In this document: positions 1 through 64,000 of the stretch, piece by piece | Position numbering within the stretch: the first letter of the stretch is position 1 | How the letters are laid out: every line of letters begins with the position of its first letter | Sequence record: MT446390.1 | From: Escherichia phage TH12 | DNA: 64,000 nt | Strand: one strand, 5' to 3' | The notes under the pieces: generated by a model | What the model saw: only the letters and a program-made list of their open reading frames with translations | Databases searched by the model: none | What the model was told of the DNA's origin: nothing | Position numbers and translations under genes: made by a program

Positions 1-11
1 GTGGAACACTC

Positions 12-302
12 ATGATTCTTTATGCTAAAGTAAAATCTGTCGAGAATGGATACGAAAGCGATCAACGTGCAGCTAAAGCATTGATCGATGATTATGGCAT
101 TTTAACATATTTTGAAGTTGAAAAGGTTTACATTGACCGTTCGTCTTCACAGGTTAAATTACTCTGTGAAGATGATAAATTTAACACAGTTAACTTTGAT
201 TTCTTTATTGAAACAGAAAAAGGCCCTCTTGAATATGATATTTTCAAGAATCCTTTGAAATTACGTTGCATTGAATATAATTACATTAATATGGTACGGT
301 GA
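12..302 (+). CDS. hypothetical protein (96 aa); frame is open to the window edge so may be 5'-truncated
   Basis: ORF track; first ATG at 12, no upstream stop in frame. Confidence 0.4.
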   Translation: MILYAKVKSVENGYESDQRAAKALIDDYGILTYFEVEKVYIDRSSSQVKLLCEDDKFNTVNFDFFIETEKGPLEYDIFKNPLKLRCIEYNYINMVR

Positions 303-306
303 TTAA

Positions 307-822
307 ATGAATATTCGATTAGGCAGTACAATTCCTAAGGGCTACGTAATTGATGTCACTACCTATGAAAGTGATGGTGACAACTATAAAACCAAAACAT
401 TGTTTGAAGTGGAAGAGCATGAGCTCCAACAGTTTAAATATCTCTTGAAGAAATTTAAGAGCCGTCATTCTAGCACCAAAGCCGAACGTTATTGCGGTAA
501 TACACCATTCGGTCGTTGCTCGCTTATTATCTACGAATATCTGGTTGAAGGACTGTTCTCAGACCAACTCCAACCGGAATTCATTAAAAAGGTCTTTGGT
601 ATCGAAGTAGACCTTGGTGATAAATCTGAAGAAGACGAAGCCCGCGTATTCGACCTGTTCTTTGTGAAAGGCGATGAGATATCTCAAGGACTTATTGATA
701 TTCTTGGCTATGCTTCTGAATACTACGACTATGATTTCTTGCGTGTAGTTGAACGTGTTGAATTCGCTTATATTGAAGAAGAAATTGTTTTGCCGACTGT
801 TAAAATGATTGATTTGCTTTAA
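307..822 (+). CDS. hypothetical protein (171 aa)
   Basis: ORF, tight spacing to upstream gene. Confidence 0.5.
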   Translation: MNIRLGSTIPKGYVIDVTTYESDGDNYKTKTLFEVEEHELQQFKYLLKKFKSRHSSTKAERYCGNTPFGRCSLIIYEYLVEGLFSDQLQPEFIKKVFGIEVDLGDKSEEDEARVFDLFFVKGDEISQGLIDILGYASEYYDYDFLRVVERVEFAYIEEEIVLPTVKMIDLL

Positions 823-901
823 GAATTATGTGTTATTATTAATTCATACCCTCTATTACCAAAGGTGCTCTAAAGTGCCTTTCATAATAGAAAGTTATTA
901 A

Positions 902-976
902 GGCCCTGTAGCTCAATGGGAGAGCTGTCAGCTCATAACTGATAGGTAGCTGGATCGAAACCAGCCAGGGTCACCA
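902..976 (+). tRNA. tRNA, anticodon CAT (Met or Ile2); CCA encoded
   Basis: Manual cloverleaf: acceptor GGCCCTG/CAGGGTC, D-arm GCTC/GAGC, anticodon loop CTCATAA, T-arm GCTGG/CCAGC. Confidence 0.75.
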
Positions 977-979
977 ATC

Positions 980-1056
<77 letters not shown>

Positions 1057-1074
1057 ACTTTAAGTGAGGAAAAT

Positions 1075-1419
1075 ATGAAAGGCAATATTTATTTTGTAGT
1101 TCATGATTTAACGTTTTATTTTAATGAATATGATACAGTTATTTCTCATCGATTGATTAATTCACTTTATCAGCATGCCGATTACATCTATGTTCAAAAT
1201 GAATTCGGACATTGGAAGTTCATTAAAAACCGTTCAGGGTTAACTAGTTTTGAATACTTTGATCGTAAAGACCTTTTAAACGAAATCCCATTGCAACATC
1301 GGTTTCAGAAACGTGAATCATTATATTATTGCCGTCATATACCAAACGCCGAATGTGTTAATGAAGCGATTAATCTATGGCGTCGGCGTCGAGAGCAAAT
1401 TGATGATATGCCAAAATAA
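1075..1419 (+). CDS. hypothetical protein (114 aa)
   Basis: ATG at 1075 after GAGGAAAA; the track's TTG start at 1027 would overlap the tRNA. Confidence 0.5.
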   Translation: MKGNIYFVVHDLTFYFNEYDTVISHRLINSLYQHADYIYVQNEFGHWKFIKNRSGLTSFEYFDRKDLLNEIPLQHRFQKRESLYYCRHIPNAECVNEAINLWRRRREQIDDMPK

Positions 1420-1723
1420 GAAGCCGGGTCGCTACCGGCAAGTCGTCGGACTGATGTTCCCTGAGTAAGGACTGGTCTTAATAAATCTTTACGATTTGTT
1501 AATATCCCCTTACATCACAGCAGAAACGGCGCACAGAATTATCGATTCGAGGAAATATCTTTGCCGTAAGCCGAGTAGCGTTTTTGACGGAACGTTCGGA
1601 TATGGTCGAGATATGGCCTTTTAAAAATATTGAGTAGCGTCAACTGCTTAATAACCGGGTTCGAATCCCGGCGTTTCGTACAAACACTTGCCTTAGTAGG
1701 TGGAAACCCCGACAAGGTATATA

Positions 1724-1751
1724 GCCCCTTCCGAAAGGTTGGGGCTTTTTT
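1724..1751 (+). terminator. intrinsic terminator (GC stem, GAAA loop, T-run)
   Basis: GCCCCTTCC-GAAA-GGTTGGGGC followed by TTTTTT. Confidence 0.6.
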
Positions 1752-1752
1752 G

Positions 1753-1760
1753 TATAAATA
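1753..1760 (+). promoter_or_regulatory. T4-type late promoter TATAAATA
   Basis: Exact TATAAATA about 35 nt upstream of ATG 1796. Confidence 0.5.
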
Positions 1761-1795
1761 TAGTAAACAATAAACCTACTTTCTAAGGACCATCA

Positions 1796-2422
1796 ATGTA
1801 TACTTTTAATGAATTTTTAGCCGAAACGGAAGTAATCACCGAAGCCGGTGTACGTATGACAAAAGAGAAATGGCAAGCTGCTTACGATGCTATTTCTGGT
1901 ACAAAAACTAGTACAGAGTTTTTCAAAAACGTTCAAGCCATGTACGGTATCGACACTTCCAGCCAAAAAGAATATTACAGAGCTTCTAAAGCATTCAAAG
2001 ATATTGTTAGTGGTGGTGTTTCTGCTAAATCTGGTTCGCCTAAAGTAAAACCTGCTCCTACCATTCCTAAACCTGCGACCCCTAAAGCAATAGCAAAACC
2101 TGAGCCTAAGCCGGAAGTAAAAGCAACTCCTAAAGCTCCCGCTCTTAAGTTTGATACTTCTAGCCTGGAAAAAAAATATAAACAACTATCTTCGCTTGTT
2201 CGTGATATTGAATCCGATACATCTTCACTCGTTCGTGAATTCAACAGTCTTCGTAATGGCCAACATATCAACAACCTTGATACCCCAGACCTTTATCGTC
2301 TTTATTTGACTATCGAAGGTTTGAAGTATACTCAACCACTTCACGATGCGATTAAAGAAAAACTTCGTCAGGCAGGTCGTTTGGCCGCTGACGCTGCTCA
2401 GTATGCAAAAACTCGTAAGTAA
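1796..2422 (+). CDS. internal-protein-like capsid cargo (208 aa) with N-terminal capsid-targeting-like sequence MYTFNEFLAE and Pro/Lys-rich linker
   Basis: N-terminus resembles T4 IP capsid targeting sequence MKTYQEFIAE; late promoter upstream. Confidence 0.55.
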   Translation: MYTFNEFLAETEVITEAGVRMTKEKWQAAYDAISGTKTSTEFFKNVQAMYGIDTSSQKEYYRASKAFKDIVSGGVSAKSGSPKVKPAPTIPKPATPKAIAKPEPKPEVKATPKAPALKFDTSSLEKKYKQLSSLVRDIESDTSSLVREFNSLRNGQHINNLDTPDLYRLYLTIEGLKYTQPLHDAIKEKLRQAGRLAADAAQYAKTRK

Positions 2423-2427
2423 AGAAT

Positions 2428-2446
2428 GGGGACTTCGGTCCCCTTT
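2428..2446 (+). terminator. UUCG-tetraloop hairpin terminator
   Basis: GGGGAC-TTCG-GTCCCC then TTT. Confidence 0.5.
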
Positions 2447-2474
2447 AGGGGGTCTATAACTTACTGAAAAAGTT

Positions 2475-2503
2475 GTTTACTTCTTCCCTAGATGTGTTAC
2501 TAT
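2475..2503 (+). promoter_or_regulatory. T4-type early promoter (-35 GTTTAC, -10 TACTAT)
   Basis: GTTTAC, 17-nt spacer, TACTAT. Confidence 0.5.
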
Positions 2504-2531
2504 GGTCCTATTAAAACATGAGGAGAATAGT

Positions 2532-2837
2532 ATGAGTCTTTATACTGAACTGAATAAAAAATCTGAAGAATCTGCTGAAACTATTTTTAAAAACGTGCAA
2601 AAGCGTATTTTAGAAAAGATGTATAACACTGCAGCTAAAGGTGAAAAATCTTGCCGGTTCCCGATGAGGTGTTCTTCTGATTTATGCGCAAATACTATTG
2701 AATGGCTGGAAAGTGAAGGTCTTACGGTAGAGAAAAACCCGGCGATTTCTATTGACAGCGAATCATATATTAGTATTTCTTGGGATAAACCACGTACGAA
2801 TGAAGGATACTACAAGTTGTTAAGTTGGAAAAATTAA
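2532..2837 (+). CDS. hypothetical protein (101 aa)
   Basis: ATG after GAGGAG RBS. Confidence 0.55.
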   Translation: MSLYTELNKKSEESAETIFKNVQKRILEKMYNTAAKGEKSCRFPMRCSSDLCANTIEWLESEGLTVEKNPAISIDSESYISISWDKPRTNEGYYKLLSWKN

Positions 2838-2846
2838 AAATAATGA

Positions 2847-2875
2847 TGTACAAACACCAAGGATGGTGATACTAT
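2847..2875 (+). promoter_or_regulatory. early promoter-like (GTACAA -35, TACTAT -10) with CACC/GGTG hairpin in spacer
   Basis: Motif match to neighbouring early promoters. Confidence 0.45.
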
Positions 2876-2905
2876 AGACTTATCAACTACAGAGGAGTAA
2901 ACAAA

Positions 2906-3070
2906 ATGACTACTTTAATTATTTGGTTCGATGAAAATGAAGAAACATACTGTGTGAATATTGGTGAAAGTCCAATGCCTGAATTTGAATCCTCAGATAA
3001 AAACTCTGTTGTATCTTGGGCTGAAGGTTATAAAGCCGCTAAAGGTGACGTTGAAATAATTTACATCTAA
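2906..3070 (+). CDS. small hypothetical protein (54 aa), absent from ORF track
   Basis: ATG 11 nt after AGAGGAG; fills promoter-to-gene gap. Confidence 0.45.
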   Translation: MTTLIIWFDENEETYCVNIGESPMPEFESSDKNSVVSWAEGYKAAKGDVEIIYI

Positions 3071-3117
3071 GTACGTTTATGTTATAGTAATCACATCAAA
3101 TCAAGAGGAGAAACAAA

Positions 3118-3372
3118 ATGGCTAAAGTTAGTATTGATGTCGTTGATTACGAATACACCGAAGAAGTTATTCGCAACCGTCACCCTGAAGTTCGTATCGA
3201 TTCAGCCCAAGATTCCAAGTTCTGGACAACTGAGCTTAATCTGAGTGGTCCTTATGAAGCTGTTAAGAAGTTCATGGTTGAAGAATACTGTGAAGGCATG
3301 CACCCCGAAGACGCCAAGTTTTATGTCAATTTGATTAAAAATAATTTACAAACTCTTGAGAGCAGAGTATAA
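3118..3372 (+). CDS. hypothetical protein (84 aa)
   Basis: ATG after AGAGGAG RBS. Confidence 0.55.
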   Translation: MAKVSIDVVDYEYTEEVIRNRHPEVRIDSAQDSKFWTTELNLSGPYEAVKKFMVEEYCEGMHPEDAKFYVNLIKNNLQTLESRV

Positions 3373-3392
3373 TGCTCTCATTGGATAATAAA
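3349..3392 (+). repeat. 44-bp repeat copy 1 (hairpin GAGAGCA..TGCTCTC with TATAAT in loop)
   Basis: Near-identical to 32461-32504, one mismatch. Confidence 0.8.
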
Positions 3393-3414
3393 CCACCAAT
3401 TGAAAGGTAATAAT

Positions 3415-4008
3415 ATGAACACACTGAAGAAACTTGTTGAATTCATCCGCACTAAACTGGGTACTGCTATGGCTAAAAATCTGACTGTCGAAGAACAGTA
3501 TAACGCAGCTGCAGATAAGTTGATTACCCAAATCAAAGAACTAAAAACGGCTTCTGTTAAATCTATTAATGAAGAAAAACGTATTCGCGAACTTGTTATT
3601 GAAAAGAATAAGCAAGCCGCTTCTAAGGAACGTGAAATTCGTAAGCTCCTGGCTGAAGGACAAGATGTTACCATGCATGCTAAGCTTGGTCTTCTGTATC
3701 GTCGAACTGCCGAACAACTTAATACAAAAGCTGACGGGTATGCCGCTATGCGAATTGAAATTGCTCGTAAGGTGGTTGAACTTGATGATGCTCGTCAGAA
3801 TCTGGCAATCAAACTCGAATACATTCGTGAAACTCGAGCAGCCAATGCCCTTGGTATCTCTACGGCTGATGATGTAATTGAAATCGCTGCACTGACTAAG
3901 GTTGATATCGAAGACACTCTGACTCGTGTTGAAACGTTCAATGGTACTCCAGCCGGTGTCGAAACCACTTCTGCTGATGTACAAGAATATATTAACTCTT
4001 TGAAATAA
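3415..4008 (+). CDS. coiled-coil protein (197 aa), possible PspA/IM30-like
   Basis: Heptad-rich, charged sequence; family call from recollection only. Confidence 0.5.
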
Positions 4009-4016
4009 AATAATAC

Positions 4017-4038
4017 GGAGGACTCCGGTCCTCCTTTT
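4017..4038 (+). terminator. hairpin terminator GGAGGAC-TCCG-GTCCTCC + TTTT
   Basis: Perfect 7-bp GC-rich stem then T-run. Confidence 0.6.
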
Positions 4039-4057
4039 GGATAATAAAGGAGTTAAC

Positions 4058-4654
4058 ATGCGAAACCAAAATAATGATATTGACTCAATGTTCGAAGAGT
4101 TCCGAGATAAGGTAAATCCACCTACGTCTTTAGTTGATTCATTACGATATGTTGCAACCGGACGTAAATGGTACTGGTCGTCTTCTTATGAGACAACTGA
4201 ATATGCAAATAACCGAAAATCTTTATTAGCCCCAGGTATTATGATTCATGATATCGGAGCTATTGCTAAACTAGTTGCAGACCATGATATTAGATTCACT
4301 GATTTCGTTGCTCCTACGTGGTCTGTTTGTTGTTTAAACACCGAATGGGACTATATCAGTGAACGTTCAGATGATTACGTAGGCTTTAGAGACAAGCTTT
4401 TAAGGTCTAACATGTTTTATATTGATACAGAAGTTCTTGTCAATAATAAAAAATACTACTTCACTTTAATCGTCGATTCTGAAACTATGTATGAAGGCAA
4501 GCCTTTGCTTAAGAGAGTTGATGCTTTAAGTGCTATTGATGCGCTTTATGAAACTATGGTTGTTAGTCCTAATTTCACTAACAATTTAATCCTTGAGCAA
4601 TTTATTATGGAATGTAGAGAATATGTCAAAGCCAACCCTATACATGCCAAGTAA
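4058..4654 (+). CDS. hypothetical protein (198 aa)
   Basis: ATG after AAAGGAG. Confidence 0.55.
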   Translation: MRNQNNDIDSMFEEFRDKVNPPTSLVDSLRYVATGRKWYWSSSYETTEYANNRKSLLAPGIMIHDIGAIAKLVADHDIRFTDFVAPTWSVCCLNTEWDYISERSDDYVGFRDKLLRSNMFYIDTEVLVNNKKYYFTLIVDSETMYEGKPLLKRVDALSAIDALYETMVVSPNFTNNLILEQFIMECREYVKANPIHAK

Positions 4655-5015
4655 GCCCTGGGCGTATGAATACAAGCGTAAATTAATCCCAAATGAAGTA
4701 CTATTTGGCCCTATTTTAGCTTTAGCATTTTTAATCTTTATGATTATAGGAGCCGTTTTAGATTCTAGTGAAGTTATATCGTCTGATGCAGCATTTTCAT
4801 TAATGTTCGACGCACCACTTATTGTACCGTTTTTATTAATGCCTATTAACTGGATGGGATATTGGTACCAAGGACGTCATCACAGAGCCCGATTAAGAGA
4901 ATGGAAAGTTCAGTGCGCAAAAGCCCAAGCTCAGTATGATGAAGCTGTTAAAAAGTATGAATATGAAGAAGCTATGGAATTCGTTAAGGAAATAAGATGC
5001 AAAAGCCTTAACTGA
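4623..5015 (+). CDS. small membrane protein (about 130 aa, two hydrophobic helices); start uncertain
   Basis: ORF track; first in-frame ATG at 4623. Confidence 0.45.
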   Translation: MSKPTLYMPSKPWAYEYKRKLIPNEVLFGPILALAFLIFMIIGAVLDSSEVISSDAAFSLMFDAPLIVPFLLMPINWMGYWYQGRHHRARLREWKVQCAKAQAQYDEAVKKYEYEEAMEFVKEIRCKSLN

Positions 5016-5024
5016 ATTTATGCT

Positions 5025-5054
5025 GTTTACGCTTCTCAAATGATTAGTTATAAT
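5025..5054 (+). promoter_or_regulatory. early promoter (GTTTAC, 18 nt, TATAAT)
   Basis: Consensus-like -35 and -10. Confidence 0.55.
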
Positions 5055-5113
5055 GAACTCCTAGCTAAACGTGAAAATGAAACAATCGAAAACTTTATTA
5101 AGGAATGTAGAAA

Positions 5114-5419
5114 ATGAGTAAGATTATTGAAATTAAAGTACCAGAGTTTAATGATGCCAAATCCGCTTCAGATGCAATTTATAAACTTCTGAATCAAGCT
5201 GAACGTATCGAAGAAGAAGCAACAAAGATCGCAGACCAATATGCAGTATCATTTTCTGTAGGTGATTATGGTAGCGGCCGTACTTATTATCCTAAGGGTG
5301 AAATCGTATCCCAGTGGATGAAAGATGAAATTGAAAATAATGGTGGCGATGTTAAGCGTGAAGGTAATGGTTACGTTATTACTGAAGGTGCTTGGGTTTC
5401 GTCTTCTGCGTTGTGCTAA
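5114..5419 (+). CDS. small protein, paralog family member 1 (C-terminus GAWVSSSALC)
   Basis: ORF; shared C-terminal motif with the next two genes. Confidence 0.55.
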   Translation: MSKIIEIKVPEFNDAKSASDAIYKLLNQAERIEEEATKIADQYAVSFSVGDYGSGRTYYPKGEIVSQWMKDEIENNGGDVKREGNGYVITEGAWVSSSALC

Positions 5420-5428
5420 GGAATCATT

Positions 5429-5701
5429 ATGTCTAAAGAACAAACCGAACTGGCTGAAGCTGTAGCAAAAATCTATGCAGCTATTGAGGCTGCCAAAGAA
5501 ATTGCTAATAAACAAAACACAACATTCAACTTGTATCCAGCTTATGGCATGGGTGGAACCTATCATTCACCAGGACATCTTAAAGCCGATCTTGAACGTT
5601 GTACAAAAAACGGTTATGCTGAATGGGCCGACGTTTACCAATACGACTACAACTTGAGCCTTGAAGATGGTGGTTGGGTTGCATCTTCTCACACTTGTTA
5701 A
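5429..5701 (+). CDS. small protein, paralog family member 2 (C-terminus GGWVASSHTC)
   Basis: ORF; RBS AAGGAA. Confidence 0.55.
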   Translation: MSKEQTELAEAVAKIYAAIEAAKEIANKQNTTFNLYPAYGMGGTYHSPGHLKADLERCTKNGYAEWADVYQYDYNLSLEDGGWVASSHTC

Positions 5702-5710
5702 GGAAATCAT

Positions 5711-5908
5711 ATGTCTCGTGAATTAGATTGTGCTGTACGTACGGCCGTAGCTGCTCTAGAAAACCTGTTCCAGATTGCAACCGAAGAGCGTGAAGAAGTT
5801 ACATTGTGGATTGAAGATAATGCAGGTCTGAATCTCCAGGACGCAATCTCGTTATCAAATAATAGTATTACTGTTCAAGGCTGGGTATCATCTAGTTATT
5901 CTTGCTAA
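5711..5908 (+). CDS. small protein, paralog family member 3 (C-terminus QGWVSSSYSC)
   Basis: ORF; RBS AAGGAAA. Confidence 0.55.
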   Translation: MSRELDCAVRTAVAALENLFQIATEEREEVTLWIEDNAGLNLQDAISLSNNSITVQGWVSSSYSC

Positions 5909-5912
5909 AACA

Positions 5913-5942
5913 GTTTACAACAAGATAGGGCTATGTTATAGT
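5913..5942 (+). promoter_or_regulatory. early promoter with embedded stem-loop (GTTTAC ... TATAGT)
   Basis: Near-palindrome GATAGGGCTA / TAGTCCTATC around the -10. Confidence 0.5.
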
Positions 5943-5970
5943 AGTCCTATCAAATTAAATGGAGACAACA

Positions 5971-6210
5971 ATGGTTTATTACGAAAGTATAGGAACCGAA
6001 GTAGTTGCTAAAACTATTACTCGTGAAAAGTTTGCAAAGATATTCGATATGCGTTATAAAAAATCTGAACACAAAGGCATCCGATTCGAAGATGCGCACT
6101 GTACAATTTGCCCTTATAATGAAGACATAAACGGCACAATCGTTCCATTAGTAGAGGCTTCACATGACGACCTCTGGGATGAATATAATATCGCATGTCG
6201 CGAAATTTAA
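5971..6210 (+). CDS. hypothetical protein (79 aa)
   Basis: ATG after GGAGA. Confidence 0.5.
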   Translation: MVYYESIGTEVVAKTITREKFAKIFDMRYKKSEHKGIRFEDAHCTICPYNEDINGTIVPLVEASHDDLWDEYNIACREI

Positions 6211-6235
6211 GTAATCTAAATTCGAGGAAAATATT

Positions 6236-7192
6236 ATGATGTTAGTTATTGGTTCTCGTGCACTTCACTATCACGGTCTTATTGATTCTAGCGCTATCAA
6301 AAATAGTGACTGGGACTTTATTGCGGACCAAGGTTCTTGGAATGTATTCAAAAATCAAATGATGGGTGTATATGTTCACCAAGATAACCCTGATGTCCAA
6401 GTTTTCAAATGCTTCCATAATGGACGCGAAACTCATTTTGAAGCATATATTGTTCCGGCAATCACTAATGTCCGTGAATTAGTCGGTGAACTCACTCCTG
6501 AAGATTTCACGTCTTCTTATGACCTTTTAAAATACGCCAAGAAAAATTTGACTAAAGACCGTTTGAACGGGTTTTACTGGGCAACTCCTGAGATGTGTCT
6601 TGCAATTAAGATGTCTCATCGTTTCAAGAAAAATAATCCATTCTTTTTAAAGACTATGAACCATATTCAGTATCTTCGTGGTAAAGGTGTTACACTTAAC
6701 GATGAACTTACTGAAATTATGCTGAAACGCCAGAAAGAAACCTTGAACTATGCTCACCCAGTTCTTGACACTTCTAAAAGCGCATTCTTTAAAGATGACA
6801 TCTATACGTATGACCATGATACTATTCACGAAGCCATTGCACTAACAGACCGTCCAGCGTATACATTTTATATGAAAGATGGTTCTGAAGTCATGACCTC
6901 ACGCGAGAAGTTCGAATCATTACCAGAAATGGTCAAATTAGCCGGCGTATACGAAGAATCATGTGTACTAGCGTTAGAACGTTCTCAGATTCCTAATAAC
7001 TTTGAAATCCATCCACGTGATAGTTTTATGATGGCATTAGAAAAAGTCTGTACTTCAATCACGTCAGGCTGGTTCCGTGAATACGCTTGGGAAAACTACA
7101 GCAAAGTTGTAAGTATGTACCAAAGCTTAGGACATGACGATTATGTAAAACGTTTTAAACAAAATTTCCATATGGTAAAACCTTTCAAATAA
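6236..7192 (+). CDS. hypothetical protein (318 aa)
   Basis: Long ORF, GAGGAAAA RBS. Confidence 0.6.
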   Translation: MMLVIGSRALHYHGLIDSSAIKNSDWDFIADQGSWNVFKNQMMGVYVHQDNPDVQVFKCFHNGRETHFEAYIVPAITNVRELVGELTPEDFTSSYDLLKYAKKNLTKDRLNGFYWATPEMCLAIKMSHRFKKNNPFFLKTMNHIQYLRGKGVTLNDELTEIMLKRQKETLNYAHPVLDTSKSAFFKDDIYTYDHDTIHEAIALTDRPAYTFYMKDGSEVMTSREKFESLPEMVKLAGVYEESCVLALERSQIPNNFEIHPRDSFMMALEKVCTSITSGWFREYAWENYSKVVSMYQSLGHDDYVKRFKQNFHMVKPFK

Positions 7193-7204
7193 TTTCGCAA
7201 AACT

Positions 7205-7234
7205 GTTTACACAATTATAGGACTATGTTATAGT
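7205..7234 (+). promoter_or_regulatory. early promoter with palindrome ATAGGACTAT/TAGTCCTAT
   Basis: GTTTAC, 18 nt, TATAGT. Confidence 0.5.
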
Positions 7235-7262
7235 AGTCCTATTAAAACATGAGGAGAATATT

Positions 7263-7568
7263 ATGAAATTAGGCGAAACCAACCGAATTGGTCTTTTAAC
7301 TATATTTGTATCACTTTTTTACGTAGCTCTTTCTGTTGCAGTATTACAAAAGGCTTACGATATGGATGGTGTTCCTGGTTTTGTATTCTTATCACCATTT
7401 TTATTATTCGTCGGGGCTTTGTTATTATATGCCACGACTAGTTTTGACCATAACGTCTGGGTTAATTATAAATGTAAATTGTCTGAAGAAGAACACGCAG
7501 AAGCTCGTAAAAAAGCTATTGAATCTACCAATCTAGAAAATTTCATTAAAGAATGTCGAGGAAAATAA
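7263..7568 (+). CDS. small membrane protein (101 aa)
   Basis: GAGGAGAA RBS; two hydrophobic segments. Confidence 0.55.
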   Translation: MKLGETNRIGLLTIFVSLFYVALSVAVLQKAYDMDGVPGFVFLSPFLLFVGALLLYATTSFDHNVWVNYKCKLSEEEHAEARKKAIESTNLENFIKECRGK

Positions 7569-7569
7569 T

Positions 7570-8256
7570 ATGAATAGTTCTAAAGTGTTTAATAGTCAAG
7601 CTCGTGCAGTAGGTGGTTTTGCTCATAACGTACAAAATGACCAAATCAAAAATGAACCAATGTTCTTTAACTGTGATTTGAGTTTTGCTTGGGATAACGG
7701 CGGTCCTATTACTCGTAGCTTTATTGCCAATCTCCCAATTGATTGGACTAATCAACATGTTGTATTTGATTCTCGGGTTCATATGCTGATGCCTGGTTGG
7801 TATCCTGCTATTCCTGGATATCACCATGACGATGTTCCTCGCCCTGATATTCCAGTCGGCCAACACTTTATTACTGCAGGACAACCTGACTATGATAACC
7901 CTCGTTACCATTCTGAACATATTCTTGGTCTTGTTAACGCTGACGTGTGTCCTACTCATTTTGCAACAGGAACTGCAGAGTTCAGTCAGATTCCTGATGG
8001 CGAACTTATCTATCGCCAATGGCACAAAGAAGTCCTCGAAAAAATTGAAAAAGGTGAACTAGAGAAATGGGAAGCTCCAGACCGTACTCTTCTTCAGTTT
8101 GATTGGCAAACATGGCACACTGGTTCTCGTGCAATTAGTAATGGATGGCGTTGGTTCGGACGTGTATCTCGTAATACAGACCGAGTTAAAAAGATTACCA
8201 ATGAAATTCGTGTCAATGCCCAAGTTTATCTGGAATTCCCTATGGAAGGCTGGTAA
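7570..8256 (+). CDS. hypothetical protein (228 aa), His/Asp-rich
   Basis: ORF; GAGGAAAA RBS; no confident family. Confidence 0.55.
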   Translation: MNSSKVFNSQARAVGGFAHNVQNDQIKNEPMFFNCDLSFAWDNGGPITRSFIANLPIDWTNQHVVFDSRVHMLMPGWYPAIPGYHHDDVPRPDIPVGQHFITAGQPDYDNPRYHSEHILGLVNADVCPTHFATGTAEFSQIPDGELIYRQWHKEVLEKIEKGELEKWEAPDRTLLQFDWQTWHTGSRAISNGWRWFGRVSRNTDRVKKITNEIRVNAQVYLEFPMEGW

Positions 8257-8747
8257 TGATTAACAAAACATATTGGTCTAATATTGACGACGGCAATGAA
8301 GGTATTTCATACTATTCAGTAGATTGGACAGGATGTCCATCCTACTTAGTGAAACGTATTTGTCAAGAATTTAAAATCGACCAGCCAGCAGGTATTATCG
8401 TGAACAGATACATTAATGGATATCAACCTATCGATGAAGTAATACGAACAACTCAAGCTGATCTTGAAAAGTTTTTCAATAAGTGTCAATGGATAACAGG
8501 ATGGATTATATTTGTACCGTCGGTATGGTTTTTTAGTACTAAAGTAAGTGCCTTTGCCATACCAGATATTATCGCTATCTTATTAGCATCTACTATCGTA
8601 AGTATTATTGGTGGTATTATTGGTGGAGGTACTATAGGCATCATTATTAATCTTGTTAAAAGTAGTTTACAGGAACGTAAAGACAAGATAAAGGCCAAGA
8701 ATAATGAAGTTGAACGTTTTATTACCGAATGCAGGAATTTGAGATGA
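8256..8747 (+). CDS. membrane protein (163 aa)
   Basis: Stop/start overlap; hydrophobic Gly/Ile-rich core. Confidence 0.5.
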   Translation: MINKTYWSNIDDGNEGISYYSVDWTGCPSYLVKRICQEFKIDQPAGIIVNRYINGYQPIDEVIRTTQADLEKFFNKCQWITGWIIFVPSVWFFSTKVSAFAIPDIIAILLASTIVSIIGGIIGGGTIGIIINLVKSSLQERKDKIKAKNNEVERFITECRNLR

Positions 8748-8980
8748 GTATAGCAATTTACATTAAATCAGAATCATGTGATAGTTATCTGTACACATAT
8801 GATAAAGATGTGTCAGAAGAAAAAATCAAAGACGATCTTAATATGGACCTTGATTTGTTCAGTCCTATTGCAGATTACAAACTTGCGGTCTCTAATAGTG
8901 AAAGTCCATCTAAAGAAACGCGTATTGAAGAATTTATGTCCGAATTAATGGCCAAATCATGGGACCGAGATGATGAGTAA
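8744..8980 (+). CDS. hypothetical protein (78 aa)
   Basis: ATGA overlap with upstream stop. Confidence 0.4.
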   Translation: MSIAIYIKSESCDSYLYTYDKDVSEEKIKDDLNMDLDLFSPIADYKLAVSNSESPSKETRIEEFMSELMAKSWDRDDE

Positions 8981-9428
8981 GAAAAATAAAGTGAAAGAAC
9001 TATCAGCCGGTATTATCTTCATGACAAAAGATAAAGAATTATTCATGGGTCGTGTAACTGGTTCTCGTCCTAAAGGTGCATTAGCTCATCGGTGGGATAT
9101 TCCTAAAGGCCGTGTCGAACCTGGCGAATCTCCTATCGAAGCCGCTATTCGTGAATGCGAAGAAGAAACTGGGTTTACACAATATGACCCTGCCTTCCTG
9201 AAAGACCTAGGTGAACATCATTACTCAGATAATAAGAATATTCATCTGTTCCTATATACCATCCCTGTAGAGCACGAGCAATTCAGAAACAGTGTTTGTA
9301 ATTCATATCATACATTCCCGGACGGACGACAGATTCCTGAATTTGATGCATTCGCTTTAATTAAACCTTCTCAATGGGAATATGTAATGGGCAAATCATT
9401 ATATAAGGTGCTCACTACCATCCTATAA
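8970..9428 (+). CDS. nudE: Nudix hydrolase (T4 NudE-like)
   Basis: Nudix box GRVEPGESPIEAAIRECEEETGF; sits just upstream of e as in T4. Confidence 0.8.
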   Translation: MMSKKNKVKELSAGIIFMTKDKELFMGRVTGSRPKGALAHRWDIPKGRVEPGESPIEAAIRECEEETGFTQYDPAFLKDLGEHHYSDNKNIHLFLYTIPVEHEQFRNSVCNSYHTFPDGRQIPEFDAFALIKPSQWEYVMGKSLYKVLTTIL

Positions 9429-9462
9429 GTAATAAATACCTCCTATAAACGTGGGAGGTATT

Positions 9463-9951
9463 ATGAATATATTTGAAATGCTTCGTAATGACGAAGGTCT
9501 TAGACTGACTTTATACAAAGACACTGAAGGCTTTTGGACGATTGGCATAGGCCATTTAGTAACAAAGAACCCGTCTTTAGCCGTAGCTAAAGCTGAACTT
9601 GACAGAATGATCGGTCGTAAATGCAACGGTACAATTACCCTTGATGAGGCTGAAAAGCTATTTAATGAAGACGTCGATAAAGCCGTTCGCGGAATCTTGG
9701 GTAATGCTAAACTTAAACCGGTATATGATTCTTTAGACGCGGTTCGTCGATGTGCATTGGTCAATATGGTCTTCCAAATGGGTGTAGCAGGCGTTGCTGG
9801 TTTTACTAATTCTCTTCGTATGCTTCAACAGAAACGTTGGGATGAAGCGGCAGTAAATCTCGCCCAATCTAAATGGTATCGTCAGACACCTAATCGCGCG
9901 AAACGCGTAATCTCAACATTTAAAACAGGAACTTGGAAAGCGTATATATGA
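9463..9951 (+). CDS. e: T4-type lysozyme (endolysin)
   Basis: [15 protein letters not shown]...TGTW, near-identical to T4 lysozyme over full length. Confidence 0.95.
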
Positions 9952-10229
9952 AAACATATAGTGAATTTTTATCAGAATCTATTCTTAACGAAGCTACTGA
10001 CACATTTGCAACTAAGCTAGGTGCAGCTTTGGTTGAAGCCGAAAGTCTATTAGCACGTATTTCTGAACTTGCTAGTAAGATAGATACTCGCAAATTTGAA
10101 CGTACCAGCGATATCGCTAAGCTTGAAGCCTTGTTACGTATGTGCGATAAACCGGAAGAAATCGCTAAGAACGGCTCGCTGATGAAACAACGTCTTGAAA
10201 AATATATTTCAGGCGCTTCAGAAAAATAG
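9948..10229 (+). CDS. internal-protein-like (93 aa) with capsid-targeting-like N-terminus MKTYSEF
   Basis: CTS-like N-terminus; ATGA overlap with e stop. Confidence 0.5.
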
Positions 10230-10230
10230 T

Positions 10231-10260
10231 GTTTACTTCCTCCAAGGGTTTTGATACTAT
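10231..10260 (+). promoter_or_regulatory. early promoter (GTTTAC, 18 nt, TACTAT)
   Basis: Motif. Confidence 0.5.
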
Positions 10261-10287
10261 ACATTCATCAACTACTTGGAGGAAATT

Positions 10288-10701
10288 ATGACTCGTATCA
10301 ATTTAACACTTGTTTCTGAACTGACCGATCAACATCTTATGGCTGAGTATCGTGAATTACCACGCGTATTTAGTGCAGTCCGTAAACATGTCCAAAACGG
10401 TAAACGTGTAAAGGATTTTAAAATCTCTCCAACATTTATCTTAGGCACAGGTCACGTAACATTCTTTTACGACAAACTTGAATTTTTACGTTTACGACAA
10501 ATCGAGCTAATCGCTGAATGCTTGAAACGTGGTTTCAAAATCAAGGACACGACAGTCCAGGATATTTCCGACATCCCTGCCGAATTTCGTAATAATTATG
10601 TCCCGTCCGAAGCGTCCGTTGCGATAAGTCAAGCACGCTTAGATGAAAAAATTGCTCAACGTCCTACTTGGTACAAATACTATGGTAAATCAATTTACTA
10701 A
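10288..10701 (+). CDS. denV: endonuclease V (pyrimidine-dimer DNA glycosylase)
   Basis: [12 protein letters not shown]...TWYKYYGK, near-identical to T4 DenV. Confidence 0.95.
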
Positions 10702-10707
10702 GGAAAA

Positions 10708-10968
10708 ATGAAAATGTATCAAGAATTTATCATTGAAGCAGATGCCAAAGGTCCTAAATTTAAAGTTAAAGCTTTCATTGGTGATGCCGAAGACTTTGGC
10801 TCATTAAAACGTAATGGGTATTCTTTCTTAGGTGGCGATGGTAAAGAAATCAACACCTATGCAAAACGTAGTGAAATTGCTTATGTTGTAGTAAATCCTA
10901 AAGTAGATGTTGACGATATTGGATACGATTTTAACAACTTCGGAATTATTTCTGGCGGTAAAGCTTAA
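10708..10968 (+). CDS. internal-protein-like (86 aa) with CTS-like N-terminus MKMYQEFIIEA
   Basis: CTS-like N-terminus. Confidence 0.5.
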   Translation: MKMYQEFIIEADAKGPKFKVKAFIGDAEDFGSLKRNGYSFLGGDGKEINTYAKRSEIAYVVVNPKVDVDDIGYDFNNFGIISGGKA

Positions 10969-10972
10969 ATTG

Positions 10973-11001
10973 TTTACGCTTAAGTATTAATATGGTATAA
11001 T
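10973..11001 (+). promoter_or_regulatory. early promoter (GTTTAC, 17 nt, TATAAT)
   Basis: Consensus match. Confidence 0.55.
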
Positions 11002-11032
11002 TACTCTATCAAAACAAACAAGGAAACAAAAA

Positions 11033-11335
11033 ATGAAAACATATCAAGAATTTATTACTGAAGCGCGAGTGAGTGCAGGTAAATTAGAAGCCGCTATAAA
11101 TAAAAAGGCCCATTCATTTCATGATTTGTCCGATAAAGACCGTAAGAAACTTGTAAGCCTTTATATTGACAAAGAGCGTATTCTCGCTCTTCCTGGCGCT
11201 AATGAAGGTAAACAGGCCAAGCCTTTGAATGCTGTCGAAAAGAAAATTGATAACTTTGCTTCTAAATTCGGTATGTCTATGGATGACCTTCAGCAAGCGG
11301 CTATCGAAGCAGCTAAAGTAATTAAAGGTAAATAA
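11033..11335 (+). CDS. internal protein (IPII/IPIII-like, 100 aa) with CTS MKTYQEFITEA
   Basis: N-terminal region matches my recollection of T4 internal proteins. Confidence 0.7.
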   Translation: MKTYQEFITEARVSAGKLEAAINKKAHSFHDLSDKDRKKLVSLYIDKERILALPGANEGKQAKPLNAVEKKIDNFASKFGMSMDDLQQAAIEAAKVIKGK

Positions 11336-11337
11336 CA

Positions 11338-11367
11338 GTTTACTTTCTCCTAGAATTGTGATAGTAT
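11338..11367 (+). promoter_or_regulatory. early promoter (GTTTAC ... TAGTAT)
   Basis: Motif. Confidence 0.45.
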
Positions 11368-11448
11368 ATTCATAATTACTTAGAGGGGTAAATACAGAAA
11401 TGGACAATTCATGCGCCACGGAATGGCCCAACCTAAAAGAGAAACTAA

Positions 11449-11988
11449 ATGAGAACATTTTTAACTGGTCCTTATCTATCCCTGATGAATGCTTTTACAC
11501 ACCATTCTGATGTTAGAGTAGAAGAAATTTGTAAGAACGGTTATGCCCCACCATTTGAAGACGTACTCAAGCAGTACTGTACACTTCGTTTAGACGGCGG
11601 CAGACAATCAGGTAAATCGACTGCAGTAACTAATTTTGCTGTTAATTGGCTGTATGACGGTGGAACAGTTATTGTTCTTTCTAATACTTCAGCCTATGCT
11701 AAAATTTCTGCTGGCAACATTAAAAAAGAATTTTCTCGTTATTCTAGCGATGATATTCGATTCCGTTTATTTACCGATTCTGTCCGTAGTTTTATTGGCA
11801 ATGAAGGTTCTAAATTCCGTGGATTAACGCTTTCTCGTATTCTGTACATAATTGACGAGCCTATTAAAGCTCCTGATATGGATAAGATTTACAATGTCCA
11901 TATTAAAACAGTCCAACACTGTTGCAAAAGCAAATATTGCATCGGCGGTAATGCTCGTCCTCAATTTTTTGTGATTGGAATGCAATGA
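11449..11988 (+). CDS. P-loop NTPase-like protein (179 aa)
   Basis: Walker A-like GGRQSGKST. Confidence 0.5.
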   Translation: MRTFLTGPYLSLMNAFTHHSDVRVEEICKNGYAPPFEDVLKQYCTLRLDGGRQSGKSTAVTNFAVNWLYDGGTVIVLSNTSAYAKISAGNIKKEFSRYSSDDIRFRLFTDSVRSFIGNEGSKFRGLTLSRILYIIDEPIKAPDMDKIYNVHIKTVQHCCKSKYCIGGNARPQFFVIGMQ

Positions 11989-12293
11989 TGACCACTATTG
12001 AAGTTTTTGAATATTGTTATAACAGCCCAGTATGCAATAAAAGGGCTCTTGTAGAAAATTATGAGATTTACCATTTTAAACCTAAACGATATCGTTTGAC
12101 TAAAGGCCCGTTCGCAGGGCAGCAGGTTCTTTGTACTGCTCCTAATGCACGGTTTATGACTAGTATTCCGCATTTCAAAATGGAATTTATTGATGGGCCG
12201 TTTAAGGGATTAATCACTCAAAGTTTAATGGCGTTTAATTCTGACCCATTTTTGATTAAAGAAAAAACTTGGATAAATTTATTTTCTAATTGA
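11985..12293 (+). CDS. hypothetical protein (102 aa)
   Basis: ATGA overlap. Confidence 0.5.
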   Translation: MMTTIEVFEYCYNSPVCNKRALVENYEIYHFKPKRYRLTKGPFAGQQVLCTAPNARFMTSIPHFKMEFIDGPFKGLITQSLMAFNSDPFLIKEKTWINLFSN

Positions 12294-12299
12294 GGTTAT

Positions 12300-12662
12300 A
12301 TGAAAGCATATCAAATTCTTGAAGGCACACACAAAGGCACTATTTATTTTGAAGACGGTACTCAAGCCCGGATTATTGTCTCTAAGACTTTTAAAGAAGA
12401 CGCTATTGTAGACCCGGAAATTTTCTACGGTTTGAATGCCCGTGAAATTGAAATTGAACATCAACCTAAAGTTAAAATTGAAGGTGGTCAACACCTGAAC
12501 GTTAATGTTCTGCGTCGTGAAACTCTGGAAGATGCAGTTAAGCATCCAGAAAAATATCCGCAGTTGACCATCCGTGTATCCGGTTATGCAGTTCGCTTTA
12601 ACTCTCTGACTCCGGAACAGCAGCGTGACGTTATCGCTCGTACCTTTACTGAGAGTCTATAA
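12300..12662 (+). CDS. autonomous glycyl-radical cofactor (GrcA/YfiD-like)
   Basis: C-terminal [25 protein letters not shown] glycyl-radical motif. Confidence 0.8.
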
Positions 12663-12886
12663 TGGCTAAATTGATTATAGAAGGGTCTGAAGATGTTTTA
12701 AAATGTTTTGCCGCCTGGTTTAGTTGCTCAGGCGAGCAATCATTCATTGAAGCATTTAGAATGGGTGATATTACTGGAAACTATCCGACAACTGATATAA
12801 TTGTACGTGGATATGGCATTAATGAGCCTATCCAATTAGTCGAATATGACCTTGCCACTGATGAGGAAATTCCTTATGTCGATTGA
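12662..12886 (+). CDS. hypothetical protein (74 aa)
   Basis: Stop/start overlap. Confidence 0.45.
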   Translation: MAKLIIEGSEDVLKCFAAWFSCSGEQSFIEAFRMGDITGNYPTTDIIVRGYGINEPIQLVEYDLATDEEIPYVD

Positions 12887-13142
12887 AGACATCAAAGGCT
12901 ACAAGCCGCATACCGATGATAAAATCGGTAAAGTGAACGCTATTAAAGATGCAGAAGTCCGTCTTGGATTGTTGTTTGATGCTCTGATTGAAGAAGCATA
13001 TATCTTGAAAGAAAATGAAACAGAGCAACAAACCAAAGAAGATATGGATGCAGTACAGGCTCTTAAGTATGCTAAGCAACATCTAAAAGAAGCCAGCATG
13101 TGGGCCTGTCGTGCAGTATTTCGACCTGAGGAAAAATACTAA
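12876..13142 (+). CDS. hypothetical protein (88 aa)
   Basis: ATG after GAGGAAA. Confidence 0.4.
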
Positions 13143-13441
13143 TGGCTCAAATCCTATCAGGCTTTGGAACTCATTATGAAGCATCTAGACGCATAACTGA
13201 AAGCAATCCTTTTGGCCTTGTTCCGAAGCACAAGAAAATTCAAAGCCTTGATGACTTTGAGAACCGCCTATGGGCCCTCTTTAATGAGTACAAGGCATAT
13301 CTGAAAGAAGACGCTGACGATTGTCTTGAAGAAGATGAGATTGCGTATTACGAACAACGCCTTGAACAGCTCAAGAACTTCCATCAGGTTCGTGACGAAG
13401 TATCTAAAGCAGTTAAAAAGTTAATTCCTTTCAAAGAGTAG
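13142..13441 (+). CDS. hypothetical protein (99 aa)
   Basis: Stop/start overlap. Confidence 0.5.
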
Positions 13442-13469
13442 TTTACTTCTCCTCTAGTTGTGTTACTAT
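13441..13469 (+). promoter_or_regulatory. early promoter with inverted repeat CTCCTCTAGTTG/CAACTAGAGGAG bracketing the -10 and RBS
   Basis: GTTTAC, 17 nt, TACTAT; 12-bp inverted repeat. Confidence 0.5.
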
Positions 13470-13497
13470 AGACTTGTCAACTAGAGGAGAAATCAAA

Positions 13498-13956
13498 ATG
13501 ACTATCAATTCGGAAGTTTTTATCCGCCGTAATAAACTCCGTCGAATCTTTGAAACGGAGTTCCGCAAAATAAATGCCGGTATAAAAGATGCTGCAAAGT
13601 CTCTTGGACTACCAGGCTTTCATATCAAGTATTCTCAACATCTCTTAGATCGTGCCATCCAGAGAGAAATAGATGAGAATTACGTTTTTGAATTATTTCA
13701 TAAAGTAAAAAATCATGTTAAAGAAGTTGCAGAATTTTTATCAATGCCGGCACGTCCAGATGTTGATGAAGATTTTGTCGAAGGTGTCGAATATCGCCCA
13801 GGCCGTTTAGAAATAACTGATGGAAATCTTTGGTTAGGTCTTACAGTTTGTCGCGAAAATCCGGCATTCAAAATGAAGACTCTTCAATGTAGAATGGCTA
13901 TTATTAACAGTAAACGACTACCAGGAAAAGCTTCTAAAGCAGTGATTAAAATCTAG
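13498..13956 (+). CDS. regB: RegB site-specific endoribonuclease
   Basis: MTINSEVFIRRNKLRR...PGKASKAVIK matches T4 RegB. Confidence 0.9.
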   Translation: MTINSEVFIRRNKLRRIFETEFRKINAGIKDAAKSLGLPGFHIKYSQHLLDRAIQREIDENYVFELFHKVKNHVKEVAEFLSMPARPDVDEDFVEGVEYRPGRLEITDGNLWLGLTVCRENPAFKMKTLQCRMAIINSKRLPGKASKAVIKI

Positions 13957-13964
13957 AGGTAAAC

Positions 13965-14507
13965 ATGAGAAAAGCACTACTCGCTGGTCTATTTGCTCTT
14001 TCGTTATCAGCACATAGCTCCGAGCATACTTTTAGTAATGTCCAACTCGATAACTTGAATTATGCTTATCAGTTTGGGGAACAGTTTTCTAAGGACGGAA
14101 AATTTAAAACGCATGAAAATATGCATAAGAAAGGACTTGGATACATAATGGCCGCAATACTATGGCAAGAATCATCCGCAGGTATTAATCTTAAAGATAA
14201 GAAAGGTCACCATGCGTATGGAATGTTCCAAAACTATCTACCAACAATGAGGGCAAGAATTAACCAGCTTGGTTATAATATGACTGATGCCCAAATTAAG
14301 AAAATGCTATCTAAGCGGTCTAATTCAGCAAGATGGGCTTATATCGAATTTTCTTATTGGTTAAATATACATAACGGGGATATAAGAAAAGCTATATCCT
14401 CATATAATGCGGGATGGAAGACAAGTGCTGGAAGTAAATATGCTTCTGAAGTCCTAGAAAAGGCTAATTACCTTAAATCAAATAAACTACTGGAAATAAA
14501 AGAATGA
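13965..14507 (+). CDS. secreted lytic-transglycosylase-like protein (signal peptide; ES, GMFQ, YNAG motifs)
   Basis: N-terminal signal peptide plus SLT-like motif order. Confidence 0.55.
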   Translation: MRKALLAGLFALSLSAHSSEHTFSNVQLDNLNYAYQFGEQFSKDGKFKTHENMHKKGLGYIMAAILWQESSAGINLKDKKGHHAYGMFQNYLPTMRARINQLGYNMTDAQIKKMLSKRSNSARWAYIEFSYWLNIHNGDIRKAISSYNAGWKTSAGSKYASEVLEKANYLKSNKLLEIKE

Positions 14508-14851
14508 CCAAAATGTTGGCTTTAATAGTTAGCTTGGTTTCATTTAACGCTCTTGCTAATACTACATATACTGATGTAACGGAGTATACAAACAGAACGG
14601 CGTCTGATTATTGTGGTAAAAGTCAAGAGTGTAAAGTAGATTTTTCACAAAAATTGTTATATGCGTATAAAGACGGAGAAAAAGATGGGGCGTCTAGTAG
14701 GTTCAAGGCGTCTACTTTAATTAAAAGATACTATAAAAAATGGCAAATATTAGAATGCTCGGTGGCGGAACCTAAAGATAAGGCAGCATGCAATTCTATG
14801 GTGGACCGTCTAGTTGACTCTTATACTAGAGGACTTGTAGCAAGTGATTAA
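14504..14851 (+). CDS. secreted hypothetical protein (115 aa)
   Basis: Signal-peptide-like N-terminus. Confidence 0.5.
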   Translation: MTKMLALIVSLVSFNALANTTYTDVTEYTNRTASDYCGKSQECKVDFSQKLLYAYKDGEKDGASSRFKASTLIKRYYKKWQILECSVAEPKDKAACNSMVDRLVDSYTRGLVASD

Positions 14852-15311
14852 AAACTATATCAAGGGCGATATTGTCGCCCTGTTTTCTAAAGGTAATAAT
14901 ATTGCTCATGGGTGCAATTGTTTTCATACAATGGGTGCCGGTGTAGCAGGTCAATTGGCAAAGGCTTATCCAAAAATTTTAGAAGCCGATAAACTTCAAA
15001 CCGAATTCGGAGACGAGACTAAACTCGGGACTTATTCGGTTTATGAAAAATATTTTAAGACCCATAAAGCTTATTGCTTTAATCTTTATACACAGTTTGA
15101 GCCGGGACCTAATTTTGAGTACTCTGCTTTAATGAATTGTATAATAGAATTAAATGAATTCGGAAAAAATAAGATAACAAAGCCTGTAATTTATATGCCA
15201 AGAATTGGTGCAGGTATTGGTGGTGGAAACTGGGATGTCATCGAAGAGATTTTAGATACGTATTCCACTAAACTAGAAATTGTGATTGTTGATTGGGAAC
15301 CATTGTTATGA
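14844..15311 (+). CDS. macro-domain-like protein (ADP-ribose binding/hydrolase fold); GTG start
   Basis: Motifs resembling macro domain: GAGVAG and PRIGAGIGGG. Confidence 0.55.
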   Translation: MIKNYIKGDIVALFSKGNNIAHGCNCFHTMGAGVAGQLAKAYPKILEADKLQTEFGDETKLGTYSVYEKYFKTHKAYCFNLYTQFEPGPNFEYSALMNCIIELNEFGKNKITKPVIYMPRIGAGIGGGNWDVIEEILDTYSTKLEIVIVDWEPLL

Positions 15312-15514
15312 GCCAAACAAAAATTCTTACAGGTGCTAAATGCGAAAAATGCGAATGGCCTGTAGTTTTTGCTTTATGCAATGACGAAATGGCTTGTGAT
15401 TTTGATTATTGGTGTTACTGTTCGAACAAAGGTTGTAGCAATCATAAAGGTGAAGGGTTTTACTCAGGATTTTACCCTTACCCAGATTTCGTTAAAGAAG
15501 GTGAACCTAAATGA
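15308..15514 (+). CDS. Cys-rich small protein (68 aa), possible zinc-binding
   Basis: CEKCEW ... CYCSNKGC; ATGA overlap. Confidence 0.45.
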   Translation: MSQTKILTGAKCEKCEWPVVFALCNDEMACDFDYWCYCSNKGCSNHKGEGFYSGFYPYPDFVKEGEPK

Positions 15515-15693
15515 AATTGACTAAAGAAGAGAAAACTAAACTGTTCGAACTTATCCATGACCTATTGGATGAGCAAGCAGCCACTAATGCGTACGATGAA
15601 TATGCTCCTTTAACAGACGAAGAATATCAAGCATTGATGGAATCATTTGACAGGAAAGAACAAGAACTCATTGACTACGTGAATTCACTATAA
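15511..15693 (+). CDS. hypothetical acidic protein (60 aa)
   Basis: ATGA overlap. Confidence 0.45.
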   Translation: MKLTKEEKTKLFELIHDLLDEQAATNAYDEYAPLTDEEYQALMESFDRKEQELIDYVNSL

Positions 15694-15702
15694 GGGACTC
15701 TT

Positions 15703-16284
15703 ATGGCTAGTTTAATTTTTACCTATGCCGCTATGAACGCTGGTAAGTCTGCTTCATTACTTACTGCCGCACATAACTATAAAGAACGTGGCATGGGTGT
15801 ATTAGTTCTTAAACCGGCTATTGATACTCGCGATTCAAAAGGTGAAATAGTCTCCCGTATTGGTATTCGTCAGGATGCCAATATAATTACAAAAGACATG
15901 GATATCTTTGAATTTTATAAATGGGCTGCAGCACAAAAGGATATTCACTGTGTATTTGTTGACGAAGCTCAGTTCTTAACTACTGAAAAGGTGTATCAAC
16001 TTAGTCGTATTGTTGACGTATACAATGTGCCGGTAATGGCATACGGACTACGAACAGATTTTAAAGGTAATCTATTTGAAGGTTCTCAAGCATTAATGGC
16101 TATTGCCGATAAGCTTGTTGAACTTAAAGGTGTCTGTCATTGTGGTAAAAAGGCCACTATGGTAGCTAGAGTCACGGAAGACGGACTTCCAATTACAGAT
16201 GGCAGTCAAATTGAAATTGGTGATACCGATAGATACGTGTCATTATGCCGGAAGCATTGGAATGATTTGACAGGGTTGTTATAA
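15703..16284 (+). CDS. tk: thymidine kinase
   Basis: P-loop AAMNAGKSASLL and zinc-ribbon Cys pairs; matches T4 Tk. Confidence 0.95.
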   Translation: MASLIFTYAAMNAGKSASLLTAAHNYKERGMGVLVLKPAIDTRDSKGEIVSRIGIRQDANIITKDMDIFEFYKWAAAQKDIHCVFVDEAQFLTTEKVYQLSRIVDVYNVPVMAYGLRTDFKGNLFEGSQALMAIADKLVELKGVCHCGKKATMVARVTEDGLPITDGSQIEIGDTDRYVSLCRKHWNDLTGLL

Positions 16285-16290
16285 ATACTA
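16283..16290 (+). promoter_or_regulatory. late promoter TATAAATA
   Basis: Exact motif overlapping tk stop, about 22 nt upstream of ATG 16312. Confidence 0.4.
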
Positions 16291-16311
16291 ATATCTAACC
16301 AAGAGGTATAT

Positions 16312-16524
16312 ATGCAGCAATTAAACGAAAGACAACTTCGTAATCTTACTGTAACCCAATTGGATGAAATCCGAAGAGAATTAGGACATTCTATTTCTCA
16401 TTTAAACGAGGATATCCGTCAAACTGGTTCTAAAGCTGATTATACACGCAAGCGCAAGCTGGAAAAATACCTCACAGATGTTAAGGCCGTCCAAAGGCGA
16501 AAAATAAATACTGGCCAAAATTAA
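16312..16524 (+). CDS. hypothetical basic protein (70 aa)
   Basis: ORF. Confidence 0.5.
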
Positions 16525-16536
16525 CAGGAGGCCTAT

Positions 16537-16839
16537 ATGGCCTTAAGAGCGATAGCTGTCATGGCGATGCTGGGGTTTTTTGCAGCAACAACTCCTATCG
16601 TTGGTACTGCACATATTGACCCATATTTTGATAACTTTATGGAATCAGGGATTAAAAACGTATATACTTTGTTTGAAATTCAAAATGTCGAGAATTCTGA
16701 AAAATTCTATAAGTATATGGCAAAGCATTACAAAAATAGCCCCTGTGATGATGCATTTGAATGTCATGAACAAGGCATAAAAACTGCCAGACAATTTGCT
16801 GAGTTCATGAAAATAAAATTAGAGCCTACATCTATCTAA
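16537..16839 (+). CDS. secreted hypothetical protein (100 aa)
   Basis: Signal-peptide-like N-terminus. Confidence 0.5.
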   Translation: MALRAIAVMAMLGFFAATTPIVGTAHIDPYFDNFMESGIKNVYTLFEIQNVENSEKFYKYMAKHYKNSPCDDAFECHEQGIKTARQFAEFMKIKLEPTSI

Positions 16840-16846
16840 TTTACTA

Positions 16847-16873
16847 GCCCCTTCCTTATGGTTGGGGCTTTTT
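16847..16873 (+). terminator. intrinsic terminator, same GCCCC..GGGGC stem as 1724
   Basis: GCCCCTTCC-TTAT-GGTTGGGGC + TTTTT. Confidence 0.6.
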
Positions 16874-16884
16874 GGCATTTAACA

Positions 16885-16913
16885 GTTTACTTCTCCTTGA
16901 GATGTGTTATAGT
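16885..16913 (+). promoter_or_regulatory. early promoter (GTTTAC, 17 nt, TATAGT)
   Basis: Motif. Confidence 0.5.
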
Positions 16914-16940
16914 AGTCCTTACTTACTAGAGGAGAACGTT

Positions 16941-17120
16941 ATGACACGTAAAGAAAAGATTTCTAAGTTGATGTTTTTGATTGAAGAGTACGCTAATGCG
17001 GTATCTGATTGGGAAAATGCTCATGGTTGCGAAGATGGAGACATCGACATTAACAGGGCTATGAAAAAGATGGCCGACGCTCACACCGAATTGCAAATGT
17101 ATGTTAACGAGATTATGTGA
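16941..17120 (+). CDS. hypothetical protein (59 aa)
   Basis: ATG after GAGGAGAA; track start at 16872 would run through the promoter. Confidence 0.45.
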   Translation: MTRKEKISKLMFLIEEYANAVSDWENAHGCEDGDIDINRAMKKMADAHTELQMYVNEIM

Positions 17121-17127
17121 GGATATT

Positions 17128-17334
17128 ATGCTTTACGATTATACTGGAAAATCTGAAGACGGTGTACTTGAACTTTTACCTGAAAGCGCTGAAGATGATG
17201 ATATGGTGGTGATGTTTTGTAAAAATGGCCCTGGGGATAAGGGATGGATTTATCTTCGCCAAGAAAATGACCTAATTGTTTTAGACCCTAAACAAGTTGA
17301 AGAACTTTATCAACATTTAAAACACAATCGGTAG
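17128..17334 (+). CDS. hypothetical protein (68 aa)
   Basis: ATG after GAGGA. Confidence 0.45.
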   Translation: MLYDYTGKSEDGVLELLPESAEDDDMVVMFCKNGPGDKGWIYLRQENDLIVLDPKQVEELYQHLKHNR

Positions 17335-17363
17335 TTTACATCTTGGTAGGACTATGTTATAGT
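17334..17363 (+). promoter_or_regulatory. early promoter with palindrome GGTAGGACTA / TAGTCCTACC
   Basis: GTTTAC ... TATAGT. Confidence 0.5.
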
Positions 17364-17391
17364 AGTCCTACCAAAACAAACGGAGAACAAA

Positions 17392-17502
17392 ATGAAACTT
17401 TTGCTTATCGCTTATGTTGTAGTACAATACAATTATCCGATGTTTACTTATAACATGGTAAACGGCATAGTGAATCTTATTGAAACGAGTATGGTAAAAT
17501 GA
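17392..17502 (+). CDS. micro-ORF (36 aa, hydrophobic), absent from track
   Basis: ATG after GGAGAA; ATGA-coupled to next ORF. Confidence 0.3.
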   Translation: MKLLLIAYVVVQYNYPMFTYNMVNGIVNLIETSMVK

Positions 17503-17678
17503 CCCGTGAACAAGCTAATAAATTGATGGACCTTATCCATGACCTACGTGAAGCCGATTCAGATTTGAATGATGTAGCTTATCACGCGGTAAATGATAAC
17601 GGAGACTTTTATGAAAATCAGGTTGATGCTTGTCAGAATGATTTGGTGAATTTTGTTGAAACTTTAATTGGTGAATAA
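17499..17678 (+). CDS. small acidic protein (59 aa), absent from track
   Basis: ATGA overlap on both sides. Confidence 0.35.
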   Translation: MTREQANKLMDLIHDLREADSDLNDVAYHAVNDNGDFYENQVDACQNDLVNFVETLIGE

Positions 17679-17679
17679 T

Positions 17680-18210
17680 ATGAAAATTGTAATTGAAACA
17701 ACCGAGTTGTTTGGTGATTTATGTATCGAAAAACGTGGTTATGCTTACGTTCTGACACAAGAAGATGATTCTGTTACTATTCTTCCTATGGAACTGGACA
17801 AGATTTTGAAACTCAATCCACCGGGCCATGCATCTGTAATTAACATTGATGAAGACCTTCAAGTTCGTTTTTATCATGGACTTTATAGTGGGGTTAATAT
17901 CGAAACAGAAGATGAATGCCTTTCTATTAATAATTGGAAAACATTCGTCACTAAAGTGAAAGAATTCATTGAATCTGAAACAGCCAAAAAGGCCAAACTT
18001 CAATGGGCTAAATGCCGTAATGCTTTTATTACAAATCAGGACCGCCCTGACTATACAACGGTCCTAGGCGTTAATCCTTCTTATGAAGATGGCGATGTTG
18101 TAGTTATTCGTCAAATTGATGACCTTCGTCAACATATCGTTACATTAGACAAAGATGAAGCAGTTGCTCTTAAAGCTTATCTTGATTCTATTATCCCAAC
18201 TTTGAAATAA
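17680..18210 (+). CDS. hypothetical protein (176 aa)
   Basis: ATG directly after upstream stop. Confidence 0.55.
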   Translation: MKIVIETTELFGDLCIEKRGYAYVLTQEDDSVTILPMELDKILKLNPPGHASVINIDEDLQVRFYHGLYSGVNIETEDECLSINNWKTFVTKVKEFIESETAKKAKLQWAKCRNAFITNQDRPDYTTVLGVNPSYEDGDVVVIRQIDDLRQHIVTLDKDEAVALKAYLDSIIPTLK

Positions 18211-18219
18211 GGAATTATT

Positions 18220-18693
18220 ATGATTATCAATGAAAACTCTTGGCACTTTAAAATTTATGCCGCGTTCAATAGTACATGGAATCGTCCGAAAACGTTGTGT
18301 GCTTATTTTTGGAAAACGTTAATCCCAGTATTGTCTGTTTCAATTATTGGATTTGCGATTTTAGCAGCAGTCGTAATCATTGGCCAGGAAATTTTAACTA
18401 GATTCTTTGTTTTTAGCAGTCTATGGACATTAGTTCCGGCCTCAATTGGCGTAGGCATTTTAATGGTAGCAGTCATGTCTCTTATTGCTGTCGGGTTGGT
18501 AATTGGCCCGTCTTGGTTGTTAGACAAATATAACGACAGAAAATATTATAAAGAAGTTGAGCTCATTGCACAAAACCAAGAACGAATTAAAAATGGACTT
18601 GAGCCTATTGAACGTAAGAAATCATTAATAGGTGAATACCTTAAAGCTCGTAAAGAAAAAGTCTGTCCTACTCTTGAATATAAGGCTAAATGA
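18220..18693 (+). CDS. membrane protein (157 aa)
   Basis: Two long hydrophobic helices. Confidence 0.5.
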   Translation: MIINENSWHFKIYAAFNSTWNRPKTLCAYFWKTLIPVLSVSIIGFAILAAVVIIGQEILTRFFVFSSLWTLVPASIGVGILMVAVMSLIAVGLVIGPSWLLDKYNDRKYYKEVELIAQNQERIKNGLEPIERKKSLIGEYLKARKEKVCPTLEYKAK

Positions 18694-19679
18694 TGAAAAC
18701 AATTATGAAAGGCTACTTTGGTAGTCACCTTTATGGAACGTCTACTCCTGAATCTGACGTCGATTTTAAAGAAATTTATGTCCCTCATGCTCGTGATATC
18801 TTGACCGGTAACGTTAAAGAACACATGAGCAAGAACACGAATAACACATCTTCTAAGAACACAAAAGACGACGTGGACCATGAGTTGTATAGTCTCAAAT
18901 ATTTCTTTAAACTAGCTGTGGATGGTGAAACCGTCGCATTAGATATGCTTCACACTCCACAAAGTCTAGTAGTTAAATCTGATTTGCCTGATGTATGGAA
19001 GTATATTCAAGATAACAGATCTCGTTTCTATACCACTAACATGAAATCTTATTTAGGGTATGTCCGTAAGCAAGCTTCTAAATATGGCGTCAAGGGTTCT
19101 CGTCTGGCTGTTCTCCGCCAAGCCCTTAAACGTTCTAATGAATGGGGACGATACTTTGATAATGGCGCAGTAATTCGTTTATCACATATGAAGAACGTTC
19201 TGCCTGTAGGTGAATTTGCTTCATGGGTTGAAACTGAAAACGAGAAAACAGGTAAGCAAACATTCTATAGTCTGTTGGACCGTAAATTCCAAGACACGTT
19301 AACCAATAAAGAGTTCAATGCCATCCTGGTTAAACTTGAAGAGAACTACGGTGAACGTGCTCGTAAGGCAGAAGCCAATGAAGGTATTGATTGGAAAGCA
19401 TTGAGTCATGCATGCCGTGGTGGACTTCAGCTCTTAGAAATTTACAAAACCGGCGACCTGGTTTACCCGCTTCAGGATGCTCCATTTATTCTCGATGTTA
19501 AGCTTGGTAAACATACGTTTAAAACCGTACAGGAATTCTTAGAAGATATCGTTGACCAAGTTGAACATGCGGCAGAACAAGCTGCTAAGAACGGTATGCA
19601 GCAAAAAGTAGATATGAGTTTCTGGGATGACTTCCTTGAGCAAGTCTACTTAGAAAACCACAATTCATACTATAAATGA
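18690..19679 (+). CDS. nucleotidyltransferase-fold protein (329 aa; pol-beta-like GS..SDVD motif)
   Basis: YFGSHLYGTSTPESDVDF resembles the NTase signature. Confidence 0.5.
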   Translation: MMKTIMKGYFGSHLYGTSTPESDVDFKEIYVPHARDILTGNVKEHMSKNTNNTSSKNTKDDVDHELYSLKYFFKLAVDGETVALDMLHTPQSLVVKSDLPDVWKYIQDNRSRFYTTNMKSYLGYVRKQASKYGVKGSRLAVLRQALKRSNEWGRYFDNGAVIRLSHMKNVLPVGEFASWVETENEKTGKQTFYSLLDRKFQDTLTNKEFNAILVKLEENYGERARKAEANEGIDWKALSHACRGGLQLLEIYKTGDLVYPLQDAPFILDVKLGKHTFKTVQEFLEDIVDQVEHAAEQAAKNGMQQKVDMSFWDDFLEQVYLENHNSYYK

Positions 19680-19682
19680 TAA

Positions 19683-19699
19683 GGGCCTTCGGGCCCTTT
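19683..19699 (+). terminator. UUCG-tetraloop hairpin
   Basis: GGGCC-TTCG-GGCCC + TTT. Confidence 0.5.
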
Positions 19700-19726
19700 A
19701 GGGGGTCAAAATATTTTTAAAAAGTA

Positions 19727-19755
19727 GTGTACATGTTTTTAGGATATGTTATTAT
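19727..19755 (+). promoter_or_regulatory. early promoter (GTGTAC, 17 nt, TATTAT)
   Basis: Motif. Confidence 0.45.
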
Positions 19756-19794
19756 AGACCTATCAAAACGAAATGAGTAAATTTGGAGAATAAA

Positions 19795-20775
19795 ATGTTC
19801 AACGTTCAAATCAAAAAAGGTATCTATCGTAATAATGAAATCTCCGGTTCTTATGTTGCCACAAAGACATGGTTCCCAGCAAAGCTTAATCCTGAATGTT
19901 CCCACTTAGGTGACGGTAAAATTTTCGTTATGATTGATGGTTCTGAACGTGGAGTATGGGTCTTCAAATCAGACATCGTAATGGAAGGAGTTGAGACGAC
20001 ACCAGTTGCAGTTGTTGAAAGCACTGAAGATATGAAAACTCGTATCAACAAACGCTTTAAAGTAATGAACATGATGACGAATGGCATTATCGATGGCAAA
20101 ATTCGTTCACTCATTATTTCAGGTGCAGCTGGTATTGGTAAGACGTATTCTCTGGATAAAGCGCTTAATAATGCTAATGATAATGGTTTCATCAAATACA
20201 AAAGCATTAATGGTAAAATCTCTGGTATTGGCCTTTACGAACAACTTTGGCTCAACCGTGATGCAGACAGCGTTCTCTTAATCGACGATGTTGATGTATT
20301 CTCGGATATGGATATCTTGAACCTTCTTAAAGCAGCATTAGATACTGGTGATAAACGCAAAGTTTGCTGGAGCACTGCATCATCTTATCTTGATGATAAG
20401 GGTATCGATAAAGAATTTGAGTTTGAAGGTACTATTGTTTTCATTACAAACGTTGATATCGATAAAGAGTTAGAACGCGGTTCGAAACTTGCTCCGCACC
20501 TTCAAGCTTTAGTATCTCGTTCAGTGTATCTCGACCTTGGAGTACACTCTAATGAAGAGATTATGGTTCGAGTTGAAGATGTAATATTATCTACTGACAT
20601 GATGCAGAAACGTGGTCTGACGGATGCAGAAACGTATAAAGCATTGTCCTGGATGAAGGCTAACGTATCTCGTCTTCGCAATGTATCATTACGTACGGCT
20701 CTTTATGTAGCAGATTTTATTTCAACCGATAAAGATGGTTGGGAGGAAATCTCTGAAGTAACTTTACTGAAATAA
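19795..20775 (+). CDS. AAA+/P-loop ATPase (326 aa)
   Basis: Walker A GAAGIGKT, Walker B LLIDDVD. Confidence 0.6.
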   Translation: MFNVQIKKGIYRNNEISGSYVATKTWFPAKLNPECSHLGDGKIFVMIDGSERGVWVFKSDIVMEGVETTPVAVVESTEDMKTRINKRFKVMNMMTNGIIDGKIRSLIISGAAGIGKTYSLDKALNNANDNGFIKYKSINGKISGIGLYEQLWLNRDADSVLLIDDVDVFSDMDILNLLKAALDTGDKRKVCWSTASSYLDDKGIDKEFEFEGTIVFITNVDIDKELERGSKLAPHLQALVSRSVYLDLGVHSNEEIMVRVEDVILSTDMMQKRGLTDAETYKALSWMKANVSRLRNVSLRTALYVADFISTDKDGWEEISEVTLLK

Positions 20776-20791
20776 GCTTATAGGAAGTTCT

Positions 20792-20831
20792 GAGGTAAGC
20801 CATAAAGATGAATAATCATATGGCTTACCTC
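20792..20831 (+). repeat. 12-bp perfect inverted repeat with 16-nt loop
   Basis: GAGGTAAGCCAT ... ATGGCTTACCTC, just after the ATPase gene. Confidence 0.7.
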
Positions 20832-20907
20832 AAAGAAGGACACCAGGAACCTACTGAGGGCATAGAAATATTTAAAATAATGATGTACAAATCAAAGAGG
20901 ATATGTT

Positions 20908-21195
20908 ATGGATTTTATGCAAAAAAATAAAGCCGCAGTCGAACTCTATGCTCATCGTATGGTTAGTTCTACAATGCAATATAGCGAGGAAGTTCGCCAG
21001 GACTCTTCCTTGAAAGGAAAAACTAAAGCCTTAATTACCTTAGATCGTTTGCAAAAGAATGCCATAGAGATGCTCCAGTACGACAAGAGTGTATATAAGA
21101 AAGAACAGGAAGAGAAACTTAAATCTGAAAAGTTACAGAAAACCCCGAAGTCGGTTTGGTTCAGTGGAAAAAATACTGAAAAAAGTTTCTTTTAG
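20908..21195 (+). CDS. hypothetical protein (95 aa)
   Basis: ORF. Confidence 0.5.
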   Translation: MDFMQKNKAAVELYAHRMVSSTMQYSEEVRQDSSLKGKTKALITLDRLQKNAIEMLQYDKSVYKKEQEEKLKSEKLQKTPKSVWFSGKNTEKSFF

Positions 21196-21197
21196 TT

Positions 21198-21226
21198 GTT
21201 TACAAGGTCTATGGTTGTGTTATTAT
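21198..21226 (+). promoter_or_regulatory. early promoter (GTTTAC, 17 nt, TATTAT) with conserved leader TATAGACCTATCAACTACTGGAG
   Basis: Leader near-identical to that at 54610-54660. Confidence 0.55.
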
Positions 21227-21253
21227 AGACCTATCAACTACTGGAGGTAAAAC

Positions 21254-21781
21254 ATGAACGCTAAAGATATTTTCAACCTGGTAAATTATAACGACGGTAA
21301 ATTTAAATCTGAAGCACAGAGCAAGTTCTTTAATGACGTTGCTTATGGTAACGAGATTACCGTGGATGGAGGTCAGATTTTCAAATCTCGCTGGAATTGG
21401 ATTGCTATCATCGATTCAGTTGGAATTGTGGAAGTCTACAAAAACACTAACAAAAAACGTACATTATTCTGGTCTCGTGAAACTAACGAACAGTACAAAA
21501 AGGATAAAGCATCTCGTTTATCCAAAGTAACCCAGGAAGATATCGAGTTTATCAAGAAAGATATCGAGATGTACGAAAATTTAATAGCTGAAGACCAGGC
21601 AGTACTCGATAAGTTTGATGAAATTAAAGCTTCTCGTGAAATCCCTGACTTCATGAAAGAAACAGTAAACGAACGATACGCTCTCACTTCAGAACGTATT
21701 GCAAACTATACAAAACAGAAAGCAGAACGTATTAGTACTCTTCGGAAATTTGAAGAACGTTTAAAGACGGTTCACGCATAA
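21254..21781 (+). CDS. hypothetical protein (175 aa)
   Basis: ORF. Confidence 0.55.
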   Translation: MNAKDIFNLVNYNDGKFKSEAQSKFFNDVAYGNEITVDGGQIFKSRWNWIAIIDSVGIVEVYKNTNKKRTLFWSRETNEQYKKDKASRLSKVTQEDIEFIKKDIEMYENLIAEDQAVLDKFDEIKASREIPDFMKETVNERYALTSERIANYTKQKAERISTLRKFEERLKTVHA

Positions 21782-21843
21782 ACGCTTTACCCAAGGACGG
21801 GTTATAATGGTTTTGAGTTCCAATTCAATCTGAGGAAATAGTT

Positions 21844-22839
21844 ATGAGCATTATATCTGATGCGGTAAAACATGAAATTAACGGTTTATGTGCTTCACAG
21901 ATTAAAGTGTGGTTTAAAGACCATAACGATCGCAGAGCACTTAATTATGAGCAAATTGCTATCCAAGTTCATCAATTACTGACTAGTAAATTTGATTTTC
22001 ATATGCCATCTGAAATCTATACTAATCTGCCACGAGCACTTATTAAAGCGTGTAAAGGTTATGGAAAATCAATGGCTGATGGAATCTTCAGCGCGCTGAA
22101 TAAACTTAACGTTCTGTCGATGATTAACTCTAACAATATCCTGCGTAATCTAGGACGTACTGATTTGTTCGGACGTGAACAGTGTAAAATGCCTTTGAAA
22201 TGGATTGTTGCTCATCTTAACGAGAACCAAACACGTTTTATGGCCGTAACAGCACGTTTACAAATGGGCTTAGATCGTCAGATGAACTTTAAAACTCATC
22301 CATGTTATTCAGGTTCAACAGACTTTTATAAATGCGAGCTTCAAAAGGTCGGTGGCAAAACTGTCTTAGTAGTTCGTGTAACGTTTGAAGGACGACGTCA
22401 AGGATATTTTGACATAATCGGCTCTGGTCTTAAACATTGTGGATTTATCAACGAAGTTGATATCAAGCGAGACAGCGTTGGATACCGTATTGGGTATGTT
22501 TGTACTCTTAAAGAAGAGATTTCAGGACCAGCACCAGGACTAAAAGACGTTAGATATAAAGACGAGCTCGTTGAAGAAATAAAAGAAGTTGAATATGATA
22601 TCAACCAAGAAGATGCTCTTAAAGACCTTATTGACGAACTAAACCAAGACGTTATTCCGGTTCAGAAATTTGAATCAAAACATGCTGAGCAAATCAAATA
22701 CTTTGAAGCTTTGATTAACGAACTTAATGTAACTATTCAACAGACTGACGATGAAATCTCACGATTAGCAGGCTTAAATGGTAAAAATAAAACAGAACGA
22801 GCTAATCTTATTCAAGTAGTAAAACTTCTTAAGGAATGA
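21844..22839 (+). CDS. hypothetical protein (331 aa), C-terminal coiled coil
   Basis: ORF. Confidence 0.55.
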   Translation: MSIISDAVKHEINGLCASQIKVWFKDHNDRRALNYEQIAIQVHQLLTSKFDFHMPSEIYTNLPRALIKACKGYGKSMADGIFSALNKLNVLSMINSNNILRNLGRTDLFGREQCKMPLKWIVAHLNENQTRFMAVTARLQMGLDRQMNFKTHPCYSGSTDFYKCELQKVGGKTVLVVRVTFEGRRQGYFDIIGSGLKHCGFINEVDIKRDSVGYRIGYVCTLKEEISGPAPGLKDVRYKDELVEEIKEVEYDINQEDALKDLIDELNQDVIPVQKFESKHAEQIKYFEALINELNVTIQQTDDEISRLAGLNGKNKTERANLIQVVKLLKE

Positions 22840-22840
22840 T

Positions 22841-22869
22841 GTACAACCAAGGATGGTTGGAGTATAATA
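22841..22869 (+). promoter_or_regulatory. early promoter (TGTACAA ... TATAAT), duplicated at 23859
   Basis: Shared spacer CCAAGGATGGTTGGAG. Confidence 0.5.
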
Positions 22870-22894
22870 AATTTTTCAACATGAGGAATATAAA

Positions 22895-23854
22895 ATGGCT
22901 TTTATTACACGTAGAGAACTTATCAAAGAATTTACCTCGAACGCATATACTCCAGGACCTAATCCTATCCGTATGCCTGTAAAGACTCCTGAAGAGATTG
23001 AGGAAATCTGTTCGTATTATGGGATTACTTCTCGTATGTTTACTCAATTTGAATGTGTTACTAACACGCCCGTTAAAGAGTTCATTAAAAATGGTGAGTT
23101 CAGCCGTTTATTAGCCAAACAGAAACTTCGTAATTTTTGTATTGGCGGTTGTGGACAATATTTCGCTAAGCAGTTCCGGAATAACCTTAACAATCTGATG
23201 GCCATTGCTTCTCGTATTCGTCCTCAAGCAATTAACATGAAACATTTGAAATATACTTACGATAAGTTAGAAATCATGGTTATCAGTGAGAACGAGTTCA
23301 CTCTTACGTATAAACCTAAGAATGATAACGTTGCTCGTGTATTCCACCAAGCGCTAGAAGTGTTAGGCGATAATATCCATGAGATTAAAGCAATTTATTC
23401 TCGTGAGCTTAATATTATCGACCCTATCAAGAATAAGGGCCATATCGCTATCCAGGCTCGTGTATCTATTGGTAAAAAGGTTCCTGCGCCATGGTGGCAC
23501 AAAGACTCTGAATACTATCAAAATCTTAAAAAGGAAAATGCAACGTTCGAAGGCAATATCACAGCAACACCAGTCGGTAATGCAGAGGTTCTAAGCGCAT
23601 ATTCTCCGACACAACCCGGTATGTTTAAAGGTTTGCCAAATGTGTGCAAACTGTCGGCAGTAAAACTAAATGTTTCTAATGACCTTCTTCCGGCCGAAGA
23701 TTATCATTACAACCAAATCAAGGCTACTGTAGACCAACTGTCCGTTGAACTTGACAAAGCACAAGCTAAGCTTCGTGATGCTCAAAGTGTTGTAACGAAT
23801 CTCCAGTTGCAGTACTCTAAACTTTTTAATGCAATGAATGCATTAAAATCATAA
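22895..23854 (+). CDS. hypothetical protein (319 aa), C-terminal coiled coil
   Basis: ORF. Confidence 0.55.
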   Translation: MAFITRRELIKEFTSNAYTPGPNPIRMPVKTPEEIEEICSYYGITSRMFTQFECVTNTPVKEFIKNGEFSRLLAKQKLRNFCIGGCGQYFAKQFRNNLNNLMAIASRIRPQAINMKHLKYTYDKLEIMVISENEFTLTYKPKNDNVARVFHQALEVLGDNIHEIKAIYSRELNIIDPIKNKGHIAIQARVSIGKKVPAPWWHKDSEYYQNLKKENATFEGNITATPVGNAEVLSAYSPTQPGMFKGLPNVCKLSAVKLNVSNDLLPAEDYHYNQIKATVDQLSVELDKAQAKLRDAQSVVTNLQLQYSKLFNAMNALKS

Positions 23855-23858
23855 AACG

Positions 23859-23889
23859 GTTTACAACCAAGGATGGTTGGAGTATAATG
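23859..23889 (+). promoter_or_regulatory. early promoter (GTTTAC ... TATAAT), duplicate of 22841
   Basis: Shared spacer. Confidence 0.5.
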
Positions 23890-23916
23890 AATCTATCTTA
23901 ACGAGAGGAAAATATT

Positions 23917-24867
23917 ATGACACGTTCACATTACATTGAATACTTTGCCGGTCTTATCGCTAACGTTCATGCCCAGCGCGCTGTTGGTGCACTAGGATTT
24001 GATGTTCCACACCGAGATGTAGTAAGTGGTATTCTTCGCGATTTTGGTACATACACAGGTCAAGAAAATCATATCTGTAAAGATACTCAGAATGCGTATT
24101 CTCATTCATTAGGGACACTGCTTCAATGGTTCAAACGTTCTCGTTTATTATCTTCTACTGTAGCTCGCGATAACATTAAAAACTTTATGAAACCGAGCTT
24201 TATTAAATCTGTGACATCTAAAACCGATTTGGTTGAATTCACTATTGTTAATGATGTTAAAAAGACTCATTTGGCTGATTGGTTATCTACCATTCCTGAA
24301 ACTAAATTCGCTGATAAATTTGCTTGTGAATTCAATAACCAAGTGAATATGCTTTTTAAACATTCTCGTAAATTATTCACGGGCGGTGATGGTCGTACAA
24401 ATAAAGTTCATGTTAAAGATTGGGTTACTGCAGTATTCAAACCGACCGGTAATGGTAACGCATCATTATCAATTGATATCCAGGTTCCTTATTACTACTC
24501 ACGTAATCTCGGTACCATGAAAGCTGAAGAAATTAATAAGCATAACAAAACCGTTCGTTCATTGTCTTATAAACTTATTACATTGTTAGAGACTATGGAT
24601 GTTGTTGAAACGTTCGACGAATCCGAAGATAACGGTTCAATGTTATACAGTTCTCGCACCCGAATTAAGCTGAAGAACCCTAACGAGTATAAACTTAAGA
24701 CTATTAAAGAACCTAAAGTAGAAAAAGTTGACAACTTGAGCGAAGAACGTGAATATCTCAAATCTCGTCTGAAAGAAGTCGAAGCCCAGATTAAAGAACA
24801 GACTAAATCATTAAAAGCTCTGAATGCAAAAGCTGATGGTTTACGAAATGCTATTGAGGTTTTATAA
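23917..24867 (+). CDS. hypothetical protein (316 aa), C-terminal coiled coil
   Basis: ORF. Confidence 0.55.
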   Translation: MTRSHYIEYFAGLIANVHAQRAVGALGFDVPHRDVVSGILRDFGTYTGQENHICKDTQNAYSHSLGTLLQWFKRSRLLSSTVARDNIKNFMKPSFIKSVTSKTDLVEFTIVNDVKKTHLADWLSTIPETKFADKFACEFNNQVNMLFKHSRKLFTGGDGRTNKVHVKDWVTAVFKPTGNGNASLSIDIQVPYYYSRNLGTMKAEEINKHNKTVRSLSYKLITLLETMDVVETFDESEDNGSMLYSSRTRIKLKNPNEYKLKTIKEPKVEKVDNLSEEREYLKSRLKEVEAQIKEQTKSLKALNAKADGLRNAIEVL

Positions 24868-25172
24868 TGAAACTACGTCTTTTAGAGGATATTGATATGA
24901 GCACTAATCATGGCTTGGTTAAGTTTATTGACGATAGTTCAAAGATTGAATTTGTTCAGCGAGATAAAATCCACGGTGAAGAAGAGTTCGTTCCTCCGGC
25001 ATGGAACGAAATCATGAAAATGGTTGAACGACGTGAAAATGCTGCCAAATCGGCGGCAAAACATCCATGCCCGGAATGTGGAACTATCCAAGTCCAACTG
25101 GTTAACTGGACCACTGATAACTTGAAATTGAAATGCCGTAAATGCTTCCACAAATTTGAGAGAATATTATAA
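24867..25172 (+). CDS. zinc-ribbon protein (101 aa; CPECG ... CRKC)
   Basis: Two Cys pairs. Confidence 0.5.
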   Translation: MKLRLLEDIDMSTNHGLVKFIDDSSKIEFVQRDKIHGEEEFVPPAWNEIMKMVERRENAAKSAAKHPCPECGTIQVQLVNWTTDNLKLKCRKCFHKFERIL

Positions 25173-25585
25173 TGAGATATAGCCTTCGTTGTTTTATCGC
25201 AGCTTTAGTTTTTGCCGTTATTCCATTCATTTGGAACAGTCAGAATACTTACATGGAAACTAAAGTAATTCCTGTGGAGGTAGTGGAATTAATCTCAGGC
25301 CAATCTACAGGAAAATATTCTAAATTAGAATTTATTGCAGTCTATAAAGATGAGCAAGGACGAGTTTTTGACAGGCGTGTATCGCCATCGTTTTATACGC
25401 TTCTGAATAAAGGTGATACGATAGCTATAGAAATTCGTGAGATGGATATCAAACAAACTACTAAAGATAACTTGATTTGGTTCTTTGGTACAGTGTTGTT
25501 GGTTTCTATTTGTATCACAGGTTTTATTACATGTATTGTATTTGGCATTGCATATTTAATCGATGAAAGGAAAAATAATGTTTAA
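25172..25585 (+). CDS. membrane protein (137 aa)
   Basis: N- and C-terminal hydrophobic helices. Confidence 0.5.
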   Translation: MRYSLRCFIAALVFAVIPFIWNSQNTYMETKVIPVEVVELISGQSTGKYSKLEFIAVYKDEQGRVFDRRVSPSFYTLLNKGDTIAIEIREMDIKQTTKDNLIWFFGTVLLVSICITGFITCIVFGIAYLIDERKNNV

Positions 25586-25841
25586 AGTGTACGGGTATGA
25601 CTCTACTATTCATAAATGCATTTATTGCGATAATGCGAAACGACTGCTGACTGTTAAGAAACAGCCATTCGAATTCATTAACGTTATGCCAGAAAAAGGT
25701 GTATTCGATGATGAGAAAATTGCTGAGCTTCTGGTTAAGCTTGGACGTGAATCACAAGTTGGATTGACTATGCCTCAAGTGTTTGCTCCTGACGGAAGTC
25801 ACATTGGTGGATTTGACCAACTACGAGAATATTTTAAATGA
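25578..25841 (+). CDS. nrdC: glutaredoxin/thioredoxin (T4 NrdC-like)
   Basis: MFKVYGYDSTIHKCIYCDNAK ... matches T4 thioredoxin. Confidence 0.9.
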   Translation: MFKVYGYDSTIHKCIYCDNAKRLLTVKKQPFEFINVMPEKGVFDDEKIAELLVKLGRESQVGLTMPQVFAPDGSHIGGFDQLREYFK

Positions 25842-26134
25842 GTATTGATTTAACTTTCCCTGGCCCTTATGACCAGAACGAATTAGAAACTTTGTTATAT
25901 CAAGAAATGTGCTCTCGTGCTAAGAACGATATTCAGTATGCTATTGATAATCCATGGGGCGAATTTCGGGTAATGATGGGTAATAGAATCATCGGTGTCC
26001 AATGGCGATTCGTTGGCCTTGAGCCTGAGGACTATGAAGAAAACGAGCATGGTGACTGGATTCCTGTTGGTGAATACCACTGGGAATACGGTGGTCCTGA
26101 CTTCGAAGTTTCCTGTGCATGGGTAGAACAATAA
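25838..26134 (+). CDS. hypothetical protein (98 aa)
   Basis: ATGA overlap. Confidence 0.5.
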   Translation: MSIDLTFPGPYDQNELETLLYQEMCSRAKNDIQYAIDNPWGEFRVMMGNRIIGVQWRFVGLEPEDYEENEHGDWIPVGEYHWEYGGPDFEVSCAWVEQ

Positions 26135-26152
26135 ACTGCGAGAATATTTTAA

Positions 26153-26488
26153 ATGAACGATATTGATTTCGCCAAAGCATATAAATTTGTAGCAACTCTT
26201 CTCGGTCCTGACGCTCCTACTAAGCTTGAAGTTTTAAATTCTATTCCGACTTCATTGGTTCGAGATGCTGAAATATGGACATGGGACGACTCGGCTGTTT
26301 GTGAAGATCTGTACATTCTGATGAATGACATGATGGTTAAAAAGCCTGAAACAATGGTTACTATTACTGTTGAAGAATATAATCGCCTGCAAGCCATTGA
26401 AGAGCTTCTGTGGAACATTGAATGTGACCTGCCGTCAGGGCTAGAATCCTGGATTGATTATGAAGAGCTCAATAAACTCCGGGGTTAA
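26153..26488 (+). CDS. hypothetical protein (111 aa)
   Basis: ORF. Confidence 0.5.
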   Translation: MNDIDFAKAYKFVATLLGPDAPTKLEVLNSIPTSLVRDAEIWTWDDSAVCEDLYILMNDMMVKKPETMVTITVEEYNRLQAIEELLWNIECDLPSGLESWIDYEELNKLRG

Positions 26489-26616
26489 ACCGTGGTATTC
26501 TGCTCGATGGGAGACTGTCGAGCCAGACGTCGAAACGGTTTACAACGACGAAGAACCATGTTATGATGAACCTTCAATAAATGAATTAATTGATATGGAA
26601 ATGGGAAGAGATTATT

Positions 26617-26787
26617 ATGCAAGTTAAATTATTGTACCGTTTATTAAAAAATGGCAAGCATGATTGGTATTTGCTTATTAAAACCGATCCGAATTTTTTC
26701 TCTGGACAACCATTTACAGTTCGTCCTACTAAACGTCAGCTTCGCAAAGCTAAACGTTCTCATCGTAACTTTTATAGAGAATATTGA
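26617..26787 (+). CDS. small basic-tailed protein (56 aa; C-terminus VRPTKRQLRKAKR)
   Basis: Paralog of 55172-55384. Confidence 0.45.
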   Translation: MQVKLLYRLLKNGKHDWYLLIKTDPNFFSGQPFTVRPTKRQLRKAKRSHRNFYREY

Positions 26788-26788
26788 T

Positions 26789-27202
26789 ATGAATATTTCT
26801 GAAACTCGCGGTAAATGGTTCAAGATTGTTAAAGAAGACGAAGAACTACAAGACAAGTTTCCTGAATTAAAGAAAGGAACAATCATCAAGGTAATTGGTA
26901 CTACTACCGAAGATGGTTATGGCGACCATGGCATTATCGAAGTGATGTTGAACACAGGTGAGAAACTTTGCATCTATGACCGTGATACTTCTCTTTGGTG
27001 CTTCTGGGAATCCCATTCAATAGATGAACTCGAAGAAATTGACCAAGTAGTTTGTGATGGTGGACTTGGTGAATTCGAAGGTGAACGTATTTCTTATGCT
27101 TTAGCTAAATTAGCTGGTCAAGAAAATAATGACGGTTATGAAGGTAATCTGATGCAAGCCGCAGCGGAATACATTGAATATTTAGAAAGACGTTTAAGTT
27201 AA
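26789..27202 (+). CDS. hypothetical acidic protein (137 aa)
   Basis: ATG 2 nt after upstream stop. Confidence 0.5.
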   Translation: MNISETRGKWFKIVKEDEELQDKFPELKKGTIIKVIGTTTEDGYGDHGIIEVMLNTGEKLCIYDRDTSLWCFWESHSIDELEEIDQVVCDGGLGEFEGERISYALAKLAGQENNDGYEGNLMQAAAEYIEYLERRLS

Positions 27203-27237
27203 TAAATACCCTTATCTATTTAAGGTAAGGGTTTATT

Positions 27238-27711
27238 ATGTTATTATCTGGCAAATTATACAAAGAAGAAAAACAAAAATTTTATGATGCACAGAACGGT
27301 AAGTGTCCTATTTGCCACCGTGAATTAGACCCTGATGTTCAAGGTAACCATCTTGACCACGACCACGAGTTAAACGGGCCAAAAGCCGGTAGAGTTCGTG
27401 GATTACTCTGTAATCTGTGCAACGCAGCAGAAGGCCAAATGAAGCATAAGTTCAACCGTTCTGGTCTTAAAGGTCAAAACGTTGATTACCTCGAATGGCT
27501 TGAAGCTCTTCTTGCTTATTTGAAACAAGATTATTCTGATAATAATATCCATCCTAATTTTGTTCCAGACAAAACTAAAGAGTTCTCAAGACTAGGTAAA
27601 GAGGAAATGATGGCTGAGATGCTTCAAAGAGGATTTGAATATACTGAATCTGATACTAAAACACAATTAATAGCTTCATTCAAAAAGCAGCTTAGAAAGA
27701 GTTTAAAATGA
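27238..27711 (+). CDS. 49: endonuclease VII (Holliday-junction resolvase)
   Basis: MLLSGKLYKEEKQKFYDAQNGKCPIC ... near-identical to T4 gp49. Confidence 0.95.
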   Translation: MLLSGKLYKEEKQKFYDAQNGKCPICHRELDPDVQGNHLDHDHELNGPKAGRVRGLLCNLCNAAEGQMKHKFNRSGLKGQNVDYLEWLEALLAYLKQDYSDNNIHPNFVPDKTKEFSRLGKEEMMAEMLQRGFEYTESDTKTQLIASFKKQLRKSLK

Positions 27712-29525
27712 AAATTGAAAAAGAAATTGAAGGATTAATTTATAAAACTAATAAAGATCTTTTGAACGAGAATGCTAATAAAGATTCTCGTGTTTTTCCA
27801 ACTCAACGGGACCTTATGGCTGGTATTGTGTCTAAGCACATTGCCAAAAATATGGTCCCGTCTTTTATTATGAATGCGCATGAAAGCGGAATCATTCATA
27901 TGCATGATATTGATTATTCTCCTGCTCTTCCGTTTACTAATTGTTGTTTAGTCGATTTAAAGGGGATGCTTGAGAATGGATTTAAATTAGGCAATGCTCA
28001 AATTGAAACGCCTAAATCGATTGGTGTTGCTACTGCAATTATGGCACAAATTACTGCACAAGTTGCTTCCCATCAGTATGGCGGAACTACATTTGCGAAT
28101 GTCGATAAAGTTCTTTCTCCTTATGTTAAACGTACATACGCTAAACATGTTGAAGATGCAGAAAAATGGCAAATACCAGACATTCTGAATTATGCTCAAT
28201 CTAAAACAGAAAAAGACGTATACGATGCATTCCAAGCTTATGAATATGAGGTAAATACTCTTTTTAGTTCAAACGGTCAAACGCCTTTTGTAACAATTAC
28301 ATTTGGTACTGGAACTGATTGGACCGAACGAATGATTCAGAAAGCAATTCTGAAAAATCGGATTAAAGGTCTCGGTCGTGATGGAATAACTCCTATTTTT
28401 CCTAAACTTGTTATGTTTGTTGAAGAAGGTGTTAATCTTTATAAAGATGATCCGAACTATGATATTAAACAACTTGCGTTAGAATGTGCAAGCAAAAGAA
28501 TGTATCCTGACATTATTTCGGTTAAGAATAATAAAGCTATTACTGGTTCTTCAGTTCCAGTTTCTCCAATGGGTTGCCGTAGTTTCTTGAGTGTATGGAA
28601 AGATTCGACTGGTAATGAAATTCTTGATGGACGTAATAATCTCGGTGTTGTAACACTGAATCTTCCTCGCATCGCGTTAGATTCTTATATTGGAACACAG
28701 TTCAATGAACAGAAATTTGTTGAGCTATTTAATGAACGAATGGATCTGTGCTTTGAAGCCTTGATGTGTAGAATTAGTTCCTTAAAAGGAGTTAAAGCGA
28801 CTGTTGCTCCTATTCTTTACCAAGAAGGTGCATTCGGGGTTCGTCTTAAACCTGATGACGACATAATTGAGTTATTTAAAAACGGTAGAAGTTCAGTGTC
28901 TTTAGGATACATTGGTATTCACGAATTGAATATTCTTGTCGGACGTGATATTGGACAAGAAATTTTAACTAAAATGAATGCTCATCTTAAACAGTGGACC
29001 GAAAGAACTGGATTTGCTTTTAGCTTATATTCTACTCCTGCTGAAAACCTTTGTTATCGCTTCTGTAAACTTGATACAGAAAAATATGGAAGTGTAAAAG
29101 ATGTCACTGATAAAGGCTGGTACACTAACAGTTTCCATGTTTCAGTAGAAGAAAATATTACTCCGTTTGAAAAGATTTCTCGTGAAGCCCCATATCATTT
29201 CATTGCGACAGGCGGTCACATTTCTTATGTTGAACTTCCTGATATGAAAAATAACCTAAAAGGTCTTGAGGCTGTATGGGATTATGCTGCACAACATTTA
29301 GATTATTTTGGTGTTAATATGCCAGTAGATAAATGTTTTACATGTGGAAGTACTCATGAAATGACTCCTACTGAAAATGGATTTGTTTGTTCAGTTTGCG
29401 GAGAAACTGATCCTAAAAAGATGAACACTATAAGAAGGACCTGCGGTTATTTGGGAAATCCGAACGAGCGCGGATTTAATCTAGGCAAAAATAAAGAAAT
29501 CATGCATAGGGTTAAACACCAATGA
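27708..29525 (+). CDS. nrdD: anaerobic ribonucleotide reductase, uninterrupted
   Basis: 605 aa, C-terminal glycyl-radical motif RTCGYLG; matches T4 NrdD. Confidence 0.95.
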   Translation: MKIEKEIEGLIYKTNKDLLNENANKDSRVFPTQRDLMAGIVSKHIAKNMVPSFIMNAHESGIIHMHDIDYSPALPFTNCCLVDLKGMLENGFKLGNAQIETPKSIGVATAIMAQITAQVASHQYGGTTFANVDKVLSPYVKRTYAKHVEDAEKWQIPDILNYAQSKTEKDVYDAFQAYEYEVNTLFSSNGQTPFVTITFGTGTDWTERMIQKAILKNRIKGLGRDGITPIFPKLVMFVEEGVNLYKDDPNYDIKQLALECASKRMYPDIISVKNNKAITGSSVPVSPMGCRSFLSVWKDSTGNEILDGRNNLGVVTLNLPRIALDSYIGTQFNEQKFVELFNERMDLCFEALMCRISSLKGVKATVAPILYQEGAFGVRLKPDDDIIELFKNGRSSVSLGYIGIHELNILVGRDIGQEILTKMNAHLKQWTERTGFAFSLYSTPAENLCYRFCKLDTEKYGSVKDVTDKGWYTNSFHVSVEENITPFEKISREAPYHFIATGGHISYVELPDMKNNLKGLEAVWDYAAQHLDYFGVNMPVDKCFTCGSTHEMTPTENGFVCSVCGETDPKKMNTIRRTCGYLGNPNERGFNLGKNKEIMHRVKHQ

Positions 29526-29992
29526 ATTATGATAGATTTTATCCTTGCGATTTTGTGAATGGTCCTGGTTGTAGGGTCGTTCTTTTCGTTACGGGGTGTT
29601 TGCATAAATGCGAAGGGTGTTATAATAAATCAACATGGAATGCTAGAAATGGTATTCCATTCACTGGTGAAACACTAGAACAATTAATTGAATGTTTGAA
29701 TAATTATTATATAGAAGGATTAACTATAACCGGAGGAGACCCTCTCTATCCTGATAACCGAGATGTTATTCATTACATTGTTCAAACAGTAAAAAATCTT
29801 TATCCCAATAAAAGCATTTGGTTGTGGACAGGATATAAGTTTGAAGATATTAAACAGCTAGAAATGCTTAAATATGTTGATGTTATTATTGATGGGAAGT
29901 ATGAGAAAAATCTTCCGACCAAAAAGCTGTGGCGAGGATCAGATAATCAGCGACTTTGGTCAAATACCGATGGGGTGTGGAAACATGATTAA
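29522..29992 (+). CDS. nrdG: anaerobic RNR activating enzyme (radical SAM)
   Basis: CLHKCEGC CxxxCxxC motif; ATGA-coupled to nrdD. Confidence 0.9.
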   Translation: MNYDRFYPCDFVNGPGCRVVLFVTGCLHKCEGCYNKSTWNARNGIPFTGETLEQLIECLNNYYIEGLTITGGDPLYPDNRDVIHYIVQTVKNLYPNKSIWLWTGYKFEDIKQLEMLKYVDVIIDGKYEKNLPTKKLWRGSDNQRLWSNTDGVWKHD

Positions 29993-30103
29993 ATTGAATT
30001 ACATTATGGATACTATAAATGATATGATTTTTCATTTTGGTCCAGAATTTTATTCGCAATATGGTTTGCTTATCAATGCTTGGTTAATTAATTAAGGGTA
30101 AAT

Positions 30104-30319
30104 ATGTATAAATTTCGTAAAGGTTTAGCTGATTTTCTTACAACTGTAACGTTCTTTTTGTTTATGGCAGTTGGAGCTATTTTTCTTATTCCTTTTACTG
30201 GTGTATTTTTCGTGATTAGTTTAATTTCTCCAGAAAAGGGCTTATCTTCTAATGAGTTCAATGAGCGTCTGGATAAAATTACTAACAAACTGAATTCTGT
30301 TCTTGATAAAAAGGCTTAA
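30104..30319 (+). CDS. small membrane protein (71 aa)
   Basis: Hydrophobic helix. Confidence 0.5.
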   Translation: MYKFRKGLADFLTTVTFFLFMAVGAIFLIPFTGVFFVISLISPEKGLSSNEFNERLDKITNKLNSVLDKKA

Positions 30320-30321
30320 TT

Positions 30322-30639
30322 ATGATTAGTTTTGAGCGGTATGTAGTAGAGAGTTGGAATGGGTTTGATATGTTCGGTAATGACTATTATTTTTACGAAT
30401 GTAATCTAAATCCTAGTTTTTGGGCTGGACGTGAACGAGATCTCGAAGAAATTAATGCTCGCGCCGAATTGTTAGGTGAACTGCCTACAGTTTATTTTAC
30501 ATTTGATGAATCTGGATTTGTTATCCAGGTTTATTTTCCTGAAGAAAACTCTGGTGAGGATTCTGTTAATCCTCCTTATTGGGCTTATCAAGGAATTATT
30601 TCTCGTGGAACAAAACTCGAACTTAAAGAACAAGATTGA
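30322..30639 (+). CDS. hypothetical protein (105 aa)
   Basis: ORF. Confidence 0.5.
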   Translation: MISFERYVVESWNGFDMFGNDYYFYECNLNPSFWAGRERDLEEINARAELLGELPTVYFTFDESGFVIQVYFPEENSGEDSVNPPYWAYQGIISRGTKLELKEQD

Positions 30640-30928
30640 AATCTATGGCATCCCTGAAGAAGTTGGACGTTGTCCAGGATGTTATACTGTTACAAAACTT
30701 TTAAAGGAGCTCAATGCTCCTTATACATTTTATAAAGTCCTCACTAATAATGGTAAGATTGAATATGACCGTCCTTTAATCGTATCTCTTGCTAAACGTG
30801 CAGGATTCACTTCACTTAATATTCGTTATCCTGTCATATTTTTAAATGGTAAGAAACAAAAGAATATTGCAGAGTTTAAAAAGTCCTTGATTTCATTAGG
30901 ATACGACTCTGATATCATAGAAGATTGA
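30605..30928 (+). CDS. nrdH: glutaredoxin-like protein (NrdH-like; CPGC); start unresolved (GTG at 30605 or frameshift from upstream ORF)
   Basis: KIEIYGIPEEVGRCPGCY resembles NrdC N-terminus; no in-frame ATG near fold start. Confidence 0.45.
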   Translation: MEQNSNLKNKIEIYGIPEEVGRCPGCYTVTKLLKELNAPYTFYKVLTNNGKIEYDRPLIVSLAKRAGFTSLNIRYPVIFLNGKKQKNIAEFKKSLISLGYDSDIIED

Positions 30929-30951
30929 CCAGGTGCCGCCTGGTCTTCTTT
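30927..30951 (+). terminator. hairpin terminator GACCAGG-TGCCG-CCTGGTC + TTCTTT
   Basis: 7-bp stem then T-rich run. Confidence 0.5.
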
Positions 30952-31036
30952 ATCCCATTTCTAATATAATCTATTGGAACCCTCACTTCACTATCTCCTT
31001 GTGCCCCTCTCAAATCAAAAATATTTTCATAAAACA

Positions 31037-31065
31037 GTTTACATCCTCGATAGATATGTTAAGAT
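31037..31065 (+). promoter_or_regulatory. early promoter (GTTTAC, 17 nt, TAAGAT)
   Basis: Motif. Confidence 0.45.
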
Positions 31066-31093
31066 TAAACCATCTGCTATAGAGGAAAACAAA

Positions 31094-31276
31094 ATGACAA
31101 TTGAAGATAAAGAAATTAAGGTTGACCAGTACTATTCTGTCAACGGTAATGCAGTACAGATAACCAGAGTTTCAAGCCTGGATGTTTGGTACCGTTCAAT
31201 CAAATATCCAGAAATTGGTGAAATGCTTTGTGACCGTAGTATCTTCTGTTCAATTGCGAAGGAAATTAAGCCATGA
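31094..31276 (+). CDS. hypothetical protein (60 aa)
   Basis: ATG after AGAGGAAAA. Confidence 0.45.
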   Translation: MTIEDKEIKVDQYYSVNGNAVQITRVSSLDVWYRSIKYPEIGEMLCDRSIFCSIAKEIKP

Positions 31277-31521
31277 TTAGTTTAGATTCAAAGAAAGTTG
31301 TTCTAACCCTTAAAGTTAATGATGAGCGACCGGTATTCGTTACCATTTCCGATTTGCATGTTGAAATTGCTAATGGCGTTCGTACTTATCAAACGTCTAA
31401 AACTCAATGGGACTATATCCCAATGTTGACGCTTACTCAGCGTTTAGAATCAATCGGACTTAAAGACCTTTCAGTAAGTGAAGTGAATTTTATCAAACGC
31501 ATTGTATCAATCAACCTCTGA
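31273..31521 (+). CDS. hypothetical protein (82 aa)
   Basis: ATGA overlap. Confidence 0.5.
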   Translation: MISLDSKKVVLTLKVNDERPVFVTISDLHVEIANGVRTYQTSKTQWDYIPMLTLTQRLESIGLKDLSVSEVNFIKRIVSINL

Positions 31522-31528
31522 GGTACTT

Positions 31529-31822
31529 ATGGGTAAAACATATCGTCGTAAAGATTTGAAAGTTCGCGATTACGACTATTTTGGTAAGCGTAAAGCTCCT
31601 GATGGTGTTAGCCACAAAGACATGGTTGAAAACATCTTCCGCTCAGATAAATGGAAACGTATGAAAGGCGTTGATTCTGAAGTCAAGAATGAAATGAATC
31701 GACAACTCCGCAAAGAAGTTCGTAAGTTGAAAAAAGATGTTTACAGTAAAGAAGATTATGATTATAATACTTCTCATACTGAAGCCAAACGTAAAGCTAA
31801 CGAATGTTATCGTTACAGTTGA
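31529..31822 (+). CDS. basic hypothetical protein (97 aa)
   Basis: ATG after GAGGT. Confidence 0.45.
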   Translation: MGKTYRRKDLKVRDYDYFGKRKAPDGVSHKDMVENIFRSDKWKRMKGVDSEVKNEMNRQLRKEVRKLKKDVYSKEDYDYNTSHTEAKRKANECYRYS

Positions 31823-31829
31823 GGAAATT

Positions 31830-31964
31830 ATGAATATCAAACGAATGCTTTTTAAGCAGGGATTATATACTTTAAATGTTAATCCAAAGGGTGATACAAC
31901 TAAATGGTCTGTAAATGACTGGATTAAGTTCATCGATGAAAATGGGGCATGGAACACAAAATGA
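31830..31964 (+). CDS. small hypothetical protein (44 aa)
   Basis: ATG after GAGGAAA. Confidence 0.35.
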   Translation: MNIKRMLFKQGLYTLNVNPKGDTTKWSVNDWIKFIDENGAWNTK

Positions 31965-32161
31965 ATCCTGAAAATATTGTGTCATGGCAACTTCGTGAAG
32001 AACGTGCAGAATTCTTTGCCAATATGAAACTCAACGGTGTTGAGGATGAAGACTTTTTACGCTGGTTCTGGATTTACAAATACAAAGAATGCCAACATGC
32101 TGTGCTATTGACTTGCGCAATTATGTACGAAGGCTGGAAAGGCGCTAAAAAGTTCGGTTAA
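31961..32161 (+). CDS. hypothetical protein (66 aa)
   Basis: ATGA overlap. Confidence 0.45.
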   Translation: MNPENIVSWQLREERAEFFANMKLNGVEDEDFLRWFWIYKYKECQHAVLLTCAIMYEGWKGAKKFG

Positions 32162-32216
32162 TAGTTTATGATGGTAGGAAGATAACACTTCTTCCTACCA
32201 ATTTGAGGAGAATATC

Positions 32217-32456
32217 ATGGAACAAGAATTAGACATTATTACATCGAAAAAACGTCTTGAAGTTGTAGTGAATGGCTCAACTATTAAGTTTGTATATGAC
32301 ACTTTAACTGATGCTATTACCGTTAGTTGTGGTGGAAAGGCTTTTAGTCTAGATTCTACTGAAAACAAATACCCGTTCTATAAAGGTATCTTTGATATGG
32401 GTGTTGATATCAGTGTTCGTCAAGCAAACTATTTACATTATCTTATCACTAAATAA
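32217..32456 (+). CDS. hypothetical protein (79 aa)
   Basis: GAGGAGAA RBS. Confidence 0.5.
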   Translation: MEQELDIITSKKRLEVVVNGSTIKFVYDTLTDAITVSCGGKAFSLDSTENKYPFYKGIFDMGVDISVRQANYLHYLITK

Positions 32457-32460
32457 CGCA

Positions 32461-32504
32461 CAAACTCTTGAGAGCAGAGTATAATGTTCTCATTGGATAA
32501 TAAA
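32461..32504 (+). repeat. 44-bp repeat copy 2
   Basis: Near-identical to 3349-3392. Confidence 0.8.
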
Positions 32505-32522
32505 ATAACCGAGGAAAATAAT

Positions 32523-32855
32523 ATGTCTACTAAAATCAAAAACGTGGTGAACTCTTTCGCTTTCGATAAAGTTGTTAGTCTTCTAGAAAAAGGCGGTATT
32601 GTTACTCCTCAAGTTCTTGACGCATGGGAATTCCGTCTTTATGAAATCATGCAAAAACACGACCAGAAAATTGGACGTAATTCTATTCGCGAAATTCTAG
32701 TACAATATATTCTTTCTGAATTTGACGTTGCTGCATTTGGTGTTGAATCTAAAGCTTATCAGAAACATGAAATCTCTGAAAAGACTATCCGTCGTATGAA
32801 AAATCAACGTAAGAAAAAATTCGTTGACCTGAAAATTGTTAAGGCGGTAAAATGA
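32523..32855 (+). CDS. hypothetical protein (110 aa)
   Basis: ATG after GAGGAAAA. Confidence 0.5.
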   Translation: MSTKIKNVVNSFAFDKVVSLLEKGGIVTPQVLDAWEFRLYEIMQKHDQKIGRNSIREILVQYILSEFDVAAFGVESKAYQKHEISEKTIRRMKNQRKKKFVDLKIVKAVK

Positions 32856-33079
32856 GCGTATTAACAGAAACTTTGATTAATGACCTGCGTCTAGCTGGTT
32901 ACGAAGTTGGTACAAATAGTCTAGGTCTTCCTCAGATTGAAGGTCCTGGATTTATTCTAGAATATGAATTTAAACAATGGTGGCTATATGCTACGGTTGA
33001 CGATGCGTTGAATATTGATTTCGTTGACCAATTTGATTCGCTGGATGCTGCTCTTGAAGCAGCAAAGGAACTAGAATGA
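32852..33079 (+). CDS. hypothetical acidic protein (75 aa)
   Basis: ATGA overlap. Confidence 0.5.
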   Translation: MSVLTETLINDLRLAGYEVGTNSLGLPQIEGPGFILEYEFKQWWLYATVDDALNIDFVDQFDSLDAALEAAKELE

Positions 33080-33345
33080 AACTATCTCGAATCGCTATAA
33101 CTGAAGAAAAGCTGGGCGAATTTTACGTCGACAACTTTATGAAAGTTACGTATTTTCCATTTGTTAAAGGTGTCGGTTTTTGGGAAACTCATGTATCTCA
33201 ATTAAATGAAGGCGACTATAACGAAACACATGAGAACTTTTTAGATTTTCTTTATAACGCTGGTCTTACTGAGCTTTATATCGATATCCATGAGTTCAAA
33301 CGTTTAATGGAAAAAGTATTCCAGGCGTATTGTTTGCTCCGATAG
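33076..33345 (+). CDS. hypothetical protein (89 aa)
   Basis: ATGA overlap. Confidence 0.5.
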   Translation: MKLSRIAITEEKLGEFYVDNFMKVTYFPFVKGVGFWETHVSQLNEGDYNETHENFLDFLYNAGLTELYIDIHEFKRLMEKVFQAYCLLR

Positions 33346-33417
33346 TATCTCGTGCTTTAAGATAGGTCTCTAAATATTATGATATAATAGACCTATGAAT
33401 TGAGCCAAGAGGTACTT

Positions 33418-33975
33418 ATGACTGAACAAAAACCTAAAAATAACTATGTGAATAATAAAGAGCTTCTCGCCGCTATAATCGAGTGGAAAAAGGAGCTCTT
33501 AAATAATAAAGACCCAAACAAAATTATTCGTCAGAATGATACCATCGGTTTAGCAATTATGCTTATCGCCGAAGGCCTGTCCAAACGTTTCAACTTTTCA
33601 GGATATACCCAGTCTTGGAAGCAGGAGATGATTGCAGATGGGATTGAAGCCTCTATTAAGGGACTTCATAATTTCGACGAAACTAAGTACAATAACCCAC
33701 ATGCATACATAACTCGAGCTTGTTTTAATGCTTTTGTCCAACGTATCAAAAAAGAACGTAAGGAAGTTGCAAAGAAATATAGTTACTTCGTTCATAATGT
33801 CTACGACAGTCATGACGATGATATGGTAGCGTTGGTAGATGAAACGTTTATTCAAGACATCTACGATAAAATGACGCATTATGAAGAATCCGCTTATAAA
33901 GCTCCTGGGGCTGAAAAGAAGGAAGTTGTTAGCGATTCGCCTAGTTTGGATTTTTTATATGAGGATGACAATTGA
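33418..33975 (+). CDS. 55: late-transcription sigma factor gp55
   Basis: [24 protein letters not shown] ... near-identical to T4 gp55 (185 aa). Confidence 0.95.
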
Positions 33976-34174
33976 TATCTCTAACTACTTAGAAGAACCT
34001 TTTGACGAAGCAATCCCTTATTTGGTAAAACTGTTGGGTCGAGAATTTAAAATTAATTTTGACATCGACCCTTTGAACCCACATGACGTGTCATTTTCGA
34101 TAAATGGGACTCCAGTTGAGTACGAGTTCTGTATTGAAGAGGACGGACGTTTTTATTTTAATTTAATGAGATAA
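33965..34174 (+). CDS. hypothetical protein (about 70 aa); start uncertain
   Basis: ORF overlapping gene 55 end; poor RBS. Confidence 0.3.
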
Positions 34175-34175
34175 T

Positions 34176-34499
34176 ATGACTACCGAGATTATTGAAAATA
34201 AAGAAGCAGAAGATGCAGTAGCTAAAATGCTACAAGAAATCCAAAAGAAAAATGAAGCTGAAGCACGTAAAAAATCCGAAAAGATTCTTAAAAAGAATCG
34301 TTTTGAACTAAACCGTCTTTATGCTCATGCTCAAGAAGCAGCAATTCAAAACAACTTCGAAGCTTACGAATATGCTATTAAGAAATCTCGGGATATTCTA
34401 CGACAACCATATAATGAAAAGTTAATTAAAATCCAATGGGTTACTACTCGTCAGGCTATTGAGGACATCATTAATGGCACTACTTCAAACAAAGTTTAA
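34176..34499 (+). CDS. hypothetical protein (107 aa)
   Basis: ORF. Confidence 0.5.
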   Translation: MTTEIIENKEAEDAVAKMLQEIQKKNEAEARKKSEKILKKNRFELNRLYAHAQEAAIQNNFEAYEYAIKKSRDILRQPYNEKLIKIQWVTTRQAIEDIINGTTSNKV

Positions 34500-34680
34500 A
34501 CGTCTGAATTTGAACGCAGGGTTCACCCTTAAATTGGGAGGTCCTCTTTGTGTTAAAATTTCTGAAAAGGAATATCACGACGGTTCTATTACAGAAATTT
34601 GTCCGCCTATTGTAAAGGCAGACCCAAAACAACTCGTGTGGGTTGATTCATTTCAAGTTAAGAAATGGTGGAAACGATGA
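34474..34680 (+). CDS. hypothetical protein (68 aa)
   Basis: ORF. Confidence 0.35.
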   Translation: MALLQTKFKRLNLNAGFTLKLGGPLCVKISEKEYHDGSITEICPPIVKADPKQLVWVDSFQVKKWWKR

Positions 34681-34769
34681 TAACGTGGACAGGTGGCTAA
34701 TGAAAGACGAACACCCGGATTTTTAAGCTTATGAATGACAAATACGAAAAAGTTTAAGGGGTCATATGA

Positions 34770-34943
34770 ATGACGAATTTGACGGATTTTGATAAGATTA
34801 AATCTGACAAAAATGAGATGATACTTCAATTTGAAGCCGCTCGTATTAAAGCAGAAAATGAAGGTACTATTACCCGCAAGAAAATCAAGTTCACGTCTAG
34901 TCGCGAACCTCTGTACGGTGTGTTAATTGGAAAGGAAGCCTAG
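34770..34943 (+). CDS. small hypothetical protein (57 aa), absent from track
   Basis: ATG 9 nt after AAGGGG; stop inside terminator hairpin. Confidence 0.35.
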   Translation: MTNLTDFDKIKSDKNEMILQFEAARIKAENEGTITRKKIKFTSSREPLYGVLIGKEA

Positions 34944-34957
34944 TGCTTCCTTTTTTT
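34934..34957 (+). terminator. intrinsic terminator GGAAGC-CTAGT-GCTTCC + TTTTTTT
   Basis: Stem-loop plus 7-T run. Confidence 0.65.
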
Positions 34958-35004
34958 GCTTTATATTCTGGATGATAAAATGAACCAACTAATGAGGAAA
35001 ACAT

Positions 35005-35148
35005 ATGATTATATTTTTAGGTGTGACCATATTGATATTAGCCTTCTATCTATTCACTAGGGCGTGCTGGATAGGTTTCTTTAGTGCCCCAGATGGATTA
35101 ATTTCTGTGGTTTTATTTTGCATTGCGATAACGGCGTTAGACTTATGA
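35005..35148 (+). CDS. small membrane protein (47 aa), absent from track
   Basis: ATG after TGAGGAAA; ATGA-coupled to gene 47. Confidence 0.4.
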   Translation: MIIFLGVTILILAFYLFTRACWIGFFSAPDGLISVVLFCIAITALDL

Positions 35149-36164
35149 AAATTTTACATTTAGGTGACTTCCATATCGGCGTTAAACAGGACGACCCATG
35201 GGTTCAAGATATTCAACGGGATGGTATTCGTCAAGCAATTGAATACTCTAAGAAACACGGTATTAAAACTTGGATTCAGTACGGTGATTGGTTTGACGTC
35301 CGTAAAGCAATTACACATCGTACGATGGAATTCAATCGTGAAATAGTTGATATGATTTCTAAGGCAGGCATTCACGTTCATGTCACGATAGGAAACCATG
35401 ACATGGCGTTTAAGAATACAATAACACCTAACACTGTTTCTGAATTGTTAACTCAATTTGAAAACTTTACTATTTACGAACATCCAACTACTGTAGATTT
35501 TGACGGATGTCTGATCGATATCGTTCCGTGGATGTGTGAAGAAAATACAGGTGAAATCTTAGAGCACATCAAGACTTCTTCCGCAGCGTACTGTGTTGGG
35601 CACTGGGAACTGAACGGCTTTTATTTCTATAAAGGAATGAAGTCTCATGGGCTTGAACCTGATTTCTTAAAGACCTATAAACAAGTCTGGTCTGGCCACT
35701 TCCACACAATCTCTGAAGCTGCTAACGTCAAATATATTGGGACACCATGGACCCTTACTGCAGGTGATGAGAACGATCCGCGAGGATTCTGGGTATTTGA
35801 CACTGTTGTTGAACGTATGGAATTTATTCCCAATGAAACGACATGGCATCGACGAATCACTTATCCATTTAAAGGCAAAATCAATTATTCTGATTATACT
35901 AATCTAGCCGTACGTGTTATAGTATCAGAAATTGATTCAGAGTTGACTAAATTTGAATCTGAACTTGAAAAAGTAGTTCACTCTCTTCGTATGGTTTCTA
36001 AAGTTGATAACAGTGTTGAATCTGATGACGACCAGGAAATCGAGATTAAATCACTTCAAGATATCATTAAAGAATATATTGACGCGATTCCGGATATCTC
36101 AGACGAAGACAGAGAAGCGCTGGTCAAATATTCCAACGAACTTTATATTGAGGCAACACAATGA
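35145..36164 (+). CDS. 47: recombination nuclease subunit gp47 (Mre11/SbcD-like)
   Basis: MKILHLGDFH ... GNHD phosphoesterase motifs. Confidence 0.95.
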   Translation: MKILHLGDFHIGVKQDDPWVQDIQRDGIRQAIEYSKKHGIKTWIQYGDWFDVRKAITHRTMEFNREIVDMISKAGIHVHVTIGNHDMAFKNTITPNTVSELLTQFENFTIYEHPTTVDFDGCLIDIVPWMCEENTGEILEHIKTSSAAYCVGHWELNGFYFYKGMKSHGLEPDFLKTYKQVWSGHFHTISEAANVKYIGTPWTLTAGDENDPRGFWVFDTVVERMEFIPNETTWHRRITYPFKGKINYSDYTNLAVRVIVSEIDSELTKFESELEKVVHSLRMVSKVDNSVESDDDQEIEIKSLQDIIKEYIDAIPDISDEDREALVKYSNELYIEATQ

Positions 36165-36418
36165 CTTTAGATGAATTTAACAATGCTGGGCTTGGGCTTG
36201 AAGTTGAAATAGACGTTAAAGATGATGATGGATTCGAGAACACTATCAAGTATTGGATTGAGCCATTACGCGTTGAAGGCAATGAAGTTAAAGCCGTTCA
36301 TGTCTGTACCGACTGGGCTATTGAATTTAGCTTTAATATAATGGACAACGATACTCCTGGCTCTATTCTTAAAATGGCTGAAGCGTGTATTGAGGATGCG
36401 TATAATGACGAAGACTGA
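36161..36418 (+). CDS. hypothetical acidic protein (85 aa)
   Basis: ATGA overlap. Confidence 0.5.
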   Translation: MTLDEFNNAGLGLEVEIDVKDDDGFENTIKYWIEPLRVEGNEVKAVHVCTDWAIEFSFNIMDNDTPGSILKMAEACIEDAYNDED

Positions 36419-36644
36419 TTATGAAATCCATCGTCATGAATTTAGTATTGGTGATGGTTATATTGGTATCGTTGAATGGACTGAGAATTACGAGGAATCA
36501 ACTCCTCGTTTCTTTGGAACAATGTATGTTACCTGTGAGTACGCACCAGGTGTTGTTATGTATGCAGAACTAGATGAATATTTTGCTGATAGGGATGACA
36601 TGTTAAAATATGTAGAGGACTTCATTCGAAGAGAATACATATGA
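36405..36644 (+). CDS. hypothetical protein (79 aa)
   Basis: ATG 8 nt after GAGGA. Confidence 0.45.
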   Translation: MTKTDYEIHRHEFSIGDGYIGIVEWTENYEESTPRFFGTMYVTCEYAPGVVMYAELDEYFADRDDMLKYVEDFIRREYI

Positions 36645-38329
36645 AATCATTTAAATTAAATCGTGTTCGTTATCAAAACATCATGTCGGTAGGTGGGAAT
36701 CCTATTGATATCCAATTAGATAAAGTCCAAAAGACATTAATCACTGGTAAAAATGGTGGTGGTAAATCTACGATGTTAGAAGCCATTACTTTCGGACTTT
36801 TCGGTAAACCATTTCGTGATGTTAAGAAAGGACAAATCATTAATAGCACTAACAAGAAAGAGCTCTTAGTTGAGCTTTGGATGGAATTCGATGATAAAAA
36901 ATACTTCATTAAACGTGGCCAAAAGCCCAATATTTTCGAAATCTCCGTTGACGGTGTTCGTCTTGATGAATCTGCCAGCAGTCGCGACTTCCAAGAAGAA
37001 TTTGAACGTAGCATCGGAATGTCATACGCGTCTTTTAAACAGATCGTTGTGCTTGGGACGGCAGGGTATACCCCTTTCATGGCTCTTAGCACCCCTGCTC
37101 GCAGAAAACTTGTTGAAGACTTATTAGAAGTTGGAATACTTGCCGAAATGGATAAAATCAATAAGTCTCAAGTTCGAGAACTTAATTCCCAGGGACAAGT
37201 TCTCGATGCCAAGAAAGATGGTGTTATCCAACAAATTAAGATTTATAATGAGAATATCGAACGTCAAAAGAAATTATCTGGTGATAATGTAGCGCGTCTA
37301 CAGAATATGTATGACGACCTAGCCAAAGAAGCTCGTTCATTAAAAGCAGAAATTGAAGAAGCTAACGAGCGTCTACTTAATATCGTTCTTGACGAAGACC
37401 CTACTGAGGCATTCAACAAGATAGGACAAGAAGCATTCTTGATTAAATCTAAAATTGACTCATATAACAAAGTTATTAAGATGTATCATGATGGCGGTAC
37501 ATGTCCTACTTGCGCATCACAGTTGCACCAGGGTGACCCTATTGTCTCTAAGATTACCGATAAGCTTCATGAATGTAATCACTCATTCGAGCAACTTACC
37601 TGTCACAGAGATAACCTGAGTGTCCTAGTGGACGAATATAGAGCTAATGTTAAGACTAAACAGGACCTTGCATCTGATATTCGTACCAAGAAACAAGCAA
37701 TGATTGCCACTATTGATAAAGCTAAGAAAGTTAAAGCTGCAATAGAACAAGCCTCGGCGGAATTTATCGACCATGCCGATGAGATAGCTTTGCTTCAAAA
37801 AGAACTTGATAAAATCATTAAAACAAAATCGGATATCGTTCTTGAAAAATACCATCGTGGTATTATCACAGATATGTTAAAAGATTCTGGTATTAAAGGT
37901 GCTATCATTAAAAAATATGTGCCTCTGTTCAACAAGCAGATTAACCATTATCTTAAAATCATGGAAGCCGATTACGTGTTTTCTATTGATGAAGAATTCA
38001 ATGAATCTATAAAATCACGTGGTCGTGAAGAGTTCAGTTATGCTTCATTTAGTCAAGGTGAAAAGGCACGTATCGATATCGCATTGTTGTTTACATGGCG
38101 AGATATTGCTGAAAAGGTCTCTGGTGTTAGAATCAATACATTAATTATGGACGAAGTCATGGATTCCGCGACTGATTCTGAAGGTATTAAAGCTATTTCA
38201 ACAATTCTTAACTCTCTAACCGATGCAAACGTGTTTATAATTAGTCACAGAGACCATGACCCACAAGCTTATGGACAACATCTTCAAATGAGCAAAGTTG
38301 GACGATTTACTGTAATGACTGTTTCATAA
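36641..38329 (+). CDS. 46: recombination nuclease ATPase subunit gp46 (Rad50/SbcC-like)
   Basis: Walker A GKNGGGKST, zinc hook CPTC, coiled coils. Confidence 0.95.
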   Translation: MKSFKLNRVRYQNIMSVGGNPIDIQLDKVQKTLITGKNGGGKSTMLEAITFGLFGKPFRDVKKGQIINSTNKKELLVELWMEFDDKKYFIKRGQKPNIFEISVDGVRLDESASSRDFQEEFERSIGMSYASFKQIVVLGTAGYTPFMALSTPARRKLVEDLLEVGILAEMDKINKSQVRELNSQGQVLDAKKDGVIQQIKIYNENIERQKKLSGDNVARLQNMYDDLAKEARSLKAEIEEANERLLNIVLDEDPTEAFNKIGQEAFLIKSKIDSYNKVIKMYHDGGTCPTCASQLHQGDPIVSKITDKLHECNHSFEQLTCHRDNLSVLVDEYRANVKTKQDLASDIRTKKQAMIATIDKAKKVKAAIEQASAEFIDHADEIALLQKELDKIIKTKSDIVLEKYHRGIITDMLKDSGIKGAIIKKYVPLFNKQINHYLKIMEADYVFSIDEEFNESIKSRGREEFSYASFSQGEKARIDIALLFTWRDIAEKVSGVRINTLIMDEVMDSATDSEGIKAISTILNSLTDANVFIISHRDHDPQAYGQHLQMSKVGRFTVMTVS

Positions 38330-38383
38330 ACGCTTTAACACGATGTGGTTATAATGACCACATCAAATTAAATGGAGAACAAC

Positions 38384-38572
38384 ATGGAGTATTCAACCGG
38401 ACAACATCTTCTTGTTGTCCCTGAAATTAAAAAATATGTTTTGACCAATACGTTTTCAGGTGAAGAACATATTGTTACTGAACAAATGCTCAAATCTGCT
38501 TTTAAAGATGAGTATAATAAAATAATGTCTAATCGCAATTCCGCATGGACAGTTACTGACTTCTACGAATAA
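38384..38572 (+). CDS. hypothetical protein (62 aa)
   Basis: ATG after GGAGA. Confidence 0.45.
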   Translation: MEYSTGQHLLVVPEIKKYVLTNTFSGEEHIVTEQMLKSAFKDEYNKIMSNRNSAWTVTDFYE

Positions 38573-38584
38573 GAGAGAAATAAT

Positions 38585-39001
38585 ATGTTTACTACTGCTA
38601 AAGGTTTCACTGCTGCTGATCTGAAAGTTACTTCTATCCGTACTGACGCTAACCCGCATAACCATAATCGTGTTCGTAAAGCATGGGTCCTGCATTGTGA
38701 TGACGCAAGTGCTAAAAAGCTTCAATCTTTGCCACAAGAAACTCGTTTTATGATTTATGGTTTTATTGATAACGATGTATCTGATATGTGGATTCATCTG
38801 ATGCGTAAGCACTATAAAGATTCTATTGAAGCTGGTGGAAAAATCGTTCTTGATAAAGATGGTTCTGAGCGTCTGGAAGATTTCTACTGTGTTGATGCCG
38901 ACGAACAATTAATTGCAGCTGGCGAAATTGTTGCTTCTAAAATTCCAGAATATATTGAATCACTACCTGAAGCTATTAAAAAGCAGATGGTCGCTGCATA
39001 A
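38585..39001 (+). CDS. hypothetical protein (138 aa); position of T4 rpbA
   Basis: Position between 46 and 45 only; sequence not recognised. Confidence 0.4.
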   Translation: MFTTAKGFTAADLKVTSIRTDANPHNHNRVRKAWVLHCDDASAKKLQSLPQETRFMIYGFIDNDVSDMWIHLMRKHYKDSIEAGGKIVLDKDGSERLEDFYCVDADEQLIAAGEIVASKIPEYIESLPEAIKKQMVAA

Positions 39002-39043
39002 TAAATTTGTTATAAACTTTGAATTGTCTTGAAAGGAAATAAA

Positions 39044-39730
39044 ATGAAACTGTCTAAAGATACTATCGCTATTCTGAAAAACTTTGCCTCTATTAACTCC
39101 GGTATTCTGCTGAGTCAAGGTAAATTTATTATGACGCGTGCAGTTAATGGCACTACTTATGCGGAAGCAAATATCTCTGATGAAATTGATTTTGACGTAG
39201 CACTTTATGATTTGAATAGCTTCTTAAGCATTTTGAGTCTAGTGTCTGACGATGCTGAAATTTCAATGCACACTGACGGCAATATTAAAATTGCCGATAC
39301 GCGTTCCACAGTTTATTGGCCTGCTGCCGACAAGAGCACCATTGTTTTTCCTAATAAGCCAATTCAATTCCCAGTGGCTTCTGTGATTACTGAAATTAAA
39401 GCTGAAGACCTTCAACAATTGCTTCGAGTTTCACGTGGTCTTCAGATTGATACAATTGCTATTACAAATAAAGATGGTAAAATTGTTATCAATGGTTACA
39501 ATAAAGTTGAAGATTCTGGCTTGACTCGTCCTAAGTATTCTTTGACTCTTACCGATTATGATGGTTCTAACAACTTTAACTTCGTAATCAACATGGCTAA
39601 TATGAAAATCCAGCCAGGTAACTATAAAGTAATGTTGTGGGGAGCTGGTGATAAAGTTGCAGCCAAGTTTGAAAGCTCTCAAGTAAGTTATGTTATTGCA
39701 ATGGAAGCCGATTCTACTCACGACTTCTAA
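39044..39730 (+). CDS. 45: sliding clamp gp45
   Basis: MKLSKDTIAILKNFASINSG ... ALEADSTHDF, near-identical to T4 gp45 (228 aa). Confidence 0.95.
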   Translation: MKLSKDTIAILKNFASINSGILLSQGKFIMTRAVNGTTYAEANISDEIDFDVALYDLNSFLSILSLVSDDAEISMHTDGNIKIADTRSTVYWPAADKSTIVFPNKPIQFPVASVITEIKAEDLQQLLRVSRGLQIDTIAITNKDGKIVINGYNKVEDSGLTRPKYSLTLTDYDGSNNFNFVINMANMKIQPGNYKVMLWGAGDKVAAKFESSQVSYVIAMEADSTHDF

Positions 39731-39805
39731 GTCAAAGCTTTACGTTTAATGTAGTACGATTATGGAGGAGAAATCCTCCAGATTAATGATAATGAGGAAA
39801 ATTAC

Positions 39806-40768
39806 ATGATTACTATCAATTCCAAAGAACACATTCTAGAACAGAAATATCGTCCTTCTTCCATTGACGAATGTATTCTGCCTGCGTATGACCATGAAAT
39901 ATTCAAGTCTTTAGTATCTAAAGGAAAACTTCCTCATATTATTTTGCACTCTCCTTCTCCTGGTACAGGTAAAACAACCGTAGCAAAAGCATTATGTAAT
40001 GATATCAATGCCGAAATGATGTTCGTCAACGGTTCTGATTGTAAGATTGATTTTGTGCGTGGTCCGTTAACTGCATTCGCTCGTTCAGTCTCAATGGAAG
40101 GCAAGCCTAAAGTTATTGTTATTGACGAATTTGACCGTAGTGGCCTTGCCGAATCACAACGTCACCTTCGTACGTTTATGGAAGAATTCTCTAGTAACTG
40201 CTCTATTATTATCACTGCTAACAATATTGATGGAATTATTGAACCATTACGTAGTCGTTGTCGAGTTATCGAATTCGGTCGTCCGACTGAAGAAGATAAA
40301 ATCTCGATGATGAAGAAAATGATTCATCGTATGGTTGAAATCTGTAAGAACGAAAATATCGAAATCGCTGATATGAAAGTTGTTGCAGCTCTGGTTAAAA
40401 AGAACTTCCCAGACTTTCGTCGTACAATTGGCCAATTAGACCAGTACTCGTCTAAAGGTGTTCTTGATGCAGGTATTCTGTCTATCGTAACTAATGACCG
40501 TGGCACAGTCTCCGATGTTATCGAAGCAATGAAGAACAAAGATATCAAACAACTTCGTGCATTAGCTCCAAAATATGCTGCAGATTATTCATGGTTCATC
40601 GATAAATTAGTTTCAGAATGTTATGATCAAGTTGCACCTGGTAAAAGTATTATTTCGCTTTACGAAATTGCAGGCGAAAATAATAAGTTTCATGGACTAG
40701 CAAGTAATATTGAATTACATGTTATGTATATGCTTCTTCAACTGACCTGCGAACTGACTTGGAAATAA
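39806..40768 (+). CDS. 44: clamp loader large subunit gp44
   Basis: AAA+ motifs [15 protein letters not shown]. Confidence 0.95.
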
Positions 40769-40769
40769 T

Positions 40770-41333
40770 ATGAACTTATTCGATGATGACGTCCAGCTTA
40801 ACGAGCACCAAATTGCATGGAAGTCTAATGACGCTGATGCGATTCAAAAATGTGCTGATATGTTTAAAGAAAAACCTGAGAATGAATTCTTTAAAATCAT
40901 TAATGCTATTAATGAAAAGAAATCTATGTCAATTGCTCAGGTCGACTACTCAAAATTTATGGTTGAGAACTCATTATCACAGTTTCCAGAATGTATGCCA
41001 GCCGTTTACATGATGAACTTAGTCGGTTCTGAATTAAGTGATGAAGCGCACTTCAACTATATGATGGCGGCAATTCCACGTGGTCGTCGATTCTCTAAAT
41101 GGGCTAAACTAGTCGAAGACACTTCAGAGTTACTAGTTATCAAACTGTTGATGAAACATTACACAATCAACATGAATGATGCTACCGAGTATAAGCGGCT
41201 CCTTGAAAAAAATAACAAGTTGCCAATAGTCCTTAAAGAACTGAAGGCCATGGTCACTGATGAATTTCTCAAAGAAGTTACTAAAAACGTAAAAGAACAA
41301 AAACAATTTAAAAAATTAGCATTGGAATGGTAA
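40770..41333 (+). CDS. 62: clamp loader small subunit gp62
   Basis: Position and size (187 aa) downstream of gene 44. Confidence 0.85.
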
Positions 41334-41335
41334 AA

Positions 41336-41704
41336 ATGATTGAAATTAAATTGAAGAACCCTGAAGATTTTCTGAAAGTCAAAGAGACTCTAACCCGTAT
41401 GGGCATCGCTAATAACAAAGATAAAGTCCTTTATCAGTCCTGTCATATCCTCCAAAAGCAAGGTAAATATTACATCGTCCACTTTAAAGAAATGCTGCGT
41501 ATGGACGGACGTCAGGTTGATATTGATGGTGAAGACTATCAGCGACGTGATTCGATTGCTCAGCTGCTTGAAGACTGGGGATTGATTGTTATTGAAGACT
41601 CTGCTCGTGAAGATCTGTTTGGCCTGACTAATAACTTCCGTGTTATCTCTTTTAAACAGAAAGATGACTGGACTTTGAAAGCAAAATACACAATTGGTAA
41701 TTAA
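41336..41704 (+). CDS. regA: translational repressor RegA
   Basis: MIEIKLKNPEDFLKVKETLTRMGIANNKDK ... matches T4 RegA (122 aa). Confidence 0.95.
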   Translation: MIEIKLKNPEDFLKVKETLTRMGIANNKDKVLYQSCHILQKQGKYYIVHFKEMLRMDGRQVDIDGEDYQRRDSIAQLLEDWGLIVIEDSAREDLFGLTNNFRVISFKQKDDWTLKAKYTIGN

Positions 41705-41709
41705 AGCAA

Positions 41710-41728
41710 TGGGACTTCGGTCCCATTT
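41710..41728 (+). terminator. UUCG-tetraloop hairpin
   Basis: TGGGAC-TTCG-GTCCCA + TTT. Confidence 0.5.
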
Positions 41729-41785
41729 GGAGTATAATAAGTTCATCAACAAACAAAAGACAATAACTCGTCTAAAGGAAATTAA

Positions 41786-44497
41786 ATGAAAGAATTTTAC
41801 TTAACGGTTGAACAGATTGGTGATTCAATTTTTGAACGTTACATCGATTCTAATGGCCGTGAACGTACTCGTGAAGTAGAATATAAACCATCGTTGTTTG
41901 CACATTGTCCAGAAAGTCAGGCTACTAAATATTTCGATATCTACGGTAAACCTTGTACTCGTAAGTTGTTCGCTAATATGCGTGATGCCTCCCAATGGAT
42001 TAAACGCATGGAAGATATCGGACTTGAAGCACTTGGCATGGACGATTTCAAATTGGCGTATTTGTCTGACACTTATAACTATGAAATCAAATACGACCAT
42101 ACAAAAATTCGTGTGGCTAACTTCGACATCGAAGTAACATCTCCGGATGGGTTCCCTGAGCCGTCACAAGCAAAACATCCGATTGATGCTATCACCCATT
42201 ATGACTCAATTGACGACAGGTTCTACGTATTTGATCTATTGAATTCTCCGTATGGTAATGTAGAAGAATGGTCTATCGAAATTGCGGCTAAGCTTCAAGA
42301 ACAAGGCGGTGATGAAGTTCCATCTGAAATTATCGATAAAATCATTTATATGCCATTCGATAACGAAAAAGAATTGTTGATGGAATATCTCAACTTCTGG
42401 CAACAGAAAACTCCTGTCATTTTGACTGGATGGAACGTTGAGTCATTTGATATTCCATATGTGTATAACCGAATCAAGAATATTTTTGGCGAATCTACTG
42501 CGAAACGTTTATCACCACATCGTAAAACTCGTGTTAAAGTTATCGAAAACATGTATGGTTCTCGTGAAATCATTACATTGTTCGGTATCTCTGTTCTTGA
42601 TTACATTGACCTTTACAAAAAATTCTCTTTTACCAATCAACCGTCGTATTCTCTGGATTACATTTCAGAATTTGAATTGAACGTTGGTAAACTGAAATAT
42701 GACGGCCCTATTTCTAAGCTTCGTGAAAGCAATCACCAACGATATATAAGCTATAACATCATCGACGTGTATCGTGTATTGCAAATTGATGCTAAGCGCC
42801 AGTTCATCAACTTGAGTTTGGACATGGGTTATTATGCTAAGATACAGATTCAATCTGTGTTTAGCCCAATTAAAACATGGGATGCTATTATTTTTAATAG
42901 CCTTAAAGAGCAGAACAAGGTGATTCCACAAGGTCGTTCTCACCCGGTTCAACCTTATCCTGGCGCTTTTGTTAAGGAACCTATTCCAAATCGATACAAA
43001 TATGTAATGAGTTTCGACCTTACATCTCTGTATCCAAGTATTATTCGCCAAGTGAATATTAGCCCAGAAACAATAGCAGGAACGTTTAAAGTAGCTCCAT
43101 TGCATGATTATATTAACGCAATCGCTGAACGTCCTTCAGATGTGTACAGTTGCTCCCCTAACGGCATGATGTATTATAAAGACCGTGATGGTGTAGTTCC
43201 AACTGAAATCACTAAGGTCTTTAATCAACGTAAAGAACATAAAGGTTACATGCTTGCAGCTCAACGTAATGGTGAAATAATTAAAGAGGCATTGCATAAT
43301 CCTAATCTTTCTGTTGACGAACCATTAGATGTTGATTATCGTTTCGACTTCACTGATGAGATTAAAGAAAAGATTAAAAAGTTGTCTGCTAAATCTCTTA
43401 ATGAAATGTTGTTTAGAGCTCAACGTACTGAAGTTGCAGGTATGACTGCACAGATTAACCGTAAATTGCTCATCAACTCACTTTATGGTGCACTTGGCAA
43501 CGTTTGGTTCCGTTATTATGATTTGCGTAATGCTACTGCAATCACAACATTTGGTCAAATGGCTTTACAATGGATTGAACGTAAAGTTAATGAATATCTG
43601 AACGAAGTTTGTGGTACAGAAGGTGAAGCTTTCGTTCTTTATGGTGATACAGACTCTATTTACGTATCTGCAGATAAAATTATTGATAAGGTTGGTGAAT
43701 CTAAATTCCGTGATACCAACCATTGGGTAGACTTCTTAGATAAGTTCGCACGTGAACGTATGGAACCAGCTATTGATAAAGGTTTCCGTGAAATGTGTGA
43801 ATACATGAACAATAAACAACACTTAATGTTCATGGACCGAGAAGCTATCGCTGGTCCTCCGCTTGGTTCTAAAGGTATTGGCGGATTCTGGACTGGTAAG
43901 AAACGTTATGCATTAAACGTGTGGGATATGGAAGGAACCAGATACGCTGAGCCTAAACTCAAAATCATGGGTCTCGAAACACAGAAATCTTCGACCCCTA
44001 AAGCAGTACAGAAAGCTCTTAAAGAATGTATTCGCCGTATGCTTCAAGAAGGTGAAGAATCATTACAAGAATATTTTAAAGAGTTTGAAAAAGAATTCCG
44101 TCAATTGAATTATATTAGCATCGCGTCGGTATCTTCTGCGAATAACATTGCTAAATATGACGTTGGTGGATTCCCTGGTCCTAAATGTCCGTTCCATATT
44201 CGTGGAATTCTGACATATAACCGAGCTATCAAAGGTAATATTGATGCTCCACAAGTTGTAGAAGGCGAAAAGGTATACGTTCTGCCTTTACGTGATGGAA
44301 ACCCGTTCGGTGATAAATGTATCGCATGGCCTTCTGGTACTGAAATCACAGATTTAATTAAAGACGACGTACTTCATTGGATGGACTACACTGTTCTCCT
44401 TGAGAAGACATTTATTAAACCACTTGAAGGATTCACATCAGCAGCGAAACTCGATTACGAGAAGAAAGCATCTCTGTTCGATATGTTCGATTTTTGA
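41786..44497 (+). CDS. 43: DNA polymerase gp43 (family B), RB69-type
   Basis: 903 aa; exo motif FDIEV, pol motifs SLYPS and YGDTDS; matches recalled RB69 gp43. Confidence 0.98.
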   Translation: MKEFYLTVEQIGDSIFERYIDSNGRERTREVEYKPSLFAHCPESQATKYFDIYGKPCTRKLFANMRDASQWIKRMEDIGLEALGMDDFKLAYLSDTYNYEIKYDHTKIRVANFDIEVTSPDGFPEPSQAKHPIDAITHYDSIDDRFYVFDLLNSPYGNVEEWSIEIAAKLQEQGGDEVPSEIIDKIIYMPFDNEKELLMEYLNFWQQKTPVILTGWNVESFDIPYVYNRIKNIFGESTAKRLSPHRKTRVKVIENMYGSREIITLFGISVLDYIDLYKKFSFTNQPSYSLDYISEFELNVGKLKYDGPISKLRESNHQRYISYNIIDVYRVLQIDAKRQFINLSLDMGYYAKIQIQSVFSPIKTWDAIIFNSLKEQNKVIPQGRSHPVQPYPGAFVKEPIPNRYKYVMSFDLTSLYPSIIRQVNISPETIAGTFKVAPLHDYINAIAERPSDVYSCSPNGMMYYKDRDGVVPTEITKVFNQRKEHKGYMLAAQRNGEIIKEALHNPNLSVDEPLDVDYRFDFTDEIKEKIKKLSAKSLNEMLFRAQRTEVAGMTAQINRKLLINSLYGALGNVWFRYYDLRNATAITTFGQMALQWIERKVNEYLNEVCGTEGEAFVLYGDTDSIYVSADKIIDKVGESKFRDTNHWVDFLDKFARERMEPAIDKGFREMCEYMNNKQHLMFMDREAIAGPPLGSKGIGGFWTGKKRYALNVWDMEGTRYAEPKLKIMGLETQKSSTPKAVQKALKECIRRMLQEGEESLQEYFKEFEKEFRQLNYISIASVSSANNIAKYDVGGFPGPKCPFHIRGILTYNRAIKGNIDAPQVVEGEKVYVLPLRDGNPFGDKCIAWPSGTEITDLIKDDVLHWMDYTVLLEKTFIKPLEGFTSAAKLDYEKKASLFDMFDF

Positions 44498-44537
44498 TAT
44501 AATGCCATGGACGGTAAACTAATTAAATGAGAGAAAT

Positions 44538-45173
44538 ATGAAAACTACACCAATCACTATCGCTATTGACGCAATCGTAAAACAAGCTTCATCTCTTGCC
44601 ACTATGGCTAAAGTAATTAGTCAAAACTCTGCCCGATATAATGCTATTCTTGAAACTCTTCGTCGCCCTGGACTGAGTAATTATGAAAGCCGAGTAATTA
44701 TTACAGGTGTTGGTAAGAACGCTAATATCGCAACTAAAGCTTCCGAGACTTTTGCTTCACTAGGTATTCCTAGCATGTATTTGAACACCGGGCATTATTC
44801 TCATGGCGACGCAGGGTTTATTGCACCTAATGATGTATTAGTTCACATCAGTCGTTCTGGTAAGACTGAAGAAATGATAGGTGTTGCTAAACATCTTCGT
44901 ATGATTCGTCCTCAGGTTAAACAGATTCTGTTACATTGTAACCCTGACATTCCGCAAGAATACGAAGCTCTTTTTGATTATACGTTCTGTACAGGCATCG
45001 CGGTAGAGGTTGATGAGAATTCTCTGGCTCCGACCATGTCCACTACATTGTTGTTAGCGCTTATCGATACGTTTGCTATCAACCTTTCGTCTGAACGTGG
45101 ATTTACCTCTAATGACTTCCTTAAGTTCCACCCTGGTGGTGCACTAGGTGCCATGTTACGAGGCGAACAATGA
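44538..45173 (+). CDS. SIS-domain sugar-phosphate isomerase (arabinose-5-phosphate isomerase-like)
   Basis: SIS motifs ITGVGKN and SRSGKTEE. Confidence 0.7.
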   Translation: MKTTPITIAIDAIVKQASSLATMAKVISQNSARYNAILETLRRPGLSNYESRVIITGVGKNANIATKASETFASLGIPSMYLNTGHYSHGDAGFIAPNDVLVHISRSGKTEEMIGVAKHLRMIRPQVKQILLHCNPDIPQEYEALFDYTFCTGIAVEVDENSLAPTMSTTLLLALIDTFAINLSSERGFTSNDFLKFHPGGALGAMLRGEQ

Positions 45174-45313
45174 AAGCAATAACAATAGGACTTTTACTAT
45201 TGATGCTTGTCATGACTATCTACTGGAGCTTAACGGCTCCAGTAATGATTCCGACTCTTATAATCGGATGGATTATGATTGGACTACAAACAAAGTATGA
45301 ATGCTTTAACTAG
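45170..45313 (+). CDS. small membrane protein (47 aa), absent from track
   Basis: ATGA-coupled to isomerase gene; hydrophobic throughout. Confidence 0.35.
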   Translation: MKAITIGLLLLMLVMTIYWSLTAPVMIPTLIIGWIMIGLQTKYECFN

Positions 45314-45326
45314 AATAGTGTACAAT
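45299..45326 (+). promoter_or_regulatory. candidate MotA-dependent middle promoter
   Basis: gaaTGCTTTA, 12 nt, TACAAT, about 30 nt upstream of ATG 45355. Confidence 0.35.
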
Positions 45327-45354
45327 ACACCTACTTACCAATGAGGACCACAAC

Positions 45355-47040
45355 ATGAAAAAAGCTGTTATTCTTGGTGCTGGACTGGCAACTCGTTTGT
45401 ATCCAATAACGCACCATATTCCTAAGGTGCTTGTTAACTATAAACAAGACACTATTCTGAGCAATTTGTATACAATTTATTCTGACCTTGGTGCAGATGA
45501 AATTATTGTAGTAGTTCATTCAAAATTTGTTGAAACTGTTCGAGCTTATTGTGAGCAAGAAGGGTTCAATGTGACTATTCGTACAGTTGATGAAGCGTAT
45601 GGTTCTGCTTATGCTCTTGCTAAATTATACAAAGATTTAGATGGCCATAATGTAATTGTTAACTGGTGTGATATTATTCCTGATTTTGGTTCATGGTCTT
45701 GGAATGTTAACGCAATCTATGTTAAGGGTGACGAATGTCGATATAATTTCGACGGTGAAAATATCACTAGCGTAGGTTCAACAGGTGGTAATGTTGTAGG
45801 AATTTATCAGTTCAAAGACTGGGAATTCTATATGGGTTCTACTGATGAGGAAATTCATGAATACTGCAAAGGACGTGATTTCGTAGAATTCCTTTACGGC
45901 AGCGCATTCAATAAATCAGAGCTTATGAATCTAATTGATTTAGGTGATATGCCTAAACTTGAAAAAGCTCATGAAGTTCGTGAACTTAATCGTAGTTTTA
46001 ATGCAGTTGAAATTGGTGAAGAAACTGTAACTAAATTCGCATTAACCGAACAGGGCCGAGCTCTTCAGAAAGATGAGATTTCATGGTATCTTAAAGTGAA
46101 ATCAGATTCAGTTCCTCAGTTAGTTTCTGTTAATGAAAATAACTTTGAAATGGAACGCATTAAAGGTAAGCCGGCATTTGAATATATTAAATCCAAATCG
46201 AGTCTTGCTCGTCCACAAATTGTTGATGCAATTTTAGATGCACTGAAATTCAGCACAGACACTTATTTTGTAAGTCCTGAAACTGTTCGTCGTGATTTCA
46301 CTAAAGAATTCTATACGAAAGTTATTGATCGTTGTGAAAGCATTCAACCATTGATTGATTCATTTGGTAAAATCACACATGTGAACTACACTAAGATTGG
46401 ACGTCTGAAGCCAATGCTGAAACAAGCTTTAGAACACCTTATTCGTTATCATAACCGTTCTCAGGGACAGTACTCTGTTATTCATGGTGACCCGAACTTC
46501 AGTAATACTATGATTACTGATAACGGCGAAGTCAAGTTTATCGACCCTCGTGGATATTTTGGCGAAACCAAGATTTACGGGCCAAAATTGTACGATGAAG
46601 CTAAAGTGCTTTATGCTGTTTCAGGTTATGATGAATTCAATGCTAATCCGACCTGGGGACAGTTTACTATTGATGAAACAACTTGTAATGTGACTATTAA
46701 CATCAATCCATTAATTTACAAATATGGAAAGATGAGTTCGTTTAACGAGTATCATCATTTGGCGGTGGCAATTATCTGGATTGCATTAGGTGGTTATTTC
46801 AAGAATAATCCACTTAAAGCGGTAGCCGCATATTATAAAGGTATGGAACTTCTGACTAAGCAATTACGCAACATGGGCCGTGTACTTCAAGACGGCTCTA
46901 TTAGTTATGACGTAGCAGAACCTGTAACGGCTACTCTGATTACAAAAAATCCTGGTAAATGGGTACTAACTGATAAAGAAACTGGTGTTTCCTATCGTCC
47001 AATCGGTGGCGATATCACTCATCAATGGGAACGAATCTAA
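45355..47040 (+). CDS. bifunctional sugar-1-phosphate nucleotidyltransferase / anomeric sugar kinase fusion (MurU-AmgK-like)
   Basis: N-terminus GAGLATRLYP; C-terminus HGDPNFSNTMI ... FIDPRGYFG. Confidence 0.65.
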   Translation: MKKAVILGAGLATRLYPITHHIPKVLVNYKQDTILSNLYTIYSDLGADEIIVVVHSKFVETVRAYCEQEGFNVTIRTVDEAYGSAYALAKLYKDLDGHNVIVNWCDIIPDFGSWSWNVNAIYVKGDECRYNFDGENITSVGSTGGNVVGIYQFKDWEFYMGSTDEEIHEYCKGRDFVEFLYGSAFNKSELMNLIDLGDMPKLEKAHEVRELNRSFNAVEIGEETVTKFALTEQGRALQKDEISWYLKVKSDSVPQLVSVNENNFEMERIKGKPAFEYIKSKSSLARPQIVDAILDALKFSTDTYFVSPETVRRDFTKEFYTKVIDRCESIQPLIDSFGKITHVNYTKIGRLKPMLKQALEHLIRYHNRSQGQYSVIHGDPNFSNTMITDNGEVKFIDPRGYFGETKIYGPKLYDEAKVLYAVSGYDEFNANPTWGQFTIDETTCNVTININPLIYKYGKMSSFNEYHHLAVAIIWIALGGYFKNNPLKAVAAYYKGMELLTKQLRNMGRVLQDGSISYDVAEPVTATLITKNPGKWVLTDKETGVSYRPIGGDITHQWERI

Positions 47041-47426
47041 TGCACCGTGTAGAAAACATGCTTAATCTTTGTTTTGATGTCGATGATTGTATAACAGAGT
47101 GGAATAACAATCGTGATTACGTGAACTTCAAACCAGACGTCGAAATGGTGTCTGCCATTAATGCCCTGTATGATGCAGGGCATACCATAACGCTTTACAC
47201 TGCTCGTGGTATGAAGTCAGTAGGTCCTGGTCGTATAGCAATTGACATTCTCCCAAGTCTGATTCAGAACTTGGCAAACATTGGCTTGAAGTACCATAAT
47301 TTGCTAACACATAAACCAGTATATGATTGGATTATCGACGACAAAGCTATGCGTCCTGACGAATTCAAAGCTCTTATGAATAAAGGCGAATTCGAAACAT
47401 TTAAATCGTATAAACCGAATCTATAA
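47040..47426 (+). CDS. HAD-superfamily phosphatase-like protein
   Basis: HAD motif I FDVDDCIT near N-terminus; start may be 47025 or 47058. Confidence 0.55.
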   Translation: MHRVENMLNLCFDVDDCITEWNNNRDYVNFKPDVEMVSAINALYDAGHTITLYTARGMKSVGPGRIAIDILPSLIQNLANIGLKYHNLLTHKPVYDWIIDDKAMRPDEFKALMNKGEFETFKSYKPNL

Positions 47427-47484
47427 TAATTTAAGTAAGACCTGCAAAAAAACCATCGCATCAATTAACGCGAGATGCAAAAAA

Positions 47485-48645
47485 ATGAATACTTTTAAAA
47501 TCGGAACGAATTTTGATTTAGCTCTTCTTGATAAAATCGTAGAGCTCAATAAAACCTATCCTAATAGCTTGATAAACGAAGTATATGGCTCTACAAGAGA
47601 AATGGCTTTTGTAGCAGCCAGACCTGATTTTAGGCTTCCTGACGTTGACAAAAAGATGTTAGAAGACTACGTTAAACGTTGTAACGAATTAGGTATTTGC
47701 TTTAACTATACACTCAACACGATAAATCCTGGTTCAAAAAGAGAACTAGTTGAGTGGAAGAAGAAAGCTATTCAGGATTATGTTCAGTATCTTTGGTCAA
47801 TAGGCGTATGGCGTATTACTATCGCTAACCCTGTTGTTATGGAAATTGTTCGTGAAGTCAATAAAGATATTGAGATTGAAGTTTCAACAATTCTACATGT
47901 CGATGCGGTAACTCAAATCAAATACTTACATGACCAATATAACATCAAAAAGGTCTGTTGCGGAATTCATAAGAACCGTTCAGTTTCTTTCCTGAAGCGT
48001 GCAGCAGAGTTTTGCAATAAGAACAATATAATATTTGAAGTTCTTGTAAATGAGTTCTGTTCTAATGCTGGTAAAGGGTATACAACACATTGTAGTTATC
48101 GTGACTCTTGCTATATTTTCCATAGTACTGATGTTACAGCTGATGATGCTAAATCCTTAAATGGATATCCAATGCAACACTGCATTAAAGCTCGTGATAC
48201 AGACCCATTTAACTGGTTGAGAACTCGTTTTGTTCGTCCTCAAGATTTGAAACTTTATAATGATATTGGTATCACTCAATTCAAAGTTTCAGGACGTACA
48301 GGTAGCACAGACTACATTTTGAAAGTTCTTGAAGCATACGCTTCTGAAAAGTTTGAAGGTAATTTGTTAGAACTGTGGAAGCCTTTAGAGACTATTTTCA
48401 CTCTTGAAAATGAGACTGAGTTTTCACATACAGTAAATATTGAAACCTCTTTGTTAGATGGCTTTTTAGAAAAAAGGTGGTTCAGACATCCAGATTTTGA
48501 TTGTGCTAATGAAATCTGTGGGTCAACGTGTACATATTGTGAAAGGTATTATAAACGTCAATTATCTAAAAACGGGTTAGCAGAAAACTCCATATCTATT
48601 ATTGATATAACTAACTCTGATGACGCTTTGAGGTACCCGGAATGA
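47485..48645 (+). CDS. Cys-rich putative Fe-S enzyme (386 aa); weak peptidase-U32-like features
   Basis: YTLNT motif, C-terminal CxxxCxxC; family call is tentative. Confidence 0.35.
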   Translation: MNTFKIGTNFDLALLDKIVELNKTYPNSLINEVYGSTREMAFVAARPDFRLPDVDKKMLEDYVKRCNELGICFNYTLNTINPGSKRELVEWKKKAIQDYVQYLWSIGVWRITIANPVVMEIVREVNKDIEIEVSTILHVDAVTQIKYLHDQYNIKKVCCGIHKNRSVSFLKRAAEFCNKNNIIFEVLVNEFCSNAGKGYTTHCSYRDSCYIFHSTDVTADDAKSLNGYPMQHCIKARDTDPFNWLRTRFVRPQDLKLYNDIGITQFKVSGRTGSTDYILKVLEAYASEKFEGNLLELWKPLETIFTLENETEFSHTVNIETSLLDGFLEKRWFRHPDFDCANEICGSTCTYCERYYKRQLSKNGLAENSISIIDITNSDDALRYPE

Positions 48646-48881
48646 TTTCTAGAAAAAGTTTTAATTATAAACTTAACGAAGAGATTTTGACTATGAAACT
48701 GAACACTAACGAACAAATTCTTAAAAAGGCCCTTATGGGCCTGTTTGAAACCAAAGCGGCTAAAGTGATTAAAGAACCTGTTCAATTGGAATACTACACT
48801 GATGCATTCCTTCATAGTGTTCTTGGAAGTATAGATTCTGAAGCTTTACGTTATATCAACATTGTCAAGAAATTCAAATAA
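48642..48881 (+). CDS. hypothetical protein (79 aa)
   Basis: ATGA overlap. Confidence 0.45.
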   Translation: MISRKSFNYKLNEEILTMKLNTNEQILKKALMGLFETKAAKVIKEPVQLEYYTDAFLHSVLGSIDSEALRYINIVKKFK

Positions 48882-48923
48882 GCTTTATGAATTGAGTATA
48901 TAATAAATTGTATTGAGGTAAAT

Positions 48924-49640
48924 ATGGGAAAACATAACACAATGAAATATATCAAAGCCGCAGATTTTCAAACCGCATTTAAAGCAGTCAATCGTGAAAT
49001 TTTAGAAAACCCCGAATTCGTAACTGATTCTCGTATTGGACGTTGTAATGAAATTGGGTCTATGACAGTAGTTGTTGACACTCCATCATCATTCAAAATG
49101 ACCGACCCACGTATTAACCGCATCTCTTATGAATATGCCGAAGACTTCTGGAAGTTTATGATTTCTGGTGGTACCAACGCAGAAGAAGCGTTTAAGGCAT
49201 ATCCTAATGTCGCTAAATTTATTTCTAAACCAAAATCAGATGTTTTGCCGGCGAACTTCAACACTTTCTATGGTCCTCGCATTGCGGCCCAATTACCAAC
49301 TCTTCTAAAAGAACTTAAAGAAAAACCTAACTCTCGAAGAGTTGTGTTCCAAATTCTAGAAAGTTCTGATCAGGCTTTGCTTGATTCGGACGAAACACTT
49401 GAATATCCATGTACTGACTCAGTAACTTATTATATTCGTGATGGTAAGCTTTATACCCACTGTCATATGCGTTCTCAGAACTGTGCTGTTGTTATGCAGT
49501 TGGATTTTTATCTCCAAGGAAAATTACTTCATTATATCGCTAACGAATGTGGTGTAGAAGTTGGTGATTATACTCATACCATGGTAAGTGCCCATGTGTT
49601 TGAACGTGATTTTGATTATGTTAAAGGATTCCTTGACTAA
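48924..49640 (+). CDS. 42: thymidylate-synthase-fold pyrimidine hydroxymethylase (dCMP hydroxymethylase, gp42 position), divergent
   Basis: NSRR, YPCTD, MRSQN..D motifs; position between 43 and uvsX. Confidence 0.6.
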   Translation: MGKHNTMKYIKAADFQTAFKAVNREILENPEFVTDSRIGRCNEIGSMTVVVDTPSSFKMTDPRINRISYEYAEDFWKFMISGGTNAEEAFKAYPNVAKFISKPKSDVLPANFNTFYGPRIAAQLPTLLKELKEKPNSRRVVFQILESSDQALLDSDETLEYPCTDSVTYYIRDGKLYTHCHMRSQNCAVVMQLDFYLQGKLLHYIANECGVEVGDYTHTMVSAHVFERDFDYVKGFLD

Positions 49641-50539
49641 TGGCTATTTTCCGCGTACCAATCTTGAGTATGCGGTCTTATGAAACTGGACAGTATGCTA
49701 TCCTTAAGGATGGCAACTTCCAACTTCATTTGCACCGTGCTAATCCGGGTGATGTGATTACATATCCACGTAATGCATCTGATATTAAAGAATGCGAACG
49801 TCTTTTCCCAGAATTTAAGTTTGTTCCATTATGGTATAAAGATAACGCGTATAACACTCGTAAATATTTCTGGACTGAAAATGAATTTGTGGTTGATTCA
49901 TTAATTGATTATTATGATTGTGATTTTCTAATCACAGATATCACTGGTTATGGCGGCGCTTTTGATGTGGAATTCAATTTCAATATCACTGCAGACCCTA
50001 ATAAACCACGTTTTTATATTGATGAATTCTTAAAAACCGACATGTTGTCTGTTAATCGTTCACTTCAAACTACTGTGTTGAATGAACGTCAAAAAGGAGT
50101 GCTGGTTAACGCAGGTGCAGATGGTAATAAGATTATCGTAACGCAGAAAGTTATACGTCCTTCCATCATGCAGCGTCTTGTAGGTGATTTGGCTCCTATT
50201 CATCTAGATGGTATTTTTCATCCATTTCGAATTAGTGACCCATGTTATCGTTTTGAACAAGTGGTTGAATGTGCAATTCAATTAGGTCAACCGCTTTATA
50301 TAACCGATCCAAATAATAGCTTCGACAGAAATAAGTATCCTGAAGAAGCGCTGATTCGAATTTTTAAACCAACTAAAACTGAGTACTATCAAATTCTTAA
50401 AGGACGTCCGAAAATTCAATATTTCGAAAATCCTGAAGAAGTATTCCATCCAGGTCTTGGTGAGTTCATCTACTTTAATGCTTTAATTTCTTCGCCGTAT
50501 AATATACCTAAATACGAAGATGTCGTAATCGAGGAATAA
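49640..50539 (+). CDS. hypothetical protein (299 aa) at the T4 beta-gt position; candidate DNA glycosyltransferase
   Basis: Position only; no resemblance to T4 beta-gt. Confidence 0.35.
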   Translation: MAIFRVPILSMRSYETGQYAILKDGNFQLHLHRANPGDVITYPRNASDIKECERLFPEFKFVPLWYKDNAYNTRKYFWTENEFVVDSLIDYYDCDFLITDITGYGGAFDVEFNFNITADPNKPRFYIDEFLKTDMLSVNRSLQTTVLNERQKGVLVNAGADGNKIIVTQKVIRPSIMQRLVGDLAPIHLDGIFHPFRISDPCYRFEQVVECAIQLGQPLYITDPNNSFDRNKYPEEALIRIFKPTKTEYYQILKGRPKIQYFENPEEVFHPGLGEFIYFNALISSPYNIPKYEDVVIEE

Positions 50540-50540
50540 A

Positions 50541-51089
50541 ATGGCTAAAATTATTTTAGTAGACGGCCCAGATAATGCTGGTAAAACAACTTTCATTAAT
50601 GACATAATGGAAATTAGTGAAAGATATGTAAAGATTGATTTCCCTAAACGAACAGTTGATGGACGTTTCGATGTTAAGTCTCGAAATGAAGTTGGTTGTT
50701 TCGAAACGATGTTGAATTATTTAGACCCTACTAAGATTTATCTGTTAGACCGTGGATATATTAGTAACTGGGTTTATGGACGTATTCGACAAGATGCGGA
50801 CTCGGTTCTTGACGTTTATGAACAGGACTATGTTCGTCTTTGCCAAAACCATGATGTGTTCACAATTATTTTAACACGTAACGAAATGACTGAAAGTTTT
50901 GAAGACGACCTTATTACTTTGTCTTCATTCGGTTTTAATACAGTCGTTTCACATTTTGAAGAGTTTGCAATTCATAACAAAATCCAAACATATCAATTAC
51001 TTAATCATGATGGTGCTAACAAAGTTATAGGATTTAATGCAAGCGAACGTAATTGTTTGATTACAGAAATCATCAAATGGGCTCGTTAA
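50541..51089 (+). CDS. P-loop kinase-like protein (182 aa)
   Basis: Walker A DGPDNAGKTT at N-terminus. Confidence 0.5.
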   Translation: MAKIILVDGPDNAGKTTFINDIMEISERYVKIDFPKRTVDGRFDVKSRNEVGCFETMLNYLDPTKIYLLDRGYISNWVYGRIRQDADSVLDVYEQDYVRLCQNHDVFTIILTRNEMTESFEDDLITLSSFGFNTVVSHFEEFAIHNKIQTYQLLNHDGANKVIGFNASERNCLITEIIKWAR

Positions 51090-51187
51090 GAGCCATTTAA
51101 AGTTTTAAATGCTGTATAACCCTTAGTATATAATCGTCTTATCTTTTAAACATGAGTAAAATATAATGATGCCTATGGAAAAATACA

Positions 51188-52360
51188 ATGTCTGATTTAA
51201 AATCTCGTCTGATTAAAGCTTCTACTTCTAAAATGACTGCGGACTTGACTAAGTCTAAGCTGTTTAATAATCGTGATGAAGTCCCTACTCGTATTCCGAT
51301 GTTGAATATCGCACTAGGTGGTGCTCTGAATGCAGGATTGCAATCAGGCTTGACTATTTTTGCTGCACCTTCTAAACACTTTAAAACGCTGTTTGGACTA
51401 ACTATGGTTGCAGCGTATATGAAGAAATATAAAGATGCAATCTGTTTGTTTTATGACTCAGAATTTGGTGCTTCAGAATCTTATTTTCGTTCAATGGGTG
51501 TTGATTTAGACCGTGTAGTTCATACTCCGATTCAATCTGTCGAACAACTTAAAGTTGATATGACTAATCAGCTTGACGCGATTGAACGCGGTGATAAAGT
51601 TATTATCTTTATCGATTCAATCGGTAATACTGCATCTAAGAAAGAAACCGAAGATGCATTGAATGAGAAAGTCGTAGGTGATATGTCTCGTGCTAAGGCA
51701 CTTAAATCTCTGTTCCGTATTGTGACTCCTTATCTGACTATTAAAGATATTCCATGTGTTGCAATCAACCATACAGCAATGGAAATCGGCGGATTGTATC
51801 CTAAAGAGATTATGGGCGGTGGTACAGGTATTCTTTATTCTGCCAACACGGTATTTTTTATCTCTAAACGTCAGGTTAAAGAAGGTACAGAATTGACCGG
51901 TTATGACTTCACGTTGAAAGCGGAAAAATCTCGTACAGTTAAAGAGAAATCTACTTTCCCGATCACGGTTAATTTTGATGGCGGTATTGACCCATTCAGT
52001 GGCTTGTTAGAAATGGCAACTGAAATTGGTTTTGTAGTTAAGCCTAAAGCCGGGTGGTATGCTCGTGAATTCCTTGACGAAGAAACAGGCGAAATGATTC
52101 GTGAAGAGAAATCATGGCGTGCTAAAGCTACTGATTGTGTAGAATTCTGGGGACCTTTGTTTAAACATAAGCCTTTCCGAGATGCAATTGAAACTAAATA
52201 TAAACTAGGTGCTATCTCTTCTATTAAAGAAGTTGATGACGCTGTTAACGACCTTATTAATTGCAAAGCAACAACTAAAGTTCCGGTTAAAGCTTCTGAT
52301 GCTCCGTCTGCAGCAGATATAGAAAACGACCTTGACGAAATGGAAGATTTCGATGAATAA
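51188..52360 (+). CDS. uvsX: RecA-like recombinase UvsX
   Basis: MSDLKSRLIKASTSK ... matches T4 UvsX (390 aa). Confidence 0.95.
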   Translation: MSDLKSRLIKASTSKMTADLTKSKLFNNRDEVPTRIPMLNIALGGALNAGLQSGLTIFAAPSKHFKTLFGLTMVAAYMKKYKDAICLFYDSEFGASESYFRSMGVDLDRVVHTPIQSVEQLKVDMTNQLDAIERGDKVIIFIDSIGNTASKKETEDALNEKVVGDMSRAKALKSLFRIVTPYLTIKDIPCVAINHTAMEIGGLYPKEIMGGGTGILYSANTVFFISKRQVKEGTELTGYDFTLKAEKSRTVKEKSTFPITVNFDGGIDPFSGLLEMATEIGFVVKPKAGWYAREFLDEETGEMIREEKSWRAKATDCVEFWGPLFKHKPFRDAIETKYKLGAISSIKEVDDAVNDLINCKATTKVPVKASDAPSAADIENDLDEMEDFDE

Positions 52361-52694
52361 TCTCGATGATTTAAATCTAGAAATCGTTGATGAATCCCCT
52401 TCTTCGGAAGGGGAAGACATTCGCAAAGAACGAGTGTTTAATGAATCTCTTAAAATTATCCGTTCAGCAATGGAAAATGTCATTCAAGAGATTCTGATTA
52501 CACTTGAAGACGGTTCTCATCATATAGTCTATATTACAAAACTAGACTGGGTTGATGGTAAAATCGTAATGGACTTTGCAGTTCTTGACCAGGACAGAAA
52601 AGCAGAACTTGCACCACATGTTGAAAAATGTGTTACAATGCAGGTACAACAAGCTTTTAATGAACGAACCAAGAAAAAATTTAAATTCTTTTAA
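52353..52694 (+). CDS. 40: gp40-like protein (by position)
   Basis: Position between uvsX and 41; overlaps uvsX stop. Confidence 0.45.
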   Translation: MNNLDDLNLEIVDESPSSEGEDIRKERVFNESLKIIRSAMENVIQEILITLEDGSHHIVYITKLDWVDGKIVMDFAVLDQDRKAELAPHVEKCVTMQVQQAFNERTKKKFKFF

Positions 52695-52703
52695 GGAGTT
52701 ATC

Positions 52704-54146
52704 GTGGTAGAAATTATTTTGTCTCATCTCGTATATGACCAGGCTTATTTTTCTAAGGTCTGGCCTTATATGGATTCTGATTACTTTGAGCGTGGACCGG
52801 CAAAAAATGTCTTTAAAATTATAAAGAACCACGTTAACGAATATAACGCAATGCCATCCATTAATGCATTAAAGGTGGCTTTAGATAACAGTTCTTTAAC
52901 TGAAGCCGAATATAAAGGAACTTCAGACTTAATTGAAAAATTGGCTGATACTCCTGAAGACCACGAATGGTTGGTTAAAGAAACTGAGAAATATGTCCAG
53001 CAAAAAGCGATGTATAATGCTACATCCAAAATCATTGAGATTCAGTCTAATGCTGAACTACCTCCAGAACAACGTAACAAGAAAATGCCTGATGTAGGAG
53101 CTATTCCTGATATTATGCGTCAAGCACTTTCAATTTCGTTCGATAGTTATGTTGGACATGACTGGATGGAAGACTACGAAGCACGCTGGCTTTCTTATCT
53201 AAATAAAGCACGTAAGGTCCCGTTCAAATTAAACATTTTGAATAAAATAACCAAAGGTGGTGCAGAAACAGGTACACTAAACGTTTTAATGGCCGGTGTT
53301 AACGTCGGTAAATCTTTAGGCCTTTGTTCACTTGCTGCAGATTATCTTCAAACAGGTCATAATGTTCTTTATATTTCCATGGAAATGGCTGAAGAAGTTT
53401 GTGCTAAGCGTATAGATGCAAACATGCTTGACGTATCACTCGATGATATCGATGATGGTAACGTATCTTATGCTGAATATAAAGCCAAGATGGAAAAATG
53501 GCGTTCAAAAACAACATTAGGACGTTTAGTAGTTAAACAGTATCCTACTGGTGGAGCTAATGCTAATACATTCCGTGCGTTGCTTAATGAGTTAAAACTT
53601 AAGAAGAACTTTGTGCCATCTGTAATCATGGTTGATTACTTAGGTATTTGTGGGTCTTGTCGTATCAGAGTTTACACTGAAAATAGCTACACATTAGTTA
53701 AAGCTATCGCAGAAGAACTTCGTGCATTAGCAGTAGAATCTGAAACAGTTCTATGGACTGCAGCTCAAGTAGGACGTGCAGCATGGGATGCTTCAGACAT
53801 GAACATGAGTGATATCGCAGAATCAGCAGGTTTACCAGCAACGGCAGATTTCATGTTGGCCGTAATTGAAACCGAAGAACTTGCACAAGCTGAACAACAA
53901 CTTATCAAACAAATCAAATCACGATACGGTGATAAGAATAAGTGGAACAAGTTCTTGATGGGTGTACGTAAAGGCAATCAGAAATGGGTTGAGATTGAGC
54001 AAGAAGGCATGAACACACCTAACACAGTAAATGAAAACGCAGGTGCTCAGATGCGTCAGGCAGAGGTGAATCGTACGGAACGCGTAGGTAAAGCCAAAGC
54101 AACACGTGCTGACCTAGATAGCTTAGCCAATGAGTTAAAATTTTAA
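52704..54146 (+). CDS. 41: replicative DNA helicase gp41; GTG start
   Basis: MVEIILSHLVYDQAYFSKVW ... Walker A GVNVGKS; AAGGAG 8 nt upstream of GTG. Confidence 0.95.
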   Translation: MVEIILSHLVYDQAYFSKVWPYMDSDYFERGPAKNVFKIIKNHVNEYNAMPSINALKVALDNSSLTEAEYKGTSDLIEKLADTPEDHEWLVKETEKYVQQKAMYNATSKIIEIQSNAELPPEQRNKKMPDVGAIPDIMRQALSISFDSYVGHDWMEDYEARWLSYLNKARKVPFKLNILNKITKGGAETGTLNVLMAGVNVGKSLGLCSLAADYLQTGHNVLYISMEMAEEVCAKRIDANMLDVSLDDIDDGNVSYAEYKAKMEKWRSKTTLGRLVVKQYPTGGANANTFRALLNELKLKKNFVPSVIMVDYLGICGSCRIRVYTENSYTLVKAIAEELRALAVESETVLWTAAQVGRAAWDASDMNMSDIAESAGLPATADFMLAVIETEELAQAEQQLIKQIKSRYGDKNKWNKFLMGVRKGNQKWVEIEQEGMNTPNTVNENAGAQMRQAEVNRTERVGKAKATRADLDSLANELKF

Positions 54147-54152
54147 TAAAAA

Positions 54153-54171
54153 GGAGACTTCGGTCTCCTTT
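54153..54171 (+). terminator. UUCG-tetraloop hairpin
   Basis: GGAGAC-TTCG-GTCTCC + TTT. Confidence 0.5.
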
Positions 54172-54234
54172 CGGGGTTTACATCTTCCTCTAGGCATGAT
54201 ATGATGAACTTACACCAACCAAGAGGAAAACATT

Positions 54235-54609
54235 ATGAATATGTCTCAAGCAATTTTTACTGCAATCACAGAAAACACAACTGTTGAAGTAGTTTCTCCA
54301 CTGGCAACCTACGTTATTCTTGCCCCTAAAACTATTGTATCTCGTATGGAAAACATGGGCAAACGTATCGTACAAATTGTCGGAGCCGGAAATCAAAAAC
54401 TTGATTATCTGCGAACCATCAAAGCTTATGAACATTTCCAACTCGAAAAAGGTTCTCCTATCCGGGTAGAACTCGTAAATGGTGATATCGTTCGAGCAAT
54501 GTTCCATCATTTCTATGCATTGAATGACCCATCTAAAGCGGTTCGTTTAATTGCATACGACGCAAACCAAAACGAAATCAACGCAGATATATCTAAATTA
54601 CGTTTTTAA
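54235..54609 (+). CDS. hypothetical protein (124 aa)
   Basis: AGAGGAAAA RBS. Confidence 0.5.
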   Translation: MNMSQAIFTAITENTTVEVVSPLATYVILAPKTIVSRMENMGKRIVQIVGAGNQKLDYLRTIKAYEHFQLEKGSPIRVELVNGDIVRAMFHHFYALNDPSKAVRLIAYDANQNEINADISKLRF

Positions 54610-54638
54610 GTTTACTTCTCCGGTAGTTGTGTTATTAT
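54610..54638 (+). promoter_or_regulatory. early promoter with inverted repeat CTCCGGTAGTTG/CAACTACTGGAG
   Basis: GTTTAC, 17 nt, TATTAT. Confidence 0.55.
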
Positions 54639-54664
54639 AGACCTATCAACTACTGGAGAACAAA

Positions 54665-54982
54665 ATGAAAACCATCGATTGTAAAGCAGAATTTAAGATT
54701 TTTTATCACGGTTCAAGTAGTTCAGCTAACATCGAAAACATGCTTTGTCCTCCTGAAGAAACAGGAGTTCTGTCTGAAACTGGACGTAAGAAAAACTTGG
54801 ATCGTGTATTCTTTACTGAAGATATCGGTTTAGCAAAGATTTATGCAGGACGAGCAGCACGCTCTTATGGAGGTGAACCACGTCTCTATCGAGTAATTTC
54901 TCCGGTAGACGTAGTTCAAATGAATAATACTAAAGGTGCTACAGTTTATCACGCTGAATGGGCCTTCTGTGAGGAAATATGA
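54665..54982 (+). CDS. hypothetical protein (105 aa)
   Basis: ORF. Confidence 0.5.
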   Translation: MKTIDCKAEFKIFYHGSSSSANIENMLCPPEETGVLSETGRKKNLDRVFFTEDIGLAKIYAGRAARSYGGEPRLYRVISPVDVVQMNNTKGATVYHAEWAFCEEI

Positions 54983-55170
54983 GCAAATTAACTAAAGTTA
55001 CTTTTATCGGTTGGTTTAAAAGCGGCGAGATGTTCACTAAAGATATCATGTTATCAGGTGATCGCGAAGAAATCGAGTGGGTTGCGGTACAACTTGCTGA
55101 AGTGAACAAAGCATTAGTTAAAGCATTTGTTAATGACGAGAAAGTTTTTGAAGCTGATTTCAGAGGATAA
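54979..55170 (+). CDS. hypothetical protein (63 aa)
   Basis: ATGA overlap. Confidence 0.45.
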   Translation: MSKLTKVTFIGWFKSGEMFTKDIMLSGDREEIEWVAVQLAEVNKALVKAFVNDEKVFEADFRG

Positions 55171-55171
55171 T

Positions 55172-55384
55172 ATGTATTCAACTGTGTTTAAACCATCGAC
55201 ATACGAATTTGCATCAACTACACAATGGAAAGCTCTTATTCTGGAAGGATGGGAACTAATGATGGACTGCGAAGCATCTGAAAAGTTTCCACACGGCAAA
55301 GTGGACTTCGTTAAATTTGCTGTACGTCCGACTAAACGACAAATTCGTCAAGAAAAACGCAAATTTCGCAAAAGTTTAAAATAG
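55172..55384 (+). CDS. small basic-tailed protein (70 aa; VRPTKRQIRQEKRK)
   Basis: Paralog of 26617-26787. Confidence 0.45.
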   Translation: MYSTVFKPSTYEFASTTQWKALILEGWELMMDCEASEKFPHGKVDFVKFAVRPTKRQIRQEKRKFRKSLK

Positions 55385-55386
55385 CT

Positions 55387-55416
55387 GTTTACAAGCACTA
55401 CATAATGTGTTACTAT
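55387..55416 (+). promoter_or_regulatory. early promoter (GTTTAC, 18 nt, TACTAT)
   Basis: Motif. Confidence 0.5.
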
Positions 55417-55444
55417 CTTTCTATCAACTACAGAGGAAATTGAA

Positions 55445-55813
55445 ATGAAAAAATTAATCACTTTAGCAATGGTATTTGGATTAACCGGATGTGGTGCCCA
55501 TGGCTTTATCCCTAATAATGTTGGCCAATTGATTTATAACCCGAATGTTAAACAGTACAACCAACCTAAAGTTGAAGTGGAAGACCCGGTTACTGTAGGT
55601 AATCGAATGATTCAAGCTGATGCCCATGCTCAACGTTATCGTGATTCTGATACTGTAGCATTGTCAAAAGAACAACGCGTTAAAGAACATTGTCTACAGG
55701 CTACTGAAATCGCATTCATTCGCTATGTTGAAACAACTGGTAAAGAGCCTTCCCAGAAACAAATCGCGAATAACTACGTCCAGTGTATTGAACGTTTAAA
55801 CAAATTTAATTAA
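55445..55813 (+). CDS. predicted lipoprotein (122 aa; lipobox LTGC)
   Basis: Signal peptide ending in lipobox Cys. Confidence 0.55.
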   Translation: MKKLITLAMVFGLTGCGAHGFIPNNVGQLIYNPNVKQYNQPKVEVEDPVTVGNRMIQADAHAQRYRDSDTVALSKEQRVKEHCLQATEIAFIRYVETTGKEPSQKQIANNYVQCIERLNKFN

Positions 55814-55874
55814 TTGGTTTACGCCAAAGTTAAAACAAGATACTATAAACATAACAAATCAAGAGGAAATTAAC

Positions 55875-56123
55875 ATGGAATTATTCGTAGCTAGTTCAGT
55901 AGCAGTTTTAATCGCAGGTATTGGTTCAATCATCATTTACATGTTGCCTTGGGTAATCGCACTTATTCGTGGCACAAAAAGCACAACAGCAATCTTCTTT
56001 GTATCTTTACTCTTTAACTGGACGATGATTGGTTGGATTGGAACTTTAATTTGGTCTATCGTTGCCGAAAAGAAATCTGCTCAGCAGCCTCAACAAGTAA
56101 TTATTATTCGCGAAAAAGAATAA
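55875..56123 (+). CDS. two-helix inner-membrane protein (82 aa); Imm-like size and topology
   Basis: Two hydrophobic helices. Confidence 0.45.
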   Translation: MELFVASSVAVLIAGIGSIIIYMLPWVIALIRGTKSTTAIFFVSLLFNWTMIGWIGTLIWSIVAEKKSAQQPQQVIIIREKE

Positions 56124-56127
56124 ACTT

Positions 56128-56158
56128 GTTTACATTATAGATGGACTATGGTATAGTA
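56128..56158 (+). promoter_or_regulatory. early promoter with palindrome
   Basis: GTTTAC ... TATAGT. Confidence 0.45.
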
Positions 56159-56186
56159 GTCCTATCAAATCAACTAAGGAGTTAAA

Positions 56187-56480
56187 ATGAAAAAGTTATC
56201 ATTGGCAGCAATCTTACTCGCAGTATCATGTGCACCAGCTCCAGTTACAGCAGGTTATGATAAAGACCTCTGTGAGTGGTCAATGACTGCAAATCAAGAA
56301 GATGTTGAACAACAAATCTTCTCTGATATCGTGAACATCACTAAACGAGACCGTCCTAATATGGTTAATAAAGTTGTTGAACAACTTAAGTCTGGCGGTA
56401 TCATGCAGTACAACTATGTTTTGTATTGTGACCCTAATTTCGATAACAAAGATATCGTAACCGAAATCACAGGTGAGTAA
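56187..56480 (+). CDS. sp: periplasmic Spackle-like protein (97 aa)
   Basis: Signal peptide then GYDKDLCEWSMTA, matching my recollection of T4 Sp. Confidence 0.6.
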   Translation: MKKLSLAAILLAVSCAPAPVTAGYDKDLCEWSMTANQEDVEQQIFSDIVNITKRDRPNMVNKVVEQLKSGGIMQYNYVLYCDPNFDNKDIVTEITGE

Positions 56481-56481
56481 T

Positions 56482-57132
56482 ATGATTTATTATATGCACA
56501 AAAATGCACCATTTAAATATGGTAAATTTCCTAATGCACAATGTTATAATATAACGCCGAATGAAAATAATAACGGATACCATATTGGTGTAATTTTTGT
56601 AATTGTTAAAGATAATGAAATCGTTGCCTGGGCAGATTTTAAAGGTACAACATATGATGTTAATCCTGTGCCTTTCACATATTACAATATAATGGATTTG
56701 GCATATGATTATAATTGGTTTACTCATGATACTCTGGCACATGTTGAAGGCGTAGGATTTGATATCTCTTATTCTAGTTATTCATTATGTCCTATGAGCC
56801 GAGCTCACGGTAAAGATGTATCATATCTTTCAATTCGGAAACGTGTAAACTTCAAACGTAGTACAGAGTATGTTGGTGGACTCTTTGTTAAAGATAATAA
56901 AATAACTCGTATTAGTTATCCTTTAAGTGTAGGTCAAAAAGATGTTGATGTTGATTTAGACTTAACTGAAAGTAACATTAATCGTATTGCTTCTGTATAT
57001 TTTGATATCGATGAAAAAATTGTAGTGTGTGGATACGAATTACCACCTGAAGAAAAGGTTGAAGCAATTGAAGTCGAATTAGAAATTTCTGTTGATGACC
57101 AAATATTTAATGCATTTATGAATCGAGGTTAA
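56482..57132 (+). CDS. hypothetical protein (216 aa)
   Basis: ATG 2 nt after upstream stop. Confidence 0.5.
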   Translation: MIYYMHKNAPFKYGKFPNAQCYNITPNENNNGYHIGVIFVIVKDNEIVAWADFKGTTYDVNPVPFTYYNIMDLAYDYNWFTHDTLAHVEGVGFDISYSSYSLCPMSRAHGKDVSYLSIRKRVNFKRSTEYVGGLFVKDNKITRISYPLSVGQKDVDVDLDLTESNINRIASVYFDIDEKIVVCGYELPPEEKVEAIEVELEISVDDQIFNAFMNRG

Positions 57133-57133
57133 A

Positions 57134-57331
57134 ATGACTACTGCAATTTGCACTGGTTCTAAAATTAGTGTTTTTACAAGTTTTGAAGATTATGAAGTTG
57201 TTTCAAAACACCAATACAATATTAGCGTAAAAGCTAATGATGGTGTAATTTGGAATATTCCACACTATGAAGACACTACATATGAAGTCACAGATGCGAA
57301 CGGTGATAAAGCGATCTTTGTGATTGATTAA
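57134..57331 (+). CDS. hypothetical protein (65 aa)
   Basis: ORF. Confidence 0.45.
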   Translation: MTTAICTGSKISVFTSFEDYEVVSKHQYNISVKANDGVIWNIPHYEDTTYEVTDANGDKAIFVID

Positions 57332-57350
57332 ATATACTCAGGAGGTACCT

Positions 57351-57818
57351 ATGGGTATTATTAACACTGCAATAGATTCTGTTTACGCATATAAGTTTAT
57401 TCGACTAATGCAAAAACCTTTTACCGAATGGAAAGCGTACGAAGCCAAAATAATCGACGAACGTGGAAGTGTTCTTAAACGTCCTTCTACTCCCGAAGAG
57501 AAAGCGGCTTATACACCTTTTCATGCTTCAGTTCGTTCAATGAAGCGAATGATGAGTACTGTTCCAGGTCTTAATGGAATGGCCTCAATGATGTCTGCCT
57601 GGAGTGCTGTAGCTTCACGCTATAACATTACAGAAGAACAGCAGAAAGAAATATTTAAAGAACTCCCTTTATTTGAGGATATGGTGGCTGGTGATTCAGG
57701 TGGCAGTCCTCAAGCTATTGCATCAGGAACTACTACAGGTGCAATTGTAAATAAAGGTCCAGAACAAATTCCTTCCAAGAAAAGAAAGCGAATTAAAGTA
57801 AATATTAATAAGTTGTGA
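57351..57818 (+). CDS. hypothetical protein (155 aa)
   Basis: ATG after AGGAGG. Confidence 0.5.
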   Translation: MGIINTAIDSVYAYKFIRLMQKPFTEWKAYEAKIIDERGSVLKRPSTPEEKAAYTPFHASVRSMKRMMSTVPGLNGMASMMSAWSAVASRYNITEEQQKEIFKELPLFEDMVAGDSGGSPQAIASGTTTGAIVNKGPEQIPSKKRKRIKVNINKL

Positions 57819-57857
57819 TAAGATGGCCTTATTAATTTAAGGCCTCTGGAGAATACT

Positions 57858-58880
57858 ATGGCTGAATGGATAGATAATGAATTTGCTTATCGTGCGTTTT
57901 CTCACCTCCCTCGTTTTAGACAAATCAATAATTCAAGCACATTTAAATTAACATTTCGTTGTCCAGTTTGTGGCGACTCTCAGACAGATGCAATGAAAGC
58001 CCGCGGATGGTATTATGGCGGTACTCCAGGTAATGTGCATTGCTATAACTGTCAATATCATAATACAATTTCTGGATACTTAAAAGAGTACGATGAAGAG
58101 CTTTATCGCGAGTATCTAATGGAAGTTCGTAAAGAAAAAGCTAGAATGGAACCAAAGATTGAAAAGGTTCCTGAAGCTAAGCCGGAGCCAGAGAAAAAGA
58201 CTATAAATTCTTTGCCGTCTTGTTCTCGTCTGGACAAGTTGCCTGAAGAGCATCCTATTGTGAAATATGTTAAGTCTCGGTGTATTCCTAAAGAATCATG
58301 GAACAGATTATGGTTCACATTAGAATGGCCCAAATTGGTCAACAAGATTCAACCTGGTACGTATAAGAAAGAGATTCCTGAACCGCGTTTAGTGATTCCT
58401 ATTTTTAATAAAGATGGGAAGGCCGAGTCATTCCAAGGACGTGCACTTCGTAAAGATGCTCCTCAGAAATATATCACTATTAAAGCGTTTGAGTCTGCAA
58501 CAAAAATTTATGGTGTTGAACGTGTTAAGGAAGGAGACGTCTGGGTAATGGAAGGTCCTATTGATAGTTTATTCATACCCAATGCAATCGCTATTACAGG
58601 CGGCTCAATAGATTTAGATGTGGTACCATTTAAAGAACGTCGGGTATGGGTAATGGATAATGAACCTAGGCATCCAGATACTATAGCTCGTATGAAGCGA
58701 TTAGTTGATGCAGGCGAACGTGTCATGTTCTGGGACCGAGCTCCATGGAGATCAAAGGATGTGAATGATATGGTAATGAAAGAAAATGCAACACCACAAG
58801 AAATTTTAGAATATATGAAACAGAATATTTCAAGTGGGTTGCATGCTAAAATGAGATTATCTCGTTATTCGAAGATTTAA
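57858..58880 (+). CDS. 61: DNA primase gp61
   Basis: WIDNEFAYRAFSHLPRF ... zinc ribbon CPVCGDS / CYNC; matches T4 gp61. Confidence 0.95.
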   Translation: MAEWIDNEFAYRAFSHLPRFRQINNSSTFKLTFRCPVCGDSQTDAMKARGWYYGGTPGNVHCYNCQYHNTISGYLKEYDEELYREYLMEVRKEKARMEPKIEKVPEAKPEPEKKTINSLPSCSRLDKLPEEHPIVKYVKSRCIPKESWNRLWFTLEWPKLVNKIQPGTYKKEIPEPRLVIPIFNKDGKAESFQGRALRKDAPQKYITIKAFESATKIYGVERVKEGDVWVMEGPIDSLFIPNAIAITGGSIDLDVVPFKERRVWVMDNEPRHPDTIARMKRLVDAGERVMFWDRAPWRSKDVNDMVMKENATPQEILEYMKQNISSGLHAKMRLSRYSKI

Positions 58881-59074
58881 ACAAGCCCTATAATAGCAAA
58901 GGCCAAATCAACTACAGTATCCAATGGAACAGAAGGAACTATAATACCATTAGCAACTAACAATGGTGCAATCCCGAAGTTCCATGAAATAATGCCACCT
59001 ACAACTATTGCAGCGATAGCAGTTTTCTTTTTATTGCCTTTAATAGCGTTGATTAACGATGGAAGTTTAAACAT
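58877..59074 (-). CDS. small hydrophobic membrane protein (65 aa) on the opposite strand
   Basis: AAGGAG 5 nt upstream of ATG on minus strand; sits in an otherwise empty gap. Confidence 0.5.
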   Translation of the reverse strand: MFKLPSLINAIKGNKKKTAIAAIVVGGIISWNFGIAPLLVANGIIVPSVPLDTVVDLAFAIIGLV

Positions 59075-59163
59075 AATATCTCCTTAGTTACCTATTATTT
59101 ATTACGCTTTATAAAATTAATGTTAGAATTAAACTCTCTTACACTGAATTGAAAGGAAAAATA

Positions 59164-59685
59164 ATGGCGCACTTTAACGAATGTTCACAACTTATTTCTG
59201 GTGTTGATAAAGCAGAAGAAGCTTATTTTAATGCTCTGATTCACGAAGATAAAGACCCACTGCAGGTAATGCTTGATATGCAGAAATCTTTACAGGTTCG
59301 TTTGGCAAATGACAAGCCTGAACATAACAAACATCCTGATGAATTGGCTACTGCCGGTGATGTTGTTGATTGGCTGCGTAATCAGAAAGATTATATTGAT
59401 GATGAATTCCGTGAACTGTTGACTTCACTTGGCGGTATGAGCAATGGTGAAAAAGCCGCCAGCAGTGTATGGAAGCCGTGGAAAGCACAACATGCCGAAT
59501 ATCGTAATCGTCGTATCGATGAACTGTCTCCTGAAGACCAGCTTGAAATTAAATTCGAGATGATTGATATCCTCCACTTTGTTCTGAACATGTTCCAAGG
59601 CCTTGGACTTACTGCAGAAGAAATCTTTAAACTTTACTACTTGAAAAACCAACACAACTTTGAACGCCAGGATAATGGTTACTAA
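59164..59685 (+). CDS. 56: dCTP pyrophosphatase gp56-like
   Basis: MAHFNECSQLISGVD... recalled as T4 gp56-like; position. Confidence 0.6.
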   Translation: MAHFNECSQLISGVDKAEEAYFNALIHEDKDPLQVMLDMQKSLQVRLANDKPEHNKHPDELATAGDVVDWLRNQKDYIDDEFRELLTSLGGMSNGEKAASSVWKPWKAQHAEYRNRRIDELSPEDQLEIKFEMIDILHFVLNMFQGLGLTAEEIFKLYYLKNQHNFERQDNGY

Positions 59686-59690
59686 TTAAG

Positions 59691-59698
59691 TTATAAAT
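59691..59698 (+). promoter_or_regulatory. late promoter TATAAATA
   Basis: Exact motif about 33 nt upstream of soc. Confidence 0.55.
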
Positions 59699-59730
59699 AC
59701 ACCTGTAATTAAACAACAAAGGAGTTAATT

Positions 59731-59967
59731 ATGGGTGGTTACGTTAATATCAAAACCTTTACACATCCGGCTGGCGAAGGCAAAGAAGTTAAAGGTATGG
59801 AAGTTTCTGTACCGTTTGAGATTTATTCAAACGAACATCGAATTGCAGATTCCCATTACCAAATCTTTCCATCAGAAAAGGCAGCTTATTCTGATGTCGT
59901 TTCTGATGCAGCAACTTGGAAAACTAAGAACGCTGCAATGTTTACCCCTACACCAGTAAGTGGTTAA
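59731..59967 (+). CDS. soc: small outer capsid protein Soc
   Basis: MGGYVNIKTFTHPAGEGKEVKG ... matches recalled RB69 Soc. Confidence 0.9.
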   Translation: MGGYVNIKTFTHPAGEGKEVKGMEVSVPFEIYSNEHRIADSHYQIFPSEKAAYSDVVSDAATWKTKNAAMFTPTPVSG

Positions 59968-59976
59968 ATAATTTAA

Positions 59977-60001
59977 GGAATCCTTCGGGATTCCTTTTTT
60001 C
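59977..60001 (+). terminator. UUCG-tetraloop terminator
   Basis: GGAATCC-TTCG-GGATTCC + TTTTTT. Confidence 0.65.
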
Positions 60002-60010
60002 GTTTCTAGA

Positions 60011-60040
60011 GTTTACAACCACTAAAAACTGTGTTAAGAT
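60011..60040 (+). promoter_or_regulatory. early promoter (GTTTAC, 18 nt, TAAGAT)
   Basis: Motif. Confidence 0.45.
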
Positions 60041-60068
60041 ATTCTTACTTACTCAAGAGGAGAACAAT

Positions 60069-60296
60069 ATGTTAAATCGTTGGATTAAACCTAATAACAC
60101 ATTAGGTGCTTTGATTGCTCAAGAAGTTTCGTTGAAATACGGTCTTGGATATTACGATGATGTAGTCGTACACTCATTCATGATGGATGGTGAAGACGTC
60201 AAATTTAATGCCGAAATCCGTTGGGATGATGGTGGTGTTCGTTTTGTTCGAGGAACAATTAATGCTTACGATGCTGAAGAAGTTTTTTGCTGTTAA
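60069..60296 (+). CDS. hypothetical protein (75 aa)
   Basis: AGAGGAGAA RBS. Confidence 0.5.
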   Translation: MLNRWIKPNNTLGALIAQEVSLKYGLGYYDDVVVHSFMMDGEDVKFNAEIRWDDGGVRFVRGTINAYDAEEVFCC

Positions 60297-60309
60297 ACCA
60301 GGCGAAGGT

Positions 60310-60498
60310 ATGATGCCTATTCCTGATACACACGAAAAAAGTTGGGAATACATTGGTGACGGCATGATGGAAGAAGTTGTTCGTCCTAAGTCTGCTTTAA
60401 ACTCTTCAAGTTATAATCATTCATACGTATCGTCTTGGCCTGGTGATTCCGGGTCAAGTTATTCTGATTGTGGTTCAAGCTCAGGGAGCTGCGAATGA
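60310..60498 (+). CDS. Ser/Gly-rich small protein (about 62 aa); start uncertain
   Basis: ORF. Confidence 0.35.
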   Translation: MMPIPDTHEKSWEYIGDGMMEEVVRPKSALNSSSYNHSYVSSWPGDSGSSYSDCGSSSGSCE

Positions 60499-60674
60499 AC
60501 AAGATAGTTAAATGGTTTAAAAGCTGGGACGATGGTGTCGGTCCAGAAGATTGGCTGGATGTTCTTGAAGAGAATATGGCTAAAGAATTCCAGAAACATG
60601 AAGAAAAGCTCGTCGAAGATGAAGGCGAACGTATTGTAAAACTTTATATGGGTGAACCATCGAGGAAATTATAA
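60495..60674 (+). CDS. hypothetical protein (59 aa)
   Basis: ATGA overlap. Confidence 0.4.
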   Translation: MNKIVKWFKSWDDGVGPEDWLDVLEENMAKEFQKHEEKLVEDEGERIVKLYMGEPSRKL

Positions 60675-61138
60675 TGGATGCTATGCTATTTAAAATGTAT
60701 TTGCTTGAAGCCAAGTCATTTAAACATATACCGGTGGAAGATAAGACTCCACTAGAAATAGCTATTCTCATTAACAAAAGTCTAAATAATCCGCAATATA
60801 TCGTAGAAGAATTCTGTAAATTGCAGATTCCTAAAGGTTACAAAATTCGTGTAGAGCGAGTTGGAGCTATTACTCGTTCTAAAAATTCTCCGTTTAGTCT
60901 TGAAGAAGGCATAAAGGACTTAGGTTATGAATCTACGGAAAATGCAGTTTATGTGAATCCTGAAAAGCGTTTAGACTTGTTTGAAAAGCGAGACCATAAG
61001 TATTTTGCCAAAAAATACTTTATTACATCATTAGCAGATTTAGTCCATTTGCAACGAGCTATTTGGAAATTTTTTAAGACAAAAGGTGTAGCACTAGAAA
61101 CATTCTCTGAACCAGCTAGTTTTTATCTAGGTGAATAA
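60674..61138 (+). CDS. hypothetical protein (154 aa); position of T4 mrh
   Basis: Position only. Confidence 0.45.
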   Translation: MDAMLFKMYLLEAKSFKHIPVEDKTPLEIAILINKSLNNPQYIVEEFCKLQIPKGYKIRVERVGAITRSKNSPFSLEEGIKDLGYESTENAVYVNPEKRLDLFEKRDHKYFAKKYFITSLADLVHLQRAIWKFFKTKGVALETFSEPASFYLGE

Positions 61139-61139
61139 T

Positions 61140-61319
61140 ATGGACCTTATGAGTATGTTTGACGAGCCTGAAGTTGAGGCTCCTAAAGTGCATCGTAGTG
61201 AACTTGTTGATGAACTAGATAGTATTATACAACGACACGGCTTTAGTTTACCTGTTGAAGCCCTGAAAGACCTTGCATCTTATTATGACGACCCTCCACC
61301 ATGGAGTCCTTGGAAATGA
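61140..61319 (+). CDS. hypothetical acidic protein (59 aa)
   Basis: ORF. Confidence 0.4.
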   Translation: MDLMSMFDEPEVEAPKVHRSELVDELDSIIQRHGFSLPVEALKDLASYYDDPPPWSPWK

Positions 61320-61480
61320 AAGAGAAATTTAAAGAGAAATTCTTACTAGAAATCAAGGAAAAAGACTTTGAGACATGGTACCGAATGGTGAAAGGGTTGA
61401 CATTGCTTTTTAAAGCATCCTTATTCATGTTAGAACAACCCGGTCCTGATGGTCCTTTAGTAGGAAAGCTTAAAAAGTAG
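61316..61480 (+). CDS. small hypothetical protein (54 aa), absent from track
   Basis: ATGA overlap with upstream stop. Confidence 0.35.
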   Translation: MKEKFKEKFLLEIKEKDFETWYRMVKGLTLLFKASLFMLEQPGPDGPLVGKLKK

Positions 61481-61509
61481 TTTACATTCCCTCCTCTCGT
61501 GTTATGATA
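61480..61509 (+). promoter_or_regulatory. early promoter (GTTTAC, 18 nt, TATGAT)
   Basis: Motif. Confidence 0.45.
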
Positions 61510-61535
61510 GGCTTATCTTTAAATGGAGGTCTATC

Positions 61536-62117
61536 ATGACATGTCAATCTGAACTTCAAGAACGCGAATACCTAACAAATCTGATTGATAGCAAATTCAC
61601 CCGCCAAGAACAAAACATTCTCTGGGCTTGCACTGATTCTAAGGAAGACCCAGATTTCCACTATGAATTAGACCATCTTGTCCGTAAGCATATGACTTCT
61701 ACAGTACCAGTAGAACTCTACCGTGGTGTAACTCCAGAAGAAGTAGAACGTCTTTCCCTTCTTTCTGTTGGATGCCATTGGTCTCCTGGACGCGCGACAT
61801 CATTCACAACTGATTTCAGTACAGCTCGTCAATTCTCTGGGAGATGGGAATATCAAACGTACACTATTCTTAGTCTTCGAAATGCTCCATTCATTTTTGA
61901 TTACTACCAAAACATGGTTAACATTATACTCGCTGGAAAGAATCCTAAGCATGTTATGGAAGAAACGCGTGTTGACGTCCTAGATATGATTGAATCTGAA
62001 CAAGAATACATGGTCTCAGGTATCTCTAGATTTGAGATTGTGGAAATTGAAGACTTAGAATATGACCCTTTATCTCGGTTATACAAAATCATTCATTTGA
62101 AAATGTTGAATTTTTAG
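61536..62117 (+). CDS. modB: ADP-ribosyltransferase (ModB-like by position)
   Basis: R-S-E type ART motifs (YRG ... TTDFSTA); tandem paralog of next gene. Confidence 0.55.
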   Translation: MTCQSELQEREYLTNLIDSKFTRQEQNILWACTDSKEDPDFHYELDHLVRKHMTSTVPVELYRGVTPEEVERLSLLSVGCHWSPGRATSFTTDFSTARQFSGRWEYQTYTILSLRNAPFIFDYYQNMVNIILAGKNPKHVMEETRVDVLDMIESEQEYMVSGISRFEIVEIEDLEYDPLSRLYKIIHLKMLNF

Positions 62118-62146
62118 TGTACAAACTCTTCCGATGATGATATTAT
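62118..62146 (+). promoter_or_regulatory. early promoter (GTGTAC, 17 nt, TATTAT)
   Basis: Motif. Confidence 0.45.
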
Positions 62147-62174
62147 ACTTTTATCAACCACAGGAGAAACCTAA

Positions 62175-62783
62175 ATGTTTATGCCGTATAACGAGTGTGA
62201 AATTGAAGAAATGGTTCGTCGTGCTCAAAACCCCGAATATCAAGATGTATTGCAGTACGAAATTGATAGTCAATTCAGCGACATTGAACAAAGTGTACTG
62301 TGGCAGTGTATGGAAAACAAGCCAGATAGCATCCAACAGGAGTTAAGTTCAATCGTTCGTAGAAATTGGACGTCTTCTGTTCCTGAGACAATGTATCGTG
62401 GAATCTCTAAGAAAACTATGGCCACACTTGATGATAAAGGCATTGGTAGTATTATTAAATTTGACAGAGTAATGAGCTTCAGCCCAGTGTTCGGTGTAGC
62501 ACGTAACTTTGCTTCGTATAATTTTTACGGAACATTTAATATGTTCTGCATCAAAGATGCACCATTTGCTTTCAACTTCCGTGAACATATGCTTAATATG
62601 ATTCTGGCTGCGCCATCTTGCGAGTTCAATGGAGCTTTCCCTGAAGCAACAAGACGGTCTAATGCTAGACTTATATCTGACGAATGCGAATTTATGCTCC
62701 CTATAGGGACTACACTGCGTGTAGATTCTATTATTCAAGATGGACGTTATACAATCTGGAATCTGTCTATTGTCAGTTACTGA
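62175..62783 (+). CDS. modA: ADP-ribosyltransferase (ModA-like by position)
   Basis: YRG ... SFSPVFGVARNF; paralog of 61536. Confidence 0.55.
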   Translation: MFMPYNECEIEEMVRRAQNPEYQDVLQYEIDSQFSDIEQSVLWQCMENKPDSIQQELSSIVRRNWTSSVPETMYRGISKKTMATLDDKGIGSIIKFDRVMSFSPVFGVARNFASYNFYGTFNMFCIKDAPFAFNFREHMLNMILAAPSCEFNGAFPEATRRSNARLISDECEFMLPIGTTLRVDSIIQDGRYTIWNLSIVSY

Positions 62784-62858
62784 CTGAATTAGAATAACCG
62801 GATGGAACTCAGAACCATTATAACACATAAAAAATTAAAGCATTTTATGAAAAAAAGA

Positions 62859-62887
62859 GTGTACACTACCTGAGGGCATGATATTAT
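62859..62887 (+). promoter_or_regulatory. early promoter (GTGTAC, 17 nt, TATTAT)
   Basis: Motif. Confidence 0.45.
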
Positions 62888-62937
62888 AGACTTATCAGCT
62901 AAATGACCTTAACGTCCGTAAGACAGAGGAAAATATT

Positions 62938-63684
62938 ATGTTATCAAATAATAAAATTAACAAAATCAATCGTCGTCTTGACCACACCAGAGCTTCTGCG
63001 AAGAGACGCTCTAAGGATTTTAACTTAGACTTTAATTACCTTAAAAACATTCTTGATCAAAAGGTCTGCGCTTACTCAGGTGAATCTTTCAATAACTCTG
63101 TTGAAGGTGAGAAATTATCCTTAGAACGTTTTAATAACGATATCGGCTACATTAAAGGTAATGTTATCCCAGTTAAGAAAAAATATAACACGGCTCGTTC
63201 TGATTTAACATTAGAAGAACTTATTGAGAAACGTGATGCCATTGCAAGACGTATCGCTAATCCTTCTGCCCGTAAAGTAGAGAAACTTAATCTCGACGAG
63301 AAGAAATGGGCCCAAATCAAAAAGGTTTATGGTACTATTTTAAAAATCCGAGCAAAACGTGAAAATCGTGTTAAGCATATGGCGAACATGTTGAAAAATC
63401 AACCTTTATCTAACGAATCTAAACTTAGAATTGTTGCTTTGAAAGCACGCATTAATGGCTCACATCAAGCAGAAGGCCATGAACTTACTAAACTCAACGT
63501 TCTTCTTAAAGGCTCTGACTGGAAAACTAAAACTAAATTAACCGATGCTGAATCGCTTTTCGATACATATGATAAAGTTATCCAAGGTCTGCAACGTTTT
63601 GAAAAGATTGGTTTCATTGGTAAATTAAAATTGAAACGTGGCTTACCACTTAGCGCATCATTATTCCAACTGATTAAAGGTTAA
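62938..63684 (+). CDS. hypothetical basic protein (248 aa); position of T4 srd
   Basis: Position only. Confidence 0.45.
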   Translation: MLSNNKINKINRRLDHTRASAKRRSKDFNLDFNYLKNILDQKVCAYSGESFNNSVEGEKLSLERFNNDIGYIKGNVIPVKKKYNTARSDLTLEELIEKRDAIARRIANPSARKVEKLNLDEKKWAQIKKVYGTILKIRAKRENRVKHMANMLKNQPLSNESKLRIVALKARINGSHQAEGHELTKLNVLLKGSDWKTKTKLTDAESLFDTYDKVIQGLQRFEKIGFIGKLKLKRGLPLSASLFQLIKG

Positions 63685-63686
63685 TT

Positions 63687-63998
63687 ATGGTTTATGTATA
63701 TGCAATAGTTTATCGAGATATGGAAGGATTTACTGTCCCGGTTCCACTTGATGAGCATCGTCCTGCAGTATTTTTTAGAAAGGATATTGCAGATAAAGTT
63801 TTCGATACTTTGAAAACACAGTATAAAACAGATTTAAAAATGGGAGTTCTAAGAATGGTCGAAACTCCGCGTAAGTTCTGGTTTAATAAGCTTGAAATGA
63901 AACACGTTAAACTAGATGCGGAGACGCAAAGATTGTATCAACGAATCCTGGACACAGGCCGTATTGTTAGTATTCCAATTGCAGGGACTTTACGATGA
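63687..63998 (+). CDS. hypothetical protein (103 aa); next gene starts at ATG 63995 and runs off the window
   Basis: ORF; ATGA overlap at 63995. Confidence 0.5.
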   Translation: MVYVYAIVYRDMEGFTVPVPLDEHRPAVFFRKDIADKVFDTLKTQYKTDLKMGVLRMVETPRKFWFNKLEMKHVKLDAETQRLYQRILDTGRIVSIPIAGTLR

Positions 63999-64000
63999 TA

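Follow-up and report, generated by a model that had tools for sequence, protein, structure and literature searches.

Positions 9948–11335 of the DNA analyzed here, a 64 kb stretch of Escherichia phage TH12 (the window), are the known internal-protein genes of a T4-like (RB69-type) phage, and a separate ORF at 1796 probably encodes, from what its sequence indicates, a further, larger and basic internal protein. The best explanation of the data, in which we place high confidence, is an internal protein (IP) locus next to the lysozyme gene e whose products would be packaged through a capsid targeting sequence (CTS) and injected, and which diversifies by cassette exchange, with ORF 1796 (ORF D) as an additional internal protein. 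The window belongs to a Mosigvirus, an RB69-like T-even phage, with 99.9% identity to phage CCU7, and Shigella phage Shf125875 (RefSeq) is 99.5% identical over the e-proximal locus. T-even internal proteins, their targeting sequence and the polymorphism of their loci have been described since the 1990s, and two IP loci are recognized in these phages, one from e to vs.8 and the other from 57B to trna.4. In the nearest relative an IPI ortholog sits immediately before the point where the window begins, and the predicted injected repertoire comprises this IPI, the three proteins of the e-proximal interval (IP-A, IP-B, and IPII), and probably ORF D. Near-identical relatives such as Shf125875 encode the gp22 scaffold and the gp21 protease together with gp67 and gp68; all four genes lie outside the window, gp21 and gp22 being seen in the relatives only. 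Internal proteins are not discussed by Petrov et al. (2010).

A sequence-only reading of this DNA had proposed that the ORFs starting at 9948, 10708, 11033, and 1796 share an N-terminus that matches the T4 CTS while their bodies are unrelated, and both parts of the proposal hold. The four N-termini read exactly as described, and the pattern [YFW]xEF[ILVM]xE finds these ORFs and nothing else, with four matches in the six-frame translation of the window, each at residue 4 of an ATG-started ORF. Block-shuffled DNA gave a mean of 0.11 matches and never reached four in 300 shuffles, and shuffling residues within the 142 plus-strand ORFs gave 0.0005 N-terminal matches against the four observed. According to the portion of Mullaney and Black (1996) relayed in a later article (PMC9026906), targeting by the T4 CTS depends on an aromatic residue at position 4 and on Phe 7, and cleavage by gp21 on Ile or Leu at position 8 and on Glu 10. 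All four N-termini carry these determinants, with Y4/F7 in 9948, 10708, and 11033 and F4/F7 in 1796, like T4 IPI, followed by the gp21 motif and a small residue (LSE/S, IIE/A, ITE/A, and LAE/T, respectively, with the slash marking the predicted cut). Second candidate gp21 sites are present in IP-A (LNE/A) and in ORF D (ITE/A), and T4 IPI likewise has a second, more distal site (ITE/A) after its CTS. This GmrSD inhibitor (IPI*, for which an NMR structure is reported) follows the same targeting and processing logic with an unrelated body. When the first 12 residues were removed, BLASTP paired none of the four ORFs with one another or with T4 IPI or IPIII at E < 0.09, the sole body match being that of 11033 to T4 IPII (93% identity). 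Searches of Pfam and NCBIfam returned nothing meaningful for any of the four proteins, the only hits being DUF7412 below threshold for IPII and, for ORF D, a low-complexity match to a TonB linker. We found no virion proteomics or N-terminal sequencing in the literature for TH12 or for the IP-A, IP-B, and ORF D families (the search for the last covering fHe-Yen9-01, JS98, and T4-like proteomes in general), and for this reason we infer packaging and cleavage in TH12.

The first gene of the e-proximal interval, IP-A (93 aa; 9948–10229, plus strand), encodes an internal head protein of the Ip5 family equivalent to RB69ORF127c, with candidate gp21 sites after residues 10 (LSE/S) and 15 (LNE/A). Its start and the stop of e overlap as ATGA; the program-made ORF list opens the frame at a TTG at 9933, and the annotated start is the ATG at 9948. 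Over 84 residues IP-A shares ~48% identity with the Ip5 protein of T2 and RB32, which also has a CTS N-terminus, although Ip5 lies in the 57B to trna.4 locus in T2 whereas IP-A directly follows e and is translationally coupled to it. The family is carried by 496 phage records, and in 232 records the identity to IP-A is 95% or higher, the next step falling below 60%. The repair gene denV (endonuclease V, by the annotation of relatives; 10288–10701, plus strand), which is not an internal protein, separates IP-A from IP-B, and the interleaving with denV described in the sequence-only reading is thus present. The position of denV relative to the IP genes varies, and the gene is missing in some related loci and in T2. 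IP-B (86 aa; 10708–10968, plus strand) is an internal head protein equivalent to RB69ORF125c, with the CTS MKMYQEFIIE and the candidate site IIE/A. A second ATG lies two codons into the gene; because relatives read MKTY at this start, the motif stays in register when the first ATG is used. The family occurs in 217 phage records and is annotated as internal head protein in VR20, VR25, and CGG4-1, and the AlphaFold2 model of IP-B (pLDDT 43) is too poor for fold comparison. IP-A and IP-B match phrog_3499 (E = 2e-46) and phrog_2667 (E = 9e-21), both labeled "internal head protein" and both families annotated from the signal sequence only. The mature forms of the two proteins are near neutral (pI ~6.4 for IP-B), unlike the classical basic T4 internal proteins.

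The third gene, at 11033–11335 (plus strand; 100 aa), is an ortholog of T4 ipII with the CTS MKTYQEFITE and the candidate site ITE/A, and its predicted mature form is a basic protein of 90 aa (pI 9.7). It differs from T4 IPII (Ip2) by seven substitutions (93% identity) and matches phrog_7857 at E = 4.5e-55; like IP-A and IP-B it falls in a PHROG family annotated as internal head or virion protein, and all three are so annotated in the Shf125875 RefSeq record. Homology to an experimentally demonstrated virion protein is available for 11033; ORF 1796 matches none. The T4 protein shares the CTS (one substitution, A9T), the I-x-E/A context, and the e to vs.8 neighborhood, but T4 ipII precedes denV whereas 11033 comes after it, and the DNA of T4 carries glucosyl-hydroxymethylcytosine (glucosyl-hmC) whereas that of the phage encoding 11033 carries arabinosyl-hmC. 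Upstream of ipII lies a sigma-70/T4-early-type promoter (10973–11001, plus strand; TTTACG, 17 nt, TATAAT, extended TG) that agrees with the consensus scanned for at 10 of 12 positions, and the same block precedes ipIII in three related loci (L008, L009, and L011). The exact late-promoter consensus TATAAATA occurs four times in the 64 kb, two of the matches preceding the late genes rI.-1/rI and soc and a third lying upstream of ORF D. The fourth match lies within ipII, at 11095. We weighed it as a late promoter internal to the gene and rejected it; T4 reads GTAAATA at the equivalent position, so the match is probably fortuitous. Neither 10708 nor 11033 has the exact consensus immediately upstream. 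Only one-mismatch sites, one of them at IP-B, and the early-type promoter of ipII are present there, and e, to which IP-A is coupled, has one-mismatch late-promoter-like sites of its own.

Comparison across T4-like genomes, which the sequence-only reading had suggested as a check, covered 23 T-even loci anchored on e and a few loci of the ORF D slot. The e to vs.8 interval holds from zero to four CTS genes per locus, on either side of denV, and the 63 pooled CTS proteins fall into 20 body clusters. The data do not bear out the claimed fast evolution: the variability arises not by rapid point change but because whole cassettes are swapped, gained, or lost, while each family is itself highly conserved. 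The window and loci L008, L009, and L011 are collinear and near-identical through the promoter, the Shine-Dalgarno sequence, and the CTS codons, and diverge at a breakpoint directly after the CTS, beyond which the window has an IPII body and the other three an IPIII body. The shared Shine-Dalgarno and CTS-coding block (~45 bp) probably serves as one recombination joint for such exchange. IP-A is 99% identical in the Mosigvirus-type locus L008, whose lysozyme e is 100% identical to that of the window, and in loci L010 and L011, whose nudE is only 63% identical to that of the window, and it is 98.9% identical in records labeled Tequatrovirus. IP cassettes move between loci with strongly differing flanking genes, Tequatrovirus records included. 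T4, the type phage of Tequatrovirus, has glucosyl- and not arabinosyl-hmC.

ORF D (208 aa; 1796–2422, plus strand) is a candidate internal protein that carries no such annotation. Its CTS, MYTFNEFLAE, is followed by candidate gp21 sites after residues 10 (LAE/T) and 16 (ITE/A), and the N-terminal motif and the second site are retained in homologs down to 33% identity. The protein is basic (pI ~9.5–9.7, 34 K+R) and comes close to T4 IPIII in size and charge, which speaks for an internal protein, and in an AlphaFold2 model a Pro/Lys/Ala-rich linker connects two helical domains. It belongs to phrog_2280 ("unknown function"), and its homologs are "hypothetical protein" or un-annotated in all 40 records listed among 138 phage records. 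A consensus T4 late promoter (TATAAATA, 1753–1760, plus strand) ends 35 nt upstream of the ATG, and is kept upstream of the homologs in JS98, PG7, and SonariX, which belong to three other genera. A terminator-like hairpin with a T-run (1723–1751, plus strand), which also precedes these homologs, ends the tRNA/rnaD/rnaC unit and forms the left border of a polymorphic cassette; a second terminator-like hairpin (GGGGAC TTCG GTCCCC TTT; 2428–2446, plus strand) follows ORF D a short way within the right border. Shf125875 ceases to be homologous at 1749 and is so again from 2469.

These borders place ORF D between rnaC and the e.x genes (e.8/e.6), outside both recognized IP loci, in a slot that is empty in T4 and T2 and that in Shf125875 and phiE142 is occupied by different CTS ORFs. 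Close relatives have very divergent relatives of ORF D, or two tandem CTS genes, in its place, the alternates being a 154-aa gp140-like protein in Shf125875 and a 187-aa protein in phiE142. The gp140-like protein and ORF D are connected only through an intermediate (P0037, 41% identical to the former and 27% to the latter), a direct hhalign comparison of the two being non-significant (probability 7%), and the phiE142 protein is weakly linked to ORF D (E = 0.008). Anchoring the slot on the ORF150c protein in IMG/VR retrieved two loci only. A profile of the ORF D family found no solved relative, a Foldseek search of the model against the PDB gave a best E of 2, and neither in sequence nor in fold did ORF D resemble a proven internal protein. 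We consider it rather probable that Tevenvirinae have a third internal-protein slot, from rnaC to e.8/e.6, represented by ORF D and its alternates, with large (150–220 aa), mostly basic, two-domain, CTS-bearing members and a late promoter in the ORF D lineage. No record examined annotates it as an internal-protein locus, an oversight that the empty slot in T4 and T2 would explain.

The sequence-only reading took the products of these genes for injected anti-defense effectors, a view that published work on T-even internal proteins supports and that we infer for TH12. T-even internal proteins are described as a diverse, injected anti-defense set sharing only the CTS (PMC3012670; PMC9391042), and work from 2025 showed that T4 Ip1, Ip2, and Ip3 block three distinct GmrSD type IV restriction enzymes, one each (PMC12373910), which extended the anti-restriction role to Ip2 and Ip3. 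By analogy, the first 10 residues would act as the CTS and bind each protein to the gp22/gp67/gp68 scaffolding core during prohead assembly, the gp21 prohead protease would cut after Glu10 and possibly also after the second L/I-x-E site, and the mature protein would be kept in the DNA-filled head in many copies (~360 of each for T4 internal proteins) and injected with the DNA. Inside the host, their most likely action would be stoichiometric, variant-specific inhibition of GmrSD-type enzymes, which attack the sugar-modified hmC DNA of these phages. Since Ip2 inhibits the GmrSD of ECOR21 (PMC12373910), its ortholog at 11033 is expected, given the similarity of the two sequences, to block ECOR21-type GmrSD.

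A somewhat unlikely alternative is that the TH12 internal proteins target defenses other than GmrSD, such as other modification-dependent nucleases, the BREX-associated BrxU, or non-nuclease systems. RB69-like phages, Shf125875 among them, carry arabinosyl- rather than glucosyl-hmC (PMC6024577), and near-identical IP-A proteins occur across L008, L010, L011, and the records labeled Tequatrovirus; both observations fit such targets. Ten further ip genes, which the supplements to Silas et al. (2025) do not name, yielded no new inhibitor pair when assayed against eight active GmrSD systems (PMC12373910), so an anti-GmrSD role for IP-A, IP-B, and ORF D is only an extrapolation. All three internal proteins of known function nevertheless inhibit GmrSD, and RB69 IPI shields arabinosyl-hmC DNA from GmrSD (PMC6024577).

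For ORF D, and possibly for IP-A and IP-B, a second alternative accepts CTS-mediated packaging but assigns the protein a mainly structural, DNA-condensing, or prohead-assembly role rather than defense inhibition. Several features of ORF D are in keeping with this view: the protein is large and strongly basic, its Lys/Pro-rich linker is disordered, and it diverges roughly with the phage backbone (66% identity to JS98 and 34% to PG7, compared with 78% and 71% for lysozyme e in the matching loci). T4 IPIII (Ip3) partly plays such a role, its mutants assembling heads more slowly and giving a smaller burst (PMC9026906), and it resembles ORF D in size (193 vs 208 aa), CTS, and charge (34 K+R and pI 9.5 for both precursors). 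The two have no detectable sequence similarity beyond the CTS, however, and ORF D differs in its locus, in having its own late promoter, and in its two-domain helical architecture with a Pro/Lys linker; IPIII-like genes lie at the e locus in the sister phages (L008, L009, and L011). The polymorphic slot, empty in T4 and T2, indicates that ORF D is dispensable for head assembly, and IPIII has itself proved to be a GmrSD inhibitor (PMC12373910). A mainly structural role is thus improbable. Under the preferred reading, ORF D would occupy a polymorphic slot apart from the e-proximal locus and be transcribed from a late promoter of its own, and its role may be nearer that of IPIII, DNA-associated and assembly-related in addition to anti-defense.

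The last alternative treats the shared 5′ end as a nucleic-acid element (for translation initiation, an mRNA signal, or a recombination linker) and the proteins as cytoplasmic early or accessory products that are never packaged. The Shine-Dalgarno sequence and first-11-codon block are near-identical in DNA among T4 ipII, T4 ipIII, and the window, the switch from one alternative cassette to another comes directly after this block, and ipII has an early-type promoter, as such an element would predict. Among 64 distinct CTS-bearing 5′ regions, though, Thr3 is encoded by all four Thr codons, Ala11 by all four Ala codons, and position 8 (Ile or Leu) by six different codons, while Phe7 is invariant, Tyr or Phe occupies position 4 in every sequence, and Glu10 is kept in 60 of the 64. 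This pattern argues that selection on the CTS acts at the level of the peptide and not of the DNA. With amino acids kept while codons vary, upstream sequences that differ widely, and a T4 CTS that is experimentally sufficient to package foreign proteins (PMC9026906; PMC3012670), a nucleic-acid element is a very improbable explanation.

The e-proximal locus that was originally flagged adds nothing to existing knowledge, and ORF D is the modestly new part of this analysis. The two better-linked families of its slot have matches in up to ~650 public phage records, where they are "hypothetical protein" or un-annotated. If ORF D and its relatives are internal proteins, as is probable, they would make up a larger, widespread, and un-annotated family of CTS proteins, whose members are candidates for anti-defense screens and for better phage annotation.

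The N-termini that the sequence-only reading had claimed for ORF 9948 (9948..10229, 93 aa; IP-A), ORF 10708 (10708..10968, 86 aa; IP-B), ORF 11033 (11033..11335, 100 aa) and ORF 1796 (1796..2422, 208 aa) are exact in the sequence, and the proposed match to the T4 capsid targeting sequence (CTS) holds at the determinant positions 4, 7, 8 and 10 in all four ORFs. The CTS was defined experimentally on T4 internal protein (IP) III, the first 10 residues being enough for packaging, with residues 4 and 7 serving targeting and residues 8 and 10 cleavage by the prohead protease gp21 (PMC9026906). The pattern [YFW]xEF[ILVM]xE has only four matches in the six-frame translation of the 64 kb, each at residue 4 of an ATG ORF; shuffled DNA gave a mean of 0.11 matches, and none of 300 shuffles reached four. 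When residues were shuffled within the window's 142 plus-strand ORFs, 0.0005 N-terminal matches were expected against the four observed.

In the 3.4 kb around the flagged genes, identity is 99.9% to Escherichia phage CCU7 and 99.5% to the Mosigvirus (RB69-like Tevenvirinae) Shigella phage Shf125875. The plus-strand order is trna.2, tRNA-Met, tRNA-Arg, ORF150c, the rnaD and rnaC homologues, ORF 1796, e.x genes, nudE, lysozyme e, ORF 9948, denV (10288..10701), ORF 10708, ORF 11033, vs.8, vs.7 and vs.6, in which the reported interleaving with denV is evident. T4 carries e, ipIII, ipII, denV and vs.8 at the corresponding place, and its ipI elsewhere, in the 57B to trna.4 interval. In CCU7 the gene directly 5' of the window start encodes an IPI orthologue. 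The genes for the scaffolding core and for the gp21 protease lie outside the window and are present in Shf125875. The 'intergenic' stretch 1416-1680, between ORF150c and ORF 1796, encodes the homologues of rnaD (1416-1534, 87% identity) and rnaC (1542-1680, 98.6% identity), two small stable RNAs of T4, for which Rfam 15 has no family and ARAGORN makes no call; positions 1650-1675, inside the rnaC homologue, resemble a tRNA T-arm.

Each of the three flagged genes between e and vs.8 falls into a PHROG family whose annotation reads internal head or virion protein, and the Shf125875 RefSeq record labels the first two internal head protein and the third IpII. IP-A (phrog_3499) is matched in 496 phage records and shares ~48% identity with the Ip5 proteins of T2 and RB32; IP-B (phrog_2667) is found in 217 records, several annotated internal head protein; the mature forms of both are near neutral, not basic. 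Full-length alignment of ORF 11033 (phrog_7857) with T4 IPII gives 93% identity and identifies it by sequence as the IPII orthologue. The bodies had been called unrelated, and with the first 12 residues removed they indeed lack BLASTP similarity to each other, as well as to T4 IPI or IPIII, but ORF 11033 is a relative of T4 IPII. IP-A is translationally coupled to e through an ATGA overlap (9948-9951). Upstream of e, a hairpin (CCTCC..GGAGG, 9439-9458) would sequester the Shine-Dalgarno sequence, and it is closely preceded by TATAAGTA and AATAAATA, two late-promoter-like sites with one mismatch each (region 9424-9465). This layout resembles the T4 arrangement, where e is translated only from late transcripts.

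A comparison across T4-like genomes, as the earlier reading had proposed, was anchored on lysozyme e in IMG/VR and returned 54 loci, 23 of which, with e at least 60% identical, were used. Their e-to-vs.8 intervals hold 0-4 CTS ORFs per locus, on either side of denV. Together with T4 IPI-III and Shf125875 gp140, the CTS ORFs from the window and from these loci make up 63 proteins in 20 body clusters. Locus L008, whose lysozyme does not differ from that of the window, nevertheless reads A, denV, B, IPIII plus a protein of 109 aa, compared with A, denV, B and IPII in the window. IP-A is 99% identical in L010 and L011, loci with an e of 88% and a nudE of only 63% identity to the window. Its identities show a bimodal distribution, with 232 records at 95% or more and then a drop to below 60%. 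The variability thus arises from shuffling and horizontal transfer of conserved cassettes, which is not the rapid sequence drift that 'fast-evolving' implies. Downstream of e, denV is absent from L011, L013, L020 and L027, as it is from T2 (LC348380.1, 62.1-63.0 kb), so it acts as a further exchangeable cassette alongside the IP genes. Several related phages carry extra CTS ORFs among their e.x genes, at a distance of 1-4 kb on the 5' side of e (L008 1477; L010 414; L025 126 and 2813; L027 1745; L030 1395), so that IP genes seem to be spread more widely than the 'two loci' of the literature.

The window and related loci supplied 64 distinct 5' regions with a CTS. Phe7 never varies among them, position 4 is Tyr or Phe in all 64, and Glu10 occurs in 60, with all four codons in use for Thr3 and for Ala11 and six different codons for the Ile or Leu at position 8. 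This conservation of amino acids over varying codons shows that selection on the region acts on the peptide. The DNA block nonetheless is important for the evolution of the cassettes. The window is collinear and nearly identical with L008, L009 and L011 from the end of IP-B through the promoter, Shine-Dalgarno and CTS codons, and the IPII body switches to an IPIII body right after the CTS. The block AAAGGAAAC..ATGAAAACATATCAAGAATTTATTGCCGAAGC is also common to T4 ipII and ipIII, whose upstream sequences otherwise differ. Both observations fit cassette exchange by recombination inside the shared 5' block, as Repoila et al. reportedly proposed in 1994.

Infection of ECOR17 requires IPIII, which still works without its CTS when made in the host (Srikant et al., 2022; PMC9391042). 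Among the GmrSD type IV restriction enzymes, Ip1 inhibits that of CT596, Ip2 that of ECOR21 and Ip3 that of ECOR17, a different one in each case; two Ip loci are described as a hotspot, and ten further ip genes yielded no new inhibitor pairs (Silas et al., 2025; PMC12373910). RB69-like phages, including Shf125875, contain arabinosyl-hmC, and RB69 IPI protects against GmrSD (PMC6024577). Most likely, by orthology for the window's IPII and by analogy for IP-A and IP-B, the CTS would direct the proteins onto the prohead core, where gp21 would cleave them, and after co-injection with the DNA they would specifically inhibit modification-dependent nucleases. The interpretation first given to this locus is correct and established in the literature; it is a textbook feature, already annotated in public records.

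ORF 1796 occupies a polymorphic slot outside that locus. Homology between the window and Shf125875 ends at 1749 and restarts at 2469, and Shf125875 holds a different CTS ORF there (gp140, 154 aa, N-terminus MKSYAEFLTEQ), whose family has matches in 512 records and is hypothetical or un-annotated in 25/25 among the matches listed. In phiE142 (L006) a gp140-type gene and a 187-aa CTS ORF lie in tandem, the latter weakly linked to ORF 1796 (E = 0.008). An exhaustive profile search recovered intermediates between the slot families; one, P0037, matches both a gp140-like protein (41% identity, E = 6e-25) and ORF 1796 (27%, E = 2e-14), which places the two occupants in one superfamily with some domain swapping. 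The gene 3' of ORF 1796 (2502-2837), whose product contains MSLYTELNKK, is shortened to 111 aa, compared with 167 aa for the Shf125875 homologue and 176 aa for that of phiE142; ~217 bp of Shf125875 are missing from the window near 2792-2822, altering its C-terminus.

ORF 1796 itself belongs to phrog_2280 ('unknown function'), and its family, in 138 phage records, is 'hypothetical protein' or un-annotated in 40/40 among the matches listed. Its ATG is preceded, at a distance of 35 nt, by an exact T4 late promoter, TATAAATA, which directly follows a terminator hairpin. The 64 kb hold four exact copies, fewer than chance (4 vs 7.7) and all on the plus strand: two others precede the late genes rI.-1/rI (16280-16287, ending 24 nt 5' of an ORF of 70 aa, after which comes an rI-like membrane protein) and soc (59692-59699, ending 31 nt 5'), and the copy inside ipII (11095-11102) is probably fortuitous because T4 reads GTAAATA there. 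Hairpin and promoter recur together 5' of the JS98 (Dhakavirus), PG7 (Karamvirus) and SonariX homologues, and Marfa has cATAAATA. The record of Enterobacter phage SonariX (PQ898399.1) is a 248.7 kb 'partial genome' in which the homologue and the DNA 5' of it are nearly the same as in the 173 kb PG7, and it may be composite or mis-assembled.

Homologues keep the N-terminus M-x-x-[FY]-[NK]-[ED]-F-[LI]-x-E while the body drops to ~33% identity, and a second site of the form [IL]-[ST/N]-E|[AS] usually follows. ORF 1796 resembles T4 IPIII in size and charge (208 vs 193 aa, 34 K+R each, pI 9.5). An AlphaFold2 model (pLDDT 71) predicts two helical domains (residues 19-73 and 113-208) connected by a disordered Pro/Lys/Ala linker, with no fold match in the PDB. 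We consider it quite probable that the ORF 1796 product is packaged and processed as an internal protein. The slot is empty in T4 and T2, which probably explains why its proteins were never studied. It is this candidate third IP slot around ORF 1796, the part not already annotated, that carries the residual value of the analysis.

Follow-up and report, generated by a model that had tools for sequence, protein, structure and literature searches.

The sequence analyzed here, referred to below as the window, is a stretch of 64,000 nucleotides (64 kb) from Escherichia phage TH12 (MT446390.1). An intact open reading frame (ORF) of 120 codons with an ATG start (12300–12662, + strand) encodes a predicted GrcA-like autonomous glycyl-radical cofactor, which we identify as an orthologue of the product of phage T4 gene vs.6 (Y06I). 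A putative Shine-Dalgarno sequence read from the DNA, GAGG (12292–12295, + strand), lies 4 nt upstream of the ATG and overlaps the TGA stop codon (12291–12293) of the tightly packed, co-directional upstream neighbor, a homologue of vs.7 (11985–12293, + strand; assigned by PHROG 2049 and synteny). At the other end the two reading frames meet in TAATG, the last base of the vs.6 stop codon TAA being the first base of the ATG of a vs.5 homologue (12662–12886, + strand; PHROG 1986). ORFs of the + strand are packed head-to-tail here. Because a consensus scan found no + strand promoter-like site from 11852 to the start codon at 12300 (overall counts of such sites were not above those of shuffled sequences), the simplest reading is that vs.6 would be co-transcribed with the tightly packed vs cluster. 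A promoter or terminator belonging to vs.6 itself was accordingly considered and rejected, and the only Rfam families in the window were two tRNAs.

The 363 nt of the gene are 100% identical to a gene of phage HY126 annotated as "autonomous glycyl radical cofactor", and a megablast search with vs.6 matched 651 phage records, nearly all of them Tequatrovirus. Gene order in HY126 (e-denV-ipII-ipIII-vs.8-vs.7-vs.6-vs.5...regB-vs-tk) is that of the T4 map, and the position of vs.6 between vs.7 and vs.5 in the early region is annotated in HY126, T4 strain 147, IME537, UFV-AREG1, and Shfl2. The name vs.6 is used for the orthologous gene in other phage records and is adopted here.

The predicted protein matches PHROG 1209 over its full length (aa 1–120 on profile positions 1–121, E 6.1e-63) and Pfam Gly_radical (PF01228) at aa 59–101 (E 2e-18). 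Its nearest solved structure is that of E. coli YfiD/GrcA (PDB 6OWR, E 2e-42), and a second structural match is to the C-terminus of pyruvate formate-lyase (PFL; 1H16, residues 696–759, 64 aa aligned, E 3e-26). From the codon table and alignment to 6OWR and 1H16, the predicted radical-bearing glycine in the motif RVSGYAV is Gly95 (codon GGT, 12582–12584, + strand), equivalent to G102 of GrcA and to G734 of PFL, which is both the radical and the cleavage site of that enzyme (PMC8683613). The protein conforms to the structural definition of GrcA/YfiD (TIGR04365, IPR011140): about 120–130 aa, with a terminal Gly_radical domain and an RVSGYAV loop. Its best family match is the NCBIfam GrcA equivalog TIGR04365, at 159.1 bits over aa 18–120, compared with 233.9 bits for E. 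coli GrcA; the shortfall of 11 bits from the curated cut-off of 170 is explained by the divergence of the N-terminal half.

The gene and its biochemical role count as known, and have been so since 2001, because T4 Y06I has been validated experimentally. PMC8683613, citing Wagner et al. (2001, pmid 11444864), describes T4 Y06I and the YfiD protein of E. coli as the two spare parts of PFL with experimental validation: the radical is installed on them by the PFL-activating enzyme (PFL-AE), and activity is then restored to PFL that has been cleaved by oxygen at Gly734. Residues 1–60 of YfiD are disordered and are required if cleaved PFL is to be bound and the radical installed efficiently; residues 61–127 are structured and copy PFL 693–759 (PMC8683613). 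The function of the TH12 protein, which shares 95% amino acid identity with the T4 protein (tblastn), is carried over from that orthologue.

A first-pass annotation of this DNA, made from the sequence alone, described the gene as a mosaic in which a phage-like N-terminus is fused to a host-like radical domain of about 55 codons nearly identical to enterobacterial GrcA. The host-like C-terminal stretch proved slightly longer than that. Codons 61–120 encode a segment 100% identical to residues 68–127 of E. coli GrcA, and over these 60 codons and the stop, about 61 in all, 176 of 183 nt (96.2%) are identical to E. coli grcA; all seven differences are synonymous (codon alignment, L001:447–830). 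The N-terminal half (codons 1–60; 12300–12479, + strand) has only 18 of 60 residues (~30%) in common with E. coli GrcA and belongs to an old phage lineage. It is not an unrelated part, however. A profile of 10 phage vs.6 N-termini, drawn from T4-like, T5-like, and jumbo-phage proteins, aligned with eight bacterial GrcA N-termini in hhalign with a probability of 97.9% (E 4.9e-13, 62 columns, 27% identity), indicating that this half is a diverged homologue of YfiD's disordered N-terminal half and not a foreign fusion partner. Two halves of different origin thus remain, and the idea of a fusion of unrelated parts does not: given the homology of the N-terminal half to GrcA, an old grcA-like gene of phages would have had its 3' half replaced or converted by homologous sequence.

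The host-derived tract (12478–12662, + strand) corresponds to nt 200–384 of E. coli grcA, the structured glycyl-radical domain. In its core, gene nt 181–350 (12480–12649, + strand), every site has the E. coli base as the majority base of a panel of 17 phages. The two halves join at phage codon 60/61 (GrcA codon 67/68), which lies, by a few residues, inside the border that separates the disordered from the structured part of YfiD. Alignment to E. coli grcA had been proposed with the first-pass annotation as a check, and the nucleotide identity is indeed elevated: when the C-terminal protein sequence was held fixed and codons were drawn from the usage of the 49 other ORFs in the window (100,000 draws), the draws gave 140.5 ± 4.1 identical nucleotides of 180 and never more than 157, against 173 observed. 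Other bacteria make the same point. No variation is seen in the C-terminal 60 aa of GrcA over a range that runs from E. coli as far as Serratia, Pectobacterium, and Edwardsiella, yet the DNA that encodes them is only 84–93% identical to that of E. coli, so that conservation of the protein is insufficient by itself to account for the identity of the tract. Between hosts the tract is 92.9% identical for E. coli and Citrobacter and 84.2% for E. coli and Salmonella; the phage tract is thus nearer to E. coli grcA than is the grcA of either of the other two genera.

T4 strain 147 and grcA of E. coli strain 1190 have an exact run of 176 nt in common. In 99.7% of bootstraps the closest sequence outside Tequatrovirus to every Tequatrovirus tract was an Escherichia allele, in a comparison set that held 79 other hosts and six other phage lineages besides Escherichia. 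The two segments of the gene are discordant, the N-terminal half grouping with other phage vs.6 genes and the tract nesting with Escherichia alleles. When the whole window was compared with 5,426 complete E. coli genomes (megablast), each genome matched at a single place, 12478–12662 (in some cases to 12670), and no other E. coli-matching DNA was found in the 64 kb. The 3' ends of pflB genes were considered as a source and rejected: their nucleotide identity to the tract is 79–82%, compared with 96–99% for grcA, and the donor is therefore taken to be grcA. These comparisons support a host derivation of the 3' half of vs.6, with a sequence that lies within the diversity of Escherichia grcA.

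Composition adds little to this. The first-pass annotation had pointed to CTG, CCG, CGT, and CAG as host-like codons. Three of these held up: CTG, CCG, and CAG make up nine of the 13 leucine, proline, and glutamine codons of the C-terminal half, compared with 16.6% in the 49 other ORFs, a share unmatched in any other 60-codon window of those ORFs. CGT did not, being the majority arginine codon of the phage itself (61.8%). The sliding-window plots suggested at the same time were less distinctive, in that neither the GC profile, nor GC3, nor the fit to phage codon usage singled out the C-terminal half. Its GC3 is 0.367 (0.267 in the N-terminal half), a value equaled or exceeded by 16% of 61-codon windows in other genes, and its fit to phage codon usage is close to that of an average gene; many codons of E. 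coli grcA end in T or A and are favored by T4 as well, and bulk composition is undistinctive for that reason. The compositional signal is thus weak, and the evidence is the direct nucleotide identity. TH12 has four private changes in the interior of the tract, all synonymous and all GC to AT, and substitutions in the tract across the 17-phage panel (eight GC to AT versus seven AT to GC) give no clear signal of a direction of amelioration.

The tract is not peculiar to TH12. With E. coli grcA as query, 638 phage records matched at 95–99.5% identity, all of them Tequatrovirus, and all of these alignments (about 640 genomes) begin at grcA nt 199/200 and reach the stop codon. Among the carriers are T4, T2, and the RB phages, together with phages obtained from Shigella, Yersinia, Hafnia, Citrobacter, and Salmonella. 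Host identities of 96.7–98.9% were reached by Tequatrovirus only, in a comparison of 80 IMG/VR loci and GenBank representatives. Pseudotevenvirus RB16 has the identical 60 aa encoded by DNA that is 83% identical, and for Karamvirus, Krischvirus, Aeromonas, jumbo, and T5-like phages identity to the best-matching of 81 host sequences is 70–84%; phage lineages outside Tequatrovirus that encode this protein half are at synonymous saturation (70–84%). The tract is, on these sequences, a property of the genus Tequatrovirus as a whole, and the suggestion in the first-pass annotation of a recent host-derived segment stands as to its host derivation and falls as to its being recent in, or particular to, this phage. 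Phages of the genus Jiaodavirus, which infect Klebsiella, are 88–90% identical to host DNA, with an exact run of 56 nt and the Klebsiella/Salmonella-type residues LLDAVEH; this is suggestive of a candidate second, older host-specific conversion.

Two origins that involve no exchange of this kind can be weighed against these data. Were the gene an ancient whole-gene acquisition, purifying or codon-level selection would have had to keep its 3' half identical to that of the host since then, and the invariance of the C-terminal 60 aa across many enterobacterial genera does attest to extreme constraint on the protein. Such constraint does not fix synonymous sites, however: RB16 encodes the same 60 aa at 83% nucleotide identity, other phage lineages are at 70–81%, and both the observed count, 16 nt above the maximum of the simulated draws, and the long exact run in T4 go beyond it, so that we regard this origin as extremely unlikely. 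An assembly chimera or contamination has the sharpness of the junction in its favor and nothing else. The identical junction recurs in about 640 independently sequenced phage genomes, T4, T2, and the RB phages among them, the reading frame is continuous across it, and the stop codon overlaps the next phage gene; the probability of such an artifact is negligible.

Variation within Tequatrovirus bears on whether the tract was acquired once or several times. There are two deep haplogroups of the N-terminal half, one comprising TH12, Av-05, and phiE142 and the other T4, T2, and most other phages, which differ at 18 of 177 nt. Of codons for identical amino acids, 11 of 53 differ between the haplogroups in the N-terminal half and none of 56 in the tract (Fisher p = 2e-4), as judged from tables of variable sites for phiE142 and T4. 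No difference in the tract is fixed between the haplogroups, and in phiE142 no site of gene nt 181–350 departs from E. coli. The same pattern is seen along the TH12 locus, where identity to T4 is 62–87% in vs.7, 85–95% in the N-terminal half of vs.6, 97–98% in the tract, and 68–77% in vs.5. As judged from these alignments, the tract is an island held at the host sequence within diverged backgrounds. Differences from E. coli in its interior are private to single phages; phage-specific variants common to many phages lie only in its final four codons and at the base just ahead of it, a distribution expected if the end-points of conversion fall within the homologous segment.

In phage IME537 the N-terminal half and flanks are nearly identical to those of T4, and six of 170 sites in the tract differ from T4. 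Three of these differences (204A, 285A, and 336T) are at exactly the sites that separate the grcA allele of E. coli TR01 from the common E. coli allele. Between TR01 and another strain of O157:H7 there are 87 SNPs across 5.2 kb, with no patch confined to the tract, and the TR01 allele is set in a divergent host haplotype of about 5 kb and is for this reason a genuine host allele. Subsets of the TR01-type variants occur in phages Shfl2, SHBML-50-1, ECO07P4, and 101117BS1, an overlap subject to ascertainment bias, as some phages of the panel and the TR01 allele itself were picked as best matches. The K-12-type variant 219C is present in one phage, and about 50 of the 651 phage records carry exactly one of 285A and 336T within 72 nt that are otherwise identical. 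The C/T difference at position 336 is a transition and could recur.

At least two alleles of the host appear to have been donors, so that conversion from host to phage would have been repeated; weighing the sequence variation, we put the chance that conversion of the vs.6 tract was repeated at even or slightly better. Whether the radical domain of T-even vs.6 evolves in concert with host grcA, taking its sequence from differing donor alleles while the phage N-terminal targeting half is kept, is to our mind evenly balanced. Conversion would in any case not track every host, because isolates from Yersinia, Hafnia, Citrobacter, and Salmonella keep an E. coli-type tract. That retention also fits a single host-to-phage conversion in the Tequatrovirus ancestor, after which recombination among phages spread the tract and the shared variants arose as parallel mutations. 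In favor of a single event, recombination among T-even phages is very frequent, about 640 genomes have one and the same left boundary (grcA nt 199/200), and the private differences of the interior are arranged in a star-like pattern. A uniform boundary is also expected, however, if heteroduplex cannot enter the upstream region, where identity is about 60%, and parallel mutation would have to supply to IME537, in a T4-identical background, each of the three SNPs that mark a second genuine host allele, two of them T-to-A transversions, and one such variant to each of at least about 50 phage records. A single event is accordingly a possible reading, and a distinctly less probable one than repeated conversion.

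The same variants have to be considered in the reverse direction, in which the tract would have passed from T-even phages into grcA of E. coli as a whole or into certain alleles of it. In favor of this, 285A and 336T look commoner in phages (at least about 8% of records) than in E. coli, where the B-like allele is found in at most 70 of the 5,426 genomes. For strain TR01 itself, phage-to-host transfer is rejected on the spread of its 87 SNPs over 5.2 kb: the SNPs of the rare allele are embedded in that haplotype, and there is no short patch. On the host chromosome, grcA occupies a conserved locus (ung-grcA-eamB) and divergence of the tract follows host taxonomy; its usage of CTG, CCG, and CAG is moreover host-like and exceptional for a phage. 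We therefore consider transfer in this direction very unlikely. The explanation that we hold to be the best overall, with high confidence, remains that of host-to-phage conversion: the TH12 gene would be an orthologue of vs.6 and a spare part for PFL, whose 3' half was overwritten by Escherichia grcA, apparently repeatedly.

Under host-to-phage conversion, homologous recombination with chromosomal Escherichia grcA would have overwritten the 3' half (gene nt ~179 to at least 350) of an old grcA-like gene of phages. The action of the encoded protein can be proposed by analogy with Y06I and YfiD. Host PflA would install a glycyl radical on Gly95, and the protein would dock on host PFL that had been cleaved by oxygen at Gly734, restoring the conversion of pyruvate and CoA to acetyl-CoA and formate; the N-terminal half would serve as the phage version of the half that binds PFL and is needed for radical installation. 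Since the radical domain of vs.6 is residue-for-residue that of the host, an exact fit to host PFL and PflA is expected. Host shut-off in a T-even infection would presumably leave the cell unable to provide new PflB or GrcA, and a phage copy might then keep ATP/acetyl-CoA and formate flowing in the micro-oxic gut.

As the first-pass annotation had stated, the same genome encodes an anaerobic (class III), formate-dependent ribonucleotide reductase, NrdD (27708–29525, + strand; Pfam NRDD, E 2.5e-171, and Gly_radical), and its radical-SAM activase NrdG (29522–29992, + strand; Pfam Fer4_12, E 2e-48, and Radical_SAM). From this co-occurrence we infer that formate made by rescued PFL might feed the phage NrdD as its reductant, in a supply line running from PFL through formate to NrdD. 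The rationale is reasonable, because class III ribonucleotide reductases use formate as their reductant (PMC4493059), the window encodes both NrdD and NrdG, and an unrelated T5-like phage likewise pairs a GrcA homologue with NrdD. The co-occurrence of nrdD and nrdG with the gene in T4-like and T5-like phages could also mean that vs.6, with NrdG as its activase, is a spare part for the phage NrdD and not for host PFL, and the existence of spare parts for other glycyl-radical enzymes has been a matter of speculation in reviews (PMC8683613). The radical domain, however, is identical to that of host GrcA and copies PFL 696–759, and BLASTP detected no similarity between it and the C-terminus of NrdD, where the radical loop RRTCGYLG lies behind a Zn-ribbon. 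T4 Y06I, moreover, has been shown to work with PFL and PFL-AE (PMC8683613). On these grounds direct rescue of NrdD by vs.6 appears unlikely, and we give NrdD very little credence as its true target; restoration of host PFL is the role that we retain.

T4 vs.6 is the closest known counterpart of the gene, having the same locus (vs.7-vs.6-vs.5), the same length of 120 aa, an identical C-terminal 60 aa, and a similarly E. coli-like 3' tract. TH12 differs from it in belonging to the second N-terminal haplogroup (six to seven amino acid differences in codons 1–60, along with the 18 nt noted above), in the four private synonymous changes of its tract, and in its more diverged neighbors. E. coli GrcA/YfiD is likewise a stand-alone glycyl-radical protein of about 14 kDa with a homologous N-terminal half. 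In the phage protein that half is seven residues shorter, and vs.6 lies in an early-gene cluster of a lytic phage. The C-terminal domain of PflB (1H16, 696–759), which the spare part replaces, shares the fold and the motif RVSGYAVRF, but the vs.6 protein lacks the catalytic barrel.

Intragenic recombination between host and phage was reportedly described by Zeidner in 2005 and Sullivan in 2006 for the photosynthesis genes of cyanophages, in which psbA and psbD are said to be mosaics. The resemblance is that of an auxiliary metabolic gene with patches of host-like nucleotide sequence, discordant segments, and seemingly repeated exchange. Here, too, the identity of the tract exceeds the level explained by the protein and stands beside a half that is ~30% identical, and the segments are discordant. 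In vs.6, unlike psbA, the host is enteric, the phage is T4 itself, and there is one tract of about 170–185 nt, with a fixed left boundary at a domain border, that is the sole host-identical DNA in 64 kb. The full-text literature searched, which did not extend to the review of the T4 genome (PMC150520) or to Bowman 2019 (PMC6754787), contained no description of a nucleotide-level mosaic of vs.6 or of polymorphism shared between host and phage; a 2006 comparative paper notes the Gly_radical domain only. The system is thus a known one, and the pattern of conversion is a modest, evolutionary addition to it of which there may be an earlier description.

What the pattern does indicate is that about 180 nt of T4-type genomes, ending near a domain border, are essentially E. 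coli chromosomal DNA. If repeated conversion is correct, a phage that degrades host DNA would still recombine with it often enough to keep this segment current with the host, vs.6 would be an enteric counterpart of the cyanophage psbA mosaics, and T4 would offer a tractable laboratory system for measuring gene conversion from a host to a lytic phage.

Names given to the vs.6 family are inconsistent, ranging from GrcA through "pyruvate formate-lyase" and "acetyltransferase-related" to "unknown function" in PHROGs. We considered a full-length PFL or TdcE and rejected it: the ORF has only 120 codons, its matches cover PFL 696–759 alone, and there is no barrel of the ~760-aa enzyme with Cys418/Cys419. 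The "pyruvate formate-lyase" labels in GenBank are misnomers, and the inconsistent annotation hides a function that has been characterized.

Host-identical DNA in the window is confined to a single place. Megablast against 5,426 complete E. coli genomes aligned the whole window (1-64000) to each genome at one place only, namely the grcA tract (12478-12662, extending in some cases to 12670), and the segments 25001-50000 and 50001-64000 returned zero matches to these E. coli genomes. The tract forms the 3' half of vs.6 (12300-12662, plus strand), a gene whose GenBank labels differ among records: GrcA, "pyruvate formate-lyase," "putative acetyltransferase-related protein," "vs.6 hypothetical protein," and simply "hypothetical protein." In PHROGs its family (PHROG 1209) appears under "unknown function," and the vs.6 protein falls narrowly under the NCBIfam GrcA cut-off.

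The genes on either side of vs.6 differ considerably between some of the phages. T4 and the window share 62-87% identity across the upstream neighbor vs.7 (11985-12293) and 68-77% across the downstream neighbor vs.5 (12662-12886); between IME537 and T4, identity across the same two genes is 92-100%. As judged from these alignments, the vs.7/vs.5 small-ORF cluster is a region of local hypervariability among Tequatrovirus lineages.

Among the phages found, the highest tract identity to E. coli (99.5%) is in Escherichia phage OES_C-2, whose vs.6 (L172, 229-585) encodes 118 amino acids and has an in-frame deletion of 6 nt in an EIEIE repeat directly upstream of the host-like tract. Jiaodavirus forms of vs.6, represented by Klebsiella phage pKp20 (L004, 301-663) and a second sequence (L116), carry the residues LLDAVEH, which are of the Klebsiella/Salmonella/Enterobacter type. 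These genes share 88-90% nucleotide identity with the best-matching host sequences, have an exact run of 56 nt in common with a Lelliottia grcA, and are closer to host DNA at the nucleotide level than those of the remaining non-Tequatrovirus lineages; the Jiaodavirus gene may contain a second host-derived tract. The T5-like Escherichia phage FFH1 (Tequintavirus, L184) encodes a full-length GrcA homologue (record positions 27341-27709) with a phage-type MKAYQ N-terminus, the C-terminal half of which is slightly nearer to pflB 3' ends (78.7%) than to grcA (75.4%). FFH1 belongs to an unrelated siphovirus family and likewise combines a GrcA homologue with an NrdD-like anaerobic reductase (record positions 53024-54898).

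Several "viral" contigs recovered in the IMG/VR scan (L119 and L160-L169) carry, in place of phage vs.6, bacterial grcA (Yersinia-like, 91% to the comparison sequence L068) or the 3' ends of full-length pflB. Such contigs probably represent bacterial sequence or prophage flanks included in a viral collection.

On the host side, two E. coli strains labelled O157:H7, TR01 (L185) and 3-5-1 (L186), were compared over 5.2 kb around grcA (trxC-yfiF-ung-grcA-eamB-yfiE-srmB). Across 5,185 bases, 87 SNPs separate the two strains, far above what is expected within the O157:H7 clonal lineage, and TR01 is therefore either mislabelled or the bearer of a large recombinant segment.

ARAGORN and Rfam agree on only two tRNA genes in the 64-kb window, Met(CAT) at 902-976 and Arg(TCT) at 980-1056; the tRNA genes of T4 form a cluster of eight. 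An ORF at 30476-30928 encodes a putative thioredoxin domain, suggested by a PHROG match over amino acids 45-149. With its start as called, the opening stretch of this ORF has the highest GC3 in the window (0.54 over 61 codons).

What the first reader, a model, noticed from the sequence alone, without database searches (positions are those of the whole stretch)
14844..15311. Macro-domain-like protein in a phage that also encodes ADP-ribosyltransferases
The translation shows macro-domain-like Gly-rich motifs (GAGVAG, PRIGAGIGGG). Macro domains bind or remove ADP-ribose; here it could reverse phage ModA/ModB-type modifications or counter host ADP-ribosylating defences such as DarT-like toxins. 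It appears to start at GTG.
Basis: partly seen in the sequence, partly recalled or inferred. Interest (0 to 1): 0.6.

Follow-up and report, generated by a model that had tools for sequence, protein, structure and literature searches.

The report
Phage macrodomain AdfM (T4 tk.4 ortholog)

Summary

The window comes from a T4-like phage (Tevenvirinae). The ORF is the syntenic ortholog of T4 tk.4: 85% identity, dN/dS 0.07, gene order regB-vs.1-vs-tk.4-...-tk. tk.4 has been annotated as an "A1pp phosphatase"/macro domain since 2006.

A 2025 preprint (HIDEN-SEQ) found tk.4 to be the only T4 gene needed on DarTG2-expressing hosts and renamed it adfM. The alternative, reversing the phage's own ModA/ModB marks, has no support.

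One point appears not to be in the papers I read. The tk.4 family has an invariant Gln84 where DarG and TARG1 have their catalytic Lys. This resembles Streptomyces SCO6735, a proven thymidine-ADP-ribose hydrolase, but tk.4 lacks SCO6735's long lysine-bearing loop. It is also a different lineage from the DarG-like PhiKZ "AdfM".

Enzymatic activity has not been shown for any tk.4-type protein. Verdict: already known, and of low to moderate interest.

The parts
14844..15311 (+). CDS for a 155-aa stand-alone macrodomain protein, the ortholog of T4 tk.4 / adfM
   Evidence: ORF. 85% identity to T4 Tk.4 over the full length. Same synteny as T4. Pfam Macro above cut-off. AlphaFold2 pLDDT 95.9. dN/dS 0.07 against T4.
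14828..14846 (+). Ribosome-binding region: AGAGGA (14828-14833) followed by the GTG start (14844-14846). The GTG lies inside the last codons of vs, giving an 8-nt overlap (GTGATTAA).
   Evidence: Sequence. T4 has ATG at the homologous position. RefSeq annotates the same start in Shf125875.
14907..14921 (+). H22-G23-C24-N25-C26 motif. N25 is the conserved macrodomain Asn, equivalent to SCO6735 N27, DarG N22 and PhiKZ AdfM N23. H22 is equivalent to SCO6735 H24 and Poa1p H23.
   Evidence: G23 and N25 are invariant and H22 is 104/107 in the family alignment. Alignment to reference proteins. Mutational data come from PMC9411070 and PMC13309987.
14934..14951 (+). G31-A-G-V-A-G36 loop, the first Gly-rich loop of the macrodomain ADP-ribose cleft.
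   Evidence: G33 and A35 are invariant. The loop aligns with MGAG/MGKG of TARG1 and DarG.
15093..15095 (+). Codon CAG for Gln84. It is invariant in the family and sits at the position of the catalytic Lys of DarG (K80) and TARG1 (K84), and of Gln85 in SCO6735.
   Evidence: Q84 is 107/107. hhalign against DarG gives probability 98.7%. L-INS-i alignment. SCO6735 Q85A is inactive (PMC9411070).
15198..15227 (+). G126 sits where TARG1 has the catalytic D125.
   Evidence: P119, I121, G122 and G124 are invariant. Alignment.
15308..15311 (+). ATGA stop/start overlap with the downstream 68-aa zinc-binding ORF, indicating translational coupling
   Evidence: Sequence. The downstream ORF matches Pfam Phage_zn_bind at 3.5e-29.

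Best explanation
The gene encodes a stand-alone macrodomain ADP-ribosylglycohydrolase of the ALC1/TARG1-like class, the ortholog of T4 Tk.4 (AdfM). It acts as an orphan antitoxin.

Proposed mechanism: when the phage infects a cell carrying DarTG2, the DarT2 toxin ADP-ribosylates thymidines in single-stranded phage DNA and blocks replication. The phage enzyme binds the ADP-ribose in its Gly-rich cleft (G31-G36 and P119-G128) and hydrolyses the thymine-ribose bond, which restores replicable DNA.

Catalysis probably follows the SCO6735-type mechanism, which has no catalytic Lys. In that mechanism Gln84, held in place by Asn25, positions the distal ribose and a water molecule attacks.

Shown here: the gene, its start codon, the macro fold, orthology to T4 tk.4, and the residue equivalences.
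Shown by others: T4 tk.4 is required on DarTG2 hosts, and SCO6735, DarG, TARG1 and PhiKZ AdfM cleave thymidine-linked ADP-ribose.
Inferred: that this allele does the same, and that it acts by hydrolysis with Gln84 and Asn25 as the key residues.

For: Orthology: 85% identity to T4 Tk.4 with no gaps, the same neighbours, and dN/dS 0.07 with dS about 1.2.

Function of the ortholog: tk.4 was the only significant hit on DarTG2 hosts and a clean deletion sensitised T4 (10.1101/2025.11.20.689424). T4 lacking adfA and adfN stayed DarTG2-resistant, which had predicted a further factor (PMC11825919).

[quoted passage not shown] SCO6735, which has Gln85, is faster than DarG and TARG1 and rescues cells from DarT toxicity. 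Its Q85A mutant is inactive and N27S is nearly inactive (PMC9411070).

Residues: N25, Q84, G122 and G124 are invariant in 107 homologs and H22 is 104/107. Q84 aligns with DarG K80, TARG1 K84 and the BT1257 Gln.

Model libraries: the only hit in NCBIfam and in PADLOC is the DarG macro module.
Against: No enzymatic assay exists for any Tk.4-type protein. The T4 evidence is genetic and comes from a preprint.

This allele differs from T4 Tk.4 at 23 of 155 residues and is untested.

The family lacks the catalytic Lys of DarG and TARG1 and the Asp of TARG1. It also lacks two features that matter in SCO6735: Lys34 is Ala, Ser or Gly here, and the extended mobile loop carrying Lys89 is absent (the loop is 8 residues in 90/107 members, against 14 in BT1257). 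The mechanism is therefore extrapolated.

Catalytically dead SCO6735 also inhibits DarT by binding it, so a binding contribution rather than hydrolysis cannot be excluded.

Macrodomains are promiscuous, so other substrates could be the main ones in other hosts.
Confidence: 0.78

Rival explanations
1. The enzyme is an eraser of the phage's own ADP-ribosylation. It would remove Arg-linked ADP-ribose or RNA (RNAylation) marks placed by Alt, ModA or ModB on host proteins, to time or limit those modifications.
For: Two ModA/ModB-type ART ORFs lie in the same window at 61536..62117 and 62175..62783. An arginine-specific macrodomain does exist (Legionella MavL; PMC10951314, listed), so Arg-ADP-ribose is not chemically out of reach for the fold.
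Against: The genes are about 47 kb apart and are not co-transcribed.

Macro homologs occur in 2,795 phage records, including many Pseudomonas (182), Vibrio (130), Acinetobacter, Aeromonas and Bacillus phages and about 88-kb and 138-kb E. coli phages. Mod-type ARTs were found in 1,078 records, almost all T4-like phages of enterobacteria. I compared the counts and the organism breakdown only and did not cross-tabulate record by record.

The nearest characterised relatives act on thymidine-linked or Glu/Asp-linked ADP-ribose.

The T4 screen gave tk.4 a phenotype only on DarTG2 hosts.
Confidence: 0.05
2. The enzyme processes small ADP-ribose metabolites. This would be a Poa1p-like ADP-ribose-1''-phosphate phosphatase, an O-acetyl-ADP-ribose deacetylase, or a degrader of ADP-ribose-derived immune signals. 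The legacy "phosphatase" annotation implies this reading.
Against: The "phosphatase" label is a 2006 domain-name transfer from SMART A1pp (PMC1524935), not an experimental result. No source of ADP-ribose-1''-phosphate in T4-type infection came up in anything I examined. The only phenotype found for T4 tk.4 is DarTG2-specific. This activity could coexist with DNA de-ADP-ribosylation as a side activity.
Confidence: 0.08
3. The protein protects mainly without catalysis. It would bind and inhibit DarT2, or shield ADP-ribosylated DNA, rather than hydrolyse the mark.
For: Catalytically dead SCO6735 Q85A, DarG K80A and TARG1 K84A all inhibit DarT in vitro, with SCO6735 the strongest (PMC9411070). The Tk.4 family lacks every residue known to act as an acid-base catalyst in this class.
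Against: N25, Q84 and both Gly loops are invariant, and dN/dS is 0.07. This is the pattern of an active site, and Q85 and N27 are required for catalysis in SCO6735. The protein has no counterpart of DarG's C-terminal DarT-binding domain: it is 155 aa and matches only positions 4-146 of the 338-position DarG model.
Confidence: 0.07

Closest known systems
Phage T4 Tk.4 = AdfM (NP_049723; bioRxiv 10.1101/2025.11.20.689424)
   Same: Ortholog: 85% identity over all 155 residues, the same gene neighbourhood (regB, vs.1, vs, tk.4, small ORFs, tk), and the same invariant residues.
   Different: There are 23 substitutions, including A32 (T4 has S) and G127 (T4 has K). At both positions the window allele carries the family consensus residue. 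The start codon is GTG instead of ATG, and the overlap with vs is 8 nt instead of 4 nt. The anti-DarTG2 phenotype has been tested only for the T4 allele.
Streptomyces coelicolor SCO6735 and Bacteroides BT1257 (Gln-type ALC1-like macrodomains; PDB 5E3B, 2FG1/2AFC)
   Different: The "mobile loop" after the Gln is 6 residues shorter here and has no equivalent of Lys89. SCO6735 Lys34 is Ala, Ser or Gly in this family. SCO6735 and BT1257 are cellular proteins, whereas this one is phage-encoded.
DarG antitoxin macrodomain (T. aquaticus 5M31/5M3E, M. tuberculosis 5M3I)
   Different: Gln84 stands where DarG has the catalytic Lys80. There is no FPTKxxWR motif, no C-terminal DarT-binding domain and no adjacent darT gene. 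The NCBIfam DarG score is 33 bits against a cut-off of 250.
PhiKZ gp104 "AdfM" (Cell Rep 2026, PMC13309987)
   Same: A phage-encoded stand-alone macrodomain that counters DarTG2. The conserved Asn (N23 in gp104, N25 here) is shared.
   Different: gp104 is a genuine DarG-like protein: E 9e-25 to M. tuberculosis DarG, with the Lys in FPTKDNWR. It shares only a 23-residue BLAST match with the window protein (E 6e-4). The same name therefore covers two separate lineages. Removal of ADP-ribose from DNA in vitro has been shown only for gp104.
Human TARG1/OARD1 and yeast Poa1p
   Different: The TARG1 Lys84/Asp125 dyad is Gln84/Gly126 here. Poa1p is a phosphatase of a tRNA-splicing by-product.

Membership tests
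Macro domain superfamily (Pfam PF01661) | Profile match above the curated gathering score | tested here: met
   28.7 bits against a cut-off of 22, covering profile positions 2-117 of 118.
Macro domain superfamily (Pfam PF01661) | Three-layer alpha/beta/alpha fold with a central mixed sheet, matching solved macrodomains | tested here: met
Macro domain superfamily (Pfam PF01661) | Binds ADP-ribose | not testable with these tools
   Binding is inferred only from the conserved Asn25 and the two Gly-rich loops.
ALC1/TARG1-like macrodomain class | Nearest structural and sequence neighbours belong to this class rather than to the MacroD, PARG or macroH2A classes | tested here: met
T4 Tk.4 / AdfM orthologous group | Full-length high identity and conserved gene neighbourhood | tested here: met
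   85% identity with no gaps. The gene lies between vs and the small tk.x ORFs, upstream of tk.
T4 Tk.4 / AdfM orthologous group | Required for plating on DarTG2-expressing hosts | not testable with these tools
   Shown only for T4.
DarG antitoxin (NCBIfam NF048014) | Score above the equivalog cut-off; macro domain plus C-terminal DarT-binding domain | tested here: not met
   33 bits against 250. Only model positions 4-146 of 338 are matched, and the protein ends at residue 155.
DarG antitoxin (NCBIfam NF048014) | Catalytic Lys (K80 in T. aquaticus DarG) | tested here: not met
   Invariant Gln84 occupies that position.
DarG antitoxin (NCBIfam NF048014) | Encoded next to a darT toxin gene | tested here: not met
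   The neighbours are vs and a zinc-binding small ORF.
SCO6735/BT1257 subclass | Gln at the catalytic position, held by the conserved Asn | tested here: met
   Q84 and N25 are both 107/107. Alignment. Functional data.
SCO6735/BT1257 subclass | Mobile loop about 5 residues longer than in TARG1 and DarG, carrying Lys89; Lys34 in the first Gly loop | tested here: not met
   The loop between Q84 and Y93 is 8 residues in 90/107 members, against 14 in BT1257. Position 32 is A80/S18/G5 and is never Lys.
TARG1 | Lys84/Asp125 catalytic dyad | tested here: not met
   Gln84 and Gly126 are at the aligned positions. The TARG1 sequence I used was verified against PDB.
PhiKZ-type AdfM (gp104) | DarG-like sequence with the FPTKxxWR motif | tested here: not met
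   The pairwise BLAST match covers only 23 residues (E 6e-4). The motif is NLYTQFEPG here.
Poa1p-type ADP-ribose-1''-phosphate phosphatase | His23 and Ser30, the residues mutated in PDB 6LFS and 6LFT | tested here: inconclusive
   H22 is conserved (104/107). The position equivalent to S30 is T29, conserved in only 67/107. The Poa1p paper was not available in the library, and activity cannot be tested here.

The most novel reading that the evidence does not exclude
Tk.4-type AdfM may be a third mechanistic variant within the ALC1-like macrodomains. It has Gln at the catalytic position, as in SCO6735, but the short TARG1-length loop and neither of SCO6735's DNA-positioning lysines. It was acquired independently of the DarG-like PhiKZ AdfM. 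It could therefore use a different DNA-binding surface, with the invariant D49 and the K60-L61-G62 segment as unexplained candidates, or have a broader substrate range than DarG, for example uracil- or thymine-linked ADP-ribose on RNA and DNA.
Probability: 0.25. Interest if true: 0.45.

Novelty: already known. Interest (0 to 1): 0.25.

Why it matters
The result confirms that this T4-like phage carries the anti-DarTG2 factor AdfM. T-even phages also carry anti-DarTG1 factors, AdfA and AdfN. That is useful for predicting host range on DarTG-bearing E. coli and Shigella, but it adds no new biology.

The useful residue is mechanistic. The T4-type AdfM family has an invariant Gln where DarG and TARG1 have their catalytic Lys, and it is unrelated in lineage to the PhiKZ protein that shares its name. 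This gives precise mutants to test (Q84A, N25A).

There is also an annotation point. Many database records still call the protein "phosphatase" or "hypothetical", and some truncate it because the GTG start was missed.

Tried and rejected
1. MAFFT on 7 sequences and pairwise HMMER aligned the BT1257 Gln with Cys78 of the query, using a single 3-residue gap. I rejected that alignment. L-INS-i with all 107 family members, and hhalign against DarG, place Gln84 on the BT1257 Gln, the DarG Lys80 and the TARG1 Lys84, at the end of the same strand.

2. Sigma-70 promoter scan of 12500-17000: 13 sites against 14.4 expected, so it is uninformative. A regex search for MotA-box middle promoters between 12000 and 15000 found nothing. 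Expression timing therefore remains unaddressed.

3. The terminator-like hairpin at 14863-14881 is identical in T4, but a run of 8 identical codons is not unusual given that 53% of codons are identical. I treated it as unproven.

4. A search for the Poa1p structure paper found nothing in the library.

5. I checked papers on CmdTAC and on Thoeris in Migulavirinae for a phage macrodomain role. Neither mentions one.

6. Pfam gave no hit for the two Mod-like ORFs. Their identity rests on tblastn to T4 ModA/ModB and on the annotation of relatives.

Full report
**The observation**

Window 14844..15311 (+) is an open reading frame of 155 codons that starts at GTG. GAGVAG is residues 31-36 (nt 14934-14951) and PRIGAGIGGG is residues 119-128 (nt 15198-15227).

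The GTG start is correct, for the following reasons:
- It lies at the position that holds ATG in T4 tk.4.
- It is preceded by AGAGGA.
- It overlaps the end of the upstream gene vs by 8 nt.
- Homologs align from residue 1.
- RefSeq annotates the same 468-nt CDS in the 99.4%-identical Shigella phage Shf125875.

Some relatives are mis-annotated from the internal ATG and lose the first 29 residues, including the key Asn. PECP20 is an example.

**What it is**

The window comes from a T4-like phage of the Tevenvirinae. The 2.4 kb around the ORF is 99% identical to PECP20, CCU7 and Shf125875, and Shf125875 is classified as a Mosigvirus. The gene order is regB, vs.1, vs, this ORF, two small ORFs, then tk, which is the T4 order.

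The protein is 85% identical to T4 Tk.4 with no gaps. Between the two alleles dN/dS is 0.07 at dS of about 1.2, so the gene is under strong purifying selection.

It is a macrodomain:
- Pfam PF01661 scores above its gathering threshold.
- PHROG 335 matches at 8e-67.
- The AlphaFold2 model has pLDDT 95.9 and pTM 0.91.
- Foldseek ranks the same group on top.

This places the protein in the ALC1/TARG1-like class of macrodomains.

**What is already known**

T4 tk.4 has been linked to the A1pp/macro domain since at least 2006 (PMC1524935). The RefSeq product name "phosphatase" is a transfer of that domain name.

A 2025 preprint (HIDEN-SEQ, 10.1101/2025.11.20.689424) screened a T4 transposon library on E. 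coli expressing DarTG2. It found tk.4 as the single significant hit, confirmed with a clean knockout that T4 became sensitive, and renamed the gene adfM, for anti-DarT factor macrodomain. This filled a gap left by earlier work: T4 lacking adfA and adfN remained resistant to DarTG2 (PMC11825919).

The preprint's evidence is genetic. Hydrolysis of DNA-linked ADP-ribose was proposed there, not shown. A separate 2026 paper gave the same name AdfM to PhiKZ gp104 and did show removal of DarT2-placed ADP-ribose from ssDNA in vitro (PMC13309987).

**How it most likely works**

I aligned 107 homologs that are at least 37% identical to the window protein. The invariant positions are G23, N25, G33, A35, D49, G62, N80, Y82, Q84, P119, I121, G122 and G124. 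H22, K60, T83 and W130 are nearly invariant.

Profile-profile alignment to DarG (probability 98.7%) and an L-INS-i alignment with reference proteins give these equivalences:
- Gln84 sits on the catalytic Lys80 of T. aquaticus DarG, on Lys84 of TARG1, and on the Gln of BT1257.
- Gly126 sits on Asp125 of TARG1.

I verified the TARG1 sequence I used against PDB.

The family therefore lacks the Lys or Lys/Asp chemistry of DarG and TARG1. It shares the Gln solution described for SCO6735, which is 54% identical to BT1257. In SCO6735, Q85A abolishes activity and N27S nearly does. The enzyme removes thymidine-linked ADP-ribose faster than DarG or TARG1 and rescues cells from DarT. The proposed mechanism has Gln, locked by Asn, positioning the distal ribose while a water molecule acts (PMC9411070).

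The match to SCO6735 is incomplete in two respects:
- The "mobile loop" that is five residues longer in SCO6735 and BT1257 and carries Lys89 is short here. It is 8 residues in 90/107 members, the same length as in TARG1.
- SCO6735 Lys34 is Ala, Ser or Gly in this family.

My best reading is a hydrolase for thymidine-linked ADP-ribose on ssDNA, with Asn25 and Gln84 at the centre of the active site. Its DNA-contacting residues are still unidentified.

**Relation to the other AdfM**

PhiKZ gp104 matches M. tuberculosis DarG at 9e-25 and keeps the FPTKxxWR motif with the Lys. Against the window protein it gives only a 23-residue BLAST match (E 6e-4). The two "AdfM" proteins are therefore separate acquisitions from different branches of the same macrodomain class.

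The window protein is also not a DarG equivalog. It scores 33 bits against a cut-off of 250, matches only the macro module, has no C-terminal DarT-binding domain, and has no darT gene as a neighbour.

**Rival explanations**

1. Erasing the phage's own Mod or Alt marks. The window does contain two tandem ModA/ModB-type ORFs at 61536..62117 and 62175..62783. They are about 47 kb from the macrodomain gene. The macrodomain is found in 2,795 phage records across many groups, including Pseudomonas, Vibrio, Acinetobacter, Aeromonas and Bacillus phages and E. coli phages of about 88 kb and 138 kb. Mod-type ARTs were found in 1,078 records, almost all enterobacterial T4-like phages. I compared totals and organism breakdowns only, not record by record. 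An Arg-specific macrodomain exists (MavL), so this reading cannot be excluded on chemical grounds, but nothing points to it.

2. Processing of small ADP-ribose metabolites, as the "phosphatase" name implies. Similarity to Poa1p and the shared HxCNC motif keep this open as a side activity. The label was never tested, and the only known phenotype is DarTG2-specific.

3. Inhibition of DarT2 by binding rather than hydrolysis. Catalytically dead SCO6735 does this in vitro. However, the conservation pattern here is that of an active site.

T-even phages are strongly restricted by the mRNA ADP-ribosyltransferase system CmdTAC (abstract of PMC11618068). Tk.4 evidently does not neutralise that modification.

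**Verdict**

The feature is an already known and already named gene, so its novelty is low. What remains open is biochemical: proof of activity for the T4-type enzyme, and how it manages without the catalytic Lys of DarG or the lysine-bearing loop of SCO6735.

Noticed in passing
window 61536..62117 and 62175..62783 (+): Two tandem ModA/ModB-type ADP-ribosyltransferase ORFs. They are only 30-38% identical to T4 ModA/ModB and have no Pfam hit. This divergent allele pair is shared at 93-99% identity with Shf125875-type phages.
   Followed up: partly
window 14504..14851 (+) (vs) and 13965..14507 (+) (vs.1): The vs product, annotated as a valyl-tRNA synthetase modifier, begins MTKMLALIVSLVSFNALA/NT. 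This looks like a cleavable Sec signal peptide, which is odd for a protein said to act on a cytoplasmic synthetase. vs.1 also has a signal-like N-terminus, plus a weak SLT transglycosylase match (E 1.3e-3, below the cut-off).
   Followed up: no
window 14863..14881 (+): An 8-bp GC-rich hairpin (about -13 kcal/mol) followed by GTTTTCT lies inside codons 7-13 of the macrodomain gene. The hairpin is identical in T4 even though dS is about 1.2. The run of identical codons is not statistically unusual, so any function is unproven.
   Followed up: partly
L004 1032..1412 (Escherichia phage PECP20, OQ873415): The ortholog is annotated from the internal ATG (381 nt) instead of the GTG. This removes residues 1-29, including the essential Asn25. 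Many other records call the gene "hypothetical protein" or "phosphatase".
   Followed up: yes
window 15308..15703; L004 1409..1621: The window has only two small ORFs between the macrodomain gene and tk: a 68-aa Phage_zn_bind ORF and a 60-aa DUF7438 ORF. PECP20 carries an extra ORF of about 70 aa there, and many other close relatives span about 209 bp more over the same stretch. T4 has three small ORFs (tk.3, tk.2, tk.1).
   Followed up: partly
window 14844-14851, 15308-15311, 15511-15514: There is a chain of overlapping stop/start signals: GTGATTAA, then ATGA, then ATGA. They link vs, the macrodomain gene and the two downstream small ORFs, which suggests translational coupling along the operon.
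   Followed up: no
family alignment A1, positions 49 and 60-62 of the window protein: Asp49 and Gly62 are invariant, and Lys60 and Leu61 are nearly invariant, in all 107 homologs. Neither segment has a described role in DarG, TARG1 or SCO6735. They may mark the DNA-binding surface specific to this family.
   Followed up: no
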